Assembly: GCA_963784995.1 (NCBI GenBank)
Contig: CAWATZ010000006.1
Coordinates: 264,853 to 328,852 of the forward strand
DNA length: 64,000 bases
Direction of reading: 5' to 3'
From: an uncultured Planctomycetota bacterium
Lineage (GTDB): Bacteria > Planctomycetota > Planctomycetia > Gemmatales > Gemmataceae
In this document: in pieces, positions 1 through 64,000 of the stretch
How positions within the stretch are numbered: position 1 is the first letter of the stretch
Layout: each line of letters opens with the position of its first letter
Program-made: the position numbers and the translations under genes
The notes under the pieces: generated by a model
Databases searched by the model: none
Told to the model about the DNA's origin: nothing
The model's input: the letters and a program-made list of their open reading frames with translations, nothing else

Positions 1-1494
1 ACGCTCAGCAGCAGCGGCCAGGCCAAGGTGCTGACCCTGATCGAAAAACTGGGAGCTGACGCCTTCGAGGTGCGCCAGACCGCCTCCAGGGCGTTGACCG
101 AGTTTGGCACGCTGGCCGTGCCGCTGCTGCGCGAGGCCACCCGCGGCACGGATGCGGAACGGGCCCGGCGGGCCGAAACGTGTCTGCAGGAGATTGCCGA
201 CAAGGGCAGCAAACCCTTGCCGGAACCTGTGTTGCGGCTGCTCAGCCTGCAGAAGCCGGCTGGTGCCGTGGAGGCCTTGCTGGACTATCTGCCCTTTGCC
301 GAAATCGAAGAGCGCAGCGCCGAGGTCCGCACCGCGCTGGCCTCCCTTGGGGTGCGTGCCGGCCGATTGGAGCCGGCCCTGGTGCGGGCGCTGGCAGATC
401 CAAAGCCGCTGCGCCGGCTGGCCGCGGCCGAGGCCATCCTGGCAGCGGGCGCCCTGGAGCAACGCGACAACGTGCGCAAGCTGCTGCGGGACAATGACCC
501 GCGCGTCCGGCTGCGCACCGCCCTGGCCCTGGCAATGAAGCGCGACCCCGAAGCGATCCCGGTCCTGATCGAGGCGGTGGCCGAAAAGCCCTCCCCCGAC
601 AACGGCGAAGCGGAGGAAATGCTGTACCGGCTGGCCGGCGACCGCGTTCCGAAGCTGGAGCTGGCTTCGGACGCTGCCGGCCGCCGCCAGCGCCGCGATG
701 CCTGGGCCGGCTGGTGGAAGGAGAACGCTTCCTCGGTCGATCTGGCCGTGCTCGAGGACCACACACGCCTGCTGGGGTACACGCTCCTGGTCGAGGGAAA
801 CAACCCCGGCAGGGTGATGGAACTGGGACGAGATGGGAAGCCACGCTGGGTCATTTCCGGTTTGCTCTTTCCCGTGGACGCCTACGTCCTTCCCGGCAAC
901 CGTGTGCTGATTGCCGAGTGCCAGGGCAAGCGTGTGACCGAACGCGATTTCAAGGGCAACATCCTGTGGCAAAAGGAGGGGCTGGGAAGCAAAACGTGCA
1001 ACGCCCAGCGGTTGAGCAATGGCAACACCTTCATCGCCACGGATAACGAATTGCTGGAAGTTGATCGCAGTGGCCGGACCCTCTGGAGTCGGCCTTTTCC
1101 GAACCTGCACGCGGCGTACAAATCTCCCGATGGCGTCATCACCTGTCTGGACGGTGCCGGCCAGTGCATCCGGCTCTCCTCCGACGGCAGGGAACTGAAG
1201 CGGTTTCCTTCGGGGCGCTCCCAGACCAACTGGCATTATTCCGGCATCGACGTGACGGCCAACGGCCGGATCTTGATCTCCCAGGTCGGCGTGGACAGAC
1301 TCTTGGAAGTGGATACCGAAGGCAAATCTCTCTGGCACGCTCCGGCGCCGGGAATCATCACGGCCACGCGCCTGCCCAACGGCCACGTGCTGGTTGGCAG
1401 CATCAATCAGCCGTTAACCGAACTGGACCAAGCGGGCAAGGTCGTCTGGGAATACAAGGCCGGGATGGTGGTCTGGCGGGCCCGGCGGCGCTGA
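1..1494 (+). CDS. HEAT-repeat + PQQ-like beta-propeller protein, paralog copy 1 (5' partial, continues upstream of window)
   Basis: Frame open from nt 1. C-terminal 488 aa collinear with the C-terminal 60% of copies at 1572, 4065 and 6613 (HEAT motifs ...DAERARRAETCLQEIADKG...; PQQ/BamB-like propeller ...NGNTFIA...DGRILIA...). Confidence 0.8.
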   Translation, partial: TLSSSGQAKVLTLIEKLGADAFEVRQTASRALTEFGTLAVPLLREATRGTDAERARRAETCLQEIADKGSKPLPEPVLRLLSLQKPAGAVEALLDYLPFAEIEERSAEVRTALASLGVRAGRLEPALVRALADPKPLRRLAAAEAILAAGALEQRDNVRKLLRDNDPRVRLRTALALAMKRDPEAIPVLIEAVAEKPSPDNGEAEEMLYRLAGDRVPKLELASDAAGRRQRRDAWAGWWKENASSVDLAVLEDHTRLLGYTLLVEGNNPGRVMELGRDGKPRWVISGLLFPVDAYVLPGNRVLIAECQGKRVTERDFKGNILWQKEGLGSKTCNAQRLSNGNTFIATDNELLEVDRSGRTLWSRPFPNLHAAYKSPDGVITCLDGAGQCIRLSSDGRELKRFPSGRSQTNWHYSGIDVTANGRILISQVGVDRLLEVDTEGKSLWHAPAPGIITATRLPNGHVLVGSINQPLTELDQAGKVVWEYKAGMVVWRARRR

Positions 1495-1571
1495 CCGGCC
1501 TGTCCCTTCCCCCTTGTGGGGGTTACGATGATCCCTGGGAACCCCGTCTCATCCAGGCCAGGAGAGCCTCC

Positions 1572-3987
1572 ATGCGCAGCGGATCGTGGTTGGTGTTCGC
1601 CCTCCTTCTTTCTCCTGGAGCTTCCGCGGCCCCGGTTGTCGCGGATCTCGACTCCGTCAGCCAGGACGAGCAGACGCTCCGCTCGGCCGGCCTGAGTGTC
1701 GATGGCCCGTCCCTGGTGGAGTTGTTCCGGCAACGGGCCCAGCTGGAAGCCGACCCGGAAGGGCTCAACACCTGGATCAGGCGTCTGAACGACGCGGACC
1801 CTGAAGTGCGTACTCGTGCCGCAAACCGGCTGCTGGGCCGAGGCACGGTCGCCTTGCCCCTGCTGCGTCGCGCGGCCAACGACCTGGGCGAGCCGGAACT
1901 GGCCGGCCGGGCCCAGCACTGCATCGACTTGATCGAAAGGCAATCTCCGCCGACCGTGACGCCGGTCGCCGCCGTTCGCCTGCTTTTGCATCGCAAACCG
2001 GCCGGTGCGGTGGAAGCGCTGCTGGCCTATCTGCCGGCGGCCGAGACTCCCGCCCTGGTGGAGGAAGTGGCCAGTGCCCTGACAGCACTGGCTTATGCTG
2101 ACGACAAACCGCACCCTGCCTTGCTGGCAGCGCTGACCGACAACCTGCCGCTGCGTCGCGCCGTGGCCGCAAGCGCCCTGGCCGGCAAGGAGCATCCCCA
2201 GGCCCGGCAGGCCGTCCACAAGCTGCTGCGTGATCCCAGGCCGCTGGTCCGACTCCGCGTTCGCCCTGGCCCTGACCGAGGCCAACGATCTGGACGGCGT
2301 GCCCGTGCTGATTGATCTGCTGGCTGAGGTGGCCCCCCAACAGCACAAGCCCATCGAGGACCTGCTGAGCCGGCTGGCTGGCGGCTGGACGCCCACCACG
2401 CCCCTGTGTGATGAGGAGGCGGCCCGCCGCATTCGCCGCAGTGCCTGGGCTGGCTGGTGGCAGAACAGCGACGGCCCCGCTCTGCTGGCCCAGGTGCGAC
2501 GCCACGTGCTCAGCGGCAAGGACCAGGCGAAGGCGCTGGCCCTGATCGAGAAGCTGGGGGATGACTCCTTCGAGGTGCGCCAGACCGCCTCCGCGGCGTT
2601 GACCGAGTTCGGCGCCCTGGCCGTGCCGCTGCTGCGTCAGGCCAGCCGCAGCACCGATGCGGAACGGGCCCGGCGGGCCGAGACGTGTTTGCAGGAGATT
2701 GCCGACAAGGGCGGCAAACCGTTGCCGGAACCGGTCTTCCGGCTGCTGAGCCTGCGCAAGCCGGCCGGTGCCGCGGAGGCGTTGCTGGACTATCTGCCTC
2801 ATGCCGAGATCGAACAGCGCAGCGTCGAGGTGCGGCAGGCGCTGGCGGCCCTGGCGGTGCGCGAGGGTCGGCTTGAGCCAGCCCTGGTGCGGGCGCTGGC
2901 AGATCCATTGCCCTTGCGGCGACTGGCCGCTGCCGAGGCCATCCTGGCAGCAGGTGCCCTGGAGCAACGGGACGCCGTGCGCAAGCTGCTGCGGGACGCT
3001 GATCCGCTGGTGCGGCTGCGAACCGCCGTGGCCCTGGCCGTCAAGCGTGATCGGGAAGCAATCCCGGTGCTGATCGAGTCGCTGGCCGAGGAACCTTCCG
3101 ACGCCAGCGCCGAAGCGGAGGGACTGCTGTACCGTCTGGCTGGCCAAGGCGGGCCGAAACTCGAGCAGGCTGAGGGCGCGGCTGGTCGTCGCCAGCGCCG
3201 TGACGCCTGGGCTGCCTGGTGGAAGGAGGCCGGTTCGTTGGTCGATCTGGCCGTTCTGGAGAACCACACGCGCCTGCTGGGGTTCACGCTCCTGGCAATG
3301 GGGGTAAAGGATGGTCAGGTGCTGGAACTGGGCCGGGATGGCAAGCCACGCTGGATCATTACCGGGCTGGCAGCTCCGGTAGACGCCCACGTCCTGCCCG
3401 GAGACCGCGTTCTGATTGCGGAGTACGAGGGGAGCCGTGTGACCGAACGCGATTTCAAGGGCAACATCCTCTGGCAAAAGGATGGGTTGGCAGCCAGTCC
3501 GGTCAACGTGCAGCGTCTGGCCAACGGCAATACCTTTATCGCCACGGAGAACGAGTTGCTTGAGGTCGATCGCGCCGGCAAGACCGTCTGGAGTCAGGCT
3601 TTTCCGAACCTCGATGCGGCGTGCAAATCTCGGGATGGCAGCATCACCTGCCTGGCGTACGACCAATGCATTCGCCTCAGTTCCGCCGGGAAGGAACTGA
3701 AGCGTTTTCCATTCGGCGGCAGGCCGACGTACAAGAGCGCAATCGACGTGTCGGCCGACGGCCGGATCTTGATTGCACTGCACAACCAGGTATCGGAAGT
3801 GGACGGCGAAGGCAAGGTCCTCTGGCAGGCCTCGGCACTGGGAATCGCCACGGCCACGCACTTGCCCAACGGCCACGTGCTCGTTGCCGGCGGCTTCCGG
3901 GAGGTAATCATGGAACTGGATCGGGCGGGCAAGGTCGTCTGGGAACACAAGGCGGGGATGCGGGTCTGGCGGGCCCGGCGGCGCTGA
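1572..3987 (+). CDS. HEAT-repeat + PQQ-like beta-propeller protein, paralog copy 2; +1 frameshift near 2260 (extra C in LVRLRV|ALAL region) relative to copies 3 and 4
   Basis: ATG at 1572 preceded by AGGAG. N-terminal signal peptide MRSGSWLVFALLL. Two ORF-track pieces (1164..2315 and 2230..3987) join collinearly against copy 3. Confidence 0.7.
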
Positions 3988-4064
3988 CCGGCCTGTCCGT
4001 TCCCCCTTGTGGGGGTTACGATAATCCCTGGAAACGCCGTCTCATCCAGTCCAGGAGAGCCTCC

Positions 4065-6536
4065 ATGCGCAGCGGATCGTGGCTGGTGTTCACCCTCATT
4101 CTTGTCTGCGTGACCTCCCTGGCGCTCGGCCGCCAGCCTGGCAATTCTCCCCGAGGCCCAACTGCTGGGGGAGCTTCGGCATCCGCCCCAGCTGCCAGGA
4201 AGCCTCCCACGGTCAGCGAGGACGAAGAGGAACTCCGGTTGGTAGGCCTGCAAGTCGATGGTCCGTCCCTGGTGGAGTTCTTTCGGCAACGGGCCGCGGT
4301 CCCCGCCGACCCCAAAGGGCTCCAGCCCTGGATCAGGCGTCTGAACGATGTGGACCCCGAAGTGCGGACTCGTGCCGCACACCGGCTGCTGGGCCGAGGC
4401 ACGGTCGCCTTGCCCCTGCTGCGTCGCGTCGCCAATGACCTGGGCGACCCTGAACTCGCTGACCGAGCCCAGCACTGCATCGACTTGATCGAAAGGCGCT
4501 CTCCGACGAACGTGACGCCGGTCGCCGCCGTTCGCTTGCTTCTGCATCGCAAACCGGCCGGGGCCGTGGAAGCGCTGCTGGCCTATCTACCGACGGCTGA
4601 GTCTCCCGCCCTGGTGGAGGAAGTGAGCCGTGCCTTGACGGCAATGGCTTATGCCAACGAAAAGCCGCACGCCGCCTTGCTGGCCGCGCTCACCGACAAT
4701 ATGCCGCTGCGTCGCGCCGTGGCCGCAAGCGCCCTGGCCGGAAAGGACCATCCCGAAGCACGGCCAGCCGTCCGCAAGCTGCTGCGCGATTCCAAACCGT
4801 TGGTCCGTCTCCGCGTCGCTCTGGCGTTAGCCTCGGCCAACGACCTCGACGGTGTCCCCGTTCTGATTGAGCTGCTGGCCGAGGTCGTGCCACCGCGGGA
4901 CAAGCCCATCGAGGAACTGCTGGGCCGGCTGGCGGGCGACTGGGCACCGACCACGCCTCAGGGTGACGATGCGGTCGCACGCCGCATTCGCCGCGCCGCC
5001 TGGGCCAGCTGGTGGCGGAACAGCGATAGCCCCGCCCTGCTGGCCCAGATGCGTCGCCATACGCTCAGCAGCAGCGACCAGGCCAAGGTGCTGGCGCTGA
5101 TCGACAAACTGGGCGATGACTCCTTCGAGGTGCGGCAGACCGCCTCGGGAGCGTTGACCGAGTTCGGAACCCTGGCGATACCGCTGCTGCGCCAGGCCAC
5201 GCGCAGCACCGATGCGGAACGGGCGCGGCGGGCCGAGACGTGTTTGCAGGACATTGCCGACAGGGGCGGCAAACCCTTGCCGGAGCCAGTCTTGCGGCTG
5301 CTGAGCCTGCGTCAGCCAGCAGGGGCCGTGGAAGCCTTGCTGGACTATCTGCCCCATGCCGAAATCGAACACCACCGCGTCGAGGTCCGCAAGGCGCTGG
5401 CAGCCCTGGCGGTGCGTGCCGGCCGACTGGAGCCAGCCCTGGTGCGGGCGCTGGCAGATCCATTGCCGGGCCGCCGACTGGCCGCTGCCGAGGCCATCCT
5501 GGCAGCGGGCACCCTGGAGCAACGCGCTGCCGTGCGCAAGCTGCTGCGTGACACTGATCCGTCGGTGCGACTGCGGATCGCCGCGGCCTTGGCCGGCAAG
5601 CGCGAGCGCGAAGCGATCCCGGTGCTGATCGAGTTGGTGGCTGAAGAGTCCTCCGACGCCAGCGGCGAAGCGGAGGAAATCCTGTATCGCCTGGCCGGCG
5701 AAGGTGGACCAAAGGTCGAGCCAGACAGGAGTACGGCTGGCCGGCGCCAGCGCCGCGACGCCTGGGCCGCCTGGTGGAAGCAGGTCGCTCCCTCGGTCAA
5801 TCTGGGCGTTCTGGAGAACCACGTGCCCTTGCTCGGGTATACCCTGCTGGTGAATAACAAACAGGTGCTGGAACTGGACCAGGACGGCAAGCCGCGCTGG
5901 ATCATTAACAACCTTCCTACCCCGCTGGATGCCCACGTCCTTCCCGGCGACCGCGTGCTGATCGCGGAGTTCTACAGCAAGCGTGTGACCGAGCGCGATT
6001 TCCAGGGTGCCATCCTGTGGCAAAAAGAAGGGCTGGAAGACCATCCGGTCAACGTTCAGCGTCTGGCCAACGGCAATACCTTTATCGCAACTGTTAATGG
6101 ATTGCTCGAAGTCGATCGTGCCGGCAAGACCGTCTGGAGCAAGCCGTTTCCAAACCTCACCGCGGCGTGCAAATCTCGGGATGGCAGCATCACCTGCCTG
6201 GACGGCGACGGCCAGTGCATTCGCCTCAGTTCTGTCGGCAAGGAACTGAAGCGGTTTCCTTCCGGCGGCAGGCCGACGTACAAGAGCGCAATCGACGTGT
6301 CGGCCGATGGCCGGATCTTGATTGCGCTGCACAACCAGGTATCGGAATTGGACGCCGAGGGCAAAGTCCTCTGGCAAGCCCCGGCACCGGGAATCACCAC
6401 GGCCACGCACTTGCCCAACGGCCACGTGCTCGTTGCCGGCGGCTTCCGGGGGGTAATCATGGAGCTGGATCGGTCGAGCAAGGTTGTCTGGGAATCCAAG
6501 CCCGGGCAGGGGGGCATCCGAGCGCGGCGGCGCTGA
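4065..6536 (+). CDS. HEAT-repeat + PQQ-like beta-propeller protein, paralog copy 3 (intact, 823 aa, signal peptide)
   Basis: ATG 4065 after caggagagcctcc. Uninterrupted frame. HEAT (PBS-lyase-like) repeats followed by a PQQ-like propeller. Confidence 0.85.
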   Translation: MRSGSWLVFTLILVCVTSLALGRQPGNSPRGPTAGGASASAPAARKPPTVSEDEEELRLVGLQVDGPSLVEFFRQRAAVPADPKGLQPWIRRLNDVDPEVRTRAAHRLLGRGTVALPLLRRVANDLGDPELADRAQHCIDLIERRSPTNVTPVAAVRLLLHRKPAGAVEALLAYLPTAESPALVEEVSRALTAMAYANEKPHAALLAALTDNMPLRRAVAASALAGKDHPEARPAVRKLLRDSKPLVRLRVALALASANDLDGVPVLIELLAEVVPPRDKPIEELLGRLAGDWAPTTPQGDDAVARRIRRAAWASWWRNSDSPALLAQMRRHTLSSSDQAKVLALIDKLGDDSFEVRQTASGALTEFGTLAIPLLRQATRSTDAERARRAETCLQDIADRGGKPLPEPVLRLLSLRQPAGAVEALLDYLPHAEIEHHRVEVRKALAALAVRAGRLEPALVRALADPLPGRRLAAAEAILAAGTLEQRAAVRKLLRDTDPSVRLRIAAALAGKREREAIPVLIELVAEESSDASGEAEEILYRLAGEGGPKVEPDRSTAGRRQRRDAWAAWWKQVAPSVNLGVLENHVPLLGYTLLVNNKQVLELDQDGKPRWIINNLPTPLDAHVLPGDRVLIAEFYSKRVTERDFQGAILWQKEGLEDHPVNVQRLANGNTFIATVNGLLEVDRAGKTVWSKPFPNLTAACKSRDGSITCLDGDGQCIRLSSVGKELKRFPSGGRPTYKSAIDVSADGRILIALHNQVSELDAEGKVLWQAPAPGITTATHLPNGHVLVAGGFRGVIMELDRSSKVVWESKPGQGGIRARRR

Positions 6537-6612
6537 CCGACTTGTCCATTCCGCCGGGCAGGGTTACGATCATCCTTTAGGACCACTCACATCCAGGCCA
6601 GGAGTGCCTCCC

Positions 6613-9087
6613 ATGCGCAGCGTATCGTGGCTGGTGTTCGCCCTCGTTCTTTTCTGTGTGGCTTCCGCAGGGCAGGGCCATTCTCCCAGAGCCTCAGCTG
6701 ACCCGGTGGGGTCTTCGTCAGCCGACCCGGTTGCCGGGGACCTCAGCTCCGTCCGCGAGGACGAAGAGAAACTCCGCTCGGCGGGCCTGCCTGTCGATGG
6801 TCCGGCCCTGGTGGAGTTGTTCCGACAACGGGCCGCGGTGGCGACCGATCCGGAAGGGCTCCAGCCCTGGATCAGGCGTCTGAACGACGCGGACCCGGAA
6901 GTCCGCGTTCGTGCGGCCCGCCGGCTGGTGGGCAAAGGCACGACGGCCGTGCCTTTGCTGCGTCGGGCGGCCAACGATCTGGGCGAGCCCGACCTGGCCA
7001 GCCGGGCCCGGCACTGCCTCGCATTGATCGAAAGGCAATCTCCGCCGACCGTGACGCCGGCCGCGGCCGTTCGCCTGCTGGCCCATCGCAAACCCGCCGG
7101 GGCGGTGGAAGCCCTGCTCGCCTACCTGCCGGCTGCGGAGACTCCCGCCCTGGTGGAGGAAGTGGCCAGTGCCCTGACCGCCCTGGCTTATCCGGGCGAC
7201 AAACCGCACGCTGCCTTGCTCGCGGCCCTCACCGACAACCTGCCGCTGCGTCGTGCCGTGGCCGGCTGCGCCCTGGCCGGCAAGGACCACCCCGAAGCAC
7301 GGCTGGCCGTCCGCAAGCTGCTGCGTGATCCCAAAGCGCCGGTCCGTCTCCGCGTTGCCCTGTCCCTGACCGAAGCCAACGATCTGGAAGGGGTGCCCGT
7401 CCTGATCGATCTGCTTGCCGAGGTGGTGCCCCCGCGGGACAGGCCCATCGAGGAGCTGCTCCAGCGGCTGGCGGGCGCCTGGACGCCGGCCACGCTGCCG
7501 AGTGACGATGCGGTCGCACGCCGCATTCGCCGCGACAGCTGGGCCAGTTGGTGGCAGAACAGCGATGGTCCCGCCCTGCTGGGCCAGCTGCGCCGGCACG
7601 TACTCAGCGGCAAGGACCAGGCCCGGGTGCAGGCCCTGATTGTCAAGTTGGGCGACGACACTTTTGAGGTGCGCCAGACGGCCTCCGGGGCGTTGACCGA
7701 GTTCGGAGCATTGGCCGTGCCGCTGCTGCGGGAGGCCACGCGCAGCACCGATGCGGAACGGGCGCGGCGGGCCGAAACGTGTCTGCAGGAGATTGCCGAC
7801 AAGGGCGGCAAACCGTTGCCGGAACCTGTCTTGCGGCTGCTGAGCCTGCGCAAGCCGGCCGGTGCCGTGGAGGCCTTGCTGGATTATTTGCCCCATGCCG
7901 AGGTCGAGGAGCGCAGCGACGAGGTGCGGAAGACGCTGGCCGCCCTGGCCATGCGTGAGGGCCGGTCAGAGCCGGCCCTGGTGCGGGCGCTGGAAGATCC
8001 CCAGCCGTTGCGGCGGCTGGCCGCTGCCGAGGCCATCGCGGCCGAAGGCGCCCTGGAGCAACGCGCCGCCGTGCGCAAGCTGCTGCGTGACAGTGATCCG
8101 CGCGTCCGGCTGCGCACGGCCCTGGCCCTGGCGATGAAGCGCGACCCCGAAGCGATCCCGGTCCTGATCGAGTCGGTGGCCGAGAAGCCAGCCGACGACA
8201 ACGCCGCGGCGGAGGAAATGCTGTACCGGCTGGCCGGCGACCACGTTCCGAAGCTCGAACCGGCTTCGGACGCTGCCGGCCGCCGCCAGCGCCGCGACGC
8301 CTGGGCGGCCTGGTGGAAAGAGGCCGCGGGCTCGGTCGATCTGGCCGTCCTGGAGGACCAGCCAGCCCAGCTGGGGTACACCCTGGTGGTGCTGGGGCGC
8401 GACAACGTCGTGCTGGAGCTGGGGCGCGACAACAAGCCGCGCTGGACCATCAGGGGGCTGGCGGAACCGGTGGATGCCGTCGTTCTGCCGGGCAACCGCG
8501 TGCTGATTGCCGAGCACTCCGGCGATCGGGTCACCGAACGCGATTTCCAGGGGAACGTCCTGTGGCAAAAAGATGGGCTAGGTGGTGGTCCGTTCAACGC
8601 CCAGCGGTTGGCCAACGGCAACACCTTCATCGCCGCGGAGAACGGCTTGTTCGAGGTCGATCGCAGTGGCCAGACGGTCTGGCGCCGGCCGTTTCCGAAC
8701 CTCAAGGCCGCGTACAGATCTCGGGATGGGAGCATCGCCTGCCTGGACGCCGCCGGGCAGTGCGTGCTGCTCTCCGCGGCCGGCAAGGAACTGAAACGGT
8801 TTGCCACGGGATTTGTGCCGTCGTCTCCCGGCGGCATCGAGGTGACCGCCAACGGCCGGATCCTGATCGCCCAGCAGAGCAGGAACAGGGTGATCGAAGT
8901 GGACACGGACGGGAAAATCCTCTGGCAAGCGGCGGCGCCGGGAATCTCCCGGGCCACGCGCCTGCCCAGCGGGCACACCCTGGTCGCCAGCCTGGACGGG
9001 GAACGCCTGACCGAACTGGACCCGGCAGGCAAGGTCATCTGGGAGTACAAGCCCGGCAAGGCAGTCTCGAGAGCACGGCGGCGCTGA
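6613..9087 (+). CDS. HEAT-repeat + PQQ-like beta-propeller protein, paralog copy 4 (intact, 824 aa, signal peptide)
   Basis: ATG 6613 (MRSVSWLVFALVLF) after aggagtgcctcc. Collinear with copy 3. Confidence 0.85.
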   Translation: MRSVSWLVFALVLFCVASAGQGHSPRASADPVGSSSADPVAGDLSSVREDEEKLRSAGLPVDGPALVELFRQRAAVATDPEGLQPWIRRLNDADPEVRVRAARRLVGKGTTAVPLLRRAANDLGEPDLASRARHCLALIERQSPPTVTPAAAVRLLAHRKPAGAVEALLAYLPAAETPALVEEVASALTALAYPGDKPHAALLAALTDNLPLRRAVAGCALAGKDHPEARLAVRKLLRDPKAPVRLRVALSLTEANDLEGVPVLIDLLAEVVPPRDRPIEELLQRLAGAWTPATLPSDDAVARRIRRDSWASWWQNSDGPALLGQLRRHVLSGKDQARVQALIVKLGDDTFEVRQTASGALTEFGALAVPLLREATRSTDAERARRAETCLQEIADKGGKPLPEPVLRLLSLRKPAGAVEALLDYLPHAEVEERSDEVRKTLAALAMREGRSEPALVRALEDPQPLRRLAAAEAIAAEGALEQRAAVRKLLRDSDPRVRLRTALALAMKRDPEAIPVLIESVAEKPADDNAAAEEMLYRLAGDHVPKLEPASDAAGRRQRRDAWAAWWKEAAGSVDLAVLEDQPAQLGYTLVVLGRDNVVLELGRDNKPRWTIRGLAEPVDAVVLPGNRVLIAEHSGDRVTERDFQGNVLWQKDGLGGGPFNAQRLANGNTFIAAENGLFEVDRSGQTVWRRPFPNLKAAYRSRDGSIACLDAAGQCVLLSAAGKELKRFATGFVPSSPGGIEVTANGRILIAQQSRNRVIEVDTDGKILWQAAAPGISRATRLPSGHTLVASLDGERLTELDPAGKVIWEYKPGKAVSRARRR

Positions 9088-9088
9088 A

Positions 9089-9176
9089 GTCCCCGGGTTG
9101 CGCTGCGCTCCACCCGGGGCTTTAGTCCCGAAAGCAGGAGTAAAGCCCCGGGTGGAGCGCAGCGCAACCCGGGGAC
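9089..9176. repeat. Perfect 36-bp-arm inverted repeat (16-nt loop) immediately after the stop of HEAT/PQQ copy 4; putative terminator / member of the CGCTGCGCTC palindrome family
   Basis: gtccccgggttgcgctgcgctccacccggggcttta (9089-9124) is the exact reverse complement of 9141-9176. Confidence 0.7.
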
Positions 9177-9686
9177 TCGAAGACCCTCACCGGATCACCT
9201 TGGGCTCAACCCAGCACGGGAACCCCTGCCACTCGATTTCCGCTACCCCTGCGAACCGCCTTGTCTCCGCGAGCATCGCCGCAGCGGCGAACACCTCGCG
9301 CAGGCGTTCTAAAGAGGAGGCATCCGACGCGGTAAGGATTGCTGGAGGCCCCTCCCTCGATTCGCTTCTCGTCATGGCATGCTCGTCTTGCTGTGACCGA
9401 ACACCCCCGTTCAGCCGCCGGGGCCGCCGGGAGGGGACTGAACGTCTCGGGAAGCCCCGGTTGGCTGCAACGTCTCGTTCAGCGGCGCCAGGCTTTCATT
9501 TGGGGAATTGTATCGCCAGGATCGCCGGCCCGGCAAGCACAGGCGCCGGCTCACTCTGGCAAATGCTGTTCGCAGACGATGATCTATACTTGAGTGCTCT
9601 GGCTGCGACGACCGGCCGCGAGTGAAATCGCGCCCTGGCGGAGGGCGCGGCCCAGTTCACGCGCGGGTTCGAGCTGTGGAGGCGCA

Positions 9687-10799
9687 ATGAACATCCTGCT
9701 TGTCATCCTCGTTTCCTGGTTTGCTGTCGGCGCCGGGCTCGCCAAATTCGGCTTGTGGTGTATGAAAACGCATGAAAAGGAGATGATTGAAAAGGATCCT
9801 CTATGCCAGATATTGGGCTGTATTCCGCCCCCGATCAAATGGAGCGTTGTTGCAGTGCTGGTGCTGTTCGGCCCCCTGGTGTTGCTGTGGGCTGTTTACG
9901 ATGCGATCCAGGAAAGCCGCAAGGAAAAGGATGAAACCGACGCTCCAGGTGCAACCCCGGTTGCTGCACCGGCGCCTGAGATTGACCCGCGTGTCGGGTG
10001 CATGGTGCTGTACGGCCTGTTTGGCGCCGCCTTGATCGCCTGGGTCTGGGCAAACGAGCATCCTGGGAAGTCCTTTAGCACGTTCCTGGAGAAACAAGCC
10101 CGCACGATGGGATTCTGGCTCGTCGCCTTCGTCTTGCCCGGCCTCGTGGTAAACTGGAGGAAGCCTTTGCGGAGCCTGCAATTTCCGGCGTTGCTCTTGC
10201 CACTCTACCTGGTGGGAGTGGTGGTCCCTGAGGTCGTGGCGATGACGGTGGGGTGGGAGGGTGGCTGGGCCCTCGGCATCGCCGGCGCGCTCGCAGGGGG
10301 ATTGGCGGGGGCGGCGACGGGCAGGCTCAACCCGTGGATAATGGGGGAGTCCGAAAGAGAGTATCCGAGTACACGTCAGAGGGCGGTCTTGCTGCCGATC
10401 ATGGTCGCCGTGTTGTTCGCCGTCTACGGCGCCCACAACTGGGCAAGCACGTGGCTGACGCCGGACTACGTCTGGACCCTGGGGATGTTCCCGCTCCTCT
10501 TCGCCTTCCTGGGCGGCCTGGTAGGCAGGCCTGTGCTGGGTATGCTCACGGCGTTGCCCCTGGCGCTCGTGCAACTGGTCCCGCTCGTCGCCTTGCTGAC
10601 GGTGGGCTGGGACGGCGGCTGGATCCTCGGCGTCGCCGGCGCGGCCGCGGGGGCCGTGGCGGGGGCGGTGAACGGCTTCTTGTATGACCGATGGATCATG
10701 CCGGAGTACGACAAGCGTCGTACGGGCAAGAGCGCGATCCCGCCGCCGGGCTCGACCGAGGGGCCGGGATCGAGCGGGTCGCTAGCCGAGCGCTCCTGA
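9687..10799 (+). CDS. Hypothetical polytopic membrane protein with internal duplication and glycine-zipper motifs (TVGWEGGWALGIAGALAGG / TVGWDGGWILGVAGAAAGA)
   Basis: ATG 9687 (MNILLVILVSWF). Multiple hydrophobic segments. Two repeated GxxxG-rich modules. Confidence 0.55.
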   Translation: MNILLVILVSWFAVGAGLAKFGLWCMKTHEKEMIEKDPLCQILGCIPPPIKWSVVAVLVLFGPLVLLWAVYDAIQESRKEKDETDAPGATPVAAPAPEIDPRVGCMVLYGLFGAALIAWVWANEHPGKSFSTFLEKQARTMGFWLVAFVLPGLVVNWRKPLRSLQFPALLLPLYLVGVVVPEVVAMTVGWEGGWALGIAGALAGGLAGAATGRLNPWIMGESEREYPSTRQRAVLLPIMVAVLFAVYGAHNWASTWLTPDYVWTLGMFPLLFAFLGGLVGRPVLGMLTALPLALVQLVPLVALLTVGWDGGWILGVAGAAAGAVAGAVNGFLYDRWIMPEYDKRRTGKSAIPPPGSTEGPGSSGSLAERS

Positions 10800-11186
10800 A
10801 GGCAGATGACGCTCCGGCGTCGCAGCAATTGGCAACTTCGCCTCCATCGACTGCGACGCGGCAGGTGAGTCAACTGCTCGTCGGGCGCCGACGAACGGCT
10901 ACCAGCCGGTGTCTAACCTGAACGAGATCAGCGCCCCCGGCTTCAATAGCGCCTGGCCTTTCTCGGTGAACTCGACGAGGAGCCCATCAGGTTGCCGCTC
11001 GACCCGGAACAGTGTCCTGTCCACCGGCCCCCGCGCCAGGGGATCTTCAACCAGCGCGTAGTAAGTGCCGTCCAGGCCCAGCCTATCGTCGCGTAAACCG
11101 TCCCGGACGCCAACACAGAGAGACAGCGGATCGCCCGTGCAGCCGTAGTCCGACGGGATGCCGGTCAGTCGGAACTTGACCGGTAT

Positions 11187-11602
11187 TTAACGCCGATTTC
11201 CACGGAGCGGTAATTCCTCACACGCCAACGAGAAAGCGACAAAGTAGGTCATGATTATCCGTGTACAATTCCTGGGGAAACCCCTTCTTCCGGACAGACC
11301 AGTGGTGAGATGGAGCATCCCGTGTGAGTCTTTTCACGGGAGAAACAGGGAACTTCCGGGACCCAAAATCTAGCGATCCGTTTAGTGGCTTTCTGATTCG
11401 CCTGCGCCGACGCACTGGGAATACAGCCGATTGCGGTCGTGCTACTCCAATAGCGACAATGGGGAGAGTATAAATTAACATTGCCAACTCGGCCTCCGGA
11501 TTACCGGAAATACTTCACAAGGCAATCCGTATTCCCCGAAAAACCCTGACCTCCCCCCGAAAAAGTGTGAGGAATTACCGCCCCGTGGAAATCGGCGTTC
11601 AA
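11187..11602. mobile_element. 416-bp element bounded by ~37-bp near-perfect terminal inverted repeats (TTAACGCCGATTTCCACGGAGCGGTAATTCCTCACAC ... GTGTGAGGAATTACCGCCCCGTGGAAATCGGCGTTCAA); MITE-like, lower-GC interior, no convincing ORF
   Basis: Left arm 11187-11223, right arm 11565-11602, 1-2 mismatches. Interior ORF 11218..11487 looks spurious. Confidence 0.4.
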
Positions 11603-11665
11603 GAGAAGCGGGTTGTGCCCCGCCTGCAGACGGGGCTGCCATACTCTGCTCCGGTCACAACCTGA

Positions 11666-13231
11666 TCACCACCTTGCACCCCGGCAGCGCCTCGCGCAGG
11701 CGCTGGCCCCTTCCTCGGTGATCGCCGTACCGAAGGCGTAGACAGACCGCAGTTTCTTGAGGCCGCGCAAGTGGACGAGGGCGCCGTCGCCCCGGTTCCC
11801 CACGTAGCTGAGCGTCAGGGAGCAAAGGTTCTCCAGATCCGCCAGCGCCGCCAGGCCGTCGTCTGTAACCCCGTGCAGGTTCTCCAACCGGAGTTGCTCC
11901 AGGCCGGCCAGGGCGGCGACGTGGCGGATGCCCGCGTCGGTGACGTGGTCACAGCCGTTGAGCTTCAGCTCGCGCAGCCCCTGGAGCCCGCGCAGCAAGC
12001 CCAGAGAGTCATCGGTCAGGTGGCGGCAGAACACCAGGTCGAGGGCGCGCAGGGAAGGCAGCTCTGCCAGGACAGCGAACCCGGAGGCAGAGATCCGTTC
12101 GTTGTGGCCCATCTCGAGGCGCTCCAGGACCGGGGCGGTGGTCAGGCGGGCCAGGGCAGCGTCGGAAAGGCCGCTGCACTCCGAGCAGTCGAGTTCGCGC
12201 AGGGAAGGCAGGCGTGCGATCGTCTCGAAGCCTTCAGCGCCGGGCCTGGTGCGGCGCACGTCCAGCTTGCGCAAGCTCTCCAGGCCCGCCAGGTGGGCGA
12301 CCCCAGAGTCGGATAGGCCGGTGCAGTAGGCGAGGTCCAGCACCTCGAGACGCGACATGCCGGCCACGCAGGCGAACCCTGCCGCGGTCAGGTTGGCGCA
12401 GAAGCAGAGATGGAGCTTCCGCAAATTGACCAGGGCGCGGAGGCGAGCGGCGCCGGTGTCTCCGAGGGACTTGCTGGCGCGAAGGTCGAGGTGTTGCAAG
12501 CCAGTCAGGTCGCCAACGTGAGCGAGGGCGGCGTCGGTCCGCGGGGTCTTCAGCCCCAGGGACAAGGAGCGGAGGCGGGAAAGGTCAGCCAGCGGCTCCA
12601 GACCGGCCGGGTCGAGGGCCGGGTCGTCCAGGCTCAGGTCCAGAGAGTGGAATCGGGGCAAGCGGCGCAGGTGGCGGAGCCCGGGACCGCGGACGGGCTT
12701 GAGCGAACCCAGGCTCAACTCTTGCAAGCGCTCGAGTTCACCCAGAAAGGCGAGGCCGTCGTCGCTGAGGTGGGACGAGCCCCACAACGACAGCGTCCGC
12801 ACCGCCCCGACCCGGTCTGCCGTCAAATCTCCGTTGCGGGCGGACTGGACGCTCAGGCCCTCGACCCACCCGGAGCCGAGGGCCGCTCCCGCTGCCACCG
12901 GGAAGGATTTGCCGGCCAGGGAGCGCCCCAGCAAGTTGGCGGAAAGGAGGCCGTCGCGAACGTACCAGGATCCCGAGGGCCGACCCAGCCAGGGCCCCCG
13001 GAGCGACTCGAGGATCGCGTCGGCACGGACCCGGTCGGGGCTGCGGGCATCCCAGGGAAGCCGGTCGCTGGTGGCCGAGAGGCGCACCATTTCCCCGCGT
13101 GGGTCGCCGCGTCGGTCGAGCCAGTCGGCCAGCCCCAGACGGGGTGCAAGCTCTTCGGGCGCGTCGTGGCAGGTGGCCAGCAGGGCCATTTCTTCTGCGG
13201 TGGGGACAAAGTGGGCACTGCGGCGAGCCAT
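11666..13231 (-). CDS. Leucine-rich-repeat (CC-type LRR) protein with N-terminal repeat-companion domain (TIGR02996-like, ...LADWLDRRGDPRGEMVRL...)
   Basis: Many LxxLxLxxC LRR units. N-terminus matches the ADWLEE-GDP-RAEFIRL type motif that I recall as TIGR02996 of Gemmata repeat proteins. Confidence 0.75.
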   Translation of the reverse strand: MARRSAHFVPTAEEMALLATCHDAPEELAPRLGLADWLDRRGDPRGEMVRLSATSDRLPWDARSPDRVRADAILESLRGPWLGRPSGSWYVRDGLLSANLLGRSLAGKSFPVAAGAALGSGWVEGLSVQSARNGDLTADRVGAVRTLSLWGSSHLSDDGLAFLGELERLQELSLGSLKPVRGPGLRHLRRLPRFHSLDLSLDDPALDPAGLEPLADLSRLRSLSLGLKTPRTDAALAHVGDLTGLQHLDLRASKSLGDTGAARLRALVNLRKLHLCFCANLTAAGFACVAGMSRLEVLDLAYCTGLSDSGVAHLAGLESLRKLDVRRTRPGAEGFETIARLPSLRELDCSECSGLSDAALARLTTAPVLERLEMGHNERISASGFAVLAELPSLRALDLVFCRHLTDDSLGLLRGLQGLRELKLNGCDHVTDAGIRHVAALAGLEQLRLENLHGVTDDGLAALADLENLCSLTLSYVGNRGDGALVHLRGLKKLRSVYAFGTAITEEGASACARRCRGARW

Positions 13232-13514
13232 CGTTGTGGAACCTCCAGGTCAGGCGAGCGCGGTTGGTGCGGCACGTGTTCCCCGCCACACAATGATGGC
13301 TCGTCGCGCACTCCGAGTCGCCCGAGTAAAGGATACTGTCGTGCCAGAAATGTTGCAGCACCGGGTTGGGCGATCGCACCTGGGCTGCCCTTCCCAAGGA
13401 GGCTGCGTTGTCCTGGGGCTTTCGTTCCAGGGAAGATACTGCTGGCAGAACAGCAGGTCCTGTCAACCCGCTCCGCGGATCGCAATACGGCTACATCGGC
13501 GACCTCGTGTCGCA

Positions 13515-13610
13515 CCCGAACGCCGAAATTCAGCAGCGGCGGCCGCTCCTGAGACCTGGAATTACAGGAGCCATGTTGCGGCCGCCGTCTGCTGAAATGG
13601 TTGGTTCGGC
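13515..13610 (-). other. attC-like recombination site (96 bp) of the cassette carrying the aspartic-protease gene pair
   Basis: Read on the minus strand: GCCGAAC (R'') overlapping the stop codon, imperfect inverted repeat CAGCAGACGGCGGCCGC / GCGGCCGCCGCTGCTGAA, terminal GTTCGGG (R'). Confidence 0.55.
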
Positions 13611-13984
13611 TACCTGTGCCGGAGCCGTTTGATCGTTACTTTGCCGCGGTAACGAACTTGCATCTTCAACTCGTGACCGCGCAACAGCCTCATACCGACC
13701 AGGGGATCGGTGTCTGCTTCATCGACCAGAATTTGACGTACTTTGCTGTCCCAGACCACTTTACCCACGTACACCCGGAAAACGCAGGTGCTGCCGTCGG
13801 CCAGTGTTGCCCGTTGCGTGCTTTGCCAGCGCAGGCCCAAGAGCGTAATCAGAGCCGGCGGTAAGGTGAGCGCTCCGGTATATCCCGAGTCAATGACCGC
13901 TTCAATCTCTTGCTCGCGGCCCTTGCGACCTCGAACTGTCAAGCGAATACGGGCTTCGTCGGCCTTGACCGCGCCAGTAATCAT
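13610..13984 (-). CDS. Retropepsin-like (clan AA) aspartic protease, ~124 aa (DSGYTG active-site-like motif)
   Basis: Motif ...VIDSGYTGALTLP... Overlaps the upstream partner gene by 4 bp. Confidence 0.65.
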   Translation of the reverse strand: MITGAVKADEARIRLTVRGRKGREQEIEAVIDSGYTGALTLPPALITLLGLRWQSTQRATLADGSTCVFRVYVGKVVWDSKVRQILVDEADTDPLVGMRLLRGHELKMQVRYRGKVTIKRLRHR

Positions 13985-14259
13985 GGCAAGTCCTGGCGTA
14001 GTTGTCGCCCGCCGAATCTTCGCGTCGAGCGAGAGCCGATGCGCACCATCCAGATTTGTGCCTCGGGCAGGCGACGCCGCAGTTTGTTGCCTGCCTTCAT
14101 CTCATCGGCAGCAATTTCGTACTGACCCGTTTCTATGTCGATGGCGAGAAACTTGCCTGTGTCTTGGGCCGTCAGCTTGGGAAGAATCTCCTTTTCGTAG
14201 ATGGCATCGCCACGCCTCGCGAATTCTTCTTTGCTGTAGCGCGGTTGTAAGGTTGCCAT
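13981..14259 (-). CDS. Small partner protein (92 aa, DUF5678-like?) co-transcribed with the clan AA aspartic protease
   Basis: 4-bp overlap (translational coupling). ...KFLAIDIETGQYEIAADE... No confident family assignment. Confidence 0.55.
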   Translation of the reverse strand: MATLQPRYSKEEFARRGDAIYEKEILPKLTAQDTGKFLAIDIETGQYEIAADEMKAGNKLRRRLPEAQIWMVRIGSRSTRRFGGRQLRQDLP

Positions 14260-14493
14260 GCGTTTACTCCCGGAGCCGCTCTCGTATGAGGTTGCATTGT
14301 TCCCTGTTCATTTTACTGATCGACGTCCGCAGTCGCCAGCCCTAAACCGAGGGCCCATTTGATACTCCGCTTGGAGGTAATCTACCCTGCCCCCATTTCT
14401 CTCCAACGAAAAGAAGAAAAAAACCTGCAGCATTCCGGAGTGCGCCTATTGACAAAAGAGGTCAGTGAGCGGTGCGCCCGACGTTGTTTCGCC

Positions 14494-14883
14494 CTATAGC
14501 TCGAACCACGACACGGCCTCCGACATCTGTTTAGCGCGAAAGAACTCCTTGGCGACGGAGCATGCCGTCTCGAACGGGACGATGAAATCGTTTGGCGTTT
14601 GCTCGCCGCTTGCCGGATCGCAACCTCGATACACAAGCGTCGTCCATCCGCCTTCGGGCAAGCCGTGACCGCCGAGACACCGGAAGCCGGGGTGGCCATC
14701 CCGCGGGAAATAGTGGACATCGGCCACATCCCCGCTGACGCGGAGTGCCAGGGCGGGATACTTTTCCTCGTTGGGGGTCAGCCAGAATAATCCGCCTCCG
14801 CGATCGTCGCGCCAAGCAAGAGCTGCTTCCAAGCTCTTGTCGTCCTCCGCGTGCCACGTTTGACGATACCCGTCTATTCGCAC
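14494..14883 (-). CDS. Cassette-like small protein (129 aa), possibly Imm1-family polymorphic-toxin immunity protein
   Basis: ...AWRDDRGGGLFWLTPNEEKYPALALRVSGDVADVHYFP... resembles Imm1 signatures from memory. Small, minus strand, inside the attC array. Confidence 0.5.
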   Translation of the reverse strand: MRIDGYRQTWHAEDDKSLEAALAWRDDRGGGLFWLTPNEEKYPALALRVSGDVADVHYFPRDGHPGFRCLGGHGLPEGGWTTLVYRGCDPASGEQTPNDFIVPFETACSVAKEFFRAKQMSEAVSWFEL

Positions 14884-14898
14884 TGGAATCCTCTTCGC

Positions 14899-14997
14899 TG
14901 CGAACGAAAAGGATAAGCTGCCGGGGCCGCCTGCAAGACCTCCATGCCGCGCGAAACCAGGATGGCGGCCCCGGTCAGCTTCATCCGGTGGTTCGGC
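14899..14997 (-). other. attC-like recombination site (99 bp) downstream of the lipoprotein cassette gene
   Basis: Minus strand: GCCGAAC ... inverted repeat GCTGACCGGGGCCGCC / GGCGGCCCCGGCAGC ... GTTCGCA. Same architecture as 13515-13610 and 15684-15782. Confidence 0.45.
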
Positions 14998-15040
14998 GGC
15001 CTGCCACCCTGTGTTGGCCCAAGCCGGAATTGCCCCCTGG

Positions 15041-15658
15041 CTACTTCAACCCGTCCGTGAGACCTGGCTCCTTTTCTTGCAGATGTTTCAGCAGCACTTC
15101 CGCATAGCGCTCGACGTCCGCTGTCTCCTCAAGCTTCGGCACCTCAGCGGGCAGGGCGATCTTCTTCTGCTGATAGGTAGGCGAAGCGGCTGTCAGGTCC
15201 AGCACGAAGACTCGGCCGGCGGCAGGATCAACCTCCTTACCGCCCACGGTAAGCACCTCTTTCGTGACCGCCGTGCGTTCCTTATTTAGCTCGTAATGGG
15301 CCGCCGCTTCAATGCGCTTGCCGTTGATCGTGCAGACGCTTTTGACTTCCACATCGCCCTGGCTGCGCGCGTAGCCGTCCAGGCCGAGCGAGCTTTCGTT
15401 GGATGTGGGCGGCAGCTTGAAAAGAATGATGTAGGTCAGTTGCTGGGAGGTCTTGGGCTTCGTCACCGTGCCAAACGTCACCCCAGGCTTGCCGGGGAGG
15501 ACCACGAGATGGCCGCCCGAAACCGCGAAATCGTTCGTAGCGGAGAGGAAACCGGCCGTGGTAATTTTTGGCTGAGGAGCGACACGATTGCCACAGCCGA
15601 CGGCGCCCGTCAGGGCGATAAGCAGCCCAAAACCATGCCAAGCACAACGTGTGTTCAT
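15041..15658 (-). CDS. Hypothetical lipoprotein (signal peptide + lipobox LTGAVGC), cassette-encoded
   Basis: MNTRCAWHGFGLLIALTGAVGCGN... Minus strand between two attC-like sites. Confidence 0.65.
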   Translation of the reverse strand: MNTRCAWHGFGLLIALTGAVGCGNRVAPQPKITTAGFLSATNDFAVSGGHLVVLPGKPGVTFGTVTKPKTSQQLTYIILFKLPPTSNESSLGLDGYARSQGDVEVKSVCTINGKRIEAAAHYELNKERTAVTKEVLTVGGKEVDPAAGRVFVLDLTAASPTYQQKKIALPAEVPKLEETADVERYAEVLLKHLQEKEPGLTDGLK

Positions 15659-15683
15659 CCGGAATTGTCTCCCAGTGCTGCGA

Positions 15684-15782
15684 GTCGAACGCCCCGCTCA
15701 GCAGCCGGCTCACGCGGGCCAGACAGCGAAGCTCGACAAGACTCACTCGCGTGGCCGGTCTGCTGCAGCTTTTGGTTCGGCG
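15684..15782 (-). other. attC-like recombination site (99 bp) 8 nt downstream of the stop of ORF 15791..16348
   Basis: + strand: GTCGAACGCC-ccg-CTCAGCAGCCGGCTCACGCG ... CGCGTGGCCGGTCTGCTGCAGC-TTTTGGTTCGGC. Nearly identical ends to site 13515-13610 (GAACGCC...CAGCAGC / TCTGCTG...TTGGTTCGGC). Confidence 0.55.
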
Positions 15783-15790
15783 TTCCTTTG

Positions 15791-16348
<558 letters not shown>

Positions 16349-17048
16349 CCACGCTACTCCAAGAGGGCAGACCAGACGAGAGGTCTTTGTGTCTCAGGGA
16401 CGCACCAAGGTAGCCGCATTACGCGGCCCTCGACATCTGCATTTCCCTGTGAGGTCTGTTGGCTCTTGTTTGGAGATAACGGCGGGCAGTCCATTCGCCA
16501 TCCGCTCCGTTACGTCGTTGTTGTCACCCTGGCGGACCTTCACCCTGTCTGACCCATTACAGCTCAGCGTTCGGCTACTACGCCGCCTCCGCCATCCTGC
16601 CCGCTCGCTGGCATTGTCGCGTCTGTTGGCCCGGTTGGACTCCAGGTACAGATGCAGCGGTTTAGGATTTCCCACCTTCCGTAAGCACAGACTGTAGAAC
16701 CCTTAGCTGCCTGCTCCACGCCGGGTGGCTGGGTGACAACACGTTTGGCGTTCGGAAACCAAACGTCCCTCCACCATACCTTTTGGTCCAGGTGATGCAG
16801 CCGTTGCACCTGTTATCACTTACGACGCTCACTCGCAGGTTTCTCGCGTCAGCATCGGTTCAGGGTTCGACACGCAGCCACTTTCGGCTGGCAGCCGGTG
16901 TTCTTTGTCAGCAGGCTTCCCACCTTACCCTTTGCCAAAGGGGAACGCAGGCTGCTCAACCCTTACACCGTTGTCATGGTATAGCTCCTTCAGAGCAATC
17001 TGTACATACGTTAAGTGGCGCACCCGAACTTGTGATTAGGCTGACCGG

Positions 17049-17206
17049 CCGGTCAGCATATTTCTCCCGGTCAGCATATTTCGCCTGGTCTCGCTATCAA
17101 GGCTCCGGTCAGCCTATTTCCGCTTCCCGGTCCGCCTAGCAAGGCGTCGGTCAGCCTATTTCCAGCTGCCCGGTCAGCGTATTTTTCCCCGGTCAGCCTA
17201 TCACGG
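17049..17206. repeat. Array of seven direct repeats CCGGTCAGC[A/C]TATTTC (16-18 bp, spacing 0-22 bp), preceded by perfect palindrome CTGACCGGCCGGTCAG (17041-17056), about 120 bp upstream of intI
   Basis: Units at 17049, 17067, 17105, 17127, 17147, 17170 and 17189. Non-coding. Could be IntI accessory sites in attI or regulator binding sites. Confidence 0.6.
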
Positions 17207-17242
17207 TTTGTCCCCCAGTTCAATTTTTTTCTTTTTTTCTTC

Positions 17243-17272
17243 TTGACATCGTGACAGAGAAAAGTTAATGAT
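17243..17272 (+). promoter_or_regulatory. Sigma70-like promoter (TTGACA-N18-TAATGA) for intI in an AT-rich island
   Basis: TTGACA at 17243-17248, TAATGA at 17267-17272. The only AT-rich stretch in the region. RBS AGGAGG at 17312-17317. Confidence 0.35.
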
Positions 17273-17276
17273 CTCG

Positions 17277-17291
17277 TGTTCATATTGAACA
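17277..17291. promoter_or_regulatory. Perfect 15-bp palindrome TGTTCAtatTGAACA between the -10 element and the intI RBS; candidate operator (LexA-type?)
   Basis: Perfect 6-3-6 palindrome overlapping the predicted transcription start. I recall integron integrases being commonly SOS-regulated. Confidence 0.35.
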
Positions 17292-17323
17292 AAGAGTCAC
17301 ATTCCCTGTTCAGGAGGAAAGCC

Positions 17324-18142
17324 ATGTCTGATGATCGCGGTCCGTCCCCAGAGTCGTCCGCCCAGCCATCGCCGCCGCGCTTGCTCGACCAGTTGTGTCA
17401 AGTCGCACGGAAGCGTGGCCATGCCGAATGGACTGTGGCCGACTACGTCAAGTGGGTCCGCCGCCTGGTCCGCTTCCACGGCCAGCGCCATCCCCGGGAG
17501 CTGGGTCTTGCGGAAGTGTCCCAGTTCCTGGAGTCGGTTGCCCAGACGGAGAAAAACCCAGTCCGGGCCATCGCCGCCAGCCGGGAGGCCCTCGATTTCC
17601 TGTATCGCGAGGTGCTGTGCCTGGACCTGGGAGAGCTGCCCTGGCCGAGGCCGCCCCGGCTGCTCGACCAGGTCCGCCAGGTGCTGCGCGTCCGCCACTA
17701 TGCCCGCCGTACCGAGGACTGTTACCTCGGCTGGATCCTCCGCTTCATCTTCTTTCACAAGAAACGTCACCCCCGCGACATGGGCGCTGCCGAGGTGGAG
17801 CAGTTCCTCACCGACCTGGCGGTCCGCGGCCACGTCTCGGCCAGCACGCAAAACCAGGCGCTGAACGCCCTGGTGTTCCTGTATCAGCAAGTATTGGAGA
17901 TCGACCTGGGCCGGCTGGACGCGGTGCGGGCGCGGCGGCCGAAACGGCTGCCCGTGGTGCTGGCTCCCGAGGAAGTCGCGGCGGTGCTGCAACGCATCGA
18001 GGGAGGGGACGGCGTCTTCCAGTTGATGGCCCGGCTGCTCTACGGCTGCGGTCTGCGGCTGCTGGAATGCTGTCAGCTGCGTGTCAAGGACGTCCAGCTG
18101 GCCCGTGGGCAGATCGTCGTGCGCGGCGGCAAGGGGAACAAG
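17324..18142 (+). pseudogene. intI: Integron integrase intI remnant: IntI1-like N-terminal half with a tandemly duplicated, diverged N-terminal domain, truncated after GKGNK (no catalytic R-H-R-Y domain)
   Basis: ...HYARRTEDCYLGWILRFIFFHKKRHPRDMGAAEVEQFLTDLA...VSASTQNQALNALVFLYQQVL...RRLPVVLAPEEVAAVLQRIEGGDGVFQLMARLLYGCGLRLLECCQLRVKDVQLARGQIVVRGGKGNK aligns closely with IntI1 residues ~20-175. No frame downstream encodes a tyrosine-recombinase catalytic domain. Confidence 0.8.
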
Positions 18143-18228
18143 GAAGTAGCTGCCGTTGGGCAGGGTGCAACAGGAACAAGACCCAGGGATGGTAGCCGGG
18201 CACCGTCTGCCTGCCCGACAGCTCCTGG

Positions 18229-18305
18229 TCGTTGCAGCGTTGCAGTCCTTGCACGCATTGCACTGCAATGCAGGGCGGCTGGGCTGGCTGCAACGCTGCA
18301 ACGAC
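18229..18305. repeat. Inverted repeat (17-bp perfect arms TCGTTGCAGCGTTGCAG / CTGCAACGCTGCAACGA with an internally palindromic 43-nt loop) just downstream of the intI truncation point
   Basis: Left arm 18229-18245, right arm 18289-18305. Lies between convergent intI remnant and pentapeptide gene. Confidence 0.5.
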
Positions 18306-18517
18306 GCCTGGTTGCCCCTCGGAACCAGCGCAGCAAGCACCTCGAAGTGTCAAGTGGTCGCCCGCCCCAATCGTCCCGGAGGAGACCAAGCCGGAGGGGA
18401 GCCAGCGTGCCATCTCGCTGTGTGTGTGCCGCAGCGCCATGCAATCCATCCGCGCTCTGGCTTCCCTCCTTGCTTGTGCCGTCCGGGGTGTGGAACACGG
18501 CGCACCCCGGACGGCCC

Positions 18518-19825
18518 TTACCGAATCACCTTCCGGCTGAAGGCGACGATGAACAGGCCCCAGAGCAGGGTGCCCAGCAGCGATTCCACGATCAGCGGCA
18601 CGTTCATCCAGTCCTTGGCCATGTCGCTGACGCTGCTCAATCCCGACGTGAACACCGCCACGCTCTTGAACAGCCCGATCAGGATGCGGTTGTTCAGCTG
18701 CGTCTTCTCCGGGCCAAAGGGCAGCTTGTCCGGCTCGATCGTGAAGCAATCGATGCCCACGGCATAAATCGCGGCGAACACGACAATGATCAGCACGGCC
18801 GCCCGCACCGCCCGGAAGGGGTTGGTGCAGTAGCCGCAGCCGTGGTCCAGCAGCAACCAGTCGGCGAACTGGCCCAGCTTGGTCCAGGGACGCAGCCAGG
18901 AACGCCGGCTGCCGCGGCGCTGGTTGACCTTGAAGCGATAGAACGCCCAGTCCTCCTGCTCGTAGCGGTGCAGGTTCTCGAAGACCCGCTTTAAGAATGC
19001 GTACTCGTGCATCGCCGTCTCGTAGTCGCCCTTCTCCTCGCTGGCCAGCCGGCCCTGGATTTGCTCCGGATTGATGCGCAGCCGATCGCCGATGACGTTG
19101 CTGAAGGCGAACTGCTGCTTCGGCCCCTGCTGGATCGACTCCAGGTAGGTGTAGTCGTTCAGCTTGGCCTTGCTCAGATCGAGCAAGCCCTCGAAGCGCG
19201 AGGTGGTGAAGTCCAGCTTCTTGGCCACCGCCGAGCCGCGCATCAGGAAGTGGCCGTTGAAGACGCACCCCTGCAGTACGAAGCCCTCCTCGGCGTGGAA
19301 ACTGCGGAAGTCCACGTCGATCAGGAACCGGCAATCCTTGAAGTCCACCCAGCCCTCGAAGCGCGTCTCCCACAGCCGGACCGTTCCCTCAAAGGTCGAG
19401 GCGCCAACGACGAACTTGCCCTTGCAGGTCGCGTTCTCCAGGTTGAAGCCCTCCTTGACCTTGAAGCGATAAAACTGCGCCCGGATCAGCGTCGAGCCGG
19501 ACAGGATGAGCCCCTTGCGGAACTCATTGTCCTTGTTGGACTCCGGCCGCTCGATCGTGCAGGCGGTCATCTTGACTTCGTCCTGGAAGATGACGCCGTC
19601 AAACCGAGGCCGAACCAGGATACAGTGCCGCAGGCGAACTGGGGCGGTGAACTCGCCCCGGAAGACCAGCCGCTCCACGCGAACGTTCTCCAGCGTCTCG
19701 CCCTTGCGGAGGCGTTCCAGCGCCTCCTTGGCCGACATTTCGGTCCGCGCAGCGCCCTCCGGGGCTTCCGGCTGCAGAGTCGTTGTTCCCTCGAAATCGT
19801 CGCTGTCCGATTCGGGCAAGCTCAT
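18518..19825 (-). CDS. Pentapeptide-repeat protein fused to a C-terminal two-TM ion-channel-like domain
   Basis: Tandem A(D/N)LxX-type pentapeptide repeats. C-terminal hydrophobic helices with a pore-like segment. Confidence 0.65.
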   Translation of the reverse strand: MSLPESDSDDFEGTTTLQPEAPEGAARTEMSAKEALERLRKGETLENVRVERLVFRGEFTAPVRLRHCILVRPRFDGVIFQDEVKMTACTIERPESNKDNEFRKGLILSGSTLIRAQFYRFKVKEGFNLENATCKGKFVVGASTFEGTVRLWETRFEGWVDFKDCRFLIDVDFRSFHAEEGFVLQGCVFNGHFLMRGSAVAKKLDFTTSRFEGLLDLSKAKLNDYTYLESIQQGPKQQFAFSNVIGDRLRINPEQIQGRLASEEKGDYETAMHEYAFLKRVFENLHRYEQEDWAFYRFKVNQRRGSRRSWLRPWTKLGQFADWLLLDHGCGYCTNPFRAVRAAVLIIVVFAAIYAVGIDCFTIEPDKLPFGPEKTQLNNRILIGLFKSVAVFTSGLSSVSDMAKDWMNVPLIVESLLGTLLWGLFIVAFSRKVIR

Positions 19826-19834
19826 GCTGTCTCC

Positions 19835-20837
19835 TTAAAGGATGGCGGACACCCGGGGAAAGATCGTCCGGGCTTCCTCGACAAGGTTCGGGTAACAGCC
19901 CGCATAGCGGGGGCCGAAGTGCATCAGGATCAACTTCTCCACCCGTGCTGCCTTGGCGAACTCGGCCGCGTGGGTCGCCGTCATGTGCCGATGCTGGGCG
20001 GCCTGCTTGGCCTGGGCCTGGGCATAGTAGCTGTCACAGTAGAGCCGCTGGGCCTTCTGGGCCAGGCGGAGCAGACCCGGCTTGACCGCCTCGCTCCAGG
20101 CCGTGTCGGTCACGAAGGCGGTCCGGGCCCCCTTGTGCTGCACGAAATAGTTCTCGGCCAGCACACCCAGCGGGAAGCGGCCGCCGCCGATCTCCAGGAC
20201 CGTGTCTGGCGGCGCATCCTCTCGGAGCAACCGCAGCGCCTCGCTCACCCATTTGCCCGGCCGCAGGTCGCCCTTTTCCAGCCGTTCACCGTCCGGATGC
20301 CAGCCGCCGCGCTCCACCAAAGCATACGCCAGACAGGGAACCGTGTGGTCGCTCGGGGCCGTTTCCACGGTCAGGTCGGCGCTCTCGTAGATCGTCGGAC
20401 CATTCCAGGCCATCTCGGTCACCTCGGGCACCGGGAATTTGCGGCTGCACTCCAGCAAGGCCCACCGCTGCCGATCCGGCGGCAGGACCTCGTGGATCCG
20501 GAAGACGATCTTCTGGAACGGAAAATGCTGGATCTCATAGCTCTTGATCCGCTGATAAATCCGCTCGATGGTCCCGGGAGGTCCGAAAATGTGGAGGGTC
20601 TTGTCCTTGTCAAGGTTCGCGCAGGATGCGGTCGAAGCCGACGAAGTGATCGATGTGGTGATGCGTCAGGAACAGCGCCTGGAGGTCGCCGAGGCGCTGC
20701 GGATCGAGCCGACCGTTCTCGCCGGCGTCGAACAGGAAGGCATCGTCCTTGCCGGGGTAATCGATGAACAGGACCGGATCGCCCGTGGAGCCATTGACCA
20801 GACGGATTTCGGAAATGACGTGAGCCGGGCGGGCCAT
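19835..20837 (-). CDS. MBL-fold metallo-hydrolase (RNase Z-like); 1-nt frameshift near 20605 separates the HxHxDH N-terminus from the C-terminal part
   Basis: N-term ...LFLTHHHIDHFVGFDRILREP; the +1 frame continues ...DKDKTLHIFGPPGTIERIYQRIKSYEIQHFPFQ... into ORF 19835..20458. Confidence 0.55.
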
Positions 20838-20939
20838 GAGGCGATTCTCCAGCAGCGCAGGAGGGACGAGCCTGCTTTTGATTGTAGGAAGGCGTCCCGT
20901 TGGTATCAGAGTATTCGATTGACGGCTCCTCTCCTTTGA

Positions 20940-21012
20940 AAGTAGGGTGGGCCGAGCGCAGCGAGGCCCACCGCTTGGCGTGGTGGGCCTCGCTGCGCTC
21001 GGCCCACCCTAC
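20940..21012. repeat. Perfect 32-bp-arm inverted repeat (7-nt loop) overlapping the MFS stop codon; CGCTGCGCTC palindrome family
   Basis: AGTAGGGTGGGCCGAGCGCAGCGAGGCCCACC gcttggc GTGGGCCTCGCTGCGCTCGGCCCACCCTACT. Confidence 0.65.
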
Positions 21013-22419
21013 TCCCCCTGCTCCGCGGGAAAGCGCACGGCCAGCGCCAGCAGCAGCCCCCCAATGACCAGGCTGCCCGCCCCCTGGATCACCAGCACCA
21101 CGGGCGCGCCCCACAGGTCGGCCCAGCGGCCGGCGACCAGCGAGCCCAGCTGCTGGGCGCCGCTGAGCACCATCGACCAGATGCCCATGATCACGCCGCG
21201 GTTGTGGTGCCGGGCCGACAACTGCATCAGCGACTGCCCGGTGGCGAACACCAGCACCAGGCCGCTTCCGACCAGGACGCAGCAGCTCTGGGCCTGGCTC
21301 AGCGTTCGCGACTGGCTCAGTCCCAGTTCGCCCAGCCCCGCCAGGGCCACGCCCACGACCAGAAAGCGCCAGCTCCGCGAGCGGCTCCCCGACGAGGCCA
21401 CCACCAGGGCCGACAGCAAGGCGCCGACGCCAACGGCGCTGAGCAAGAAGCCGTAGTCCGCGGCCCCTCCATCCATCGTCTTGCCGCCGCCGAGGTCCTC
21501 GTGGCTCAGGGCCGGCAGCAGTGTCAGCACCGGCCAGCCAAACAGGGCCAGGAACCCGACCAGGGTCAGCAGCAGGCTGCAAGCCGGGCCGGGAACCCAG
21601 GTAGTGAAAGCCCTCCCGCAGAGGGGCGGCGATCCGCCAGGCGAGGCTACGCGGGCCCTCCAGTCGCTTCGTATAATCCGGAACGGTAATTGATACCGCA
21701 TCAGGCCCAGGCTGGTCCTGCGGTGGCCCCGACAAGGGAGCGTTCAGCGGGGGTAACTCGGGCACCTGCCCGGGTCGGGAAAACCGGGTCCGGTCCATCA
21801 AAGCCAGGGCGATCAGGACGGCGACGTAGCTGACGGCGTTGCTGAGAAAGCACAGGCCCGCTCCCATGGTGGGCAGGGCCAGCGCTCCCAGCGCGGGACC
21901 GAGGGCCCGGGCGGAGTTGAACAGCAGCGAGTTGAGGCCCACGGCGTTGATCAGGTCCTCCGGGCCGACCATGTCATGGACGAACGCCAGCCGGGCCGGC
22001 AGGTCCAGGGCGGTCACCAGGCCGTTGCCCAGCGCCACCAGCAGCAAGTGCCAGGGTTTAACCCAGCCTCCCAGCGTCAGGACGGCCAGGATCAGGGCGA
22101 GGATCAGGAGGATGGCCTGGGAGATGAAGATCACCCACTGCCGCGGCCAGCGGTCGGCCAGGCTGCCGCCCCAGATGCCGAGCAGGAAGGTCGGCAGCAC
22201 CTGGGCCGCCAGCACAGCCCCCGCCCAGAAGGACTTTCCCGTCAGCCGGTAGGCCAGCCAGGTCATGGCCGTGGCCTGCATCCACGTCCCCAAGAGCGAG
22301 ATCAGCTGGCCCAGGAAGTAGAGCCGATAGTTGGAATGCCGCAGGGCGCGAAAGGGACGCCACCACCGGGAGGCCGGCGGACCGGGAGGGGATTCAGGGG
22401 AAGCCGGTGTGTCGGACAC
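21009..22419 (-). CDS. MFS transporter (12-TM, EntS-like); frameshift near 21640
   Basis: N-terminal half is in the 20419..22419 frame, C-terminal half in the 21009..21701 frame. Both halves are MFS-like. Confidence 0.6.
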
Positions 22420-22455
22420 AAGCGGAGGCGAGGCCTCGCTCCGGGGGCGTTTGCT

Positions 22456-23034
22456 TCACTCGCGGTTGGGCCTGACCTTATCGTAAATCAAATCGATCAG
22501 TTGCTCCAGCAATTCCAGATACTCGGTGCCGGAGATGGTGTTGATCTTGCGCACCAGCTCGCGTCGCCTCTCCAGGCGTCTGACAAAGGTTTCGACACCC
22601 ACCGCGACCAGCGGGCCATCGTCTCCCTGGCCGGCCAGCAGTTCCTCGACCTCGCTGGCACTTAGCTTGCGGGCCCGCTCCGAGTTGCGCTCCAGCCAGG
22701 CGAGCAGCTCGGGCTGGCTGGCCTGGTCGTAAAGGCGGCGAAAGGTATCGCTCTGGCTGGTCAGTTCCTGAACCTGCCGGGTCATCCGTGGCAGCAGCCG
22801 TTCCAGCGGTAGGGTGAGCAGATCGTTGACCGACAGTCCCAGGGCCCTGGCGCAGGCACTGACGGTGGCGTTGCGGAGCCGGCGCGTACCGCCCTCGACC
22901 AGGATCTGCCGGACCGTGTGCCGGTTCAGGTCGGCAATCCGGGCAAAGTCTTCCTGGTTCCAGCCGCGCTCCCGGACCAGCCGGGCGATCTTGGAAGCCA
23001 GCTCCACGCTGTCATTCAGCGTTTGTTCGTCCAT
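22456..23034 (-). CDS. XRE-family helix-turn-helix transcriptional regulator
   Basis: N-terminal HTH (...NQEDFARIADLNRHTVRQIL...). Confidence 0.65.
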   Translation of the reverse strand: MDEQTLNDSVELASKIARLVRERGWNQEDFARIADLNRHTVRQILVEGGTRRLRNATVSACARALGLSVNDLLTLPLERLLPRMTRQVQELTSQSDTFRRLYDQASQPELLAWLERNSERARKLSASEVEELLAGQGDDGPLVAVGVETFVRRLERRRELVRKINTISGTEYLELLEQLIDLIYDKVRPNRE

Positions 23035-23126
23035 GCAGCGATCCTACTCGCCGAACGTGGGTGGGAAAAGGCCTGTTGGCGTGACGCCGTTGAGGTCCCA
23101 GGGCTGCCGCCAATGCACCCAGGGCG

Positions 23127-24062
23127 TCAACCCTGCTCGGTCCCTCGCGGATGGAAGCGCTGGTGAATGGCCTTGAGCCGGTCGCGGTCCACGTGGGTGT
23201 AGCGCTGGGTGGTCTGGATGCTGCTGTGGCCGAGCAGCTCCTGGACGGTGCGCAGGTCGGCGCCGCCGGCCAGCAGGTGCGTGGCGAAGCTGTGTCGCAG
23301 CGTGTGCGGACTGACGCGGGCGTTCAGGCCGGTGCGGCGGACGTACTTCTTGACCACCACCCAGAGCATCTCGCGCGTCAGTTGCCGGCCGCCCCGGCTG
23401 ACGAAGACCCATTCCGTCTCGGGTGCGGTCTGGACCAGCGAGGGCCGTTGCTGTTCCAGGTAGGTGCGCAGGGCGTGGATGGCGGGCTTACCGATCGGCA
23501 CGATGCGCTGCTTGCTGCCCTTGCCGAAGCATTTGAGGAAGGACGAGTCCAGATGCAGGTCGGTCAGCTTGAGCCCGACCACCTCCGAGGCCCGCGCGCC
23601 GGTGGCGTACAGCGTCTCCAGGATGGCCCGGTCGCGCAGGTAAAAGCGATCCTGCGACAGGGGGGCTTCCAGCAGCCGGGTCACCGCCTCCGGGCTGAGC
23701 ACCTGCGGAATGCGGGCCCACAGGCTCGGGGAGCTGAGCAGATCGACCGTGCCGGTGGTGGTGCGCTCCTCCAGGCGCAGGAAGCGGTAGAACATCTTGA
23801 GCGAGACCAGGTGCCGGGCCTGGCTGGCCGGCGCCAGCCCTTCGGTGCGGAGGAACTCGACGTAGTCGGTCAGCTCGCGGAGGTTGGGCAGCAGGTAATT
23901 GGCAACGCCGCCGCCGGCCACCCAGTGGAGGAACCGATCCAGGTCGCGCGTGTAGGCCAGGTAGGTGTTGTTCGCCAGGCCGCGCTCGCCCTGGACGTAG
24001 TGGCGAAAGGCCTGGATGTCGTCGTTGAGAGCGGTAAAGCGGGCGGTCTCGTCGGTGGGCAT
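23127..24062 (-). CDS. xerD: Tyrosine recombinase XerC/XerD family
   Basis: Full catalytic domain ...ARASEVVGLKLTDL...GKGSKQRIVP...HTLRHSFATHLLAGGADLRTVQELLGHSSIQTTQRYTHV. Confidence 0.85.
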   Translation of the reverse strand: MPTDETARFTALNDDIQAFRHYVQGERGLANNTYLAYTRDLDRFLHWVAGGGVANYLLPNLRELTDYVEFLRTEGLAPASQARHLVSLKMFYRFLRLEERTTTGTVDLLSSPSLWARIPQVLSPEAVTRLLEAPLSQDRFYLRDRAILETLYATGARASEVVGLKLTDLHLDSSFLKCFGKGSKQRIVPIGKPAIHALRTYLEQQRPSLVQTAPETEWVFVSRGGRQLTREMLWVVVKKYVRRTGLNARVSPHTLRHSFATHLLAGGADLRTVQELLGHSSIQTTQRYTHVDRDRLKAIHQRFHPRGTEQG

Positions 24063-24080
24063 GGGGCCTCCCGCATCATG

Positions 24081-24176
24081 CTCCCCTCTCCCCTTGTGGG
24101 AGAGGGGTTGGGGGTGAGGGGCTTTTTCCGATTTATCGTTTCGCGCTCGCTAACCCAGCGCGAAACGATAAATCAA
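24081..24176. repeat. REP-like composite palindromic element copy 1: CCCCTCTCCCC-N4-GGGAGAGGGG hairpin, TTGGGGGTGAGGGG, and GATTTATCGTTTCGCGCT-loop-AGCGCGAAACGATAAATC hairpin
   Basis: Same composite element recurs at 44741-44890 and 60010-60106. Confidence 0.7.
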
Positions 24177-24302
24177 CAGCCTTTCCCTTGTTATCGGACG
24201 CCCGCCCGAAAAACAATCAGCCCGCAGCGCTCCCGGGGCGAACTCCGCGCTCCCGGACAGCGTTGCGGGCTGATTGTAGCAATCCGACGCCCTGGCCTGC
24301 GC

Positions 24303-25349
24303 TCACTTCTCCGGCTTGGCAGCCGGCAGGAAGGTCTTGTCGCTGGTCTCGACGCTGCTTTTCTGGGTCTGGGTCAGGGTGACCTTGGTGGTCTGGCCGC
24401 CGATCTCGATGTCCAGGTCGCCGGACAGGTCCAGGTCCATGTTCGACCTCTCGATCCAGCCCTTGTCGGGATTGAACAGGATCGTGCCGCTGGCCTTGCT
24501 GCTCTTGAGGTTGGCGTTCTTGATCTTGAACGGCAGGCCCCCGGTGCCGCCGCCGGCACCCTCGGCCTTGGGCTCGCTGTACTTCAGCGTGGACTCGACC
24601 GTGATCTTGGCCAGCTTGTTATCCATGCCGACGTATTTGTAGGTGTACGAGTTGTCGTACTTGCCGATGGGGCCCATGTCGAGGGTGCTTTTGCGTTCCC
24701 AGGTGTCGTCTTTCTTCACTTCCTTGTTGGGGATGGCGCCGAAGGTGGGCTCGGCCATCTCGATCAGGGCCTTCTTGCTGAGGATCTGCTCCAGCAGCGG
24801 CTTCATCTGCGGGTTGGCCTTGACCAGCTTGGCGAGGAACTCTTCCCGGCCCTCGACCTCGGTCACCTCGTAGGGCTTACCCGCCTTGGCCTTGAGGGTG
24901 ATCTTGAATTCGGAGTCCTTCAGGGCGTTGAAGAACTCGGCCAGCGGGTTGCTGCCCGCTTCTTTCTTGGTCGAATCGTAAGAGATCTTCTGCGCGCCGA
25001 TGTCGATGTCCATGGCCACGCCTTCGATCTTCTGGACGATGATCCAGGTATCGTCTGTCTGCTTGGTCGGCGTCCAGCTGAAGTAGAAGGTCTGGCTCTG
25101 GTTCTGTTTGACGTCCTGGTTCTGGACCTTCATGGACTGCTCGGTCTTGGTGACCATCTTCTGATAGAACGGCGTATTGGCTTTGAACGTCCACTTGAGG
25201 AGGACCTTCTCATCGCCCTTCTTCTCGTCCGGCTTCTTGTCTTCTTTCTTCGTGTCCGGCTTCTTGTCGTCCGGCTTCTTCTCCTGTCCGATTGTGGGCA
25301 GCACGCCCACGCCAAGGATCAGGGCCATGACCAGCAAACGACGCAACAT
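24303..25349 (-). CDS. Secreted hypothetical protein with K/E/D-rich N-terminal linker
   Basis: Signal peptide MLRRLLVMALILGVGVL. Lower-GC, coding-like. Confidence 0.6.
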   Translation of the reverse strand: MLRRLLVMALILGVGVLPTIGQEKKPDDKKPDTKKEDKKPDEKKGDEKVLLKWTFKANTPFYQKMVTKTEQSMKVQNQDVKQNQSQTFYFSWTPTKQTDDTWIIVQKIEGVAMDIDIGAQKISYDSTKKEAGSNPLAEFFNALKDSEFKITLKAKAGKPYEVTEVEGREEFLAKLVKANPQMKPLLEQILSKKALIEMAEPTFGAIPNKEVKKDDTWERKSTLDMGPIGKYDNSYTYKYVGMDNKLAKITVESTLKYSEPKAEGAGGGTGGLPFKIKNANLKSSKASGTILFNPDKGWIERSNMDLDLSGDLDIEIGGQTTKVTLTQTQKSSVETSDKTFLPAAKPEK

Positions 25350-25506
25350 GGAAATTCGAGCCTCCTGAAACGAGGGATTCTGGCAATCCTGGACCCAAAG
25401 CTGACGTAACCCTTCCTTTTTACCGATTTCGGCCAGAGAAACAAGACAGACCGGCAAAATTCAGTTGACGGGGCGCTGCCGGCCCGCCTAGACAAGCCCG
25501 GAGCAT

Positions 25507-25568
25507 CGTGGCCGCAGGCGGCTCGCCTGCGTGCCGGACGGCCAGCAGGCGAGCCGCCTGCGGCCACG
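25507..25568. promoter_or_regulatory. Perfect 24-bp-arm hairpin in the divergent promoter / 5'-leader region upstream of the nagB-like gene
   Basis: CGTGGCCGCAGGCGGCTCGCCTGC ... GCAGGCGAGCCGCCTGCGGCCACG, followed by AAGGAG and GTG at 25591. Confidence 0.4.
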
Positions 25569-25590
25569 ACAACGAACGAAGGAGACGCAC

Positions 25591-26541
25591 GTGGACCTGA
25601 TCAGCACCCTTTCCGGCTCGATGATGGAAGGTTTCCTGCCCCGGGGCTGGGACCTGAAGCGAATGGACCAGCTGGCCGAGCAAGGCCCGGAGCAGGTCAC
25701 GAAACGGCAAGGCTGGTGGCACCCCCAGTTCGAGCCGGTGCCCTGTGCCACCGTCGAGGACTTCGACACCTTCATGGGTCACGAGATCGCCCGGGAGATT
25801 CAGCTGGCCCGCCTGTCCGGCCGGACCATTGTCTTCATCCTCCCCGTCGGTCCGATGGGCATGTACCGCTGGACCGTCTTCTTCCTCAAGGAGTGGGGCG
25901 TCTCCTGCGATCACGTCCACGGCTTCAACATGGACGAATGGTCGGACGCCCAGGGCAACACCCTGCCCGGCAACGCCACCGGCTCCTTTCAGCACGCGAT
26001 GGAGCAGGCGTTCTACGGCCCACTCGGCGGGCTGACCGTCCCGGCGAAGCAGCGCCATTTCGCGGTCAAGACGGAACTGCCGGCCTACGCCCAGAAGATC
26101 GGCGAGCTGAAAAAGCAGGGAGCGAAGCTGGTGACGGTGTTCGGCATTGGCCGGGTGTGTCACATTGCCTTCTGGGAGCCGCACTTCGCCTCCGAGTTTG
26201 CCAATGAGGCGGACTGGAAGGCCCAGACACACCGGCTGGGGGCCCGGCTGCACCCGCTGACCATCGAGCAGAACGCCCTGACCAGCTTCCGCAGCCGGAC
26301 CACCCTGGTCCCGGCCTGGGCCAACACCATCGGGCCGGGCCTGTTCCTGGCCGCCGACCGGATCATCGGCGGGGCCGACGGCATCCTGGGCCGGGGCATG
26401 CAGTGGCAAGGGCTGTCGCTGCGCATGACCTTGCAGACAGAGCCGACCCCGTGGATTCCCAGCAGTTTCATGCCCACCCTGGCGGGCCGGCTGTTCTTCC
26501 TGCGCGAACTGGCGGAGCCGTTGCTGGCCGAGTGCCATTAA
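25591..26541 (+). CDS. Glucosamine-6-phosphate deaminase / 6-phosphogluconolactonase family (NagB-like) protein
   Basis: ...[15 protein letters not shown]... resembles the NagB GIGxNGHIAFNEP motif. GTG start 7 nt after AAGGAG. Confidence 0.6.
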
Positions 26542-26891
26542 CTGTTGCACTCAACCGGCCCGTTTGATTATGATGCCGCGAAATCGGTTCCTGGAAGGGC
26601 GCCGACAACTGATTACCCGCTGGCCGTTGAAAGGATTCCAATGACCAGGCCGAGGTCTGGCCTGGGAATGGGCGCTCCCCGTTCCCCGGGCTTTGTGCTT
26701 GTCCCCCAACGACCGCAAGAAGCGCCGCTCCGTCTGGGTCTTGCCTCCATTTCGGCAGGGTGTGAGTTCGTCCCCACCTGCTCCGCTGCGCCTTCTGCTT
26801 TCCGGGTCCATCCCCAATCCGGCCGCTCTCTCCGGGCTTCCTTCGGGACCGTCCGGTGTCGGCCGACGTGGGGGATTGACCGCCGTCAAGG

Positions 26892-29332
26892 TTGTTTGTT
26901 GCCGGAAATGCGCAAGATCCGAAATGGAGAAACGGTGATGGGCCCCACACTCTGCCACGACAAGCCGCGAACGCTGACCAGTGCCTGCGCCGCTGGCGGA
27001 AGAACGCCACGCCAGCGGTGTCTCCAGGGCCCGTTCCCCAATCCCGGGCCGTGCTGACCCGGTCCGTATTCGTCGGCCTGTACCTGGCCGTGCTGGCCTG
27101 GTTTGGTCTGGTGGACGTCTACCGCACCAGCTTCTCCGAGGCCAGCCCGCTCTATTACGGCTACTTCCTGGCCCGCATCCTGTACGTGACCTACCTGGGC
27201 TGGTGTCAGTTCTTCCTGGGCAAACAGCTGCTCTCGTTCTGGCAGCGGCGGCAGGCCGGCCTGAAACTGACCGTGCTGGACGAGTACCTGCTCTGTTTCT
27301 ACAGCGGGGGCGCCCTCCTGGCCGGGGTGACCTTTGTTCTGGGGTTCCTCAACCTGTACTGGTACTGGCTCTTTGTCTGCGGCAGTGTCGGGCTGGTGGT
27401 GCTGTCCTCGGCCGAGTTCGTCCGCACAGGCCGGGTCTGGTGGCAGACGGCCCGGACCGCTCTGCTGGATCGGCGGAGCTGGATCCGGCTGGGGGCCACC
27501 TGGCTGGTCTTTGGCTGCATCCTGATCCTGATGGGGGCCCTGGTCGCTTTCAAGGGACTGTACCCGGGAGGGGGCGGCGATTACTACACGCACTACTTCC
27601 CCTACTTCCGTCACGTGCTGCTTTCTCATGGGTTGTGGCCCAACGACGTCTGGTATCATTTTTTCGTCTCCAAGGGGGCCACGATCACCATCACCAGCAT
27701 GCTGCTGACCGACCCCCTCGCTCCCGAGATGGTCACCTACCTCTACTTCCTGGTCGGCACCATGGCCGTCTGGTCGCTGCTGCGCCGCTGGGCCAACAAC
27801 CGCATCATTCCCGGTCTGGGCATGGCGGCTTGCCTGGGGGCCTTGCTCTGGACGCCGAACCGGATGTTTGGTGAATGGGGTCTGTTCCAGAAACATCACG
27901 AGTTCACGGCCAGCTTGCTGCTGTCGCTGGTGTGGCTGGTGGTGGTCTGCCCGGATGCCCGGGGCCCGCGCGGAAGGCGTGGGCGTGCTTCCTGGCCCTG
28001 TTCGTGCTGCACTGTGTGCTGCTGGCGCCGACCGTGTTTCCCCTGGTCTTTGCCCTGCTCGGGCTGGCCGCGCTGCTGGCCGTCCGCAAGCGGATCTGGG
28101 GCCTCTTCGCGGCCTCGGCGGCCGGGCTGGCCTGCGCCACGGCGGTCTGCGCCGGGCTGCTGACGCTCAATTACTGCTGCACCGGGCTGGCCGAGGTCAC
28201 GCCCATGCGCCTGTTCTGGAAATACGCCGACCAGGAACGCTTCAGCAAGTGGGTGAGCCCCTACTTGATGGTGCTGCTCCTGGAAGGTTCCTCGCCCAAC
28301 ATGGGAGACATTCAGCTTGTCGAGCACGAGACGCTGTCGCGGTGGGACTATCTGCGGATGCTGACCCGGATGCACGTGATTCACTCCGTGTTCCCGGACG
28401 CCGCCGAGGAGGTCCCCTGGTGTCTCTTGCTGGTGCTGGGCCTGGTCGCCTTGCAGTTCTGGTCCGGAAAAACAGTCGCCCTCGATCTGGATCGGCCGGG
28501 CGTTCCCATCGTCGGCCTGTTTGCCGCGGCCATCCTCCTCAGTCAGCTGGTGACCCAGCCGGTCTCGGTCTTCCGGTACTTCTCCTTCATGGTCTTCCTG
28601 GTTGTGCTGCTGGGCCTTGGAGTGTGGCTCGTGTTCTTCCATCTCCTCCCCAGCCGGAAACTGGTCTGGCTCACCTCGTACGTGATGCCGGCCCTGCTGA
28701 CCTGCCTGGTCGCCTACCAGAGCATTGTGGCGGTGCCCAACAGGGACCGGCGCGACATGCTGCGCCTGGTCGCGGGGCAGGAGAGCCTGGAGGAGGCCTA
28801 CCGGAAACACGATGTCACCAGCGCTGCTCCCGTCGCGATCCGGGAGGTCGTGGGACGGCAGGCGCGCGTCTACTCGTTCAACGTCAACAATTACTGCATG
28901 ACGCCGGACTGCGAACTGGAGTCGTTTGTGTCGTTCGCTCTGCATCAGGACTGGCACACGGTCCTGTTTGAGCCGGCCGAGCAGGCCCGAGCCGCTCTGC
29001 AGAAGCAGGGACTCAACTATTTCCTGATCGATCTGAACAAGGACGTGATCGACGTTTTGCAGTATTCGCCTTTGTTCCAGCCCGAGAACGTCGGCAAGTA
29101 CCTGGAGGTCCGCTGGCACAGGGGCAGCACCTACCTGCTGACCTGGCCCGGACCTGACACCCAGCCTCTTTCCGAAGAGTTCCTGACGATTTGGGCGCAC
29201 GTGGAGTTCTGGAACCCTTGTGATCTTGGCCCCCTCTATGAGGTGGTTCGCACGATCTACGAGCAGAACAAGGGCAAACCGTTCCCGATTGTCCGTGATC
29301 CCTCCTTGCCGCACCCGATTGGCTGGCAGTGA
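26892..29332 (+). CDS. Large polytopic membrane protein (paralog 1 of 2, ~800 aa; many N-terminal TM helices, GGGGDYYTHYFPYF motif, soluble C-terminal domain); frameshift near 27965, start uncertain
   Basis: Collinear with 31371..33770 across two ORF-track frames (26892..28163 and 27875..29332). Possible GT-C / YfhO-like fold (inference). Confidence 0.5.
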
Positions 29333-29409
29333 GAGGCTGTCCCGGAGGGGGAGGGCCGCACGGCCGGAATGGGTGAATCATCCCTGGCCGCACTCTGCCC
29401 CGCTCTTCC

Positions 29410-31297
29410 ATGCGAGGTGAGCCGATGGTGACAGTGTTACTGGAACGTGAAGGGAAAAGCGGAGCCGGGCAGCAGCAGCCCCCAGGTCCGCTGGGCCAGT
29501 TGCTGCGGCGGTGGCGTCTGCGGACGCTGCTCCAGAGCGGCTTCCGCGCCTTGCTGCCGTTCCTGGACCACTTGACGGCGCTGCTGCTGGCTCTGGTGCA
29601 TCTGGGGATCTGCCTGTGGTATGCTCCGTACGGCTTCAACGACTTCGGTGCCGATGGGGGGCAGTTCAAGACCGCCCTGGACATCGCCGAGGGCGGTGTC
29701 ATCTTCCGCGACACCTGGAGCCAGTACGGTGTGTTCACTCATCACCTGCATGCCCTGGCCCTGCTGCTTCTGGGCAAGACCTTGCTCAGCATCAAATACT
29801 GCACCTGTCTGACCTATCTGCTCGTCAGTTATGCCCAGTACTTCGTGCTGCGCCGGTTTCTGCCCCGAGGGCTGGCGGTGCTGACGGCGCTGGCCTGGCT
29901 GGGAGTGGCGCCGCACTACGAACACGGCATCATCCCCTGGCCGCACGTGGATGCCATGCTCTTCCAGTTGCTGAGTCTGCTGTGCCTGTTCCGCTTTGTG
30001 GACCGCAACCAGGGCCGCTACCTGGTGCTGGCTGGCGTTCTGACCGGACTGAGCTGGGCTGCCAAGCAGTCGGTGGGTGCCTTTCACTTTGTGGCCCTGC
30101 TCGGTTTTGTGTCGCTGGCCTACCTGCTGCCCGCCCGACCGGGCGACCTGCTGGGCCTGGCGTACTGGCGTAAGCTGCCGGGGACGTTCTTGACCAGGGT
30201 GGTGCCTCTGGTGCTGGGTTTCGCGGTCGTGCTGGGACTGATTCTGCTGGGGCTCAAATGCGCGGGGGCCTTGAGGCACTGGCACAAGCAGACCATTTTC
30301 TTCCCAAGGGTCTATTACCTCGACTACTATCTGAGGAACATGCCTTCGAGTGGGCCGATCATCCAATGGCTTGGCGACCCGGAAGACCATGGCGTGGTGA
30401 AGCAGGTGCTGGTGCTGCTGCTGACGTGGTATCGGGAGTCGGTGAACGCGACGCTGCCGGCGGCCTGCGGCCGGCAGTGGATCGTGCTGTGGCTGGCGGC
30501 CATCGTGGTCGGCTGGCGTGGTCTGGGTCGGGCCGACAACGACAGCCGGCTGGGCGTGCTGATGGGACTGGTGGCGGCCACGTCCTGGCTGGGGACGGTC
30601 CCCTCGATGCTCCCCATGCACCAGTGGTGGACCCTCACTCCCGTCTTCGGCATGCTCAGTTACTTGCTCTGGACTTTCCTCAAGGACTCCGCCGGGGTCG
30701 TCCGCTGGGCTGGCACCGTCACGGTGCTGGCCTTTCTGTTCGCCTATCCGATTTGTTCCAACCTGAGTTCCACAGCGCATGCCGAGCGGACGCGGACCAT
30801 CACCCAGATCCCGGCCCTGAAAGGGATGAAGACGACTCCGGCGACGGCGGAGACCTTGGAGACGCTTTACCAGGCCATCACCCTCTATCGCCAGCGGTAT
30901 CCCTCCTGCAAGCTGACCACCGTGGACGATCAACCGCAAACACTCTTGTTCCTGACCTTTGTCGAGAACAACCGCAATTTCCACCCGATCTACTGGTCCT
31001 GCCCGATCCTGACCTGGGAGAAGGTGTACCCCGAGTACTATCTACCGAACCATCACGTATCTCTGCCAGCAGCAACCACTGGTCGTGGCCTACCGTCGGC
31101 CCCTGTGGGCGAGGCAAGTCCCCGAAATGGGCGACGTCGGCTACCGGTGCGTCTTCGAGGTCCAGGAGGAGCCGGGCGTCTCCGGGATGTGCCTGTACGC
31201 CCCGGCGTCCGCGACGGTCCCGGAGGAATGGGCGCGGGGGCCTCACGCTCCCTGTTTGAACGTGACTCGGTTGGAGCGAGATGCGGCGCCGAGGTGA
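29410..31297 (+). CDS. GT-C family (GT39 / ArnT-PMT-like) membrane glycosyltransferase; apparent frameshift near 31040 (C-terminus continues in the 31085..31297 frame)
   Basis: ...WYAPYGFNDFGADGGQFKTALDIAEGGVIFRDTWSQYGVFTHHLHALALLLLG... is typical of the ArnT/PMT N-terminal loop. Tail of the 29410..31404 ORF is R/G/P junk, whereas the +1 frame reads protein-like. Confidence 0.45.
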
Positions 31298-31370
31298 CTG
31301 GTGTCCGGCCCGGTCGTTCCGGACCTCGGGTTCCCTTCCCGAGAACCGAGCAAGCGCAAGAGGTGAGCCA

Positions 31371-33770
31371 ATGGTGGCATTGTTTCTGGGACATCAGGGG
31401 ATGACGCCGGCCGGCCAGCGGCTGGGGAGCTGGCGGCAGTCCCTGACCCGGTGGATCGGAACGAAGGAACCCCGGACCGTAACAACCACGCTGCTGCAAT
31501 GCGGCTTTGTCCTGCTCTACCTGGGGGTCCTCCTCTGGTTCGCCAGGGTCGATGTCTATCACATGCACTTCTTCGGCACCGGCTACCGCAACCTTGGCTA
31601 TGCCCTGGCGCGCGTCCTGTTCGTGGCCTACGTGGGTTGGTGTCAGTTCTACCTCGGCAAACAGCTGCTGTCCTTCTGGCAGCGCCGCCAGGCCGGCCTG
31701 AAACTGAGCGTCCTGGACGAATACCTGGTCTGTTTCTACGTGGGCGGGGCCATCCTCGCGGGGATCACCTTTGTTCTGGGCATGCTCCACCTGTACTACT
31801 ACCGGCCGCTTGCCGTTGCCAGTGTGATCCTGGTGGCCCTGTCCTCGGCGGAGTTCGTCCGCACCGGCGGCGTCTGGTGGCGGACGGCCCGCAAGGTCCT
31901 GCTGGACCGTCGCGACCTGGTGCGGCTGGGCTCTACCTGGCTGGCGCTGGGCTGTGTCCTGTTCCTGGTCGTGGTCCTGGCGGAATTCAAGGGCATGTAT
32001 CCGGGGGGCGGCGGCGATTACTACACGCACTACTTCCCTTATTTTCGGCACGTCTTGCAGTCGCGCGGCCTCTGGCCCAACGACGTCTGGTATCATTTTT
32101 TCGTCTCCAAGGGCGCCACGATCACCATCACCAGCATGCTGCTGACCGACCCCCTCGCTCCCGAGATGGTCACCTACCTCTACTTCCTGGTCGGGACGCT
32201 GTGCGTCTGGTCGCTGCTGCGCCGCTGTGCCAACAACCGCATCGTTCCCTGTCTGGGCATGGCCGTCTGTCTGGGTGCCTTTCTCTGGACGCCCAACAAG
32301 CAGCTCGGCGACTGGGGCATGTTCCAGAAGCATCACGAGTTCACGGCCAGTTTGCTGCTCTCGGTGGTGTGGATGACGGTCGTCATGCCCAACGCGGGCG
32401 GCGTGGCCCGGAAGGCGTGGATGAGCTTCCTGGCCCTGGCCGTGATGCATTGCATCCTGCTGTCGCCCACCGTGTTTCCCCTGGTGTTCGCCCTGCTCGG
32501 ACTGGTCCTGCTGGCGGCCTTGCTCAAGCGGGCCTGGGGAGTGTTCGCCAGCACGGCTGTGGCCATGACCTGTGCCGGTCTCGTGTTCGGCGGGCTGCTG
32601 ACGCTCAACTACCTCTGGACCGGCCTGGCCGAGGTCACGCCCATGCGTTTGTTCTGGAAGCACGCCAACCAGGAGCGCTTCAGCCGCTGGGTCAGCCCCT
32701 ATCTGATGGTCCTGCTGCTGGAGGGCTCGTCGCCGGACATGGGTGACGTTCGGCTGGTCGAGCACAAGGAGGGATCGCGTGCTGAATACCTCCGCACGCT
32801 GGTCCGGACGCAGACGGTGCGGTGCTTCTTTCCCGACATCGATGAGGACGTGCCGGCCAGCGTGCTGCTGGTGCTGCTGGGAGTCACGGTCCCGCTGGCC
32901 TTCGGGAAGAAAGTCCGTTTTGAGCTGTGGCGGCTTGCCGTTCCCGTGGCCGGGCTGTTCGTCCTGGCCCTGGTCCTCAGCCAGCTGGTGACCCAGCCGG
33001 TCTCCGTTTATCGGTACTTTTCCTTCATGGTTTTCCTGATCGTGCTGCTGGCCCTGGGATTGTGGGTGCTGCTCTTCCGGCTCCATCCCAACCGCAAGCT
33101 GGTTCGGCTCACTTCCTGCGTGGTGCCGGCCCTGCTGACCTGCCTGGTCACCTATCAGTCCGTCCTGGCCATCCCGGAACAGGAACGGGAGGACCTGTGG
33201 CGCTTCGCCACCGGCAAGGAAAGTTTGGGGGAAGCGTTCCTCAAGCGCGGCATCACCAGCTGGGTGCCGCTCACCATCCGCGACCTGACCGGGCCTGGGA
33301 AGCGCGTTTACTCGTTCAACATCAACAATTACTGCATGGCGCCGGACTGCGAACTGGAGTCGTTTGTCTCGTTCGCCCTGCATCAGGACTGGCATGAGGT
33401 CCTCTTTGAAGAGCCCGAGCAGGCCCGAGCCGCTCTGCAGAAGCAGGGTCTCAACTATTTCCTGATCGATCTGAACCGGGACATGGTCGATGTTTTGCAG
33501 TATTCGCCTTTGTTCCGGCCCGAGAACGTCGGCAAGTACCTGGAAGTCCGCTGGCACAGGGGCAGCACCTACCTGCTGACCTGGCCAGGCCCAGATACCG
33601 AGCCTCTTCCCGAGGAGTTCCTGACGATCTGGTCGCTCATGGAGTTCTGGAACCCCTGTGATCTTGGCCCCCTCTACGAGGTGGTTCGCACGATCTACAA
33701 GCAGAACAAGGGCAAACCGTTCCCGATTGTCCGTGATCCCTCCTTGCCTCACCCTCCGGGCTGGCAGTGA
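31371..33770 (+). CDS. Large polytopic membrane protein (paralog 2 of 2, intact, 800 aa)
   Basis: ATG 31371 after gcaagaggtgagcca. Uninterrupted frame. 60-70% identical to the 26892..29332 product. Confidence 0.75.
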   Translation: MVALFLGHQGMTPAGQRLGSWRQSLTRWIGTKEPRTVTTTLLQCGFVLLYLGVLLWFARVDVYHMHFFGTGYRNLGYALARVLFVAYVGWCQFYLGKQLLSFWQRRQAGLKLSVLDEYLVCFYVGGAILAGITFVLGMLHLYYYRPLAVASVILVALSSAEFVRTGGVWWRTARKVLLDRRDLVRLGSTWLALGCVLFLVVVLAEFKGMYPGGGGDYYTHYFPYFRHVLQSRGLWPNDVWYHFFVSKGATITITSMLLTDPLAPEMVTYLYFLVGTLCVWSLLRRCANNRIVPCLGMAVCLGAFLWTPNKQLGDWGMFQKHHEFTASLLLSVVWMTVVMPNAGGVARKAWMSFLALAVMHCILLSPTVFPLVFALLGLVLLAALLKRAWGVFASTAVAMTCAGLVFGGLLTLNYLWTGLAEVTPMRLFWKHANQERFSRWVSPYLMVLLLEGSSPDMGDVRLVEHKEGSRAEYLRTLVRTQTVRCFFPDIDEDVPASVLLVLLGVTVPLAFGKKVRFELWRLAVPVAGLFVLALVLSQLVTQPVSVYRYFSFMVFLIVLLALGLWVLLFRLHPNRKLVRLTSCVVPALLTCLVTYQSVLAIPEQEREDLWRFATGKESLGEAFLKRGITSWVPLTIRDLTGPGKRVYSFNINNYCMAPDCELESFVSFALHQDWHEVLFEEPEQARAALQKQGLNYFLIDLNRDMVDVLQYSPLFRPENVGKYLEVRWHRGSTYLLTWPGPDTEPLPEEFLTIWSLMEFWNPCDLGPLYEVVRTIYKQNKGKPFPIVRDPSLPHPPGWQ

Positions 33771-33849
33771 GCCGTTCGCGCCGTTACTTGCTGCTGGGCT
33801 TCCCTTTTGGCTTCGAGTCGCGCATGATGCTGTTAAGGGAGGTCGCATC

Positions 33850-36174
33850 ATGCCTGTGTCCGCCAGCCCAACGATCGATCAGCTGCGTCAGGTCGTTGCC
33901 CAGCACTGGGGCTACGGCGAGCTGCGCCCCTTGCAGCAAGAAGCAATGCAGGCCGTGCTGGATCGTCAGGACTCGCTGGTCGTGCTCCCGACCGGCGGCG
34001 GCAAGTCGCTCTGCTACCAGGCCCCGGCCGTGCTGCTGGGCGGCACCACCGTGGTCATCTCGCCGCTGATCGCCCTGATGAAGGACCAGGTGGACAGCCT
34101 GCTCGCTTGCGGCATCCCCGCCGTGGCCCTCAACAGCACCCTTTCCGCCGTCGAGCGCAGCGCCTATGAGGCTGACCTGCTCCAGGGAGCGGTCCGGTTG
34201 CTGTTTGTCTCGCCCGAACGGCTGATCCAGTCCGACCTGTACCGCATCCTGCAACAAATCCCGGTCCACGCCTTCGCCATCGACGAGGCCCACTGCATCA
34301 GCCACTGGGGCCACGATTTCCGCAAGGAATATCGGATGCTGGATCGGCTGCGCGACTACTTCCCCAACGTCTCGGTCCACGCCTACACGGCCACCGCCAC
34401 CGAGCAGGTCCGGCGCGACATCTGCACCAACCTCGGCCTGCGCGACCCGGTCGTTCTGGTCGGCGACTTCGATCGCGCCAACCTGACCTATCGCGTCCTG
34501 CCCCGCCACGATCGCCTGAAGCAGGTCCTGGAGGTGCTGGACCGCCACTCCGGCGAGGCCGGCATCATTTACTGTCTGCGGCAGAAGGACGTCGATGAGC
34601 TGGCCGAGGCCCTGAAAACGCGGGGCTTCCGCGCTCTGCCGTACCACGCGGGCAAGGAGAAGGACGAACGGCACCGGGTCCAGGAAGAGTTCATCGCCGA
34701 GCGCTGCGACATCGTGGTGGCCACGGTCGCCTTTGGCATGGGCATCGATCGCTCCAACGTGCGTTTTGTGCTGCACGTGGCCATGCCCAAGTCGCAGGAG
34801 CATTACCAGCAGGAGGCAGGCCGGGCCGGCCGGGACGGGCTGCCCGCCGAGTGCGTCCTGCTCTATTCCGGCGCCGACGTCTTCACCATGAAGTCGATCC
34901 TCGAGAAGTCCGCCGAGGAGAACCAGGTCGAACCGGACGCGCTGGCCGCCAGCTTGCGGCACCTCGATGAGATCGATCGCTATTGCCGCGGTGCCTGCTG
35001 CCGGCACAAGGCCCTGGTCGAGCACTTCGGCCAGCAGTACGCCAGGCCCTCCTGTGATGCCTGCGACATCTGCCTGGGCGACACCGTCGAGGTGGCCGGC
35101 AGCACCGTCATCGCCCAGAAGATCCTGTCGTGCGTGGCCCGGGTCAAGGAGTGCTTCGGCATCAACCACGTCGTCGGCATCCTCCGCGGCGAGACCTCCG
35201 AGGGCATCCTCAAACGCGGCCACGACAAGCTCACCACCTATCGTTTGCTCGAGCAGCACAGCAAGCCCGACCTGCGCGACTGGATTTACCAGCTGATCGG
35301 CCAGGGCGTGCTGATCCAGACGGCGGACGAGTATCCGAAACTGCGGCTCAACGAGGGCTCGTGGGAAGTGATGCGCGGCCAGAGACAGGTCCGGCTGATC
35401 CAGATGGTGCGCCGCAAGAAGGGCGAGAAGGTCCGGCGCTCCGTGGTCGAAGAGGTGTCGTGGGAGGGCGTGGACCGGCAGCTGTTCGAGGTGCTGAAGG
35501 GGGTGCGGCGCGTCCTGGCCGGCGAGCGGCAGGTGGCAGCCGCGTACCTGATCTTCAGCGACAACGTGCTGCGCGACCTGGCCCGGGTTCGGCCCTCGAC
35601 GCCGGCCCGGATGCGGCAAATCTCCGGCGTCGGCGACGTCAAGCTGCGCGAGTTCGGCCAGCGCTTCCTCGACGCCATCAAGGAGTATTGCCAGAAACAG
35701 GGCCTGACAATGGACGTGTCCGGGCCGGCGGCCCGGACGCTGTTCCCCGCACCCGCTCTGCCTCCACTGACACCGCCCGTTGCAAAGGCTCCCGTTGCGC
35801 CGGCACCACCTCCCGCCCCGGCGAAAGTCGCTCCTCCGTCACCGCTGGCACCGCCTCCCGCGCCGGCGAAACCGCCGACGCTGGCTCAGGAGTTCGAGCT
35901 GTTCCGGCAGGAGGTGTCGATTCCGGACGCGATGCGGCACCTGGGCAAGGTGCGCGGCCTGGTGGTCGAGTCGCTCTGCGAGTACATCCGGCGCGAAAAG
36001 CCGGCGTCCATCGCGGCCTGGATCCCGGACCTGACCTACCGGCGGATCGTCAACGCGGTCCGCACCGTGGGAGTGGAGAAGCCGACACCGATCTTGCTGG
36101 CGCTGGGCGGGTCGGTGAGCGCCGAGGAGGTCCGGCTGGTGCTGGCGCACCTGGGGGCGAAGAAAGGGCTGTGA
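33850..36174 (+). CDS. recQ: ATP-dependent DNA helicase RecQ (with proline-rich linker and extra C-terminal domain)
   Basis: DEAH box (FAIDEAHCISHWGHDFR), RecQ zinc-binding CxxC motifs, HRDC-like region. RBS AAGGGAGG before ATG 33850. Confidence 0.9.
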   Translation: MPVSASPTIDQLRQVVAQHWGYGELRPLQQEAMQAVLDRQDSLVVLPTGGGKSLCYQAPAVLLGGTTVVISPLIALMKDQVDSLLACGIPAVALNSTLSAVERSAYEADLLQGAVRLLFVSPERLIQSDLYRILQQIPVHAFAIDEAHCISHWGHDFRKEYRMLDRLRDYFPNVSVHAYTATATEQVRRDICTNLGLRDPVVLVGDFDRANLTYRVLPRHDRLKQVLEVLDRHSGEAGIIYCLRQKDVDELAEALKTRGFRALPYHAGKEKDERHRVQEEFIAERCDIVVATVAFGMGIDRSNVRFVLHVAMPKSQEHYQQEAGRAGRDGLPAECVLLYSGADVFTMKSILEKSAEENQVEPDALAASLRHLDEIDRYCRGACCRHKALVEHFGQQYARPSCDACDICLGDTVEVAGSTVIAQKILSCVARVKECFGINHVVGILRGETSEGILKRGHDKLTTYRLLEQHSKPDLRDWIYQLIGQGVLIQTADEYPKLRLNEGSWEVMRGQRQVRLIQMVRRKKGEKVRRSVVEEVSWEGVDRQLFEVLKGVRRVLAGERQVAAAYLIFSDNVLRDLARVRPSTPARMRQISGVGDVKLREFGQRFLDAIKEYCQKQGLTMDVSGPAARTLFPAPALPPLTPPVAKAPVAPAPPPAPAKVAPPSPLAPPPAPAKPPTLAQEFELFRQEVSIPDAMRHLGKVRGLVVESLCEYIRREKPASIAAWIPDLTYRRIVNAVRTVGVEKPTPILLALGGSVSAEEVRLVLAHLGAKKGL

Positions 36175-36238
36175 GAGTCCGTTCTTCAAGCCGCAAGCGG
36201 CTTCGGCGGTTGGAGGGAAAAGGTTGGTCCGCCCTCCT

Positions 36239-36370
36239 GTCCCGTGGGTGCGCTGCGCGACCCACGGCTGGGCTAGGCAACCCCTTCGGGGTTGGTGGAC
36301 AACGCTCGCCCTGTCTTCAACCGCGAAGCGGTTGCATAACTCAGCCGTGGGTCGCGCAGCGCACCCACGA
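36239..36370. repeat. Nested palindromic element downstream of recQ (30-bp arms GTCCCGTGGGTGCGCTGCGCGACCCACGGCTG / reverse complement, central CAACCCCTTCGGGGTTG hairpin)
   Basis: Arms at 36239-36270 and 36343-36370. Contains the GCGCTGCGCG core shared with the other long palindromes. Confidence 0.55.
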
Positions 36371-36420
36371 GGCGGGAGAGTGGACAAACGTTTTCCCTCA
36401 AACTGCCGCCTCAACAATGC

Positions 36421-37815
36421 TCATTCGGCGAACCCCGTCACGGAGCTGGCGCCCTTGATCTCGCTGCTGGTCGGCGGACTCTGTGTCGGAGCGTTCCCTT
36501 TGGCCAGAGGCTCCTTTTCCACGTCGGGGACAGTGGCCTTCTTCGGTGGGTAGAAGAACACCGCCAAGATCAGGGCCGCCAGCACGCCCATCCCCGCGGG
36601 GACCAGGAACACGGAGCGATAGTCCGTCACGCCAGCCGTGGTGAAGTGGTCCTTCAGGAACGGTGCCAGGAAGCCACCCGCGGCCACACCCAATCCCAAA
36701 ATCTGCAAGTTGAACAGGCCCTGGGCGCTGGAGCGTGCATCCTTGGGGAAGAACTCATCGACGAAGATGTAGACCGTGGCAAAGTAGAAGGCGTAGCAGA
36801 TCCCGTGCAGCACGTTGACGCTGATCACCAGCCAGGGCATCGGCGCCAGGGCAAAGATGGCGAAGCGCAGGACGTGGCCAAGCACACCGATGATCATGGT
36901 CGTCTTCCAGCCAAGCCGTTTCAGGACATTCCCCAGAAAGGCCAAGGTCACGATCTCGGCGAACTGGCCAATGCTCATGACTGGCATGGTCCAGTTGGCC
37001 GGGATACCCACTTTCGGACTTTGCAGGAACTCGTCGGTCAGCACAAAGTAGCACTGGTGAATGGTTGAGTCCAGGAAGGTCACAAGCCACAGGACCAGCA
37101 GGAAGGGGAGCGCGAGCAACTTCATGGCTTCCAGCCAGGCCAGCGATTCCCGGTGTTCCGTCGCGCTGGCCGGTTTCGGAGGCGTGTGTGGTAAGGTTAG
37201 GCTGAACAATGCCAGCACCAGAGAGGCGATGCCGGCTGTCGCGAAGGTATAAGCGGTTCCCTGGCGCAAGGCCTCGCCCTCCAGCGGGGAGCCCAAGGCT
37301 TTGCCAAGCCAGTCTCGGAACGGCACCGAGCCAAAGGCCGGCACCTTGGCCCAGTCGGTCAAGAGGAAGATGAACGGCCAGCTGGCCGCGATCCAACCAA
37401 TGGTGCCCCACAAACGCACCCGGCCGAAGTCTTTCTGAGCGTCCTTGAGATGCGTGAAGGCAATCGAGTTGGTGATCGAGATCGTGGGCACGTAGAACAG
37501 CGAGTGCAGCAGCAGCAGCAGGAAGAAGGGCCAGAAGGTATCGACCCAGACCAGTCCCAGCAGGGCCAGGCCGCCAACCAGGTGGCTGAAGGCCACGAAG
37601 CGCTCGGCCGAGAAGTTGCGGTCCGCGAACTGGACGCTGAAGAACATCGCGGTGAGTGACGCGATGGGGAAGGCGTTGAGGATCAGTGCCTTTTCCCAGG
37701 AGCCGAAATGGTGCATGCCCAGGTAGGCGAAGATCTTGATGAACCAGGCCCCCCAGATGAAGAATTCCAGGAACATCATCACGGAGAGGCGGGTGCGCAG
37801 CAGGGGGGTGGTCAT
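36421..37815 (-). CDS. MFS transporter, nucleoside:H+ symporter (NHS / NupG-XapB-like) family
   Basis: 12 TM. ...TLPHTPP... motif and overall similarity to the NHS family. Confidence 0.7.
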   Translation of the reverse strand: MTTPLLRTRLSVMMFLEFFIWGAWFIKIFAYLGMHHFGSWEKALILNAFPIASLTAMFFSVQFADRNFSAERFVAFSHLVGGLALLGLVWVDTFWPFFLLLLLHSLFYVPTISITNSIAFTHLKDAQKDFGRVRLWGTIGWIAASWPFIFLLTDWAKVPAFGSVPFRDWLGKALGSPLEGEALRQGTAYTFATAGIASLVLALFSLTLPHTPPKPASATEHRESLAWLEAMKLLALPFLLVLWLVTFLDSTIHQCYFVLTDEFLQSPKVGIPANWTMPVMSIGQFAEIVTLAFLGNVLKRLGWKTTMIIGVLGHVLRFAIFALAPMPWLVISVNVLHGICYAFYFATVYIFVDEFFPKDARSSAQGLFNLQILGLGVAAGGFLAPFLKDHFTTAGVTDYRSVFLVPAGMGVLAALILAVFFYPPKKATVPDVEKEPLAKGNAPTQSPPTSSEIKGASSVTGFAE

Positions 37816-38004
37816 GAGTCAGGTCCACGTTCAGGAAAGCTCGGATTACCTGACTCCCTTTGTACCATGCCGCCGATTCGTGTCAATCGTCTGGCCGCAA
37901 CCCCGTCAGAATCGCTTCTCCCGGCACAATCGGCAAAGTTTCTCCGCTCTGCCAGCCGATGATTGATCCTGTCGAGAAGTTTCCTGAACGGGGAGGAAGG
38001 CACC

Positions 38005-39645
38005 ATGCCTGGCGGCGGCTGGCACACCGAAAGCGGCTGGACAGCCACGAAGTGGCTCCGGACTCGCTGGCTCCGCTGGGGCCTGTGGGCGGTGGGCGGC
38101 CCCTTGCTCAGCCTGGGCTGCCAGACCACGCCGACCGCCCAGATCGCCCCGGCCACGCCGCCTGTCACGGTCCCGGTCCTGGGCCGGTCGCTCCAGCCGG
38201 CTTCCCAGCCCGCCGCGGCCGTGCCGCCTGCCACGGTCCCGGTCCTGAACCAATCGCTGGGGTCGCGGCCTCAGACTACCCCGTCACCGGAAGTGCAGCA
38301 GACCGCCTATCATCCGGATGGACCGGTCCAATTGCCTCCGCCTGCTACGGCGCCAGCGCCCCTGGTGGAACCGGGGAAGCCTTTGCCGATTGACCTCGAC
38401 ACGGTGATGCACCTGGCGGAGGACCAGAACCCGAAGATCGGCCTGGCCCGCGCCAAGCTCCACGAGAGCCAGATGCAGGGGGCGGCCGGAATGGCCGGGT
38501 GGATGCCGCGCATGACCGCCGGCATGGCCTACTATCGCCACGAGGGCGGCATCCAGAACCCCAATGGCACTTTTGTCAATTCCAGCACCGGGGCCTTCTA
38601 TCCCGGCATGGACCTGCGCTCCGAGCTGGACGTCAAGGACAAGATCTATCAGCGCATCAACGCCGAGCGCAACCAGTGGCAGCAGAAGGGCGAGCTGAGC
38701 AAGATCACCAGCGACATCCTGCTGAAGGCGGCCACGACTTACATCGACCTGCTGACGGCCCGGCGTGCCGAGGCCATCTCCCGCGAGATGGAGAAGCTGT
38801 CCGAGCCAATGCTCAAGCGGGCCGAGGACCTCATGAAAACCGACTCCAGCACGCGGGTGCTGTACGAGAGCATCCGCACGGGAGTCACCCTGCGCAAGCA
38901 AGCGATCGTCAAGCTGAAGCAGCAAGGCGACGCGGCCGCGATCCAGCTGGCGAACCTCCTGAACCTGCCTTGCGACGTGCCGCTGGTGCCGGTCGATCTG
39001 GAGCCGGCGCCGATCAGCCTGGTGGACGTGGCGGTGCCGACGTGCCAGCTGGTGTCCCAGGCGCTGGCCACCGGCCCGGGAGTCCAGGAACTGCAAGGGA
39101 TGCTGGCCACCATCCAGGCGGGCCAGGCCAAGCTGGAGAGCCCGATCAGCCTGCTGCCGATCCTCCAGATGAACATGTTCGAGGGGGCGTTCGGCGCCGG
39201 CCCCGGCGACCAGATGACCTGGGCCAATCGCTTTGACCTCGGCATCCAGGCCCGCTGGGACATCACCGCCCTGCTGGGTGCCAGCCAGCAGCGGGCCCTG
39301 GCCAAGAACCGGCAAACTCAGCTGCAGCTGAACCAGCAGGAGCTGGCCAACGACCTGACCGCCGGCGTGCAGGAAGCCGTCACCACCATTGCCGGCAGCC
39401 GGGAACAGATGACCCTGGGACAGGGCGCGATTGAGCAGGCCAGCAAGACGTACCGGCTCCAGGACCTGCGCGTCAAGGAGAACGTGGAAGGGGCGAAACC
39501 GACCGACGTGATCGGGGCCATCCGCTCCCTGGAGCAGGCCCACCAGGAGTTCCTGTCGGCCCTCAGCTCCCACAACAAGGCGCAGATCCGACTGCTGCTG
39601 CTGCTGGGACCGCAGGGCAAGGGACCGCCGCCACCGGCGCACTGA
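38005..39645 (+). CDS. TolC-like outer-membrane efflux protein (OEP family)
   Basis: RBS GGGAGGAAGG before ATG 38005. Signal peptide, then two OEP repeats. Confidence 0.75.
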   Translation: MPGGGWHTESGWTATKWLRTRWLRWGLWAVGGPLLSLGCQTTPTAQIAPATPPVTVPVLGRSLQPASQPAAAVPPATVPVLNQSLGSRPQTTPSPEVQQTAYHPDGPVQLPPPATAPAPLVEPGKPLPIDLDTVMHLAEDQNPKIGLARAKLHESQMQGAAGMAGWMPRMTAGMAYYRHEGGIQNPNGTFVNSSTGAFYPGMDLRSELDVKDKIYQRINAERNQWQQKGELSKITSDILLKAATTYIDLLTARRAEAISREMEKLSEPMLKRAEDLMKTDSSTRVLYESIRTGVTLRKQAIVKLKQQGDAAAIQLANLLNLPCDVPLVPVDLEPAPISLVDVAVPTCQLVSQALATGPGVQELQGMLATIQAGQAKLESPISLLPILQMNMFEGAFGAGPGDQMTWANRFDLGIQARWDITALLGASQQRALAKNRQTQLQLNQQELANDLTAGVQEAVTTIAGSREQMTLGQGAIEQASKTYRLQDLRVKENVEGAKPTDVIGAIRSLEQAHQEFLSALSSHNKAQIRLLLLLGPQGKGPPPPAH

Positions 39646-39795
39646 GCAGGGCAATCCCGAAATCTCACCAGAAACTGCTTGCATCCGCGCCGCGCATTTG
39701 CAAAGATAGTCCTTGACCCGAAATCCTGCCCGCCCACCCACCCAGGAGCCGCCAGGCTCCTGACTCGCTCTCTTCAGCCGACGAGGTTTTGCTTC

Positions 39796-41268
39796 ATGCG
39801 TCCGCTGCTTCTGCTGCTCGCTGTTCTTGGCCTGACTCTCCCCGGCCTCGTTTGCGCTGCCGAGCCGGCCGAGAAACCGGTCCCCGAGACGGTCAGCTAT
39901 TACCGCGACGTTCGACCGATCTTTCAGCAGCACTGCCAGGGCTGCCATCAGCCGGCCAAGCCGCAGGGCGGCTACGTCATGACCAGTCACGCCGACCTGC
40001 TCAAGAACACCGAACGCGACACCCCCGGCATCGTCCCCGGCAAGGCCGCGAAAAGCTCGGTCATCGAGGTCATGCTCCCCGGCAAGGACGGCAAGGCGAG
40101 AATGCCCAAGGGCAAAGATCCCCTGGCCAGGCGCGACATCGAGGTGATCCGCAAGTGGATCGCCCAGGGGGCCAAGGACGACACGCCGGTCAGCGCCCTG
40201 GACCTGGTCGATGCCGAGCATCCGCCGATCTATCATCTGCCGCCGGTGATCAGCTCGCTGGCGTGGTCGCCCGACGGCAGCCTGCTGGCCATCACCGGCT
40301 ATCACGAGGTGCTGCTGCACAAGGGCGACGGCAGCGGCCTGGTCGGCCGGCTGGTCGGCCTGGCGGAGCGCATCCAGTCGGTGGCTTTCTCCCCCGACGG
40401 CAAGCTCCTGGCGGCCGCCGGCGGCTCCCCCGGCCGCTTTGGCGAAGTGCAGATCTGGGACGTGGAAAGACGCAAGCTCAAGCTCTCGGTGTCGGTGACC
40501 TACGATACCCTGTACGGTGTCAGCTGGTCGCACGACAGCACCAAGGTCGCTTTTGGCTGTGCCGACAACACCCTGCGGGCCATCGACGCCAGTACAGGCA
40601 AACAAGTCCTGTTCGGAGGGGCGCACAACGACTGGGTGCTGGGCACGGTCTTCTCGCGCGATTCGCGCTTCCTGATCTCGATCAGCCGGGATCGCTCGGT
40701 CAAGCTGACCGAGGTGGAAACGCAGCGCTTCATCGACAACATCACCAGCATCACGCCCGGGGCCCTCAAGGGCGGCCTGATGGCCGTGGCCCGCAACCCC
40801 AACAAGAAGGACGTCAAGGTCGTCAACACGGCCAAGGGCACCGACCAGACCGAGAAGCTCTACGACGAGATTGTCATTGCCGGCTCCGACGGCACGCCCC
40901 GGCTGTACAAGGTCCATCGCACCCAGAAACGGGTCATCGGCGACGATTTCAACAAGGTCCGCGAGTACCAGGCGCTGGCTGGCCGGATTCATTCGCTGAA
41001 CTTCAACCCGGACGGCACTCTCTTCGCCGCGGGCAGCAGCCTCGACGGCACCGGCGAGGTGCGCGTTTACCAAACTGCCGACGCCAAGGTGGTGTCGCAG
41101 CTGGCGACGCCGACCAGCGGCGTTTTCTCCCTGGCCTTCGATCCCCAGGGCAAGGTGATCGCCTCGGGCGGCTCCGATGGCAGCATCCGCCTGAGCGATC
41201 CGATGACCGGCAAGATCATCAAGGAATTTGTTCCCGTGCCGTTGACCACGACCACGGCGGGCAAGTAA
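39796..41268 (+). CDS. Planctomycete cytochrome c (PSCyt1, CxxCH) domain + WD40 beta-propeller protein
   Basis: Signal peptide MRPLLLLLAVLG. ...FQQHCQGCHQP... then WD40-like repeats. Confidence 0.75.
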   Translation: MRPLLLLLAVLGLTLPGLVCAAEPAEKPVPETVSYYRDVRPIFQQHCQGCHQPAKPQGGYVMTSHADLLKNTERDTPGIVPGKAAKSSVIEVMLPGKDGKARMPKGKDPLARRDIEVIRKWIAQGAKDDTPVSALDLVDAEHPPIYHLPPVISSLAWSPDGSLLAITGYHEVLLHKGDGSGLVGRLVGLAERIQSVAFSPDGKLLAAAGGSPGRFGEVQIWDVERRKLKLSVSVTYDTLYGVSWSHDSTKVAFGCADNTLRAIDASTGKQVLFGGAHNDWVLGTVFSRDSRFLISISRDRSVKLTEVETQRFIDNITSITPGALKGGLMAVARNPNKKDVKVVNTAKGTDQTEKLYDEIVIAGSDGTPRLYKVHRTQKRVIGDDFNKVREYQALAGRIHSLNFNPDGTLFAAGSSLDGTGEVRVYQTADAKVVSQLATPTSGVFSLAFDPQGKVIASGGSDGSIRLSDPMTGKIIKEFVPVPLTTTTAGK

Positions 41269-41385
41269 GTTTTTATCCCCTCGCCCCGAACGAGCCGCCA
41301 GGTTTATCCCGGCGGTCCTGTCCGCCGGGATAAACCCGGCGGCTCGTCAGGCGTAAGGAAAAGTACCCTCAACGAGACAGCTACC

Positions 41386-44300
41386 ATGCCGACCGCATCC
41401 CTCCTTCGCAGCCACCGTTTTCCGCTCGCCCTGCTGCTGGTCGTCCTGACCACTGCGATTCCCGCCGCTGCCCAGGAGAAACTGCCGCCGAACGTCCGGG
41501 TGATTCGCCTGGAAGTGCAGCCGACCACGATCACTCTCACCACGCCGTTCCAGTACAGCCAGCTGCTGGTGACCGGCGTGCTGCCATCCGGTGAGCGCAT
41601 CGACCTGACGCGGCTGGCGAAGATCCAGCCGCCCGCGAAGGTGGCCAGGGTCACTCCCACCGGCCAGGTCCGGCCCATCGCCGACGGCAAGGGCGCCCTC
41701 AGCGTCACCTGGGAGGACAAGATTGCCATCGTGGACGTCAAGGTGGAGGGACTGAAGCAGAAGCCGGAGGTCAGCTTTGTCCGGGACGTGATGCCGGCCC
41801 TGTCGCGCATGGGCTGCAATGCCGGCACCTGCCACGGGGCGGCCGAGGGCAAGAACGGCTTCAAGCTGTCGCTGCGCGGCTACGATCCGCTGGGCGATCA
41901 CCGCAGCCTGACCGACGACCTGGAAGGCCGGCGCTTCAACCGCGTCGCTCCGGAAAAGAGCCTGATGCTGCTCAAGACCTCCGGTGCCATTCCCCACGTC
42001 GGCGGCGTCGTCACCCAGCCGGGCGAGCCTTACTACGAGCTGCTCCAGCTCTGGATCGCCCAGGGCGTCAAGCTGGACGTGAACAGCACCCGCGTCAGCA
42101 AGATCGACAATCCAGCCGCGCTCGGTCAGCATCCCGCTGCCGGGGATGAAGCAGCAGATGGCCGTGGTCGCCACCTTCGCCAACGGCAGCGTCCGCGACG
42201 TGACCTCCGAGGCCTTCATCGACAGCAGCAACACCGAGGTGGCCACGGTGGACCGCAGCGGCACCGTGACGGCCGTCCGCCGCGGCGAGGCCACCATCAT
42301 GGTCCGCTACGAGGGGAACTACGCGGCCAGCACCCTCTTTGTGATGGGCGACCGCAGCGGCTTTGTCTGGAAGCCGGTCGAGGGCCAAGGCGTCATCGAC
42401 TCGCTGGTCTACGACAAGCTGAAACAGGTCAAGGTGCTGCCCAGCGACCTCTGCACCGACGCCGAGTTCGTCCGCCGGGTCTATCTCGACCTGACCGGTC
42501 TGCCGCCGCAGCCCGAACAGGTCCGGGCCTTCCTGCACGACACCCGCCCGAGCCGGTTCAAGCGCGACGAACTGATCGACAAGCTGATCGGCAGCCCCGA
42601 TTTCATCGAGCACTGGACCAACAAGTGGGCCGACCTGCTTCAGGTGAATCGCAAGTTCCTGGGCGACAAGGGCGCGACCGCTTTTCGCGGCTGGATTCGC
42701 AAGTCCGTCGCCGAGAACATGCCCTACGACAAGTTCGCCCGCGCCATCCTGACGGCCAGCGGCTCCAACGTGGACAATCCACCGGCCAGCTATTTCAAGG
42801 TGCTGCGCGAGCCCGACGCGGTCATGGAGAACACCACCCAGCTGTTCCTGGCGGTGCGCTTCAACTGCAACAAGTGCCACGATCATCCCTTCGAGCGCTG
42901 GACCCAGGACCAGTATTACCACCTGGCCGCCTTCTTCGCCCAGGTCGGCCGGGCCGAGGACCCGCGCTACAAGGGCCAGAAGCTCGGCGGCACCGCGGTC
43001 GAGGGGGCCAAGCCGCTGGTGGAGGTGATTTCCGACCTCAAGGGCGGCGACGTGAAGCACGCCCGCACCGGGGCCGTCTCGGCACCGGTCTTCCCCTACA
43101 AGCACAACGACCTGGCCCCCGCCACCGCGACCCGGCGCGAGCAGGTCGCCCACTGGATCACCAGCACGGAGAACGTCTACTTCGCTCGCAGTTACGTCAA
43201 CCGCCTCTGGAGCTACCTGCTGGGCGTCGGCCTGATCGAGCCGGTCGATGACATCCGGGCGGGCAACCCGCCGAGCAACCCGAAACTGCTCGACTTCCTC
43301 ACCGACGAGTTCGTCAAGAACGGCTTCAACACCCGGCACGTGATCCAGATGATCTGCAAGTCGCGCGTCTACCAGCATTCGGTGGTGGCCAACGACTGGA
43401 ACAAGGACGACGACATCAACTACGCCCGCGCCCTGCCGCGCCGGCTGTCGGCCGAGGTGCTTTTCGATTCGATCCACAGCGTCACCGGCTCGGTAAGCCG
43501 GCTTCCTGGCCTGCCGGCCGGCAGCCGGGCCGCCCAGATGCTCGACTCCACTGTCGATGCCCCCGGCGGCTTCTTCAACCTGTTCGGCAAGCCGCCGCGC
43601 GAGAGCGCCTGTGAATGCGAACGCAGCACCAGCCTGATGCTGGGGCCGGTGCTGAACCTGGTCAATGGCCCCATCCTGGCCGATGCGGTCCGCGATCCGA
43701 GCAACCGCATTGCCAGGGTGCTGGCCGCCGAGAAGAACGACACCAGGGTGGTCGAGGAACTGTACCTGGCCGCCCTGTGCCGGCCGCCGACCCCCGGCGA
43801 GCTGAAAGCCGCCCTGGAGACGCTGAAGGCGGGTGAGGCCGACTTCGATGAGATGCTGGCGGAAGGCAAACGGCGTCAGGAGGCGCTGAATGCCTACGAG
43901 AAGCAGCTCAACGAACGGCAGGCCAAGTGGGAGACCGCCATGAAGCAGGCACCGGTGTGGGTCCCGGTTGGGATTACCAAGGCCGTTGCCAAGGGGGCTG
44001 GCGTGACCCTGAAAACGCAGCCGGACGGCTCCGTGCTGGCCAGCGGCGCCAACCCCGCTAACGACACCTATACCGTGACGGCGACCACTCCGCTGAAGGG
44101 AATCACCGCCATTCGCCTGGAGGCGCTGCCCGACCCGAGCCTGCCCGCCAAGGGCCCAGGCCGGTCCGGCGGCGGTAACTTCGTGCTGAATTATTTCAAG
44201 GTGGACGCCAGGGAGGCAGGGGCGGCGGGAGCGGGCCGGCCGCTGGCCCTGTTCAACGCCTCGGCGACCTTTGCCCAGGACAAATTCCCGGCCGCCAACG

Positions 44301-44731
44301 CTCTGCTCAACCAGCCCACGACCGGCTGGGCCATCTTCCCGCAGGTCGGCAAGGCCCACTCGATCTTTTTCCAGCTGCGCGAGCCGCTGACCACGACCAA
44401 GGACGCGGAATTGACCTTCACCCTGCAATCGCGCTTCGGCACGCAGCACGTCCTCGGCAAGTTCAGGCTGTACGTGACCACCACCAGGCCGCCGCTGGCC
44501 CTGCCGCCGCTGCCGGAGAACGTGGCCCGCATCCTGAACACCGAGCCGGCCAAGCGGACGGCCCAGCAGAAGGCGGAGCTGACCCGGGTGTTCCGGGGCC
44601 AGGATCAGGAACTGACCCGGCTGCAGCGGGCGGTGGCGGAACACGGCATGCCGGTGGACCGCCGCCAGCCGGGGGCGCAGGACCTGATGTGGGCGCTGCT
44701 GAACTCCAAGGCGTTCCTGTTCAATCGGTGA
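41386..44731 (+). CDS. DUF1549/DUF1553 (PSCyt2/PSD1) protein with Big_2 domain; frameshift near 42130
   Basis: ...MGCNAGTCHGAAEGKNGFKLSLRGYDP...; Big_2 ...MKQQMAVVATFANGSVRDVTSEAF...; ...CNKCHDHPFERWTQDQYY...; DUF1553 ...SYVNRLWSYLLGVGLIEPVDD... Confidence 0.7.
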
Positions 44732-44740
44732 CCCGACTCT

Positions 44741-44890
44741 TCCTCCCCTCTCCCCGCTGGGGAGAGGGGTTGGGGGTGAGGGGTGGATTGTGTCGATTTA
44801 TCGTTTCGCGCTGGGCCGAGTGAGCGCGAAACGATAAATCAAATGCAACCCCTCACCCCCAACCCCTCTCCCCAGCGGGGAGAGGGGAGG
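44741..44890. repeat. REP-like composite palindromic element copy 2 (complete 150-bp nested palindrome)
   Basis: Both halves present: CCTCCCCTCTCCCCGCTGGGGAGAGGGGTTGGGGGTGAGGGG ... GATTTATCGTTTCGCGCT...AGCGCGAAACGATAAATC ... CCCCTCACCCCCAACCCCTCTCCCCAGCGGGGAGAGGGGAGG. Confidence 0.75.
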
Positions 44891-44904
44891 AAAATGCACC
44901 ACGG

Positions 44905-47156
44905 ATGGTGTCTCCCGTGATCTGTCTCGTTGCCAACGACCTGGCCCATCTGATCCGCAACGGCGGCGTTGGCACGTACTTCTGGCTGCTGGCGCATCTC
45001 CTGGCCCGCAAGGGCCTTCCCGTCTTCCTCCTCTACGCCAACGACCCCATCGAGAACCCCTCGGCCCTTCCGGACGTCCGCCGGCGACTGGAGAAAGCGG
45101 GCATCGGCTTCGCCACCCTGGCGGACTTTCCCGTTCCGCCGCACTGGCATCTTCCCACCCACGGCAGCAACCCGCTCCTGCAGCGCAGTGAGCGGGTCCG
45201 CTTCGTGCTGGAGCATCTGCAGCAGCGTCATCGCTTTGACCTGATCGAGTTTGCCGACTGGGGCGCGTGTGGTTTTCGCTCCGTCCAGGCCCGGCGGACC
45301 GGGCTGGCGTTCGCGGACGCTGCGCATCCTGGTCCGGCTGCACGGCTCCAGCCAGTGGGGACGGGCCGGCAACCTCCAGGGACTCACCAGCAAGGAGGAC
45401 CTGCGCCTCGATTTCGCCGAGCAGCACGCCTTCGATCACGCCGACGTTCAGCGCAGCCCCACCCGCTACGTGCTTGAGCAGGCCCGCGCCAGTGGCTGGG
45501 TGGTCCGAGCCGACGCCCAGGTGGATGGCTATCCCTTTCCCGACCGGCCTGACAGGCCGGGCGACTCCTCGGGAGAAGTCCGGGAGATCGTGTTCTTCGG
45601 CCGGCTGGAAGTGCGCAAGGGACTGCTGCTGTTCCTGGAGGCGTGCCGGCACCTGACACCGCTGCCGCTCGCTTTTGTCGGCAAGGACACCGTGTTGCCG
45701 GACGGCCGACGTGCTTCGGCCGTGATCCGGCAAGCGCTGCCGGGCCGGCGCGTTTCCCTTCACACCAATCTCGACCACGCGCAGGCCCTGGCCTATCTGC
45801 GGCAGCCCGGCCGGCTGGCCGTGCTGCCCTCGCTGGCCGACAACCTCCCCTTCGCCTTGATCGAGTGCGGCACCCAGGGCATCCCGTTCCTCGCATCTCA
45901 CGTTGGCGGCATTCCCGAACTGCTGGCCGATCCGGACTTGCAGCGGCAGTTGCTTTTCCAGCCGACTGCACCGGACCTGCTGCGCTGTCTGCGCTCCTAC
46001 CTCGACACCAGCGCGAGCCAGCGCCGATGCGGGACGGAGGAACTGTACCAGCGCCTTGACCCGGGATGGAACAACGACCGGCTGGTTGAGGGATACGCGA
46101 TGGTTAGCCGCGACGCGGAGCGCAGCGCAGCGGAGCGCGGAGAGGCCCCACCGAACGGAGCCTCTCCGCGCTCCGCTGCGCTGCGCTCCGCGTCGCGGCT
46201 AACGAACGGTGTTCCCGAACGGATTGGGCGAACCCACACACTGGTGAGCGTCGTCGTCCCCCACTTCAACCTGCCTGATTACCTCCCGGAGGCGTTGGCG
46301 TCGCTGGCCTGCCAGTCTTACCCTCATCTGGAGATCCTCGTCGTCGATGACGGCTCCACCTGTCCGCGGGCCTTGCAAGTCGTGGCCGAGCAGGAACGCC
46401 TTTATCCGCACTTCCGCTTTCTGCGAACCGGCAACGCCGGTCCGGGAGCCGCCCGCAACGCCGGCCTGGCCGAGGCCCGGGGCGATTTTGTGCTGATGTT
46501 CGACGCGGACAACGTCGCCCTGCCACACTTGGTCGAAACCCTGGTGCGCGGGCTGGAGCGTCTGCCCGAGGTGGCGGCCCTGACCTGTCCGGTCCTGGGC
46601 GTCTCCGATTCTCCCAACCCGGCCGGCCGGCGACCGGTCCTGGTCAATGCCTTCGCGGGCGGCCCGGTCTTGCTCGCCTGCCTGGAGAACGTCTTCGGCG
46701 ACAGCACCGCCCTGTTCCGGGCCGATGCCCTGCGTGCCGTCGGCGGCTTTGACACGGATCGCTCCACTCCCTGGGAGGACTGGCTGACCTACCTCCGACT
46801 TGATCCAGGCCGGTTTCCAGATCGAAACGGTCCCGACCTTCCTGTTCCATTACCGCGTTCGCCGGGGTAGCTACACGGCCGGGCTGATCCAGGGACCGGC
46901 GGACCGAGATCGGCTCCTGCAAATCCTGCTGCAACGCGGCTTCTCCGGCCCGGACTTGCCGCCGGGGGTCCGCCCGGCCAGCCTCTGGGCCATCGCGGTC
47001 CAGTTCGGGCTGCTCAGCGACCGCCAGAACACACTCCGCCATCGCCTGCTGGAGCAGATCAACAAACGACTGCGGCGAATGCCCCGGTTGCACGCCGGAC
47101 TTAAACGGTTGCTCCAGCTGCTGCTCGGGCTGGTGCGCTGGTCGGTGCGCGGATAA
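44905..47156 (+). CDS. Bifunctional glycosyltransferase (N-terminal GT4 / GT1-fold, C-terminal GT2); two apparent frameshifts (~45305, ~46795) and an in-frame 99-bp palindrome in the interdomain linker
   Basis: GT4 N-domain GGVGTYFWLLAHLLARKG and C-domain EIVFFGRLEVRKG. GT2 ...VSVVVPHFNLPDYLPEALASLACQSYPHLEILVVDDGS... Confidence 0.55.
46104..46202. repeat. 99-bp perfect palindrome (43-bp arms, 13-nt loop CCCACCGAACGGA) inside the GT4-GT2 coding sequence, translated in-frame as 33 aa (...SRDAERSAAERGEAPPNGASPRSAALRSASRLT...)
   Basis: TTAGCCGCGACGCGGAGCGCAGCGCAGCGGAGCGCGGAGAGGC (46104-46146) is the exact reverse complement of 46160-46202. Length is divisible by 3. Confidence 0.7.
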
Positions 47157-47166
47157 CGAGGACTCC

Positions 47167-48615
47167 GTGGAGAATTGCTCCGGGACGTGGTATAGTGAAT
47201 CCTTGCACGCGCTTCCCGTGAGACAGGTGACACCCGTGGAACCCTCCGCATCTCTGGAAAAACGCCTGCTGGGACAGACCCTGGCCGGCAAGTACGAGCT
47301 GGTCGAGGTCCAGGCCAGCGGCGCCTTCGGCACCGTGTTCCGGGCCAGGCAGTATTTCTGCAAGCAGCTGATGCGTCCGGTGGCCGTCAAGGTGTCCCGC
47401 CAGAGCGGCCTGACCGAGGAGACCGCTCCCTATCTCTTCAGCGACGCCCTCGTCCTGGCCCAGCTGCTGGCCAGCAGCGATCATCACGAGGGCAGCCGGC
47501 ACCTGGTGCAGATTTACGACATGGGTCTGCTGCCCGAGCACGAGGACCGCGCTTACCTGGCGATGGAGTACGTCAACGGCCTGCCGCTGCTGTCGCACAT
47601 GCGGGCGGCGGGTCGGTTCAGCGTGATGACGGGGCTGCGCTTCATCAAGCAGATCTGCCGGGCCCTGGCCCTGGTCCACAAGCAAGGGGCGGTCCACCGC
47701 GACCTGAAGTCCGACAACATCCTGATCGACCGCAAGGGCGTGGTGCGCGTGGTCGATTTCGGCATCGCCGCGTATACCGACAGTCGGCTGGGCTTCGTCC
47801 CCGGAGCGATGGGCACCTTCACCTACATGGCCCCCGAAACCGTGCTGGGCCGATCGACGCCGGCCTCCGACATTTACAGTCTCGGCCTGCTGACGTACGA
47901 GCTGTTCACCGGCGGCGGGCCGCACCTGCACGCTCCCTGGAAGACCGACGAGGGCGACCACCGCGACGAGCATTACCGGATCAAGAAGGAGTTCGCGTTT
48001 CCGCCGCCGTCGCAGGTCCAGAACGAGATCCGCAACGACTATCGCTGGCTGGACGAGCTGGTGCGCCGCTGCCTGGATGTCGAGCCGGAACGGCGCTTTG
48101 CCGATGCCGGCCAGCTGCTCGCCGCCATCGAAACCTGCGAGGCCGGCGGCGAGCTGCCGCCGGTGCAGGCGCCGCCTCGGGAGGGCGAGGCTCCTGCCGA
48201 GCCGGGAAGGCCTTGGGCTCGGCAGCACGCTGAACCTGGCGCTAAAGCCACTCCCAGTTCCGAGATCGACGCGGAAACGGAGAAGCTGTTCCGCGAGGTG
48301 CGCCGGCTGCTGGCCAGCAAGGCGTTCGATCAGGCCATTGACCGGCTTGACGTTCACCGCCCGCCGGAATGGGCCGTGGCCAACCTGATGGGAGCGCGGA
48401 CCCTGCGGTTGCTGGCCCAGGCGTACCTGGGCCGCGGCGACCTGCCGGCGGCGCGGGAGTGCCTGGAGCAGCTGCAGACCATCCAGAAGGAGCAGCAACT
48501 GCTGCCGCGAGCCGACTATGCGGCCGCGCTCTCGGACCTGTTCCGGTGCTACCGGAGCATGGGGTTGACGGAGCTGGCCCAGGCGTGCCAGGAAGAGGCG
48601 CGGAAATTGATGTGA
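47167..48615 (+). CDS. Serine/threonine protein kinase with C-terminal TPR-like helical region
   Basis: Hanks motifs GxGxxG-like, VAVK, HRDLKSDNIL, DFG, APE. Confidence 0.8.
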   Translation: MENCSGTWYSESLHALPVRQVTPVEPSASLEKRLLGQTLAGKYELVEVQASGAFGTVFRARQYFCKQLMRPVAVKVSRQSGLTEETAPYLFSDALVLAQLLASSDHHEGSRHLVQIYDMGLLPEHEDRAYLAMEYVNGLPLLSHMRAAGRFSVMTGLRFIKQICRALALVHKQGAVHRDLKSDNILIDRKGVVRVVDFGIAAYTDSRLGFVPGAMGTFTYMAPETVLGRSTPASDIYSLGLLTYELFTGGGPHLHAPWKTDEGDHRDEHYRIKKEFAFPPPSQVQNEIRNDYRWLDELVRRCLDVEPERRFADAGQLLAAIETCEAGGELPPVQAPPREGEAPAEPGRPWARQHAEPGAKATPSSEIDAETEKLFREVRRLLASKAFDQAIDRLDVHRPPEWAVANLMGARTLRLLAQAYLGRGDLPAARECLEQLQTIQKEQQLLPRADYAAALSDLFRCYRSMGLTELAQACQEEARKLM

Positions 48616-48660
48616 GCCCAAGCCTGGCCTTCGGCGGCCGAGAGCGCACTGATTCAGGGA

Positions 48661-49212
48661 GTGACCATGCCGTTGCGACTGCCCCACGGACGACAGATCC
48701 CTGTGCCCGCCCCGACGTTCGGCGCGAAGATGCTGAACGTGCCCTGGATCAAACAGGAGCAGTCCAACTGGTGCTGGGCAGCCTGCCAGCAGATGGCCTT
48801 CCGGTACTACGGCAATCTGACGGCCCGACAGTGCGATTTCGCCAGCTATTTGTTCGGCGTGCCAGGCAACGGGTGCTGTTCTGCTCCTTCGAGCGCCCTT
48901 TGTAACAAGGGTGCCAACGCCAACCAGATCGTCCAGGGTTACAATGTTTTTGGCTTGCGCTGCACCGCTTCTGCCGGCGCCCTGCCGTTCGGGGCCGTTC
49001 AAGTTGAGATCGACATGGGCAACCTGGTGGAGTGCGGCATCAAGTGGATCGGCCCGGGAGGGCACGTGGTTCTCATCGTCGGCTGGTATGACCAGCAGAA
49101 GGTCCATGTCAATGACCCTTTCTCCGGCCACGGTGTCGTTGCCTACAATGACGTTGTGACCGGTTACGGGCAAGGGAGCTGGATCGTTTCCTTCACCGGA
49201 ATTCGGAGGTAA
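48661..49212 (+). CDS. Peptidase C39-like papain-fold cysteine peptidase domain protein (start may be M at 48730)
   Basis: ...QEQSNWCWAACQQMAFRYYG... (Q..C..A.L.M....G catalytic-Cys motif) and ...GGHVVLIVGW (His motif). Confidence 0.6.
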   Translation: MTMPLRLPHGRQIPVPAPTFGAKMLNVPWIKQEQSNWCWAACQQMAFRYYGNLTARQCDFASYLFGVPGNGCCSAPSSALCNKGANANQIVQGYNVFGLRCTASAGALPFGAVQVEIDMGNLVECGIKWIGPGGHVVLIVGWYDQQKVHVNDPFSGHGVVAYNDVVTGYGQGSWIVSFTGIRR

Positions 49213-49214
49213 GC

Positions 49215-49781
49215 ATGGCTCACGCGGATGTCTTGCCGGACGCTGTCCTCGATGCCCTGGCCGCCAAGGTCGGAGTTCCGCTGGCGGAGTTCGGCTCCTA
49301 TGCTCAGCAACCGCAACCGGCGGCTGAATTGAGCGAGACGTTTGCCGTCTGGTCCCTGAATCCGACGGCCGTCTTGACACCCGACGTGGACTTCGCGAAA
49401 CTCGTCACCCAGACCGGCCGATGGCACCACCAGATCAAGGTTGGCGGCCAGGCGACTGCTTTCGCTCGCTCGATGCCCCTCGGAACGGACGCCGCGAGTT
49501 GGGAGGTCACTCAGCTCTTCCAGTCCGACATCCCGCCGAAGATCGACCGGGCAATCGATTGGGTGGACAGCAACGTCAAAGGCGATCCGGTGGTTCGCCT
49601 CTTGATTGTGCCGTCGTACTACCTCACTGCCTTCTGGCTGTCGGACGGCAACAACAATCAAGTTTACGTCATTGACGCGCCTTCCAGCTTGACGCAGGTC
49701 CATGCCGGGACGCTGTACTCTGCCAGGGAGTTTCTCCAGAAACTGGCGCAAGAACAACCTGCTTCTGGCTTCCTGGCCTGA
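49215..49781 (+). CDS. Hypothetical protein, operonic partner of the C39-like peptidase (starts 3 nt after its stop)
   Basis: Coding-like. No homology recognised. Confidence 0.5.
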   Translation: MAHADVLPDAVLDALAAKVGVPLAEFGSYAQQPQPAAELSETFAVWSLNPTAVLTPDVDFAKLVTQTGRWHHQIKVGGQATAFARSMPLGTDAASWEVTQLFQSDIPPKIDRAIDWVDSNVKGDPVVRLLIVPSYYLTAFWLSDGNNNQVYVIDAPSSLTQVHAGTLYSAREFLQKLAQEQPASGFLA

Positions 49782-49852
49782 CAGAGGAGAAAAGCGTCAG
49801 GCCCGCGTGAGCCAGCTGCTGAACCTGGTCGATTCCAAACCTCCTGATTGCC

Positions 49853-52800
49853 ATGTTTCAAACCAACTTCGAGATGCGAATGGCCGGCCGGGTGCGTGAG
49901 CTGCTGACCGCACACACGCCGGAAGAAGCGGCCCGGCTAGCTTTGGGCCGGGTGCGCAAGGCGTTGACCGACTGGAAGCCGGGGCTGGTCTTCGACCCGG
50001 CCCGGCTGCGCACCGTGCTGGCCACGCCGCTGAATGGTCCTGTCCTGGAGATTGAGCGCGCATTTCTCCCTGGGCTGGCTGGCCTGGCTGGCCGACGATC
50101 TGTCCGAGGCCGCGACCCTGCTCACCGAGGCGTTCAACCGCTGTCCCAGGGACAGCAACAATGATTGGTTGCCGCTGACCGCCTACTGGCGTGCCCGGGT
50201 CCGCCTGCTGCTGCAACAGCCCGAAGCGCTCGCCGACTACGAGGCGGTGCTGCGCACGCTCAAGGGGTCGCCGCAGGGCACGGCCTGGTTTGTCGATCTG
50301 CTCTGGCGGGCGGGCCGGGTCGATCGGGCCGAGCAGGTCTGGAAGTCGGTGCGGACCAACAAGAAGGTGACCGCCTGCGAAGAGGGACCGCTGCTGGAGG
50401 CTCGCTCCATGCTGCGCCGCGGCGAGCTGGGACCGGCCGAGAAGGCGCTGACCGAGGCCGCTCCGACCAGCGGCGTCCTTCAGGTGGAGCGGTGCCTGCT
50501 CCTGGCCTGGATCAGTACAGCCCAGAAACAGCCGCAGAAGGTCGCCGAGTGGCTGGAACAGGCCGGCCAGGGCCCTTACCCGGTCCGGGCCCGGGAACGC
50601 TGGGCCCGACTGCTCCAGTGGCGCGGCCAGGCGACGGGAGTCGCCGACCTTGCCGAGCTGCAATCTCCGCTGCTGCGCGACCTGACCCGGGGACAGCAGC
50701 TGCGCCTGGAAGGTAAGCCGGACGAGGCGGTCGCCGCCCTGCAGCAGGCCCGGGGCAATCCGCTGATCGAGCCGTTCGCGCGCTATGCCCTGACCTGCCT
50801 GGGCAAGGACGATCCGGCCGCGGTCCTGGCCAGCCAGCCGGGGCTGTTCCTGGCCCAGCGCTGCCGGGCTCGGCAGACGCTGGAGCGCTTCCGGACCCGG
50901 CAAGCCAGTCCGACTGAGCTGCTCGATACGCTGCACAGCGCCAGCGCCAGCAAGTTCAGCGACAGCGGCGTCGAGCATTTCCGCCAGCTGGCCCTGCTGC
51001 TCCAGCGCCGCGAACCGCCCGTGGACGAACTCCACAGCATCCGGGAGTCTGCCGCCGAGGATCCGGTCCGGCGACGCAACCTGTTCCGGGCCGCCCTGGA
51101 GACGGCCGTGCGCCGATTGCCGGCACCGGCCCTGCGGCAATTGCTTCAGGAATGGGCCCGGTTGCCCTGGCTGGAAGGCGAGCCCGAGCTGCGCGCCCTG
51201 CTGGCGCGTCCCTTGCTCCGGCTGATCTTGCAGCAGGGATCGGCCGAGGAATCGGAACGAGCCCTCCTGGAACGATTGCATCCGGAGGAACCGTTGCTCG
51301 CCCTGCTCCCGGACACAAGCCCGGAGCGCAAGCGACGGGACAGCCCCGAACGTCCCAGCGCCGGCGCTTTGGGCTTGTTGCAGGCCGCTCACTCCCTGGC
51401 CGCAAAGCCCGATCTCGATGGGGTGGAAGCGGAAGCCTGGCGCGAGCAGGTGCGTCAGCTCCGCGAATCCGGTCGCTGGAAGGGATTGGGCCAGGCCCTG
51501 CTCTTGCAGGAGGCCGCCCGCCGTGGCGACGTGCCGGCCGTGGCCGGCCTGCTGGAAGAGGTCGATCCCTGGCGTGCGTTCCGTCAGGGGCCGCCCCGGT
51601 TCGTGCTGCGCTCCCTGGTCGCGCTCGTTTCCCGCCAGCCGGGGCAGGGGGCCTGGAAGCGATCCCTGCCGCAGTGGCTGCAATTGTGGAACCTGGCCGC
51701 CCTCGGAGCGGAGGGACAGACCCTGGCGGCCCAGGCGGGCCTGTCCTCCGCGGCGACCGCTTCCTCGGAGCCGCCCGCCGGAGTGCCGGCCGTGCCCTGG
51801 TTCCTCCATCTGGCCGCTCGCGCCCTGGCACCGAAGAGCGATAACCCCACCGAGGCCCTCGCCTTTGTCCGCCGCGCCCTGGCTGCCGATCCGGAACTGG
51901 CCAGCGTGTCCGATGCGACCGTCGTCCGGGAAGCTCTGCCGGAGCTGGAACGTCGTGCGCTGGCTCGGTCCCTGACAGCGCTGACCCAACCCGAGGGGCA
52001 ATCAGCTCTCCCGGCCGGTCTGCTGGTCGATGCCGTCGATCTGCTGCGCTCCCTCTCCGAGGGACAGACCCTGCTGGACGCCCTCCAGCAAGGGAACCCC
52101 GAACAAGCTCGCGCGCTGCTGCAAGGCTTGCTCCAGAAGCCGGAGCTTCCGACCCGGCTGCTGCATCACCTGGCATTGCTGGAACTGCGTGCTGCCCAGG
52201 CACTGGAAGAGAAAGACCAGACCGACCAGGCCGATCCGCACTGGCGGCTGTCGTGGCAGGGCTGGTTGCGTTTCCTGGGCGAGCCCGGCCCGGAGGAAGA
52301 TCGCTCCGGGCTGCTGGACTTCTTGCTGGGTCTGCACCGCAGCCGGGTCAACGCCCTGCTGGCTCGCGGCGAGGTGGACCGCGCCCGCCGGCACTGGAAC
52401 ATTGTGCAGGAATTGCCGGGACTGCGCCGCCGCGATCAGCGAGGCCCTCGGTGCCGACCTGGGTCAGCGTCTGGCCCGCTTCCGGGACGACCTGGCCGGC
52501 GAGTACCTGGTCACCACGCGGGAGGCGATGCGCTATGGCAACGTCGCCGAGGGGATGCACGCCGACTACGACAAGGGCCTGTCCTACCTGCGCCGGCTGC
52601 TGAGCCTGGACAAGGACAACGTCCGGCTGCTGACCGCCCTGATGGAGGTGTGCGGCGAGTATTTCCTCGACCTGTACCACGCCGGCAGTCCGCCCGCGCT
52701 GATCGAGCAGGTGGAGCGCTTCTTACCCTTTGCCCTGCAGCTGGCCCGGCTGATTGAGGACCAGCCCAGCGCTCTGGCGGCCCGCGCCGCCCTGGCCGAG

Positions 52801-52941
52801 TATTGCAAGTTCCGCGGCTTCATCACCCGCGATCGGGAGCAGAAGAAGGCCCTGTACCGCGATGCCCTGCGCTTCAACCCGGCCAACGAGAACGTGCGTG
52901 ACCTGCTGGCCGCCCTGGAAGCCCCCGCCGAGGAGGAGTGA
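49853..52941 (+). CDS. Large (~1000 aa) alpha-helical TPR-like / hypothetical protein; two apparent frameshifts (~50060, ~52430)
   Basis: Three ORF-track pieces (49853..50164, 50034..52757, 52030..52941) read collinearly. Leu/Ala/Arg-rich helical repeats. Confidence 0.45.
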
Positions 52942-53396
52942 CCATGACCGCACCCAATCCCTACGAGGTGCTGCGCCTCGACCCCACCGCCAGCGAGGAA
53001 GAGATCGTCCGCCATGCCGGCCGGCTGCGGCAGCGCGTCACCGACGAGGAGACCCTGACCGCGATCCGCCAGGCCGTACAGGCCCTCACGGCGCGTCCCG
53101 AGGACCGTCGCCGGCTGGCCCTGCTGACGCATCCGCGACCCGAATACGCGCATCCGGCCCTGGACCGGCTGGCCGGCGCCTTTCGCCGGCCTCCCGCCGC
53201 CACCGAATCGGCCGGCCCCTTCCCCGAGCTGGACGAGCAGGAGTTCCGGACTCTGCTGATGGGTCAGGCACTGGAGGAGCTGGACCTGCCGCCGATGGTG
53301 TTCGAGCCCGTCGCCTCGGCCGAGGACGCCGCCGAGATTCAGCGGCAACTGGCCGAGGCGCTGTGGCAGAGCTTGCTGGCGGACCTACGGGCCTGA
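52938..53396 (+). CDS. J-domain-like hypothetical protein (NPYEVLRLDPTASEEEI...; no canonical HPD)
   Basis: Start overlaps the upstream stop (ATGA), implying translational coupling. Confidence 0.45.
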   Translation: MTMTAPNPYEVLRLDPTASEEEIVRHAGRLRQRVTDEETLTAIRQAVQALTARPEDRRRLALLTHPRPEYAHPALDRLAGAFRRPPAATESAGPFPELDEQEFRTLLMGQALEELDLPPMVFEPVASAEDAAEIQRQLAEALWQSLLADLRA

Positions 53397-53642
53397 GGGA
53401 GGCCGAGCCGGTTCGTTGAGCGCTTCCAGGGTACTTTCAATGCGCTGCCGGGCCCGGGCCAGGATCACGCGCGCAGACTCCACGGCCGCCAGCGCATCCT
53501 GGACCGCGTTCAGGTACGCCCGCCGCTCCAGGTACAGCAGCGGATCGTCGGCCTGCGCGCAGAGCAACACTTCTTTCGCCAATCCTCGCGTCAGTTCGTC
53601 CAGACGCTGAATCCGTGCGATCACGTCTGTCAGGGTGAGCAC
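53385..53642 (-). CDS. Small hypothetical protein (85 aa)
   Basis: ORF only. Helical, Leu/Ala-rich. Confidence 0.3.
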   Translation of the reverse strand: MLTLTDVIARIQRLDELTRGLAKEVLLCAQADDPLLYLERRAYLNAVQDALAAVESARVILARARQRIESTLEALNEPARPPSGP

Positions 53643-53768
53643 GTTTGCCGTCCTCCGACGGCTGGGACATAAACAAGTGTATACTTCAACCGGCGAGGAA
53701 GGGAAGGGCTTCTTTGGGATCGTCCGGTCCCGTCGCTAGCGCCTCCGGGCTTGTGTGCCATCGCCTTC

Positions 53769-55160
53769 TCAGGCGTAAACCTCAATCGCCCTGATGATCT
53801 CGTCCAGATCGTTGGGCACCTGCACGGCCCGGTTGGCGAAGCTGGCCCGCTTCACGCCCCGATGGCCCAGCACCTCCTCGAACACCTTCGGATCGGTGCT
53901 GTGGTACGCCACCGTCGCGGTCGGGTCCTTGAGCTGATGGCCGGTCAGGATGCACACCACGCGCTCGCCCGGCTCGATGATCCCCTCCTGCCGCAGTTTG
54001 CGTGCCCCGGCCACGCTGGCCGCAGAGGCCGGCTCGCAGCCCAGACCGCCGGCGCCGACCTTGGCCTTGGCGTCCAGGATCTCCTGATCGGTCGCCTCGC
54101 GCACCACGCCGCCGCAGCGCTCCAGGGCACGCAGCGCCTTGGGAAGGTTCACCGGCCGATTGATCTCGATGGCGCTGGCAATGGTCGAGGCCCGAATCCC
54201 TTCCGCGTCCAGGCCGACGTAGTAGCTCTCGACCATCCCTGTCTCCGGCCGGCCCGCATTCCAGACCAGGCGAAAGCGCTCACAGAGCTGGTAGAACGTG
54301 TTGGCCCCGGTGGCGTTGATCACCGCCAACCTGGGGATGCGCTGGATCAGTCCCAGCTGGTGCAGCTCGACAAACGCCTTGCCGAAGGCGCTGCAATTGC
54401 CCAGGTTGCCGCCGGGCACCACGATCCAGTCGGGCGTCTCCCAGCGCAGCGCCTCCAGCACCCGGTACATGATGGTTTTCTGGCCTTCCAGCCGGAAGGG
54501 GTTGACGCTGTTGACCAGGTAGATGCCCAGTTTGCGCGACACCTGCTGCACGCGCTGCATGGCGTCGTCGAAGTCGCCAGCGATCTGCACGGTCAGGGCG
54601 CCGTGATCCAGGGCCTGGGCCAGCTTGCCGTAGGAGATCTTGCCGCTGCCGATGAAGATGACCGCACGCATCAGCCCGGTGGCGGAGCAGAAGACGGCCA
54701 GCGAGGCGCTGGTGTTGCCGGTGCTGGCGCAGGCGGCCCGGCGGGCCCCGGTCATGCGGGCGTGCGTGAACGCCGCTGTCATGCCGTTGTCCTTGAACGA
54801 GCCCGACGGGTTCAGCCCCTCGTATTGCAGAAACAGCTTGCCCGGCTGCATGCCGACGTAGCCGGCCACGCCGTCGGCCTGCTGCAGGATCGTCTGGCCC
54901 TCGCCGATGGTCATGACCTTCTCGGGCGGAGCAAAGGGCAGCAGCTCGCGGAAACGCCAGACGCCGCTGAAGCTGAGCGGGTTGCTGCGCTCCGACCAGC
55001 GGGCCTCGAACTCGCGCAGGGAGCGGGGCGGCCGGAGACGGTCCCAGTCGTAGGAAACGTCGAGCAGGCCGCCGCAGCGGGGACAGACAAACGAGGTTTC
55101 TTCCACGCCGCAGGTGGTGCCGCAGTCGGGGTTGATACAGCGCTGGCAGACAGCGTCCAT
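53769..55160 (-). CDS. thrC: Threonine synthase (archaeal-type N-terminal zinc-ribbon)
   Basis: PLP-lysine motif ...GSFKDNG... N-terminal CQRC...CPRCGG. Overall ThrC collinearity. Confidence 0.85.
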
Positions 55161-55174
55161 GAAATAGTCCGTGG

Positions 55175-56754
55175 TCAGTAGTCCTGTGCGGAGAAGCGCC
55201 AGCAGGCGAGACCCAGGAAGAGGAGGATGTACAGCGAGGTGACCAGACAACTTTCGGCCCAGTTGAACATGCTGTACCGCTTCTCCAGCCCACTCCGCTC
55301 CGCGTCCGGCAGCGTTCGCTCCTGCAGGGCCCTGTCGCCCAGCCAGTCCAGGTCCAGGTAGTGCGGCAAGGCGGCGTGGGCGACAGTGGCCGTGTTGTAG
55401 ATCCATTCGGGAGCGAGTTTCCCCTTGGCCTCCGAGGTGCTGCTGGCGAAGTAGTAGCCCCAGCCCATGCCAAACAGCAGACCCCACATCAGCACACAGC
55501 CGACGATGCAAACGATCGGGCTGCGCGTCAGCACTGCCAGGAGGGTGGACAGGGCGTAGAACAGGGCAAACTCGAACGTCAAGATCGGCAGCGCATACAG
55601 GAAGGCCGGTTCCCAGACGCTTGTCCGCAACCCCAGGACCACCCACAGGCCCACAACCAGCACAGCCGTGTTGAGGAACATGAAGGTCAGACCACCGACG
55701 TATTTGTAGATGAGCAGGCCCGGCCGAGTCAGTGGCTTGGACAGCAGCAGGTCGATGGTCCCCTTGCGGAGCATGTTCGGTACGTAGAAGGCGGTGATGA
55801 TGCAGCCGAGCAACATGATCGCGGGCGCCCCAAGCCTGGAGATGATCCATCTGCTGATGTTCGTGACCATGTCGCCCGGCAAGACCGAACTGCCCAGCGG
55901 AATCCCGCCAAAGAGAAGGCTCGCCTTGTGAGGCCAGGCCAGGTAGGTGGCCCCCCGAGGAGTAACCTTGACCAGGAATTTGTGAACCTCGCCTTCAACT
56001 TCCTTGGTAGTGATCCGGACATCCTGGCCTTCCTTGACCGGCACCCGGGTCGTGATCTTGATGGTGCGCTCGTTGGGCGGCAGATCAAGCATTCGCACCT
56101 CCGTGACGCGCCAGTTGCCCTGGCTTTCCAGCTGTTGCTTGATGAATCGCTCCTGGTCGTCCTTGCTGAGCGATTGCGTCTCCTGGGCCAATCGCTTGAC
56201 CAGGTAGGCCTGGAACTCCTCCAGGAGCTGATTCTGCTGCGCCACCGCAGGGTATTTCTGTTTGAGACGCTGGATTTCCTGTTCCAGGTCTCCCTGGAGC
56301 TGGCGGTGCGCGTCTTCCGGCCAGTCTTGCTGCGCTTTTCCCGCTCTTCCTCGTCCTTGAAGTCCTGCATCAGGACGACGATCCAGCTGCCCTGGGGCAC
56401 CAGGTCGCGCGACTCGATGACGAACTGATACTCGGCCGACCAGGGCCGAGACTGGTCTTCTGGCTCCTTGACGTCCTCGACGGTGTAATGGGTGAACGAG
56501 GGGGTGGCCTTGGTCCGGCCAACGATTGGCAAATCGATGGTCTCCGAGCCGTCGAAAAAGCGGGTGGTGATGTTCTGGAAGCCCTCGTCCGACGGGTTGG
56601 GCGTCAACGTCACGGTCGCCATGAGCAAGATGGCCAGCAAGGAAATGCCGGCGACGACAAAGAAGACCATGTTGTCGATGGTCTCGCGCAGCGAATCTCG
56701 AAGGATGGCCAGGAACTTCATGAGCAGATGCCCTTTTGCACTGGGGAGCCTCAC
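55175..56754 (-). CDS. ABC-2-type transporter permease; frameshift near 56340
   Basis: N-terminal TM in the 55729..56754 frame, large extracytoplasmic loop and C-terminal TMs in the 55175..56791 frame. ATGA overlap with the upstream ATPase gene. Confidence 0.6.
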
Positions 56755-57734
56755 TCGACCGGTTCGACGTTCGCGATGTCCTCGCTGGCATCCCGGCGGC
56801 GCTTGCGGCGGGGCTTGCGGTCCACGCCTGGCTCGACTGCCTCCACCGTCGCGATGAACAGGTCTTCCAGCGATTGCCGTTTCTCGACCAGATGGCGCAA
56901 GTGCAAGCCCTGCTGCAGGATCAACTGCACCACCGGATCGATCGACTGACCGTCCAGCAAGGTGATTTCCCAGTTATCCCCGTCCCGGCTTACCTGGTGT
57001 CCCAGGGCCTTGACCGCGTTCACCGGCAGCAGTTCCTCCTTGGCCAAACCGATCTCGTACAGCCCGGACTGGCGCGTCAGCGTGTTGACGTCGCCCTGGC
57101 GGATCAGTTCGCCCTGCTGGAGGATCGCGACCTGATCGCAGATCAGCTCGACCTCGCCCAGCAGGTGGGAATTGATGAAGACCGTCTTGTTCTCCTGCTT
57201 GAGCGTTTCCAGCAGGTCGCGGATCTCGCGCCGGCCGACCGGATCGACGCCATCGGTCGGCTCATCGAGGAAGATCACCTCCGGCTCGTGCATCAGCGCC
57301 TGGGCAATGCCCAGCCGCTGCTTCATCCCCTTGGAGTAAGTACGGATCTTGGAGTGCATCCGCTTCTTCAGCCCCACCAGCTCCAGAATGGGCGGAATGC
57401 GCTTGAGCCGTTCCCGGCGCGGCACCTCCAGCAAGGTGCCGTAAAAGTCGAGCAGGCTGGCCCCGCTGTGGTAGTCGGGAAAGCGATGGTCCTCGGGCAA
57501 GTAGCCCACCCGCTTGCGGACGCTGCTGGTGCCGGCGGGGTGGCCGAGCAGCTCGGCGCTGCCCTGGGTCAGCCGGGTGATGCCCAGCAGGATCTTGATG
57601 AGCGTGGTCTTGCCGGCGCCGTTCTGGCCCAGCAAGCCGAAGACCTGGCCGCGCTCGACCGTCAGGGACAGGCCCTTGAGGGCCTCGATCCGGCCATAGT
57701 GCTTGACCAGGTTGTTGGTGACGACAACGGACAC
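56751..57734 (-). CDS. ABC transporter ATP-binding protein
   Basis: Walker A GQNGAGKTT, signature SKGMKQRLGIA, Walker B IFLDEPT. Confidence 0.85.
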   Translation of the reverse strand: MSVVVTNNLVKHYGRIEALKGLSLTVERGQVFGLLGQNGAGKTTLIKILLGITRLTQGSAELLGHPAGTSSVRKRVGYLPEDHRFPDYHSGASLLDFYGTLLEVPRRERLKRIPPILELVGLKKRMHSKIRTYSKGMKQRLGIAQALMHEPEVIFLDEPTDGVDPVGRREIRDLLETLKQENKTVFINSHLLGEVELICDQVAILQQGELIRQGDVNTLTRQSGLYEIGLAKEELLPVNAVKALGHQVSRDGDNWEITLLDGQSIDPVVQLILQQGLHLRHLVEKRQSLEDLFIATVEAVEPGVDRKPRRKRRRDASEDIANVEPVE

Positions 57735-57930
57735 GATGCTTCTCCCCGGTACGGAACCTGCAAGACGGAGTTAGAGTAGCGAGAAGGAGGCCCAAAGGAT
57801 AGGGGAGCCGTCTCCTGCACTGACCTGGCATCGCTTCCCGCCAACCAGGCGGACATTGATTCCCTCAGCTGCTAAAACGAATGGTGTGTCCACCCAGGCT
57901 GTTGCACGGGCTGAGGGAGGATGGTAAGCC

Positions 57931-60000
57931 ATGTTCGTCGGCAAACGGCACGTCTGCATCTCCGGGCTGTTCGGGACATTCCTTTGGGTTTCCGCGGGGT
58001 TGCTTGCCGCGGATGAGCCGGTCCCCAAAACAGAAGTGACCGGCAAGGAACGCATCGACCGTTACGGCGATCCATTGCCGGCCGGGGCGCTGATGCGCCT
58101 GGGGACAGTCCGCTACCGCTTCAGCGAGCACGCGGTCGCCTTCCTGCCGGACAGCAGGTCCGTCGTCTCCATCGGCGCTGGTCGGGCCATCGCCTTCTGG
58201 GACGCGCGGACCGGCCGGCTGCTTCGTGAGATCAACACTACCCAGTTCTCTCCGGGCCAGGCCGTCGCTTTTTCGCCCGATGCCAAATACGTTGCCGTCA
58301 GCGGCACGGTCCCCGACAAGGAGACCGGCTGGCGGAGTCTTGTCCGCGTTTACGACACGGGCTCGGGCAGGATCGTTCGGACCTTCGAGGAGAAGCCCCG
58401 CGATGGCGCTCATGCCCTGGCCCTGAGCCCCAACGGGGACCTGCTGTTCTCCATCGGTCGTGAAGGTATCGTCCGCATCGAGGAGGTGGCGACGGGCGCC
58501 GAGCTGCTGCGGCAGAAATTCCCGGGCGACGTTCTGGCCTCCCTCGCCCTGTCTCCGGATGGCACAATGCTGGCGCTGTCGTCGGGGCCGAACACGCGCA
58601 AGCTCTTTGTCTGGAGATGGCAGGCAGCGGAAGGGCCGCGCGAGCTGAAGGACCCAAACTACCGCGGCCGGGCTTTGACGTTCTCCCCGGATGGCCGGTT
58701 CCTGGCGGCTTGCAGCGATGACAGCCCAACCGTGTTCCTCTGGGACGTCCTCGTGGGCCGATTGCAGCGCAAGCTGGAACTGCCCGACCATGAGACCTAC
58801 TACCACTACCACGCGGCCTTTTCCCCGGACGGCAAGGTCCTGGCCGCATCCGCCATCCACAACGAGCGGCAGGCGGTCCACCTGTGGGACCCGGCGACGG
58901 GGAAGTTTCTCCGGCGGCTGGACCTGGGCAGCGGGCCCCTGGCGTTTTCACCGGACGGCAAGCTGCTTGCTGCCGGCAACCGCATCTGGGACTTCACCGC
59001 CGGCAAGGAGCTGTCGGCCAACGACAAGGCTCATCGGGGCACCGTGGAGGAGGTCGTGACCGGCCCGAACAACCTGGTGGTGACGGTCGGCTCCGACAAC
59101 ACCATCCGCATCTGGCAGGCGATCACCGGACAGCAGCAGCACTGCCTGGTTCACGGCGGCTGGGTTCGCGACATTGCCCTGTCGCCCGATGGCAGCCGGC
59201 TCGTTTCCAACAGCCTGGACAATACCGTGTGCCTCTGGGACGTCGGCACCGGCCGGAAGATTTACCGGCTTCCTGGACATGGCCGGCTGGGCGGCCGACG
59301 GGCCGTCGCCTTCACGGCGGACGGCAAGTCGTTCCTGGCCTGGGGCGACGATGCGTACCTGCGCCGGTGGGACGTTCGCAACGGCAAGGCCATCGCTGAA
59401 CACGCCATTCGCCCCACCGGGATCAAGGTACTTGGCGAGGATGCGGAGCCGTTCGAGCGCGACTTCATGGACTTTGGCAAGGGCCGGCTCACACCGGATG
59501 GGAAGCACCTGATCCAGCAGGCGGCGGACAGCTTTTTCCTGTTCGATTCGGCCACGGGAAAAGAAGTGCGGAAGTTCCCCATCGACAGTGGCCTCGTCCT
59601 CAATCTGGCCCTCTCGCCCGACAGCAAGCTGCTGCTGGCCAGTGCCTGGGGCAAGCCGGTGAAGACGAAGTTGCCCGACGGCAGGACCCGGATCTCTTCC
59701 GCGAAGAACCATACGGTGACCTGGTGGGACCTGGCGACAGGCAAGCGTCTTGGGCAGATCGTCCTCCCCGAAGGCGGGGTCGGACCGGTCGCCTTTGCGC
59801 CCGATGGCAAGTCCTTTGCCCTGGCGTCCACGGAGCTGGCCGGGGCCATCCGCGTGGTGGAACTGGCCACCGGTCGAGAGGTCCGGAAGATCGAGCGCAT
59901 TGGGGGCGTGGTGCGGTCGCTGGCGTTCCTGCCTGACGGCAAGCGGTTGGTCTCGGGCATGGCGGATAGCACCGCCCTGATCTGGGACCTGACGCGCTAA
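57931..60000 (+). CDS. Secreted WD40-repeat (two propellers) protein
   Basis: Signal peptide. Many ...FSPDGK...LWD... WD40 units. Confidence 0.8.
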   Translation: MFVGKRHVCISGLFGTFLWVSAGLLAADEPVPKTEVTGKERIDRYGDPLPAGALMRLGTVRYRFSEHAVAFLPDSRSVVSIGAGRAIAFWDARTGRLLREINTTQFSPGQAVAFSPDAKYVAVSGTVPDKETGWRSLVRVYDTGSGRIVRTFEEKPRDGAHALALSPNGDLLFSIGREGIVRIEEVATGAELLRQKFPGDVLASLALSPDGTMLALSSGPNTRKLFVWRWQAAEGPRELKDPNYRGRALTFSPDGRFLAACSDDSPTVFLWDVLVGRLQRKLELPDHETYYHYHAAFSPDGKVLAASAIHNERQAVHLWDPATGKFLRRLDLGSGPLAFSPDGKLLAAGNRIWDFTAGKELSANDKAHRGTVEEVVTGPNNLVVTVGSDNTIRIWQAITGQQQHCLVHGGWVRDIALSPDGSRLVSNSLDNTVCLWDVGTGRKIYRLPGHGRLGGRRAVAFTADGKSFLAWGDDAYLRRWDVRNGKAIAEHAIRPTGIKVLGEDAEPFERDFMDFGKGRLTPDGKHLIQQAADSFFLFDSATGKEVRKFPIDSGLVLNLALSPDSKLLLASAWGKPVKTKLPDGRTRISSAKNHTVTWWDLATGKRLGQIVLPEGGVGPVAFAPDGKSFALASTELAGAIRVVELATGREVRKIERIGGVVRSLAFLPDGKRLVSGMADSTALIWDLTR

Positions 60001-60009
60001 TGAGCATTC

Positions 60010-60106
60010 TCCCCTCTCCCCAGTGGGGAGAGGGGTTGGGGGTAAGGGGTTTTGTCTTGATTTATCGTTTCGCGCTCGGTCGGCCCAGCGCGAAACGATA
60101 AATCAA
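60010..60106. repeat. REP-like composite palindromic element copy 3
   Basis: CCCCTCTCCCCAGTGGGGAGAGGGGTTGGGGGTAAGGGG ... GATTTATCGTTTCGCGCTCGGTCGGCCCAGCGCGAAACGATAAATC. Confidence 0.7.
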
Positions 60107-60136
60107 TTAGCCCGTACCCCTCTGAGAGGAATTGCC

Positions 60137-61309
60137 ATGATCCGAAAAGCTCGGTCCACTCCGCTCGGTGCTGTTGTGGCGACGTTGCTGCTGTCGGCCA
60201 TGCCGGCTGCTGCCGAGGAACTGCCGGTCGTGCGCGGCATCGCCTTCGCGCCGGATGGCAAACACCTGGCGGTCAGCACCGGCAATGCCAAGGACCCGGG
60301 CACGGTCTCACTCTGGGACGTTGCCACCCGGCAGCGCCTCTGGGTGTACGAGGAAAAGGCCGGCGTCCCGGCGGTCACGTTCTCCCCCGACGGCAAGACC
60401 CTGGCCATCGCCGCCTATGGGAAGGCGGCCCGGCTGCTCGACCCCGCCACCGGCAAGGTCAAGGCGACGCTGGAACATCCCAAGGAAGTACGGACGGTCG
60501 CTTTCTCGCCGGACGGCAAGCGGCTGGCGACCGCGTGCTGGGACAAGGTGGTGCGCGTCTGGGACCTGGCCACGGCGACCGAGGTCGTCCGCTGCGTCGG
60601 CCATCGGGATTCGATCTTCGTCACGGAGTTCTCGCCGGACGGCAAGCTCCTCCTTTCCGTGGGCGGCGACGATGGCGCCAGGCTCTGGGACGTGGCGACC
60701 GGCAAAGAGAAACACACTCTGAAACACTATTACATGCCTTGCGGCGGCTTCTCCGCGGACGGCCGCTGGGTCATCACCGGCAGCTACGACGGCACCACCC
60801 GCATCTGGAACAGCGCAACCGGCGCGGTGCGGGCCCGCCTCGACGGCACGGGCGGCGTGCATCAGCTGGCCGTTTCCGGGCCGGCGCGAATGGTAGCGGT
60901 CTGCGGTTACGGCCGGGACATCAGCCTGTATGAGCTGAACCTGAGCGAGCCGACCGACAAGGAGCGAGAACGCATCCGCGAACTGCTGGTCCAGCTCGAC
61001 GATGATTCCTATGACGTGCGGGAGGCGACCGGGCAGAAGCTCCTGGAGTTGGGCTTTGTCGCCGAGCCGGAGCTGCTCCGGGCGTCGCGGGAGGCATCGT
61101 CGGTGGAGGTGCGCATCCGGGCCCGCCGGCTGCGGCAAGAGATGCTCTCCCGGCCCCGTGCAACCCTGCGAGGGCACACCGATGAGATCCAGGCAGTGGC
61201 TTTTTCGCCGGATGGCAAACTGCTGGCGAGCGGAGGCAAGGATGGCACGCTGCGGCTGTGGGACGTGGCATCCCGGAAGGAGACCGCCCGTCTCGTGCCG
61301 GGGCGATAA
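60137..61309 (+). CDS. Secreted WD40-repeat protein with C-terminal HEAT-like segment
   Basis: ATG 60137 (MIRKARSTPLGAVVATLLLSAMPAAA). WD40 units, then ...DDSYDVREATGQKLLELG... Confidence 0.75.
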   Translation: MIRKARSTPLGAVVATLLLSAMPAAAEELPVVRGIAFAPDGKHLAVSTGNAKDPGTVSLWDVATRQRLWVYEEKAGVPAVTFSPDGKTLAIAAYGKAARLLDPATGKVKATLEHPKEVRTVAFSPDGKRLATACWDKVVRVWDLATATEVVRCVGHRDSIFVTEFSPDGKLLLSVGGDDGARLWDVATGKEKHTLKHYYMPCGGFSADGRWVITGSYDGTTRIWNSATGAVRARLDGTGGVHQLAVSGPARMVAVCGYGRDISLYELNLSEPTDKERERIRELLVQLDDDSYDVREATGQKLLELGFVAEPELLRASREASSVEVRIRARRLRQEMLSRPRATLRGHTDEIQAVAFSPDGKLLASGGKDGTLRLWDVASRKETARLVPGR

Positions 61310-61598
61310 TACGGATTCTGGGGAAGTGCCCCAAGAGGACCAGACGAGAAGGCGTGTGCTGCTGGCGTGGTGGCGGTGTCGCTTTTTTGTCATCCGTGGG
61401 GCAAGCACAGTCACGCAGCGGCATTTCCTGGGACACCGCCAGGCAAAAAGCGCCGTTGGCGGTGTGGCATCCTCAGCGGTGGTGTCTCGGCGGCCCCTCC
61501 CTCCCCAAAATCCGTGACCGTCAGCTTTCTTGCAATGTGCTGCAGCCCAGGCTGCAACAGATCGCCGAGCAACTGGCCCATTTGTCCAGCGGGTGCGG

Positions 61599-64000
61599 TC
61601 ACGGCAGCGGGACGTCGTGCAGCTCGAACGGCACTTCGACCCGCACGCGCTCGAACCGATAGAGGCGGAGCTGGACCGGTCCCTCCAAAGGGGTCGGGAG
61701 CGACAACGGCAAGATGCCGCGCCACTCCAATCGTTCCGAAGCGGGGCGCAGCCGGGCGAGGGCCGGCCAGGGCACCTGGAGCAGCGAGGTCGCCTGGGGA
61801 GTCGTTGCCAGCCAGGCCAGATCCTCCGGCAGTGGCTCACTCAGCAGCGATGCTACTGGGGGAGGGAGGACGTAGTACTGCGAGTGACCTCGGCTGTCAA
61901 TGACTTCCACGCCCTCCTGGTTTCCGGGACGCCAGCCCGGCGGGCCGCTCAACCGGTACTGCACCACCGGCCGCCCAGCGCGAGGCGTTGACATGGCTAC
62001 CACGGTCAGCCGATGCCCTTGCGGGCCGTGGAAGGTCTGTCCGCGGGCAGCGGTGAGGTCCGGCACCGTCACCAGGTCCTGCCGCCAGGCCATCACTTCC
62101 ACCGGCAAGACACCCTTGAGGACCTTGATCCGATCGTTACGCCGGTTGGGTCCATTTAACTGGAGATTGGTCCATCCCATCAGGGAGATCCCGCTCGTCC
62201 CGGGATAGAACACAGGAGGAACGGCACGATGGAGCGACACTCCGTCCAGGCCGCGCACGTCCAGCACCTGCCCCACGGTGGAGGTGGAAAGGATCCCCCG
62301 GTGGGGTTCCAGGAGCAAACCCAGGCCCAGTTGCAGGTTCTCGACAGTCCGCGGCGTCCGCTCGGTGAGGGTGAGGAACCGATTGAGGTTGGCCATCTCC
62401 AGGTGGACACCAAAGGGGCCCGCATAATAACGGATGCTTGCGAGGCCGGGGCCCCTGGTGGCCCACCCGCAGGAGGGGCGTCTGCCGCTCGGGGCGGGTA
62501 GCTCAGGTCGCCGGCCTCGCAGATGCGGTCCAGGGCCTCCCACACCGAGACGTCCTCCAGCTCCAGGCTGATGCGCTTCGGCACCATGCCAGCCACCGGG
62601 GGCACGTAGGTCATGGGAATCCGCGACTGCTCGGCCAGGGCCCGGATGGCGTCGGCGGGGAAAGCCTCCTTCAGTTGCAGGCGGACTCGCGTCGGGACGA
62701 GCAGCTCCTGGGCCGTGATCCGGTCCAGCACGGTTTCGGCCTGGGAGCGTCCTTTCCCCTGTGCCTCGCCACCGCCGTCCTCAGGGCCGGGACCGCCGGG
62801 GGGCCCACCGCCACCAGGGCGTCGGCGGCCGCTTTGCGCACCCTGGCGTCGGTCACGCTCAGCTGCCGGACCCAGCCGGCGATTTCCGCGGCGGTCGCGG
62901 TGCGGCGCTTCGGGGCCGGCGAGAGCTTGATGACCGGGGGAGTCGCAGGGCCCGGTCGAACCGGGGAGGGCTCGACCGGCATCGGCTTGCGCGGCGCCTG
63001 GACGATGGTCACGGGCGCGGGCGGCCGGCTATCGAGCAGCGTGCTGGCAAGGAGGTCGGCCTTCGGCAAGGTTGCGTCCCAATCCAGGCCGATCGCTGCC
63101 AGCTCGCGGTGGACCAGATCCAGGTCCCAGAGCGTGATCAGATGTTCGCTGCCGGCGATGGAAAGGTGCCGGCCGGACGGGTCGAAGGCCAGACTGTGGA
63201 CGTCGGTGTTTTGCGGCAGGGTGGCCAGCGGTTGGAGCGTGCCGCTGTCCCAGAGAACGACCCGGCGGTCCCGGCCTCCGGAAGCCAGCAGCCGGCCATC
63301 CGGACTGAACGCCACCGTCGTGACCGTATTGGTGTGGGCCTTCTCCCGCACGTGCCTGGTTTCCAGTTCCGGCAGGGTCAGGATGCTCAGCGCTCCGTTC
63401 CGCCCTCCCACCGCCAGGCTGCTCTCTCCTGGAGCGACGGCCAGGGAGCCGACGCCACCCGGGACCACGGCCTCCTGGACGGTCTGGCTAGAAGCCAGGT
63501 TGCGGAGGAGGATTCGGCCTCCCCGGCTCAAACCTAATTCGATTCCCACAAGCAGCTGCTCGCCCTCGCCCAGGAAGGCAAGGCCCTCAACCGGGGCGGG
63601 CTCCTTCCACTGCTGCACGGGTTGCCCGGTGCTGGTGTTCCACAGGAAGGTGGAACCGTTACCGGTTGCCGCGGCCAGCAGCTTGCCCTTCTTGTCAAAG
63701 GCCAGCGCGCTCACCTGGTTTTGCGGACCAACCAGCTGGCGGCTGCCGGCCAGCGTGACCGCCTGGTTGGCGGCGGTCTTCACTTCGCGCAACTCGACGG
63801 CATAATCGCGACCGGAGGAGTTCGTAAAGGAGCCCACTCCCACGGCCAGCAGATCGCCGGTCGGAGCAAACGCCACCCGGGTGATGGGATTGTTCCGCGC
63901 TCCGTCCCAGCGAAACAGGGATCGGCCGGTCTGGAGGTCCCACAGCAGGACGCTCCTGTCTGAGGACCCGGAAGCCAGCAGGGGCCGGGACGGATGGGAG
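61599..64000 (-). CDS. Large WD40 + HEAT-like multidomain protein (5' end beyond the window); two apparent frameshifts (~62440, ~62750)
   Basis: Pieces 62671..63876, 62180..62731 and 61599..62543 are collinear. WD40 repeats continue to the window edge. Confidence 0.5.

Follow-up and report, generated by a model that had tools for sequence, protein, structure and literature searches.

The locus raises the question of whether the hairpin-forming elements that follow several minus-strand genes of a Gemmataceae contig are attC recombination sites of an integron, or palindromes of a more generic kind. The window, that is, the whole 64-kb stretch of DNA that was analyzed, contains three such elements at full strength and a fourth in a degenerate state, all of which are very probably attC sites of a sedentary chromosomal integron in a planctomycete of the Gemmatales/Gemmataceae type. 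Chromosomal integrons are present in Planctomycetes, where taxon-specific attC models are available (PMC2426708, PMC8352920), and an attC site comprises an R box, a spacer, an L box, extrahelical bases and a variable loop, the AAC/GTT triplets being the only positions named as more conserved by Cury et al. (PMC4889954).

The three sites, located at 13515..13610 (site 1), 14899..14997 (site 2) and 15684..15782 (site 3), lie within 1 nt of where a sequence-only reading of the same DNA had placed them, and measure 96-99 bp. The cassette genes are encoded on the - strand, so that the + strand represents the bottom strand, and on it all three sites display a common order comprising (i) 5'-CGAAC (13517-13521, 14901-14905 and 15686-15690), (ii) a spacer, (iii) a 19-bp imperfect stem enclosing a loop, and (iv) GGTTCGGC-3' (13603-13610, 14990-14997 and 15774-15781), which corresponds to GCCGAAC(C) ... 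GTTCG(G/C/A) on the cassette strand. In site 1, the cassette strand reads GCCGAAC at R'', which overlaps the TAG that ends the protease ORF 13610-13984, and GTTCGGG at R', whereas site 3 begins 9 nt past the stop at 15791 and site 2 begins 43 nt past the stop at 15041. The GCCGAAC core 0-43 nt after the stop codon and the terminal GTTCG(G/C/A) described by the sequence-only reading are both recovered, as are the extra strings that it had assigned to sites 1 and 3 (GAACGCC..CAGCAGC and TCTGCTG..TTGGTTCGGC). Its imperfect inverted repeat with unpaired bases corresponds to the 19-bp stem with two extrahelical bases, and the fold that it had proposed for the bottom strand is predicted with an R box, a spacer and a long imperfect stem, the two extrahelical bases residing on the 3' arm. 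As single-stranded DNA, the sites fold more stably than shuffled sequences do (z -2.0 to -6.2), with site 1 at -32.1 kcal/mol (z -5.8).

Simple pattern counts do not exceed chance, neither for CGAAC-N55-85-GGTTCG alone (4 matches versus 1.7 expected, equaled in 15 of 100 shuffles) nor for the GGTTCGGC patterns on their own, and the analysis therefore relies on covariance models. The full architecture is significant, since the three sites score 79.6-93 bits (E 1e-18 to 1e-22) against 26 bits for the best unrelated match in the window. The scores obtained with model R2 also discriminate the strands, with 83.6 bits on + versus 37.4 on - for site 1, 93 versus 30.8 for site 2, and 79.6 versus 25.6 for site 3. 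When the three sites are used to build a covariance model, it finds four sites in the window in total, co-oriented and in one block, so that the motif is confined to a single array within the 64 kb and is not the dispersed repeat that the sequence-only reading had named as its refutation. The fourth site, at 9393..9486 with its bottom strand on +, scores 44.5 bits with model R1 and 61.9 bits with R2 (E 7e-14; 22.5 bits on -), retains the 5' CCGAAC and carries GTTCAGC in place of GTTCGGC as its 3' core; its fold is no better than that of shuffles (z about -0.2). It probably marks the far end of the array; 4 kb separate it from site 1, and the GC of the genes in that interval is host-like. The model scan, with filters off, gives no attC site between 9487 and 13514, and by eye the flanks of a MITE at 11186/11602 form no joined attC site. 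Over 13400-17400, which takes in the cassettes, the intron and attI, the GC content dips to 0.55-0.64, compared with 0.66 for the window. Rfam holds no attC family and its search of the window returned a group II intron only, scanning for tRNA genes gave none in the window, and promoter and terminator scans of the window did not rise above shuffles and thus provide no position for Pc or PintI.

The array is short, comprising 3-4 cassettes, all with genes on the - strand. The first cassette encodes a protein of 145 residues (15791..16228, ATG start at 16228 with GAGG 9 nt upstream) without a family match, and is followed by a gene for 205 residues (15041..15658), the product of which has an N-terminus resembling a lipoprotein signal and likewise no family match. 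Beyond site 2 lie a gene for 129 residues with a weak Imm1-like match (14494..14883), a gene for 92 residues with no assigned function (13981-14259) and, overlapping the latter, a gene for a clan AA aspartic protease of 124 residues (13610-13984). The protease matches TIGR03698 at E 4e-14 and 52.8 bits, slightly below the curated cut-off of 57.35, and PF13975 at E 2e-4 and 22.4 bits, below the cut-off of 28.2. With filters off, the model gives nothing better than 10 bits (E 1.8) in 13614-14895, in agreement with the earlier observation that no comparable site occurs between 14494-14883 and the protease pair. Because no attC site separates them, the gene 14494-14883 is grouped with the pair; of the two options left by the sequence-only reading, a single cassette of three genes stands, whereas a degenerate site hidden in 14260-14493 does not.

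The family extends to related genomes, in which about 30 sites were found by covariance model, almost all upstream of an integron-integrase gene and on the integrase-coding strand. In a first set, all 24 matches (21 distinct sequences) reside on the intI-coding strand upstream of intI, and the same holds for about 30 of the 33 distinct sites obtained with a second model; the orientation relative to intI is strict in more than 10 independent loci, and the adjoining integrases belong to TIGR02249. The genes called in these arrays are small, located on the opposite strand and present at one per site, while matches between the cassette DNA of the window and the relatives are confined to the attC sites. 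In the scan of the relatives' contigs, most loci are truncated at the integrase, since the contigs break in cassette arrays.

The conservation pattern across the family is that of a folded element. Across the 21 distinct sites, about 95.5-95.8% of stem cells and 97% of R-box cells are paired, with compensatory changes at 15 of 19 stem pairs; none of 500 shuffles reaches the observed score, and slid controls are 21-44% paired. The predicted R box comprises 5 bp, CGAAC paired with GTTCG, separated from the L box by an unpaired spacer of 6-7 nt facing 5-6 nt, and the unaligned central region, formed by the inner stem and loop, varies from 12 to 44 nt. The AAC triplet is conserved in 24 of 24 members and GTT in 22 of 24, and the 3' arm of the bottom strand carries an extrahelical T in every one of the 24 and a C as the second extrahelical base in 18. 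The 3' arm is the canonical extrahelical arm in the bottom-strand structures of VCR and attC-aadA7, and the VCR extrahelical bases are T and G. The 7-mers GCCGAAC/GTTCGGN differ from the class-1-derived RYYYAAC/GTTRRRY at position 4, where they are complementary on both sides. Altogether, the sites comprise complementary R''/R' boxes with AAC/GTT, a structure-conserved imperfect L''/L' repeat, bottom-strand extrahelical bases, an unpaired spacer, a variable loop and a length of 93-124 nt, within the range of about 57-141 bp used for attC, and they are placed at the 3' ends of cassette ORFs, co-oriented, in an array adjoining attI/intI.

The attI site and the divergent truncated intI beside the array were absent from the sequence-only reading. 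The gene (17324..18145, +) encodes residues 1-274 of about 450 only, with homology stopping after GKGNK, so that the product comprises a pair of SAM-like domains at the N-terminus and, of the catalytic domain, the first third. The corresponding profile matches are PF13495 twice, PF00589 at positions 3-68 of 172, and TIGR02249 at positions 1-160 of 315 with 255.9 bits against a cut-off of 265; the closest IntI relative, P0001, is 92% identical. A tblastn search finds the C-terminal part of IntI in no frame of the window. Truncated after residue 274, the gene lacks its catalytic half; a full-length intI encoding the catalytic residues and the additional domain specific to IntI, as in a complete integron, is not found here. 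Since the local integrase is non-functional, cassette movement in the array has probably ceased, unless an IntI encoded elsewhere in the genome acts in trans.

Between intI and the first cassette, the sequence displays what appears to be an attI site with a GTT core (17024..17202, -). The core GTTCGG (17029-17024) follows TAATCACAA, and is accompanied by a palindrome, GCTGACCGG/CCGGTCAGC, at 17057-17040, and by direct repeats of AATAKGCTGACCGG, six good and two degenerate, reaching 17202. More than 12 relatives have the same type of architecture upstream of their intI genes, with 3-9 direct repeats in the attI sites of the clade, and the segment ..GCTGACCGGCCGGTCAGCCTAATCACAAGTTCGG agrees with the conserved ..palindrome-CTAATCACCNGTTCGG upstream of intI in the relatives. 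The assignment to attC of a chromosomal integron, already put forward by the sequence-only reading, is supported by the fold, the confinement to one array, the intI genes of the relatives, and the adjoining attI and truncated intI.

As GC-rich hairpins just past stop codons, one of them overlapped by a terminator-like call (site 3), the sites could be taken for generic repetitive extragenic palindromes or Rho-independent terminators unrelated to integrons, a reading to which the chance-level frequency of the loose core pattern also lends itself. However, just four copies occur in 64 kb, in one block adjoining intI/attI and not dispersed, no stem is followed by a T-run, and the strict orientation to intI recurs in the relatives. 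In addition, the conserved AAC/GTT cores and extrahelical T would be needless for a terminator, and the true REP-like palindrome of the window, at 9088-9177, scores 17-21 bits only. This explanation is already largely refuted and is extremely improbable.

The intact state of the sites beside a dead IntI invites the alternative that they serve another recombinase, for instance the Xer-like tyrosine recombinase encoded 6 kb away (23127-24062), or that they are kept as hairpin targets for the group II intron, which carries a candidate EBS1 loop complementary to the GTTCGG core. Yet relatives with an intact IntI have the same sites, linked to intI by both location and strand, and the Xer-like enzyme is about 31% identical to IntI and does not adjoin the array. 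Of about 12 independent arrays, only 2 contain the intron, which is therefore a guest and not the reason for the sites; on balance, both variants of this alternative are very unlikely. The remaining explanation, in which the sites derive from small mobile elements (MITEs), as remnants or as terminal inverted repeats, and have inverted cores by chance, has a negligible probability. The region does include a MITE-like element (11186-11602), the terminal inverted repeats of which measure 38 nt, and IS110-family elements occur inside arrays of the relatives, but no sequence is common to the sites and this MITE, the compensatory changes in the stem point to selection for the fold and not for the sequence, and no target-site duplications or transposase-linked copies of the sites are found elsewhere in the window. 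The IS110 copies of locus L012 interrupt sites and are therefore guests too.

With the sites read as attC, a mechanism can be proposed in which recombination follows established integron biology. Each site closes one cassette on the - strand, the + strand supplying the attC bottom strand, which as single-stranded DNA is predicted to comprise the 5-bp R box, the unpaired spacer, the 19-bp stem with two extrahelical bases, and the variable loop. The integron integrase would bind this folded strand; in the 7-bp core, the crossover point separates base 1 from base 2 (PMC8876359), and cleavage here would fall between A and C of 5' ..GAA|C, equivalent to G|TT on the cassette strand. Recombination of site by site would excise cassettes, and recombination of attC by attI would insert them at the attI core 17029-17024. 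The present copy is broken by deletion of intI after codon 274, and the array would be a fossil barring IntI supplied in trans; an ORF-less group II intron has additionally inserted right after the attI core.

This intron comprises 760 nt (17023-16264, -), is inserted immediately 3' of the attI core GTTCGG and points in the same direction as the cassettes. Its domains V-VI match Rfam RF00029 with 70.1 bits, whereas the match to group-II-D1D4-7 reaches 29.6 bits, below the 34-bit cut-off, and its ends are 5' GTGCG and 3' ..CTAC. A full-length copy in L014, a different organism, shows 86% identity, is located after the same core GTTCGG of an attC site, and differs from the window copy by 11 compensatory pairs. 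The intron carries a 6-nt candidate EBS1, in a loop complementary to the GTTCGG core, and a candidate EBS2. A plasmid BLAST search with the intron returned essentially domain V alone, together with an unannotated fragment in a Deinococcus plasmid. Group IIC-attC introns target the attC bottom strand, lie antisense to the cassettes, recognize TTGT/T in R'', encode a reverse transcriptase, and use a 3-4 bp IBS1 with no IBS2 (PMC7923331); the intron 16264-17023, which is in sense on the top strand, lacks an ORF and has a candidate 6-nt EBS1 and a candidate EBS2, does not belong to this class. A possible intron remnant at site 1 was likewise rejected, as GTTCGGGTGCG recurs at 13511-13521 but the similarity ends after 9 nt and an 11-mer is within chance.

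A tentative joint reading, to which we give somewhat less than even chances, combines an intron lineage specialized on the GTTCGG core, retrohoming with a reverse transcriptase in trans, with an IntI that uses the direct repeats of attI. The intron may home into the sense strand of attI and attC R' via the 6-nt EBS1 (CCGAAC) and a retargetable EBS2, mobilized by a reverse transcriptase that may be supplied in trans, and the IntI clade with two N-terminal SAM-like domains may use the attI direct repeats as accessory binding sites. If so, a cassette would carry the intron along as its leading bases, and the first cassette would rely on splicing to be expressed.

Planctomycete integrons are already known and hardly described in detail, and the locus adds a well-defined attC family for Gemmataceae-type planctomycetes, characterized by its consensus and by a structure that covariation supports, together with a cognate attI and an IntI clade, as well as a view of an integron in decay, with half of the integrase gene deleted and attI and attC sites intact. 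Two by-products are more interesting than the attC finding itself, namely the ORF-less intron in sense at a core site, once in attI and once in attC, and the many-repeat attI paired with an integrase with a duplicated N-terminal domain. Both bear on the mutual exploitation of introns and integrons, and are testable.

Compared with known systems, the element is of a known kind with two unusual side features, a halved integrase gene and a protein-less group II intron at the insertion site. Like the VCR-type attC families of sedentary chromosomal integrons, the sites are uniform in length, one co-oriented site follows each cassette ORF, and each comprises the AAC/GTT R box, unpaired spacer, imperfect stem, bottom-strand extrahelical bases and variable loop, with a divergent intI and attI adjoining. 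On the other hand, the sites of the window are far less uniform in sequence than VCRs, sharing 45-55% identity overall and 60-65% in the arms, so that the VCR-like homogeneity of the sequence-only reading holds for architecture and length and is overstated for sequence; there are 3-4 cassettes and a truncated integrase, the cores are GCCGAAC/GTTCGGN and not RYYYAAC/GTTRRRY, and the extrahelical bases are T and C. A Planctomycetes-specific attC covariance model, reflecting the taxon-conserved attC structure of chromosomal integrons, has been described (Ghaly et al. 2021, PMC8352920), and the family of the window probably falls inside it, an overlap that is presumed. The attC array with a non-functional neighboring intI also resembles a CALIN or pseudo-integron (PMC4889954, PMC2426708), pseudogenes accounting for about one third of genomic intI genes (PMC2426708). 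Unlike a CALIN, the locus retains both an attI that looks intact and the remnant of intI, and decay from a complete integron is therefore directly visible. In the literature searched on integron-associated group II introns, neither an insertion into attI nor a sense ORF-less intron at an integron core site was found. The intron of the window shares with the IIC-attC introns and the IIB intron UHB.I2 (PMC7923331, PMC3001079) the insertion at a core site after a hairpin, and with UHB.I2 the same direction as the cassettes, but differs from the IIC-attC introns in having no ORF, in its location on the top strand after GTTCGG, with one copy at attI and one at attC R', and in its apparent use of a 6-nt EBS1 and a candidate EBS2.

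On the plus strand, the bottom strand of the cassettes, attC sites 1, 2 and 3 (13515-13610, 14899-14997 and 15684-15782) display the 5' core CGAAC at 13517-13521, 14901-14905 and 15686-15690 and the 3' end GGTTCGGC at 13603-13610, 14990-14997 and 15774-15781. The minus strand, on which the neighbouring ORFs lie, reads exactly GCCGAAC(C) ... GTTCG(G/C/A), the cores assigned to the cassette strand by the sequence-only reading. The spacing that it gave, 0-43 nt past the stop codon, also agrees with the measured values, the R'' core of site 1 overlapping the TAG of the ORF at 13610-13984, that of site 3 lying 9 nt past the stop at 15791 and that of site 2 lying 43 nt past the stop at 15041. Folding of each site as single-stranded DNA, the check proposed with that reading, produced an attC-like hairpin on the bottom strand comprising (i) a 5-bp outer helix, (ii) an unpaired spacer and (iii) a long imperfect stem, with energies of -28.8 to -33.4 kcal/mol and z-scores of -2.0 to -6.2 relative to shuffles. 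The full attC architecture is beyond chance, unlike the loose core pattern, which alone shows no excess (4 matches versus 1.7 expected). A family homogeneous like the VCRs is too strong a description, since the three window sites are pairwise only 45-55% identical overall and 60-65% in the arms.

Two covariance models were used: R1, built from the alignment of the three window sites (A2) and their common structure, and R2, built on 24 family members. An R2 scan of the 64-kb window with all filters off disclosed four strong matches, all on the plus strand: site 2 (14896-15000, 93 bits), site 1 (13512-13613, 83.6 bits), site 3 (15681-15784, 79.6 bits) and a fourth site, absent from the sequence-only reading, at 9393-9486 (61.9 bits). 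The minus strand scores only 22-37 bits at the four sites, which defines the attC orientation, and the next match, at 26 bits, is unrelated, a palindrome within the gene at 46112. At the fourth site CCGAAC is retained together with stem and bulged T, and the 3' core is GTTCAGC; the single-stranded DNA fold of this site is not more stable than shuffles, and we read the site as a decayed distal attC site. It is adjoined by a near-perfect 90-nt palindrome (9088-9177, 91% self-complementary), directly 3' of an 867-aa ORF ending at 9087.

The closest integrases, 74-83% identical, occur in Gemmatales/Gemmataceae genomes and are annotated as "integron integrase" in many metagenomes. At the loci of these relatives R1 gives 24 matches (21 distinct sequences), all upstream of the integron integrase gene, intI, on the intI-coding strand; R2 finds about 33 distinct sites, about 30 of them so placed, with the exceptions confined to two loci at which IntI identity is no more than 58-59%. 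The called genes of these arrays are small, one per site and on the opposite strand to the sites. In BLAST comparison of the window cassette region with all loci, only the attC sites match and the cargo never does; such a combination, sites conserved and cargo unrelated, is the hallmark of a cassette array. In the family alignment (A3), standard pairs account for 95.8% of cells, compared with 76% for shuffles and 21-44% for slid partners. Of the 19 stem pairs, 15 have changed at both positions, whilst the R box pairs hardly vary. Column counts yield the bottom-strand consensus CCGAAC-GAC-N2-3-GCTCAGCWGCCGGGGC ... GCCCCGG-T-CWGCTG-C-AGC-GN-YTGGTTCGGCG, with AAC in 24/24 members, GTT in 22/24, a bulged T in 24/24 and C as the second bulged base in 18/24. 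Both bulged bases are on the 3' arm of the bottom strand, which is complementary to the cassette genes; in VCR and attC-aadA7, the extrahelical bases of the bottom strand are on its R''/L'' arm. At one related locus (L012), the attC sites 2558-2661 and 5583-5687 end in TGGATACTCA, not TGGTTCGGCG, and IS110-family transposase genes (2813-3931 and 5839-6957) directly follow the two altered ends, which suggests an insertion sequence targeting the R'' end of these sites. In two other relatives, a tRNA gene follows intI at a distance of a few hundred bases (L017, 3877-3948; L029, 5688-5759).

The same repeats might be REP elements or terminators, might serve another recombinase or might be MITE ends; these readings fail against the distribution, the orientation, the conserved cores and the covariation of the sites. 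A generic dispersed repeat, the outcome that would have counted against the sequence-only reading, sits poorly with only four strong R2 matches in 64 kb. The sites, there called attC-like, combine the attC architecture with asymmetry between the strands, covariation and a position linked to intI and the insertion site attI, and we consider it very probable indeed that the three window sites are attC sites. Following established integron biology, IntI would bind the folded bottom strand and cut between A and C (5'-..GAA/C, G/TT on the cassette strand), attC x attC recombination would excise cassettes, and insertion would take place at attI. The published crossover point separates base 1 of the core from base 2 (PMC8876359).

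Between 13400 and 17400, where cassettes, intron and attI are located, GC content is down to 0.55-0.64, compared with a window mean of 0.66 and up to 0.69-0.73 in the flanking gene, and all cassette ORFs lie on the minus strand. Bounds drawn from the inferred crossover points delimit (i) cassette 1, 17028 to 15690, 1339 bp or 579 bp without its intron, which carries the intron and a 145-aa ORF (16228-15791) without family match; (ii) cassette 2, 15689 to 14905, 785 bp, with a 205-aa ORF (15658-15041) without family match and with a lipoprotein-like N-terminus; and (iii) cassette 3, 14904 to 13521, 1384 bp, with ORFs of 129 aa (14883-14494, weak Imm1 match), 92 aa (14259-13981, no family match) and 124 aa (13984-13610), the last a clan AA aspartic protease (TIGR03698, E 4e-14, 52.8 bits, slightly below the cut-off of 57.35). 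With filters off, R2 has no match above 10 bits in 13614-14895, which bears out the earlier failure to see an attC site between the ORF 14494..14883 and the protease pair and therefore places the 129-aa ORF and the pair in one cassette. A possible cassette 4, also on the minus strand, would run from 13520 to the site at 9393-9486 (~4 kb) and include an LRR/TIGR02996 gene, a MITE-like element and other ORFs. The LRR protein (521 aa, 11666-13231, minus strand), encoded in the interval from the degenerate fourth site to attC site 1, has an N-terminal TIGR02996 domain; its gene, of host-like GC (~0.70), is candidate cassette cargo. The NCBIfam short name of this domain found beside the integron, rpt_mate_G_obs, was apparently taken from Gemmata obscuriglobus. 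The MITE-like element (11186-11602, ~417 bp, 38-nt terminal inverted repeats matching at 94.7%) is flanked by the LRR gene and a small ORF and has no second copy within the 64-kb window.

To the right of the array, the ORF from 17324 (plus strand) matches integron integrases, with PF13495 twice, PF00589 over only positions 3-68 of 172 and TIGR02249 (255.9 bits) over only positions 1-160 of 315. When the ORF product is aligned with relatives that have the full length of ~450 aa (A1), homology stops directly past GKGNK, at residue 274; tblastn with two full-length relatives as queries places residues 1-274 at 17324-18145 and the C-terminal part in no frame of the window. The integrase is therefore truncated and cannot act; because of this truncation the array can probably no longer move, unless the genome encodes a further IntI elsewhere. 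Pseudogenes are common among genomic intI, about one third (PMC2426708). In place of the 3' half stand 370 bp (18146-18517) containing a perfect 18-nt inverted repeat (18228-18245/18288-18305), unmatched elsewhere in the window and in the related loci. A second tyrosine recombinase (311 aa, 23127-24062, minus strand), which shares ~31% identity with the catalytic half of IntI from the clade, is encoded 5 kb past the truncated gene.

Upstream of intI, on the cassette strand, attI contains direct repeats AATAKGCTGACCGG (17202-17049), six of them good and two degenerate; one inverted copy creates the palindrome GCTGACCGG/CCGGTCAGC (17057-17040), and CTAATCACAAGTTCGG follows. More than 12 relatives share this plan upstream of intI (L001, L002, L004, L010, L012, L013, L014, L017, L026, L028, L029, L033, L035 and L059), with 3-9 direct repeats of period ~18-23 nt and lineage-specific sequence (TATGCTGACCGG, ATAGACAGACCGG, ATCAACAGACCGG), followed by a palindrome, CTAATCACC-N-GTTCGG and unrelated cassette sequence. 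Repeats, palindrome and CTAATCACC-N-GTTCGG together define the attI of the clade. The clade IntI (~450 aa) has two N-terminal SAM-like domains, and any connection of the additional domain with the attI repeats is speculative; in a deltaproteobacterial clade, IntI proteins are about 120 aa longer than usual (PMC2426708). Between the intI start and attI, a palindrome TGTTC-N5-GAACA (17276-17290; minus strand TGTTCAATATGAACA) is a possible operator, perhaps of LexA type; in relatives its place is taken by another motif, which contains TGTACA.

Rfam assigns group II domains V-VI to 16338-16264 (minus strand, 70.1 bits), and these domains with the ends delimit an ORF-less intron of 760 nt (16264-17023, minus strand), too short for a reverse transcriptase; a D1D4-7 match, at 29.6 bits, is under threshold. 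The intron runs in the cassette direction, its 5' end GTGCG at 17023 directly past the attI core (CACAAGTTCGG followed by GTGCGCC) and its 3' end CCTATCCCTAC followed by CCGCAGG. A second full-length copy, 86% identical, is found at L014 (1532-2284, minus strand), where IntI is 75% identical to that of the window, and five further loci carry the same sequence as L014 (checked overlaps 99.96-100% identical); an Rfam scan of 16 related loci found no further introns. The L014 copy, likewise in the cassette direction, sits past the R' core of an attC (GAGCTGGTCGTTCGG followed by GTGCGCC), and since the flanks are unrelated, the two represent independent insertions at GTTCGG. They differ by 11 compensatory pair changes, two of them in domain VI. 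As candidate EBS1, both retain the hairpin loop UUUCCGAAC (CCGAAC), complementary to GUUCGG, on a stem with a G-C to A-U change. An unpaired patch, GUGAU in the window and CCAG in L014, is complementary to AUCAC at -13..-9 and CUGG at -12..-9 of the respective exons, a candidate EBS2 that would co-vary with its target. Group IIC-attC introns encode a reverse transcriptase and insert antisense, at TTGT/T of the bottom strand (PMC7923331); the window intron, in contrast, is sense, follows GTTCGG and lacks an ORF. Its sense orientation resembles that of the IIB intron UHB.I2, downstream of an attC (PMC7923331). Neither an ORF-less intron nor an attI insertion was found in the literature searched on integron introns.

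Compared with known attC sites, which comprise an R box with conserved AAC/GTT triplets, an unpaired central spacer, an L box, extrahelical bases and a variable terminal structure (PMC4889954), the window family matches every part; its cores GCCGAAC/GTTCGGN depart from RYYYAAC/GTTRRRY at position 4, by a complementary change. Specialist follow-up might turn to its side features, a sense ORF-less intron at a core site and an attI rich in repeats whose IntI has a doubled domain. Chromosomal integrons in Planctomycetes have already been described (PMC2426708, PMC4889954) and a Planctomycetes-specific attC covariance model exists in print (PMC8352920); the array is therefore a known kind of element, correctly recognised, and a well-characterised further example of its type.

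Follow-up and report, generated by a model that had tools for sequence, protein, structure and literature searches.

The recognition of double-stranded attI sites by integron integrases and the role of accessory repeats in these sites are poorly understood and have been studied almost solely in attI1 (PMC4792948, PMC8946536). It is the cognate integrase that recognises an attI site (PMC2095811, PMC4792948). [quoted passage not shown] In attIA-type chromosomal integrons, Pc is reported to lie upstream of attI, so that attI is transcribed (PMC3948777). The literature search returned no publication on the attI family described here or on the duplicated N domain of its integrase.

In lambda attP, arm and core sites differ in sequence and the arm sites are the target of a distinct N-terminal domain, while at cer and psi of the Xer system the accessory DNA is bound by host proteins. 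In both systems, the accessory DNA probably serves to assemble a wrapped complex, from which directionality or topological selectivity arises. The site studied here resembles lambda attP and cer/psi in having about 100–200 bp of accessory DNA on one side of the core. Unlike in those systems, its accessory units have the very sequence of the core L half-site.

In this study, an array of 16-bp units at 17033–17204 of a 64-kb stretch of DNA was analysed; this whole stretch is called the window below. The window contained 8 matches to CCGGTCAGCMTATTTC with at most 3 mismatches, against 0.66 expected, and none of 100 dinucleotide-preserving shuffles reached 8 matches. Seven of the eight fall in 17033–17204. 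Repeat finders and in-register parsing gave a total of eight direct units (six good and two degenerate) and one inverted unit. The inverted unit CCGGTCAGCCTAATCA is on the minus strand at 17033–17048 and holds the L box GCCTAAT (17041–17035), as in the layout of attI1. It stands head to head with the first direct unit, and their junction forms the palindrome CTGACCGGCCGGTCAG at 17041–17056. An earlier note on this DNA had listed a palindrome together with the repeats.

All direct units are on the plus strand. DR1 (17049–17064) and DR2 (17067–17082) both read CCGGTCAGCATATTTC and, like DR4 (CCGGTCAGCCTATTTC, 17105–17120), have no mismatch to the pattern. DR6 (TCGGTCAGCCTATTTC, 17147–17162) has one mismatch; DR7 (CCGGTCAGCGTATTTT, 17170–17185) and DR8 (CCGGTCAGCCTATCAC, 17189–17204) have two each. 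DR3 (CTGGTCTCGCTATCAA, 17085–17100) and DR5 (CCGGTCCGCCTAGCAA, 17127–17142) are degenerate "B-type" units of repeat family D3 that were placed by in-register parsing. DR3 plus DR4 and DR5 plus DR6 form a 42-bp tandem duplication (period 42) with 82% identity, which partly explains the unusually high copy number.

The start-to-start spacing of the direct units was 18, 18, 20, 22, 20, 23, and 19 bp, which is quasi-regular and close to two helical turns. The earlier note had counted seven direct copies with an irregular spacing of 0–22 bp. The array itself is real, but the count has to be corrected to six good and two previously missed degenerate direct units plus the inverted one, and the irregularity was an artefact of the two missed units, the pitch being 18–23 bp. 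A CRISPR array was defined by identical repeats of 23–50 bp with unique spacers of similar length. The units here are 16 bp long with gaps of 2–7 bp and one copy is inverted, so the array is not a CRISPR array, in agreement with the earlier note.

The 16-bp unit consists of an IntI-core-like heptamer, AWTAKGC (cf. GTTRRRY), followed by TGACCGG. The direct units are the 16-mer of the L unit in opposite orientation and are direct relative to the R box. Judged by its sequence, the unit is best described as a putative extended L-type half-site for the integrase of this integron family.

The R box GTTCGG, with a presumed crossover at G|TT, is at 17024–17029 on the minus strand; it was recognised from CCGAAC, which stands at a fixed 3–5 bp beside the inverted unit at about 60 loci, and from the attC sites of the family, which end in the same heptamer. 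An intron splits the complete R-box heptamer GTTCGGC, whose last C falls at 16263. The L–R spacer has 5 bp, CACAA, and the simple site reads GCCTAAT-CACAA-GTTCGG. The junction without the intron is ...CCGGTCAGCCTAATCA-CAA-G|TTCGG-C-CGCAGG.... The R' ends of the local attC sites have exactly the R-box sequence GTTCGGC. Outside the heptamer, the R box is unlike the 16-bp unit, a point against reading the units as integrase half-sites. The order from intI to the cassettes is eight direct repeats in the orientation of the R box, the inverted L copy, the 5-bp spacer, and the R box. Thus the array is between the intI start and the first cassette, beside the cassette junction, and the simple site has inverted core-like L and R boxes, with the GTT of R at the boundary between conserved and variable sequence.

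The window site was compared with attI1 (GCCCTAA-AACAAA-GTTAGGC), whose sequence was verified by matches of at least 99% identity in at least 5000 plasmids with class 1 integrons. Both sites separate intI from the first cassette and have G|TT where the cassettes join; in both, L is inverted relative to R, the direct repeats have the orientation of R, and the accessory repeats carry an IntI core-like heptamer with a pitch of about 19–21 bp. The start-to-start distance of direct-repeat heptamers is 19 bp between DR2 and DR1 of attI1 and 18–23 bp in the window; the DR1–L heptamer distances are 19 and 21 bp, and the L–R heptamer distances are 13 and 12 bp, respectively. The earlier note had placed the repeats where DR1 and DR2 lie in attI sites, with more copies, and this placement holds, since position, orientation and pitch match attI1 and are conserved throughout the family.

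The differences from attI1 were in number and size. attI1 has 2 repeats, whereas this family has 3–5 and the window has 8. The conserved unit is about 7–10 bp in attI1 and 16 bp in this family, where the heptamer is extended by TGACCGG. The site length is about 65 bp in attI1 and about 180 bp in the window. The L/DR1 junction is a near-perfect palindrome in this family but not in attI1, and its integrase, unlike that of attI1, possesses one more SAM-like domain at the N-terminus. attIA of Vibrio cholerae and environmental attI sites are, like the window site, chromosomal integron sites with an L/R simple site. The attI of this family is the richest in repeats among those found described or observed.

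Public metagenome contigs were scanned for two perfect 12-mers CGGTCAGCNTAT at a distance of 4–34 nt, and at least 120 contigs, mostly from soil, were obtained. Once the matches listed had been oriented and freed of duplicates, about 60 non-redundant loci among them shared one architecture: GCCGAAC (the reverse complement of the R box), 3–5 nt, an inverted TGAKTAnGCTGACCGG, 0–2 nt, and 2–5 direct units. The two CCGG at the L/DR1 junction were separated by 0–2 nt across the family. Four direct units were most frequent among the listed loci (27 loci), followed by five (13 loci) and three (12 loci), with a spacing mostly of 19–22 bp over the approximately 60 loci listed. Beyond the array came GTCAA, a T-rich tract, TTGAC, and TGTACA-N3-4-GT, and then an RBS and intI where the gene was retained. 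The sequence on the cassette side of GCCGAAC was unrelated from locus to locus, which is the expected look of what would be a recombination junction. The window array was the largest in the metagenome sample listed. The census, with its 3-mismatch threshold, counted 7 direct units in it, including one degenerate unit.

The signature of GCCGAAC plus an inverted unit was present in 71–72 of the 111 multi-copy metagenome loci listed (about 65%). The approximately 40 loci of the 111 without the attI signature were set aside; they included human-gut arrays flanked by CTGGGACCACGGTCCC and others flanked by GGGGCGGAGCTCTACGCCCC. Among eight independently fetched genes for intact integrases of about 450 aa, seven had the full attI architecture 150–250 bp upstream (loci L244, L247/248, L249, L250/251, L253, L254–256, and L257). 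The eighth locus, L246, had the repeats and no recognisable simple site. The order of elements was the same in all intI-linked loci, and no conserved neighbour gene other than the integrase was found beside the arrays of the loci examined. The comparison of related attI regions proposed in the earlier note thus gave a shared layout in about 60 listed loci and beside seven of eight intact integrases. These alignments indicate that the accessory-repeat array is a conserved feature of the whole integron family and not a local oddity.

The earlier note had also proposed a genome-wide search for the 16-mer. The scan of genome contigs with the bare 16-mer was of low specificity and gave 119 matches, nearly all of them single chance matches. 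The only informative match was L091, a Gemmataceae MAG, with an array that has no adjacent intI or simple site. This array is an integron remnant, because the Pc/Pint block is still there. The scan of viral contigs gave 4 loci, none with the 16-mer unit, and no link to phages.

The cassette array of the window, with small ORFs and attC sites, extends over 13515–16263 on the minus strand. The attC sites were detected by motif and fold. Three imperfect palindromes bound the cassettes on the strand opposite to intI, at 15781–15691, 14997–14900, and 13610–13515 (all on the minus strand, each from GCCGAAC to GTTCGNN). The sequence CGGTCAGC lies at 14972–14979, inside the attC site 14997–14900. A logo beside every GCCGAAC was uninformative owing to variable spacing, and fold-filtered attC sites were used instead. 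The 26 fold-filtered attC sites from related loci had the consensus ..CCGGTCwGcTGCAGCGcCTG-GTTCGGC. CGGTCWG is the conserved part of the L''-side arm in attC sites of this integron family, and its distance to GTT is 18–19 nt in attC and attI alike. The earlier note had pointed out GGTCAGC inside an attC site, and the conservation of CGGTCWG at the same distance from GTT makes that observation meaningful. In the metagenome loci, attC-like sites were 8-fold richer on the side opposite intI (17 vs. 2), a count that is indicative only, since its detector is insensitive and recovered one of the three attC sites of the window.

The intI gene of the window has 274 codons at 17324–18145 on the plus strand, according to Pfam, TIGR02249 and tblastn with the homologue P0002. 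Its RBS is at 17312–17318 and its ATG at 17324. The last repeat copy ends 120 bp before this ATG, the same distance as in the earlier note. Pfam found two tandem Phage_int_SAM_4 domains and the first third of a Phage_integrase domain. The gene matched positions 1–160 of the 315 positions of TIGR02249 with 255 bits (cutoff 265). In tblastn, homology with P0002, which is full-length and 90% identical, ended at 18145, that is, at codon 274, and the 3' part of intI was found nowhere else in the 64-kb window. The local intI is therefore a truncated pseudogene, and the intact integrase expected of a functional integron, with the IntI-specific insertion and the catalytic residues, is not encoded by it. 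The window integron is decaying, because intI is truncated and the R box is split by an intron; any activity would therefore require an integrase in trans.

The 274-aa fragment had thousands of homologues, of which the best 120 covered at least 81% of the fragment. Untruncated members among these 120 were about 450 aa long, and many were annotated as "integron integrase" by JGI. Residues 114–428 of P0002 aligned across the whole of VchIntIA (2a3v) with an E value of 3e-79, including the IntI-specific insertion, and P0002 scored 469.6 bits on TIGR02249 (cutoff 265). By these profile and alignment scores, the integrase family is classed as genuine IntI. Residues 1–113 of P0002 form an extra four-helix SAM-like domain, N1, in tandem with the canonical N domain. 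The predicted fold of N1 had a pLDDT of about 90. N1 is not present in IntI1 or VchIntIA, and N1 alone gave 692 clusters at 50% identity with E ≤ 1e-10. This duplicated N-terminal DNA-binding-type domain may be related to the array.

The earlier note had named an IntI derivative consisting of the N domain only, or another regulator, as a possible partner of the array. The first of these is not supported, since the same array also accompanies integrases that are intact, with a length of about 450 aa. The truncated homologues end at many scattered positions, so they reflect decay and not a conserved short protein, and a conserved N-only IntI protein was rejected as the partner on this ground.

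The L unit and the direct repeats were altered jointly in three lineages. In L250, the L unit is CCGGTCTATCTAATCA and the direct repeats are CCGGTCTGTCTATYAC; in L244, they are CCGGTACATTGAATCA and CCGGTCTGTTGATCAC; and in L254, they are CCGGCAGGTCTAATCA and CCGGCAGGCTATGGAA. IntI has to bind the simple site, to which L belongs, and the co-change of L with the direct repeats therefore argues for IntI as the protein that binds the array. The CGGTCWG core, which also sits in the attC arms, argues for the same protein. We infer that IntI binds the repeats and that the repeats have an effect on recombination.

Taken together, the array is probably the accessory part of attI in a chromosomal integron of a Planctomycetota and soil-metagenome lineage, and its units would be accessory IntI half-sites that aid attI × attC recombination. 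Integrase monomers would bind the phased repeats cooperatively, all on the same side of the helix with a pitch of about 20 bp, and the loaded array would concentrate integrase at the L/R simple site. The integrase bound to the repeats would bend, shape or wrap the attI arm. The double-stranded attI shaped in this way would pair productively with the folded attC, and directionality might be imposed. The putative role of the array would be that of an enhancer or "topological filter", as proposed for DR1 and DR2 of attI1. The spacing of the units varies by 1–4 bp; a rigid nucleoprotein lattice would call for a tighter spacing, and the variation counts against such loading by IntI.

A further proposal, which we regard as unlikely, is that these integrases are heterobivalent like lambda Int. 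N1 would then bind the TGACCGG extension or a neighbouring unit, the array and the core would be bridged by one integrase, and attI would be wrapped as in an intasome. If this were true, the array and the domain duplication would be one co-evolved innovation, an arm-site system new to integrons.

The family is widespread in soil metagenomes and in Planctomycetota. Its attI sites form a graded natural set, from 2 to 8 phased repeats, with units that vary by lineage and an integrase with an extra DNA-binding-type domain, and the idea of an enhancer or "topological filter" is therefore directly testable. The signature GCCGAAC-N3-5-TGAKTA..ACCGG-(CCGGTC..TAT)n could be used as an annotation rule for attI outside classes 1–3. 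The same signature could flag integron remnants without intI.

A divergent promoter block at 17218–17272 follows the array, and its GTCAA, T-rich and TTGAC elements could be aligned across 13 loci. A candidate Pc −35 is TTGAAC, present as its reverse complement GTTCAA at 17218–17223 and directed toward the array and the cassettes; the T-rich tract comes after GTTCAA. The promoter scan gave a Pint −35, TTGACA, at 17243–17248 and a −10, AATGAT, at 17267–17272. The palindrome TGTTCATATTGAACA at 17277–17291, between the Pint −10 and the RBS, is a candidate operator, and homologous loci have TGTACA-N3-4-GTnnA at the equivalent position. With Pc placed at this candidate, the array probably lies within a leader transcribed from it, which leaves some room for a role in transcription or as RNA. 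A promoter array, in which each unit is a −10, was rejected, since the spacing of −35-like and −10-like sequences is 9–12 bp; the single combination that passed the promoter scan is specific to the window and is not conserved.

Among the 48 metagenome loci with at least 500 bp past the array, 37–38 had no integrase gene and 10–11 had an integrase-like ORF, several of them truncated; the search pattern of two perfect 12-mers biases this sample. The integrase-less loci kept the GTCAA box in 25 of 38 cases and the TGTACA box in 3 of 38. The usual deletion therefore takes away intI together with its promoter and spares attI and the presumed Pc. The array outlasting intI could reflect a function independent of a cis integrase, subject to the bias of the search pattern. 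An orphan array may be a remnant, or an integrase may act on it in trans.

This persistence bears on another explanation, namely that the units are operators not for IntI but for some different regulator, for instance a transcription factor of the host, which would control Pc and Pint or block transcription from Pc into the cassettes. The repeats are directly downstream of the candidate Pc −35 and inside the presumed cassette leader, and they persist after intI loss in loci that retain the GTCAA box as counted above. However, the recombination site has a copy of the unit as its L box, and this copy co-changes with the direct repeats between lineages, the core of the unit is also in the attC arms that IntI must bind, and no regulator gene is conserved beside the arrays. 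The operator explanation is accordingly considered rather improbable, and accessory IntI half-sites are preferred.

The repeats might instead work as RNA, in a structured or protein-binding 5' leader of the Pc cassette transcript. The single-strand folds of the array had z-scores of −4.9 and −3.8, the value of −4.9 being that of the minus-strand transcript. These z-scores are trivial, since the one inverted copy can pair with any of the eight direct copies, and covariation beyond repeat identity was absent. This explanation also depends on a Pc position that we infer, whereas the comparison with attI1 explains the architecture unit by unit. A function of the repeats as RNA is therefore very improbable.

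Phased direct repeats of about 20 bp also occur in plasmid iterons and at Tn7 and Mu ends, and the array might have nothing to do with the integron, being satellite DNA of a generic kind, an iteron origin as in plasmids, or a set of transposase-binding sites at a transposon end. The array resembles iterons as a set of phased 17–22 bp direct repeats that are probably bound by monomers of one protein, and the L091 array without adjacent intI or simple site would fit this explanation. An iteron origin was defined by an adjacent rep gene, an AT-rich unwinding element, DnaA boxes and a plasmid context. The neighbours of the array are cassettes and intI, no rep-like Pfam match was found in the ORFs examined, and no rep or transposase genes are adjacent. 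Unlike iterons, the window array is tied to an integron recombination site, without plasmid association or origin features, and in the loci compared the arrays always accompany integron features. Moreover, there is no further copy in the 64-kb window, most of the multi-copy metagenome loci listed (71–72 of 111) have the integron signature, the L091 locus keeps its Pc/Pint block, and the viral-contig matches are unrelated. This explanation is largely refuted and has hardly any probability left.

The R box is split by an ORF-less group II intron of 760 nt at 16264–17023 on the minus strand, in cassette orientation, which was identified by RF00029 and D1–D4 matches. [quoted passage not shown] This intron had been overlooked in the earlier note. 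Introns were absent from all 20 of the other attI loci inspected, and the intron is therefore incidental to the repeat array. That the palindrome and the repeats are a homing target supplying the stem-loop required by the intron can practically be dismissed: the full copy is 16 nt past the L/DR1 palindrome and a second copy is similarly placed beside an attC stem, but the array is conserved regardless of the intron, and homing could account for the landing site of the intron but not for the existence of the array.

The group IIC-attC introns described so far occupy the bottom strand of attC, run opposite to the direction in which the cassettes are transcribed, and have an RT ORF (PMC3001079). 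The intron of the window differs from these, since both copies are in cassette sense and have no RT ORF, and one of them is in attI instead of attC. The second copy is a 5' fragment, which was found at the same GTTCGG| junction, 15 nt past an attC stem.

The N-terminal SAM-like domain was tandemly duplicated in every array-linked integrase examined. The extra copy, N1, comprised residues 1–113 of P0002, a full-length homologue of the window intI product, and corresponded to 17324–17659 in the window. N1-like domains were found in 692 clusters (50% identity, E <= 1e-10), most with two matched stretches. The conservation of N1 was far below that of the canonical N domain.

The palindrome TGTTCATATTGAACA was located at 17277–17291, between the -10 element and the ribosome-binding site of intI. 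At the homologous position, TGTACA-N3-4-GTnnA lay over the -10 element in loci with an intact integrase gene and array (L244, L247, L249, L250, L253, L254, and L257). The palindrome was present at this position in 9 of 10 loci with intI, compared with 3 of 38 loci without it. The palindrome and its homologues may constitute a repressor operator. The candidate repressor is perhaps a non-canonical LexA, given that the E. coli box is not used by LexA in planctomycetes (PMC3108266).

The window intI (17324–18145) was truncated at codon 274. Its frame continued through 282 unrelated codons to 18994, and this read-through overlapped a convergent pentapeptide-repeat gene (18518–19825, minus strand). 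Many intI homologues in public data were likewise broken, with scattered break positions. About 80 bp past the end of intI homology (18145), a perfect 18-nt inverted repeat began, GTCGTTGCAGCGTTGCAG at 18228–18245 and CTGCAACGCTGCAACGAC at 18288–18305, with its arms 42 nt apart. A second tyrosine-recombinase-like coding region at about 23166–23714 (minus strand) shared 31% identity with IntI residues 208–422 (E 4e-17); it was not part of the integron integrase gene.

The R box of attI was split by an ORF-less group II intron of 760 nt (16264–17023, minus strand; RF00029 at 70 bits), with the arrangement GTTCGG/intron/C. The intron lay 16 nt after the L/DR1 palindrome, formed at the L box and the first direct repeat. 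IIC-attC introns have been described as carrying a reverse transcriptase ORF and lying antisense to the cassettes (PMC3001079), whereas the window intron lacked an ORF and had the same orientation as the cassettes. A 5' fragment of a second intron copy was found at about 13232–13514 (minus strand), with a D1–D4 match at 13337–13457 (E 0.0012). It followed the attC site at 13610–13515, with the same GTTCGG/ junction as the first copy, and was cut off where the LRR protein gene (11666–13231) begins. Just past this gene, at the cassette array's far end, 38-nt inverted repeats (11186–11223 and 11565–11602; 95% complementary) enclosed 341 bp and looked like a MITE.

Repeat arrays were also observed at other loci. 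On one soil contig (L179), two attI-like arrays that shared one orientation (2720–2790 and 5709–5793) were separated by 3 kb, and an integrase gene was absent within 7 kb. In the Gemmataceae MAG contig CAWIDK010000004 (L091), an array with the family's downstream promoter block was located at 7169–7261, with neither intI nor the L/R simple site present. This array, which lay next to a glycine-betaine-type ABC transporter gene, appears to be what remains of an integron.

Follow-up and report, generated by a model that had tools for sequence, protein, structure and literature searches.

A perfect palindrome lies just behind the −10 element of a promoter that reads into a truncated integron integrase gene (intI) in the window, as the whole 64-kb stretch of DNA analyzed here is called, and it raises the question of what might act on this promoter. 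Positions 17243 to 17326 are best explained as the promoter and leader of a chromosomal integron integrase gene from a Gemmataceae-like planctomycete. LexA (SOS) control of intI is known for intI1 and for Vibrio cholerae intIA (Guerin et al. 2009; Cambray et al. 2011, PMC3108266), and the initial annotation suggested the same for this palindrome. Cambray et al. also reported that the Escherichia coli motif is not used by planctomycete LexA, that a non-E. coli LexA motif was found in no intI promoter, and that the planctomycete Rhodopirellula baltica was an unexplained exception (PMC3108266). The intI promoter in the window bears three hexameric half-sites (H1, H2, and H3) between the −10 element and approximately +13. 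Judging from the comparisons below, the probability that these form an SOS-type operator through which LexA would control the promoter was put at roughly 0.55.

Promoter, gene, and integron surroundings

The promoter lies in the only AT-rich island of its surroundings (17100 to 17399), as the initial annotation had stated, with a GC content of 0.485 to 0.49 compared with 0.58 to 0.70 in the flanks. Using a promoter scan, the best −35/−10 pair identified was TTGACA with AATGAT, which matches 10 of 12 consensus positions. Both elements named at first, TTGACA and TAATGA, are present, but the 18-nt spacer given for them belongs to AATGAT; TAATGA (17266 to 17271), an alternative −10 with a spacer of 17 nt, reads this element from one base upstream. 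The AGGAGG-N6-ATG arrangement had been located correctly, the start codon of intI occupying 17324 to 17326. No E. coli-type LexA box (CTGT-N8-ACAG) was found between 17240 and 17326, in agreement with Cambray et al. on planctomycete LexA. An additional TGTTCA half-site was identified further into the leader, and (T/G)GTTC was also found at ∼29 to 30 nt in L001, L009, and L010; the significance of the additional half-site is uncertain because it overlaps the conserved ribosome binding site (RBS).

Table 1. Features around the intI promoter with their positions in the window, followed by operator sequences at planctomycete recA promoters and at orthologous intI promoters
Feature	Position	Strand	Sequence	Basis or remark
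Group II intron without ORF, ∼760 nt	16264–17023	−		Rfam; between cassette side and repeat array
Repeat array, ∼8 copies	17037–17205	+	CCGGTCAGCnTATTTC (CCGGTCAGC-type)	repeat families D1-D3 and I2-I6
T-rich tract, UP-element-like	17224–17242	+		read directly; abuts −35; T-tract then TTGAC kept in orthologous intI promoters
−35 hexamer	17243–17248	+	TTGACA	promoter scan; TTGAC invariant in ortholog alignment
−10 hexamer	17267–17272	+	AATGAT	promoter scan; 18-nt spacer
Half-site H1	17269 (start)		TGATCt	
N4 dyad (H1 + H2)	17269–17282	.	TGATC-tcgt-GTTCA (TGATCtcgtGTTCA)	overlaps −10; planctomycete recA operator geometry
Half-site H2	17277 (start)		TGTTCA	
Perfect 6-3-6 palindrome, N5 dyad (H2 + H3)	17277–17291	.	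TGTTCA-tat-TGAACA (TGTTCAtatTGAACA, TGTTCATATTGAACA)	
Half-site H3	17286 (start)		TGAACA	
Additional half-site	17307–17312	+	TGTTCA	30 nt 3′ of H2; overlaps RBS; identical in L051
RBS	17312–17317	+	AGGAGG	6 nt 5′ of ATG; GGAGG invariant in ortholog alignment
Truncated integron integrase gene, codons 1–274	17324–18145	+		Pfam, TIGR02249, ortholog identity
recA operator, L174			TATAA-TGTACgcggGTACA	found via motif
recA operator, L214 (Singulisphaera Ch08)			TGTTCttgtGTACA	
recA operator, L215 (SH-PL62)			TGATCgggcGTACA	
recA operator, L216 (Kolteria Pan216)			TGAACctacGTACA	
recA operator, L217			TGTCCtaacGTACA	
recA operator, L218			TGAGCtaacGTACA	
recA operator, L219			TGTACgcaaGTACA	
intI N4 dyad, L014			TGTACtaaaGTACA	
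intI N4 dyad, L016			TGTACtgaaGTACA	
intI N4 dyad, L009			TGTATtcctGTACA	
intI N4 dyad, L008			TGTACgaaaGGACA	
intI N4 dyad, L007			TGTACtaatGTATA	
intI N4 dyad, L005			TGTACatacGTACC	overlapping TGTAAtagtGTACA
intI N4 dyad, L010			GGTACtactGTTCA	
intI N4 dyad, L220 (named Gemmataceae MAG)			AGTACacttGAACA	
intI promoters, L001, L004, L221 group			TGTAC-N4-GTTAA or TGTAC-N4-GTCAA	

The gene read from this promoter is a truncated intI, as first annotated. Homology to planctomycete integron integrases of ∼450 amino acids ends at codon 274 (nt 18145), the codon-position GC signal is gone after ∼18150, and no match to the missing C-terminal 177 residues was found anywhere in the 64-kb window. Pfam searches identified the first third of the catalytic domain, preceded by two Phage_int_SAM_4 stretches that make up a duplicated N-terminal SAM-like domain. 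The fragment matched model positions 1 to 160 of the 315 in TIGR02249 and fell below the cut-off (255 compared with 265 bits) owing to its truncation and to no other cause; the full-length ortholog P0002 (90% identical) scored 469.6 bits. Identity to P0002 and P0001 was 90 to 92% and limited to residues 1 to 274. The IntI-specific additional domain (ALER/KYP patch) and the distal catalytic His, second Arg, and Tyr nucleophile are absent from the window copy and present in P0002 (ELPEALERKYPRAAQDLGWQFVF...HSFATH...MIYTHV). The truncation is real, and the window copy is an IntI pseudogene. Two of its three closest relatives carry damage of other kinds (P0001, 361 amino acids; P0003, 316 amino acids with an internal deletion), which makes three of the four closest integrases truncated or internally deleted, and inactivation is frequent in general, affecting 43 to 46% of intI genes (PMC3108266). 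The retention of an intact promoter in front of a truncated intI, singled out at first as notable, is therefore not exceptional. The best-scoring IntI matches listed from the plasmid collection included no planctomycete record.

An integron context for the gene is plausible from the surrounding repeats. The repeat array just 5′ of the promoter is a candidate attI region with putative IntI-binding repeats; one inverted copy at 17037 to 17048 forms a hairpin (GCTGACCGG/CCGGTCAGC), and a similar array (CCGGTC-N4-TAT/TAA...) lies upstream of orthologous intI genes. Three related 39-nt attC-like repeats were identified between ORFs (13578, 14965, and 15749), with a common core, CCGGTC(A/T)GC, that also occurs in the array. 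Small minus-strand ORFs at 13981 to 16348 are divergent from intI. The group II intron, which belongs to the context and lies outside the operator, was recognized by Rfam matches to RF00029 (domains V/VI, 16264 to 16338; 70 bits) and RF02012 (D1-D4, 16870 to 16983; E value, 5e−4), and its 5′ GTGCG is located at 17023 to 17019 on the minus strand. The window is of planctomycete origin and also encodes proteins with PSCyt1, PSCyt2, and PSD1 domains and a housekeeping ABC ATPase whose named relatives are all from Gemmataceae (70 to 73% identity). In tblastn searches with approximate E. coli and Bacillus subtilis LexA and E. coli RecA queries, no match to lexA or recA was identified in the window or in the loci collected first, and the LexA queries found no match in any collected locus.

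Half-sites at the intI promoter and its orthologs

The three half-sites follow one another at start-to-start distances of 8 and 9 nt; in L005 and L220, three hexamers were found at 8 and 8 nt. H2 is shared, serving as the right half of the N4 dyad and as the left half of the palindrome. The palindrome had been placed correctly between the −10 element and the RBS, and the operator position proposed for it held up, as it begins 5 nt after the −10 hexamer and is predicted to span approximately +1 to +13. Read as an SOS-type dyad, it is TGTTC-N5-GAACA. In inverted orientation, its half-sites show 0 mismatches to TGTWC/GWACA when set against Verrucomicrobia sites and planctomycete recA sites, but its spacer is 5 bp rather than the 4 bp of the PVC-type box TGTWC-N4-GWACA.

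Symmetry by itself does not set the palindrome apart from chance, as 40 perfect 6-3-6 palindromes were counted in the window compared with 27.8 in shuffles; what makes it significant is where it lies, that the closest ortholog conserves it, and which half-sites it is built of. It is the sole A+T-rich palindrome among the 40, and 0.15 occurrences of the exact 15-mer (≤3 mismatches allowed) are expected in a window of this size. Near-matches to the N5 dyad in the window numbered 9 against 2.3 expected, located inside ORFs or, at 16636, in the group II intron, an excess attributed to sequence composition. No further intergenic copies of the N5 dyad were found in the 64-kb window or in ∼129 kb of related loci, and occurrences of the exact 15-mer in viral contigs were unrelated among the matches listed.

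The overlapping N4 dyad, which fits the SOS box of the phylum and overlaps the −10 element, had been missed by the initial annotation. No other sequence in the 64 kb matches TGWWC-N4-GWWCA perfectly (0.26 expected), a loose consensus derived from recA and from seven sites only; to the stricter TGTWC-N4-GWACA, the dyad has two mismatches. Both of its halves are suboptimal, and the GTACA half that is invariant at recA is absent, while each half has a precedent at recA: SH-PL62 has TGATC, and Kolteria has TGAAC, of which GTTCA is the complement. MAFFT pairs H1 and H2 with the N4 dyad of the outgroup promoters L004 and L221; aligned by eye instead, the palindrome becomes an insertion of ∼22 nt relative to L001. 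Both alignments stand as readings, and the conclusions drawn here rest on neither.

Upstream DNA of intI orthologs was collected by a metagenome scan and exact look-ups. The closest ortholog, L051, has the same promoter in front of an intact IntI of 451 amino acids (90% identity). At the position of the palindrome it carries TGTTCActcTGTACA (TGTTCA-ctc-TGTACA), in which H2, H3, and the N5 spacing are kept. Four substitutions separate this sequence from the window 15-mer, comprising all three spacer bases and one W position (T to A); this avoidance of constrained half-site positions is suggestive, coming from two sequences in which the triple change was possibly a single event. H1 is TGGTC in L051. 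Geometry favors H1 and H2 as the bound pair, and conservation between the window and L051 favors H2 and H3, because the change in H1 is to a base outside the W degeneracy.

In more distant orthologs (≤83% identity), the T-tract and TTGAC are again present, and a 14-bp N4 dyad lies directly over the −10 element (Table 1). The conservation that had been looked for in orthologous integron loci was found in two forms, as an N5 dyad in L051 and as an N4 dyad in 11 more distant intI promoters. For 11 nonredundant intI promoters, the best mismatches to TGTWC-N4-GWACA summed to 14 compared with 36.7 in shuffled sequences, and 0 of 400 shuffles reached 14, a test that overstates independence, as the promoters are related sequences. 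No N5 dyad was identified at the 11 more distant promoters, where N5 spacing was at background.

Probable SOS operators at planctomycete recA genes and their likeness to known LexA boxes

A seed scan of the genome collection, using TGTAC-N{4,5}-GWACA with a RecA FGKGS-coding motif 95 to 125 nt downstream, returned 42 matches. Most came from Proteobacteria, since the CTGT-N8-ACAG box is compatible with TGTAC-N4-GTACA, and one from a planctomycete (L174). The low planctomycete yield results from the degenerate left half-site at recA (TGTAC in two of seven), to which a varying distance from the box to FGKGS may add. The RecA of L174 was then used as a seed, and six further planctomycete recA loci were chosen independently of the motif; the seven sources include STL-PLA14, Singulisphaera Ch08, SH-PL62, and Kolteria Pan216. 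In all seven recA promoters, TGnnC-N4-GTACA abuts or overlaps the −10 element, with the promoter-distal half GTACA invariant (7/7) and the half adjoining the −10 degenerate. In the six motif-independent promoters, the best N4 matches had 0, 1, 1, 1, 2, and 0 mismatches; an equally good match occurred in 0 to 3% of shuffles for five of them and in 15% for the site with two mismatches. Spacings of N3, N5, and N6 were at background (∼50 to 100% of shuffles match as well), and no N5 dyad was identified at any of the seven. The expectation that the same palindrome would recur upstream of recA was thus not borne out. Across ∼129 kb of planctomycete loci, 13 of the 17 N4 matches with ≤1 mismatch were in intI or recA promoters, and the N4 dyad is therefore no general promoter feature. 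Given that this motif occurs at recA, where it lies in the promoter, and how nearly identical it is to the validated Verrucomicrobia box, we infer that TGnnC-N4-GTACA is the SOS operator of planctomycetes and, by analogy with Verrucomicrobia, a probable LexA site. No planctomycete LexA motif was described in the literature searched, and the supplements of the Verrucomicrobia LexA paper (PMC4951493) hold no planctomycete entries.

The LexA box of the sister phylum Verrucomicrobia, which like planctomycetes belongs to the PVC superphylum, is TGTTC-N4-GAACA and was confirmed by EMSA on a recA promoter (Erill et al. 2016, PMC4951493). Its half-sites are identical to those of the window palindrome, so the resemblance to non-E. 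coli LexA boxes noted initially was well founded; the two differ in the spacer, 4 bp in the Verrucomicrobia box and 5 bp in the palindrome. Planctomycete TGnnC-N4-GTACA departs from the Verrucomicrobia box by one base per half-site. At planctomycete recA, GTACA is preferred over GAACA. The Verrucomicrobia data set includes TGGTCATTTGTACA at a recA promoter (PMC4951493), and another listed site, TGTTCAATTGAACA, differs from the window palindrome by one spacer base. Extra TGTTC half-sites flank the main site in the window, as in the tandem lexA operators of Verrucomicrobia. The proposal of LexA/SOS control accordingly stands as far as the half-sites are concerned, which are of the SOS type of the phylum, but not in respect of the spacer.

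As in intI1 and intIA, the putative operator lies over the −10 element and predicted start site, next to a candidate attI and divergent from the putative cassettes. The operators of intI1 and intIA are of the E. coli type (CTGT-N8-ACAG), whereas that in the window is built of TGWWC half-sites, with binding and induction putative. The cyanobacterial LexA box is RGTAC-N3-DGTWCB, and the Gram-positive Cheo box is GAAC-N4-GTTC. The Cheo box is also cited in PMC4951493. Like both of these, the N4 dyads at planctomycete recA and intI have a GTAC or GTTC core and an 8-bp start-to-start distance; they differ from both in flanking bases and half-site orientation, and the spacing of the window palindrome is 9 bp.

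Readings of the palindrome and their consequences

We propose that LexA binds within the window, where it would occupy the composite H1/H2/H3 operator through either H1 and H2 (canonical 4-bp spacing) or H2 and H3 (the palindrome, 5-bp spacing). Bound LexA would occlude the −10 element and start site and keep intI silent, and DNA damage would lead to LexA self-cleavage and derepression of intI, the logic being that shown for intI1 and Vibrio intIA, in which damage relieves repression. The placement is that of an operator, as H1 overlaps AATGAT much as the recA sites overlap or abut the −10. LexA dimers are generally strict on spacing. The N5 spacing of the palindrome counts against LexA, given that the seven recA and 11 more distant intI sites are all N4.

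This spacing, unlike that of every SOS-type site found, could instead reflect a different dimeric regulator that recognizes the 15-bp N5 palindrome (TGTWCA-N3-TGWACA) and has replaced ancestral SOS control in the sublineage. Such a replacement would suit the retention of the dyad beside an intact intI in L051, where the spacer and W position are free and H1 of the N4 candidate is degraded. However, it is unlikely: the half-sites are exactly those of the SOS box of the phylum, neither the window nor L051 showed a gene for a candidate regulator next to intI, and the lack of a second intergenic N5 dyad across the window and ∼129 kb of related loci, a small sample, is unlike a dedicated regulon.

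Rather more doubtful is a nonfunctional or weakened relic, either an SOS box impaired when its spacing shifted by 1 bp or half-sites assembled by chance, tolerated as the integrases of the sublineage decay. Decay is evident in three of the four closest integrases, a correlation between losing LexA control and inactivation of the integrase has been reported (PMC3108266), and perfect 6-3-6 palindromes are common in the window. Against this, the N5 dyad of L051 lies upstream of a full-length integrase (469 bits to TIGR02249), and the four substitutions between the window and L051 all avoid constrained half-site positions, which is suggestive for two sequences.

An RNA hairpin in the 5′ leader, acting on translation or stability, was rejected as highly improbable, for although a 21-nt segment with the palindrome folds into a 6-bp hairpin (−4.1 kcal/mol; z = −3.0), the right-arm substitution in L051 is uncompensated and removes the hairpin (−0.2 kcal/mol; z = +0.8) and whole leaders fold no better than shuffles (z = −0.03 and −0.36), so that a protein-binding dyad is favored over RNA structure.

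With LexA control as the preferred reading, a broader scenario can be offered tentatively, at somewhat below even odds: planctomycete chromosomal integrons may have kept SOS control of intI by tracking the LexA motif of their own phylum, TGnnC-N4-GTACA, and one Gemmataceae-like sublineage may have rebuilt the operator as an array of three half-sites, of which the best-conserved pair is the 15-bp palindrome with a 5-bp spacer. LexA-repressed intI is known already; what would be new, if real, is a phylum-specific motif at intI promoters and its off-spacing variant. The scenario would overturn the conclusion of 2011 that intI simply lost its LexA control wherever the LexA motif is not of the E. 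coli type. Stress and cassette shuffling are, on the accepted view, linked by SOS control of integron integrases, for which only E. coli-type boxes have been documented. Were the planctomycete sites LexA operators, the coupling of damage to recombination would be older and more actively maintained than shown so far, the intI operator having co-evolved with a repressor that diverged. TGnnC-N4-GTACA would then serve as an initial working definition of the SOS box in planctomycetes and could be used for regulon mapping, and the palindrome could provide a natural test case for the spacing tolerance of the LexA dimer. For the window itself little follows in practice, because this promoter serves an integrase that is already inactivated.

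Elements at intI promoters and recA operators

Most orthologous intI promoters (loci L001, L004, L007 to L016, L042, and L221) contain a conserved element, (C)TGTCAAG or GTCAAG, ∼45 nt upstream of the −35 sequence and 5′ of the T-tract. The element is missing from the intI promoter of the window, where TGTCCcccaGTTCA (17209 to 17222) occupies its place. Other IntI clades, represented by intI homologs from other phyla (∼58 to 61% identity; loci L019 and L022, and L025, L027, L028, and L030), carry their own repeats embedded in the promoter. One promoter set contains the palindrome TACTGAA-N6-TTCAGTA, the 6-nt spacer of which is the −10 sequence itself (TATAAT or ACTAAT), and another contains the direct repeat ATTTTCGC-N3-ATTTTCGCC, which can be read as TTTC-N7-TTTC and resembles the GTTC-N7-GTTC LexA box. 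SOS-like boxes specific to each lineage may be a general feature of intI promoters.

A LigT-type (2′-5′ RNA ligase) gene precedes recA in four planctomycete genomes, represented by loci L214 (Singulisphaera Ch08), L215 (SH-PL62), L217, and L218. Relative to the start codon, the first base of the recA operator is at −47 in L217 and at −45 in the other three. The LigT-type gene, recA, and the placement of the operator together form a conserved local architecture, which could be used as an anchor for gathering further recA promoters.

Repeats and a group II intron at the probable integron platform

Arrays (CCGGTCAGCATAA..., CCGGTCtgtCTATTACGG...) comparable to that preceding the intI promoter in the window were identified upstream of orthologous intI genes (L001 to L016, L040, L220, and L221). 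The CCGGTCAGCnTATTTC-type repeats are likely to be IntI-binding repeats, in which case attI would be unusually iterated. The three attC-like repeats share a CCGGTC(A/T)GC core.

The group II intron is flanked by the cassette side and by the attI-like array; it is ∼760 nt long and lacks an ORF for an intron protein. On the minus strand, the intron starts 17 nt downstream of a perfect hairpin (GCTGACCGG/CCGGTCAGC), a location typical of the sites that class C (attC-type) introns target.

Repeats, intron, and recombinase gene in the window
Feature	Position	Strand	Description
41-nt inverted repeat	9088-9177		Near-perfect, 8-nt loop
Paired 38-nt inverted repeats	11186-11602		95% complementary, on both sides of 341 nt
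attC-like inter-cassette repeats (n = 3)	13578-13616, 14965-15003, 15749-15787		
Group II intron	16264-17023	Minus	Rfam domains V/VI (70 bits), weak D1-D4-7 match, GTGCG at 5′ end
Repeat array	17037-17205		∼8 copies of CCGGTCAGCnTATTTC, immediately 5′ of intI promoter
Hairpin	17040-17057		Perfect
Second tyrosine recombinase	23127-24149	Minus	XerC/XerD type, intact; Phage_integrase, E = 2.9e−48

Integrase architecture, decay, and neighboring elements

The N-terminal SAM-like domain is duplicated in the planctomycete IntI family (window 17324 to 17900; homologs P0001 to P0120), appearing as two PF13495 stretches at about residues 20 to 100 and 113 to 195. Because of this duplication, these proteins reach ∼450 amino acids, whereas classical IntI proteins have ∼320 to 340. 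Among the integrases most closely related to that of the window, P0001 diverges beyond about residue 335, and P0003 has lost an internal segment, so that residue ∼290 is fused to residue ∼430; these are separate inactivation events. The only intact integrase among them is P0002, encoded at L051.

The XerC/XerD-type recombinase gene lies 5 kb from the truncated intI. Two further inverted-repeat structures were observed in the window (see table), and the segment bounded by the paired 38-nt repeats looks like a small mobile element.

Follow-up and report, generated by a model that had tools for sequence, protein, structure and literature searches.

A probable 5'-remnant of a long-form integron integrase gene with a duplicated N-terminal domain in an integron of a Gemmataceae bacterium

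Organization of the integron locus

The window (the whole 64,000-nt stretch of DNA analyzed, from an uncultured member of the Gemmataceae) contains a genuine integron, in which an attI site and a cassette array with attC hairpins are arranged divergently from a partial integrase gene, intI (17324–18144, plus strand). At least three attC hairpins with bulged bases were found on the minus strand. The one following the first cassette ORF (about 16227–15791) is an imperfect hairpin at 15685–15790 (minus strand) with one bulged base, CGAAC/GTTCG ends and a DNA folding energy of -29.9 kcal/mol (z -3.4), while the second (14905–15012, minus strand; one bulged base, z -2.6) follows a lipoprotein-like ORF (15658–15041) without a Pfam match and has CCGAACC...GCTG(A)CC / ...CGTTCG in common with the other attCs. 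The third hairpin (13510–13612, minus strand; one bulged base, -32.1 kcal/mol, z -5.9) is located behind a two-gene cassette (14259–13981 and 13984–13610), whose second gene is retropepsin-like with a weak match to PF13975. An LRR gene is situated at 11666–13231.

The R box of attI is occupied by an ORF-less group II intron of 760 nt (GTTCGG^GTGCG...CTAC; 16264–17023, minus strand), oriented in the same direction as the cassettes. It was the only match in the Rfam search of the window (Rfam has no attC family): domains V–VI scored 70 bits with RF00029, and RF02012 gave 29.6 bits, below the threshold. Three related loci, L013–L015, have a full-length copy (86% identity) inserted in an attC at exactly the same GTTCGG^ point. 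According to PMC7923331, the known group IIC-attC introns encode an RT/maturase and are inserted at TTGT/T in the orientation opposite to that of cassette transcription. The intron lineage found here is similar to them in targeting integron recombination sites, with the same GTTCGG^ point used at attI in the window and at attC in L013, but the window copy differs in its lack of an ORF, sense orientation and the GTTCGG^ target.

The intI promoter region and attI

The promoter region of intI, its operator and the ribosome-binding site had been described as intact in the original prediction, and this holds: all three elements are present and the whole region is conserved with L001, the locus of the intact orthologue. 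The promoter-like site TTGACA-18 nt-AATGAT (17243–17272, plus strand) matched 10 of 12 positions in the consensus scan, and TTGAC is located at the same place in L001–L026. Between its -10 hexamer and the ribosome-binding site lies the palindrome TGTTCATATTGAACA (17277–17291), a putative LexA-box-like operator with a single perfect occurrence in the window; palindromes of the TGTWC-N4/5-GWACA type occupy the equivalent position in the relatives. The site is similar to the LexA box of Verrucomicrobia, TGTTC-N4-GAACA (PMC4951493), but has a 5-nt spacer. The ribosome-binding site AGGAGG (17312–17317, plus strand), read from the sequence and kept in L001, precedes the ATG at 17324 by 6 nt.

The attI core, CTAATCACAA|GTTCGG, was recognized by its conserved motif at 17024–17039 on the minus (cassette) strand, with the GTT crossover triplet at 17029–17027. 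Twelve related loci share the motif (Y)AAC-TGGTGATTAG but each has a different sequence past AAC, which is the pattern expected at a recombination point. An array of iterated units detected by motif matches extends over 17037–17200, consisting of one inverted unit (TAGGCTGACCGG, 17037–17048) and about eight direct 12-nt units, CCGGTCAGCNTA, which start at 17049, 17067, 17085 (degenerate), 17105, 17127, 17147, 17170 and 17189 with a spacing of 18–23 nt, i.e., a period of about 20 nt. Nine matches to the unit motif were counted in the window against 0.95 expected, and eight of the nine fall into the attI array. The units contain an L-box-like core, GCCTAAT, and, read on the cassette strand, a -10-like TATGCT; a promoter-like site, TTGATA-16-TATGCT (17100–17073, minus strand), lies inside the array.

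An inverted unit followed by at least three direct 12-nt units with a period of about 20 nt, between the core and the intI promoter, is a criterion proposed here rather than an established one. With its use, the layout (3–9 units) was found in 13 of 15 distinct loci with double-domain integrase genes and in none of 16 single-domain loci. The unit sequence varies between sublineages, the period of about 20 nt being constant.

The intI remnant and the DNA beyond its break

Residues 1–274 of the intI product are collinear, without gaps, with the intact 451-aa orthologue P0002 (90% amino acid identity). The DNA homology to L001, which encodes P0002, is continuous from the promoter to ...GGCAAGGGGAACAAGGA (18144) and is sharply gone after this point, placing the break in homology to the intact relatives at 18144/18145. 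Together with the Pfam matches, this delimits codons 1–274 (17324–18144, plus strand) as the 5' remnant of a longer gene. The product had been predicted to be 273 aa long; this did not hold, since codon 274 is GAA and the frame is open up to a stop at 18992–18994 (listed ORF 17276–18994), giving a product of 556 aa from the ATG at 17324. The read-through tail of 282 codons (18145–18994, plus strand) is without homology: beyond aa 276 neither a Pfam match nor similarity to the relatives was found, and the tail runs antisense across a pentapeptide gene at 18518–19825 (minus strand). This convergent gene, previously thought to occupy the space of the catalytic half, is located 373 nt past the break.

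The absence of the catalytic half downstream was confirmed, although the first ~60 catalytic residues are retained: tblastn with three full-length relatives as queries detected no C-terminal half in any frame of the 64-kb window, that is, within 17 kb upstream and 46 kb downstream of the break, and the only other match was an unrelated Xer-type recombinase (23166–23714, minus strand).

A perfect 18-bp inverted repeat, GTCGTTGCAGCGTTGCAG, with a 42-nt loop (18228–18305, z -5.1) lies 84 nt past the breakpoint and occurs once in the DNA compared. It was considered as an attC mediating the deletion and rejected, having neither a bulged base nor the CGAAC/GTTCG ends of the local attCs. A break at a secondary site (GTT) of the integrase was likewise unconvincing, the closest AAC being 5 nt before the junction. 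None of the window's neighboring genes or cassettes was found in the relatives' loci compared.

Domain architecture of the product

The original prediction of an intI remnant with two diverged tandem N-domains was well founded. The HMM domain annotation proposed with it as a check gave two stretches of PF13495 (Phage_int_SAM_4; E 9e-48) and a partial PF00589, matched only over profile positions 3–68 of 172 (aa 213–276). The first two domains are 41% identical to each other (37 of 90 positions, E 2e-19), i.e., they are paralogous SAM-like four-helix domains, so that the N-terminal core-binding domain of the IntI/Xer type is present in duplicate. Their residue numbers, predicted as ~32–125 and ~126–220, turned out to be offset: counted from the ATG at 17324, domain 1, which is absent from canonical IntI, occupies about aa 19–98 (17378–17617, plus strand; the first PF13495 stretch), and domain 2, the canonical core-binding domain of IntI, about aa 113–191 (17660–17896, plus strand), where the best PF13495 stretch covers aa 113–195. 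They are connected by a Pro-rich linker, ...DLGELPWPRPPR (aa 99–112, 17618–17659, plus strand). In the AF2 model of P0002, domain 1 is predicted to form helices at residues 20–30, 35–51, 62–75 and 79–97 (pLDDT ~90), and the two four-helix bundles are parallel with an unstructured linker (residues 98–112) between them.

The remainder of the conserved part is the start of the catalytic domain, ~60 residues long (aa ~215–274, 17966–18144, plus strand), as delimited by the PF00589 match and by comparison with P0002, P0007 and the Vibrio cholerae integrase structure (PDB 2A3V). This fragment still has Arg I of the catalytic set (GLRLLE) and the GKGNK beta-hairpin with its Lys; it ends before the IntI-specific insertion, the H-x-x-R and LLGH motifs or the Tyr nucleophile would follow. 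The complete R-K-H-R-H/W-Y set is thus missing in the window copy and present in the intact relatives. The insertion (...ALERKYPRA...W.F.F....) would lie beyond the breakpoint and was found in no frame of the window; in the relatives it is present, aligned to residues ~200–250 of 2A3V.

The long-form IntI clade

The best 120 matches to the 273-aa part were 62–93% identical over 81–100% of its length, many of them labeled as integron integrase, with Gemmataceae and Planctomycetaceae among the named sources. At least 74 of these 120 are intact proteins of 440–480 aa with the same architecture, 65–93% identical over residues 1–273, and the two tandem PF13495 domains of the window gene are collinear with those preceding their catalytic domain. 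The intact relatives originate from many independent assemblies, including Gemmatales/Gemmataceae MAGs and soil, peat and hot-spring metagenomes, and some double-domain relatives are labeled as Acidobacteria or Micavibrio MAGs. Sixty intact members could be aligned, with the full catalytic set; the linker motif G-E-L-P-x-P-x-P-P-R is nearly invariant among them, while the distant double-domain relatives P0182 and P0190 have low-complexity linkers of ~50 aa instead. Domain 1 of P0182 seems to resemble a domain 2 more closely. In the intact genes domain 1 is under purifying selection (dN/dS 0.18–0.29) and evolves 2–3 times faster than domain 2.

The tandem N-domain, implied in the original prediction to be peculiar to the remnant, is therefore, as judged from these sequence comparisons, a conserved architecture of the whole clade and not a local accident. 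A single-N-domain intI at the syntenic site had been named as the contrary case; the related loci carry full-length double-N-domain genes. The window gene belongs to this clade of "long-form" IntI (~445–480 aa), which was found here mostly in Gemmatales/Gemmataceae (Planctomycetota) and is characterized by a canonical IntI preceded by a second, paralogous SAM-like four-helix domain on a Pro-rich tether.

The best fold match of the family was VchIntIA (V. cholerae IntIA/IntI4, 2A3V), which aligns only to positions 115–428 of the family profile (E 6e-99): domain 2, corresponding to residues 6–~90 of 2A3V, and the catalytic domain align end to end (44% identity in the fold match), and the IntI-specific insertion and all catalytic residues are common to VchIntIA and the intact long-form members. 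The identity with the plasmid-borne class 1 IntI1 over the shared part is also 44%. The locus shares with canonical integrons the divergent intI/attI/cassette-attC layout and the attC hairpins with bulged bases; in contrast to canonical IntI, the long form has an additional SAM-like domain of ~95 residues with a Pro-rich linker in front, and the window copy is additionally devoid of the catalytic half. Top matches from tblastn against a plasmid collection included only single-domain IntI and no long form, both query domains being mapped to the same ~500 nt. One relative, P0122, apparently has three SAM-like copies; it is a frameshifted fragment, possibly chimeric.

The literature searches gave no account of an IntI with a duplicated N-domain. 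The nearest is a remark of Nemergut et al. (2008) on clade 15, a group of deltaproteobacterial integron integrases ~120 aa longer, which were classed as pseudogenes by length and yet considered possibly functional, the "gene fusion" being common to the whole group (PMC2426708). The size of that extension matches domain 1 plus linker, and it may represent the same duplication; clade 15 is deltaproteobacterial, in contrast to the mostly Gemmatales/Planctomycetota loci analyzed here.

Origin of the truncated gene

Very probably, 17324–18144 represents the 5' 60% of a chromosomal long-form integron integrase gene, cut off at 18144/18145 by a deletion or another rearrangement, and is a pseudogene. 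Such an event would have removed everything behind the GKGNK beta-hairpin: the IntI insertion, H-x-x-R, the H/W residues and the tyrosine nucleophile. The remnant's product is incapable of DNA recombination. What is left of the integron would be a frozen platform with the promoter, the operator-like palindrome, the ribosome-binding site, the attI core CTAATCACAA|GTT, the unit array and at least three cassettes. The truncation appears to be evolutionarily recent: the retained codons have no deviations at 94 family-invariant positions, and the window branch accumulated 23 synonymous and 11 non-synonymous changes, compared to 30 and 13 on the branch of the intact L001. The intact-looking N-terminal part, promoter and ribosome-binding site, however, fit continued selection equally well as a recent truncation. 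Decay in the relatives is scattered and takes several forms, among them frameshifts, a nonsense codon, internal deletions that keep the frame (P0003, P0059, P0285 and P0323) and truncations at aa 245 (L006), 216 (L026) and 197 (L028); the closest relative, P0001 (93% identical), is truncated at another position than the window gene. [quoted passage not shown] In comparison with intI pseudogenes such as those of Xanthomonas or intI2, where a truncated integrase gene is situated beside a recognizable attI and cassettes, the window locus has no essential difference.

An alternative is that the remnant is retained as a functional DNA-binding-only protein, holding on to the iterated attI units by its two SAM-like domains. 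Bound there, it would repress or obstruct the cassette promoter, the intI promoter or attI, or else it would act in a dominant-negative manner on an integrase provided in trans. The promoter-like site, the operator-like palindrome, the ribosome-binding site and both N-domains have indeed been kept; the unchanged invariant positions (94/94) and a ratio of synonymous to non-synonymous changes equal to that of the intact orthologue are also compatible with it, and its binding could affect cassette expression, because the promoter-like site 17100–17073 is within the unit array. But the missing stop at the break attaches 282 unrelated residues, antisense to the neighboring gene, and the retained piece of ~60 catalytic residues would be unable to fold alone. 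Moreover, no conserved N-terminal-only family was found among the relatives: the short ones stop at scattered positions and have frameshifted tails, while their abundance is an ascertainment effect of the N-terminal query. Only P0284 stops cleanly at a domain boundary, and the 89%-identical P0298 reads through this point. A standalone family of two-SAM-domain proteins was rejected on the same grounds, since the short proteins have heterogeneous ends and the P0284 stop is a private nonsense mutation. The DNA-binding-only derivative, put forward originally as a speculation, is, therefore, unsupported and we consider it very improbable.

Two further explanations assume that the gene has not been truncated by a deletion. 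A chimeric join or collapse at 18144 in the assembly of a genome with an intact long-form intI is very improbable: many relatives do stem from metagenome assemblies, and a 14-nt near-repeat (GCAAGGGGAACAAG and GCAACAGGAACAAG, 18129–18142 and 18167–18180) flanks the break, but it is short and imperfect, the GC content has no step across the join, and ordinary chromosomal sequence, bearing a convergent gene with its hairpin, surrounds it. Since independent truncations within this gene family recur commonly across other assemblies, a real truncation is likelier than an artefact. Least probable is an interrupted gene, with its 3' half moved elsewhere in the genome by an inversion or an insertion of more than 46 kb. 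Integron regions are prone to rearrangement, the N-terminal part is pristine, and the search for the 3' half spans 64 kb only; against this stand its absence from both the 17 kb upstream and the 46 kb downstream, a junction at which no transposase, repeat or target-site duplication was found, and the sequence immediately past the break, which has no second copy in the DNA compared (the window and the relatives' loci).

Possible role of domain 1 in intact members

With the truncated pseudogene as the preferred reading of the window copy, the function of the extra domain concerns the intact members. We infer that domain 1 may serve in them as an accessory ("arm-type") DNA-binding module, because the unit arrays co-occur with the two-domain genes, although the loci are related and not phylogenetically independent. 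In such a role, domain 1 would read the iterated units and help to assemble several integrase protomers at attI; perhaps it would also control the cassette promoter overlapped by the units. The more elaborate version is possible but rather doubtful: the faster-evolving domain 1 of long-form IntI as an arm-type module on 3–9 units, building a lambda-like higher-order intasome at attI and possibly gating the cassette promoter. As a corollary of the arm-type reading, the truncated window product could still occupy the attI units.

The attI1 site has two direct repeats (DR1 and DR2), which are bound by IntI1, in contrast to the long-form attI with its one inverted and 3–9 direct units at a period of ~20 nt. 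By analogy, the canonical domains, rather than domain 1, could bind the L-box-like GCCTAAT core of the units. The heterobivalent integrases of lambda and Tn916/Tn1549 would be comparable to the long form in having a tethered N-terminal DNA-binding module and accessory sites near the core. However, the arm-binding domain of lambda Int has a three-stranded-sheet fold, while the extra domain of the long form copies the SAM-like core-binding fold, and the accessory sites of the long form, where binding is putative, are direct iterations of the unit found also as the L side of the core. The arm-type reading, if true, would represent a mode of attI recognition undescribed for integrons.

Implications

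In itself the remnant is of limited value, since inactivated integron integrases are common, and it most likely marks a frozen array of cassettes. A small lead on the association of introns with integrons is the group II intron, ORF-less and sense-oriented, which targets GTTCGG^ at attI as well as at attC. Annotation pipelines and surveys with a length rule such as that of PMC2426708, where an IntI exceeding IntI1 in length by more than 20% counts as a pseudogene, would misclassify the whole long-form clade. The short, single-domain type comprises both the solved IntI structure and all plasmid-borne integrases found here, class 1 IntI1 among them. The intact relatives constitute a large, environmentally widespread group of IntI with a second core-binding domain and an attI with long regular arrays of a lineage-specific unit. 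If domain 1 indeed reads these units, a bivalent, lambda-Int-like recognition of attI would exist in Planctomycetota and some other soil phyla, with a bearing on the targeting and regulation of cassette insertion in integrons other than the clinical classes.

Coding content and breakpoint of the intI remnant

The intI remnant starts with an ATG at 17324 (plus strand) behind an AGGAGG ribosome-binding site at 17312–17317. The Pfam annotation called for in the original prediction recovered the phage-integrase SAM-like N-terminal domain in two stretches (PF13495, E 9e-48), followed by a tyrosine-recombinase catalytic domain of which only the first third is matched (PF00589, profile positions 3–68 of 172, residues 213–276). 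The two N-terminal domains (domain 1, the extra one, and domain 2, the canonical core-binding domain) had been described as diverged copies and, with 37 of 90 residues identical (E 2e-19), are clearly paralogous at the sequence level. The DNA identity to L001, a metagenomic contig with an intact 451-aa integrase (P0002, protein 90% identical to the remnant), extended unbroken between the promoter region (about 17215) and ...GGCAAGGGGAACAAGGA at 18144, beyond which it disappeared. With three full-length relatives as tblastn queries, residues 1–274 were found at 17324–18145, while residues 275–451 had no match anywhere in the 64-kb window, in agreement with the predicted loss of the catalytic half; the only other match was an unrelated Xer-type recombinase (23166–23714, minus strand). 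The abrupt end after GKGNK held for the homology but not for a 273-aa product: codon 274 is GAA, no stop codon occurs at the break and the frame stays open to 18992–18994, giving a hypothetical product of 556 aa. Its final 282 residues had no Pfam match, and this read-through tail runs antisense to the 3' part of a convergent pentapeptide-repeat gene (18518–19825, PF13576). No match to the 373 nt separating the break from this gene was found elsewhere in the window or in the related loci compared.

An inverted repeat at 18228–18305, 84 nt past the breakpoint, has a perfect 18-bp stem with two GTTGCAG heptads per arm and a 42-nt loop (DNA fold z -5.1); it is unlike the local attC sites and had no second copy in the window or in any fetched locus. 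The Xer-type match belongs to a complete XerC/D-type recombinase (23166–24100, minus strand; GKGSKQR..., HTLRHSFATHLL and RYTHV motifs), located approximately 5 kb downstream of the remnant; it shares only about 31% identity with the catalytic domain of the integron integrase and is presumably a housekeeping Xer.

Two-domain design as a family trait

The tandem N-domain had implicitly been taken for a peculiar local duplication; this reading is wrong, the same design being present in intact relatives throughout the family. A protein search with the 273-aa query gave thousands of matches, the best 120 of which were 62–93% identical over 81–100% of the query; 74 of these 120 were 440–480 aa long, with many labelled as integron integrase, and the few source names among them include Gemmataceae and Planctomycetaceae. 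The genome loci of the relatives came from Gemmatales/Gemmataceae MAGs. All catalytic residues and the IntI-specific insertion were kept in 60 aligned intact members, whose profile matched Vibrio cholerae IntIA (PDB 2A3V, 320 aa; E 6e-99) at positions 115–428 only, indicating that domain 2 and the catalytic domain together form the counterpart of the canonical integrase and that the first ~114 residues are additional. The AlphaFold2 model of P0002, with 2A3V as its best fold match, predicted two parallel four-helix bundles (domain 1 helices 20–30, 35–51, 62–75 and 79–97, pLDDT around 90; domain 2 helices 113–123, 128–144, 155–167 and 173–190) with an unstructured Pro-rich linker between them.

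When only domain 1 served as the query, an exhaustive search gave 551 cluster representatives at E<=1e-10, most of the best ones with two matched stretches. The sampled distant members retained the two-domain design, sometimes with low-complexity linkers of ~50 residues, and a few double-domain relatives carried Acidobacteria or Micavibrio MAG labels. The plasmid-borne integron integrases found, including IntI1 (44% identity), were single-domain. Domain 1 of intact genes shows purifying selection (dN/dS 0.18–0.29), its protein-level change being 2–3 times faster than that of domain 2. The P0122 protein, a 337-aa fragment with a frameshifted tail, has three successive SAM-like copies, the middle one starting like domain 2 and ending like domain 1; it could result from unequal recombination between two repeats or be an assembly chimera.

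The only published hint of such long-form IntI found in our literature search was a remark by Nemergut et al. (2008; PMC2426708) that the IntI proteins of their clade 15 (Deltaproteobacteria) exceed the usual length by ~120 aa owing to a 'gene fusion' common to the group, and could be functional; this group may share the architecture described here. To our knowledge and by our searches, the long-form variant is so far uncharacterised in the literature.

Integron platform

A motif (Y)AAC-TGGTGATTAG upstream of intI was common to the related loci, while its AAC-side sequence differed in each of them, which is the signature of an attI crossover point. On the cassette strand attI reads CTAATCACCA/GTTRRRY in the relatives and CTAATCACAA/GTTCGG in the window, with the GTT at 17029–17027. 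Three attC sites (15685–15790, 14905–15012 and 13510–13612, minus strand) form imperfect hairpins with one bulged base and CGAAC/GTTCG ends (fold z-scores -2.6 to -5.9); they separate short minus-strand ORFs, and the GC content falls to 0.57–0.61 across the cassette stretch. The locus is a real integron. The attC-bounded cassette at 13610–14259 (minus strand) has two overlapping ORFs (92 and 124 aa) and may encode a toxin-antitoxin-like pair, which are often present in chromosomal integrons. Its second ORF is weakly retropepsin-like (PF13975, E 2e-4).

The attI R box is occupied by an ORF-less group II intron of 760 nt (16264–17023, minus strand; Rfam RF00029, 70 bits; 5' GTGCG ... CTAC 3'), inserted 6 nt beyond the G of the crossover GTT and oriented like the cassettes. 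A full-length, 86% identical copy was found in another long-form-intI integron (L013, 1528–2280), in an attC with exactly the same GTTCGG^ insertion point. In contrast, known integron-associated IIC-attC introns have an RT ORF and are inserted the other way round (PMC7923331).

The palindrome TGTTCATATTGAACA (17277–17291) is situated between the -10 hexamer and the intI ribosome-binding site, and a TGTWC-N4/5-GWACA-type palindrome was found at the same position in most of the related loci (L001–L052). Its resemblance to the LexA box of Verrucomicrobia (TGTTC-N4-GAACA; PMC4951493), albeit with a spacer of 5 nt instead of N4, suggests possible SOS control of these planctomycete intI genes.

Unit arrays and the possible role of domain 1

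The attI core is adjoined by an inverted 12-nt unit (17037–17048) and about eight direct units CCGGTCAGCNTA (17049–17200, 18–23-nt spacing); nine unit matches were observed in the window against 0.95 expected, eight of them in the attI array. Among loci with enough upstream DNA, an inverted unit plus 3–9 direct units with a period of about 20 nt, placed 130–320 nt before the start codon, was present in 13 of the 15 double-domain loci counted as distinct, the two exceptions being pseudogenes (one frameshifted, one truncated), and in none of the 16 single-domain intI loci (shared part about 55% identical). The unit sequence varied by sublineage (CCGGTCAGCATA, CCGGTCTGTCTAT, GCCGGCACAGTAT, CAAGTCGCTATGC) with period and placement kept and the attI core conserved, in parallel to the rapid evolution of domain 1 and the conservation of domain 2. 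The loci are related, so this association does not represent independent events and is a basis for inference rather than a demonstration. As a tentative proposal, domain 1 might bind the units as an accessory module, by a logic comparable to that of the lambda Int arm-binding domain, with the units resembling in this respect DR1/DR2 in attI1. On the cassette strand the units carry TATGCT, and the array includes a promoter-like site (17100–17073, minus strand), so that unit occupancy could also affect cassette transcription. A decayed remnant at L012 900–1500 has only a frameshifted domain 1, the attI core and a single unit (AACTGGTGATTTACACAACCGGCGCCGGCACAGTATCAC); this remnant, also seen in L057–L061, recurs nearly unchanged in several peat metagenome contigs.

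Status of the remnant

By descent the remnant is an integron integrase gene of the long-form variant. Two features that define the protein family, a full set of catalytic residues and the IntI insertion, have been deleted from it; the N-terminal domain and attI/attC context are present. Support is lacking for the DNA-binding-only function put forward in the original prediction, although the remnant could still play a residual part in DNA binding. The promoter-like site, palindrome and ribosome-binding site are intact, as had been claimed, and conserved with L001; the 273 retained residues have no deviations at the 94 positions where 74 intact relatives show at least 95% conservation, and the window branch was assigned 23 synonymous and 11 non-synonymous substitutions, the intact L001 branch 30 and 13. 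However, the break lacks a stop codon, a catalytic-domain stump of ~60 residues is still attached and the relatives decayed in many unrelated ways: P0001 (the closest, 93%) and P0013 diverge after residues ~335 and ~325, L006, L026 and L028 end at 245, 216 and 197, P0033 and P0317 are frameshifted, P0003, P0059, P0285 and P0323 have internal deletions, and in P0284 a stop codon falls precisely on the domain boundary and the catalytic part forms the next ORF, while the 89%-identical P0298 reads through. The abundance of N-terminal remnants reflects an ascertainment effect of N-terminal queries. Most likely, the truncation is recent and the gene is dead, consistent with roughly one third of intI genes being pseudogenes (PMC2426708); the remnant is very probably a truncated pseudogene of a long-form IntI.

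The four internal deletions are in frame, with the catalytic core lost and the N-domains and C-terminal tail (...IYTHVARKG... or ...EEV.AA..ATR...) kept; such a number of independent cases could be due to chance, as a third of deletions stay in frame.

Overall, the original prediction was partly confirmed. The remnant itself is ordinary, while the family design, a duplicated core-binding domain together with iterated attI units, represents a moderately interesting and directly testable variant of a known system.
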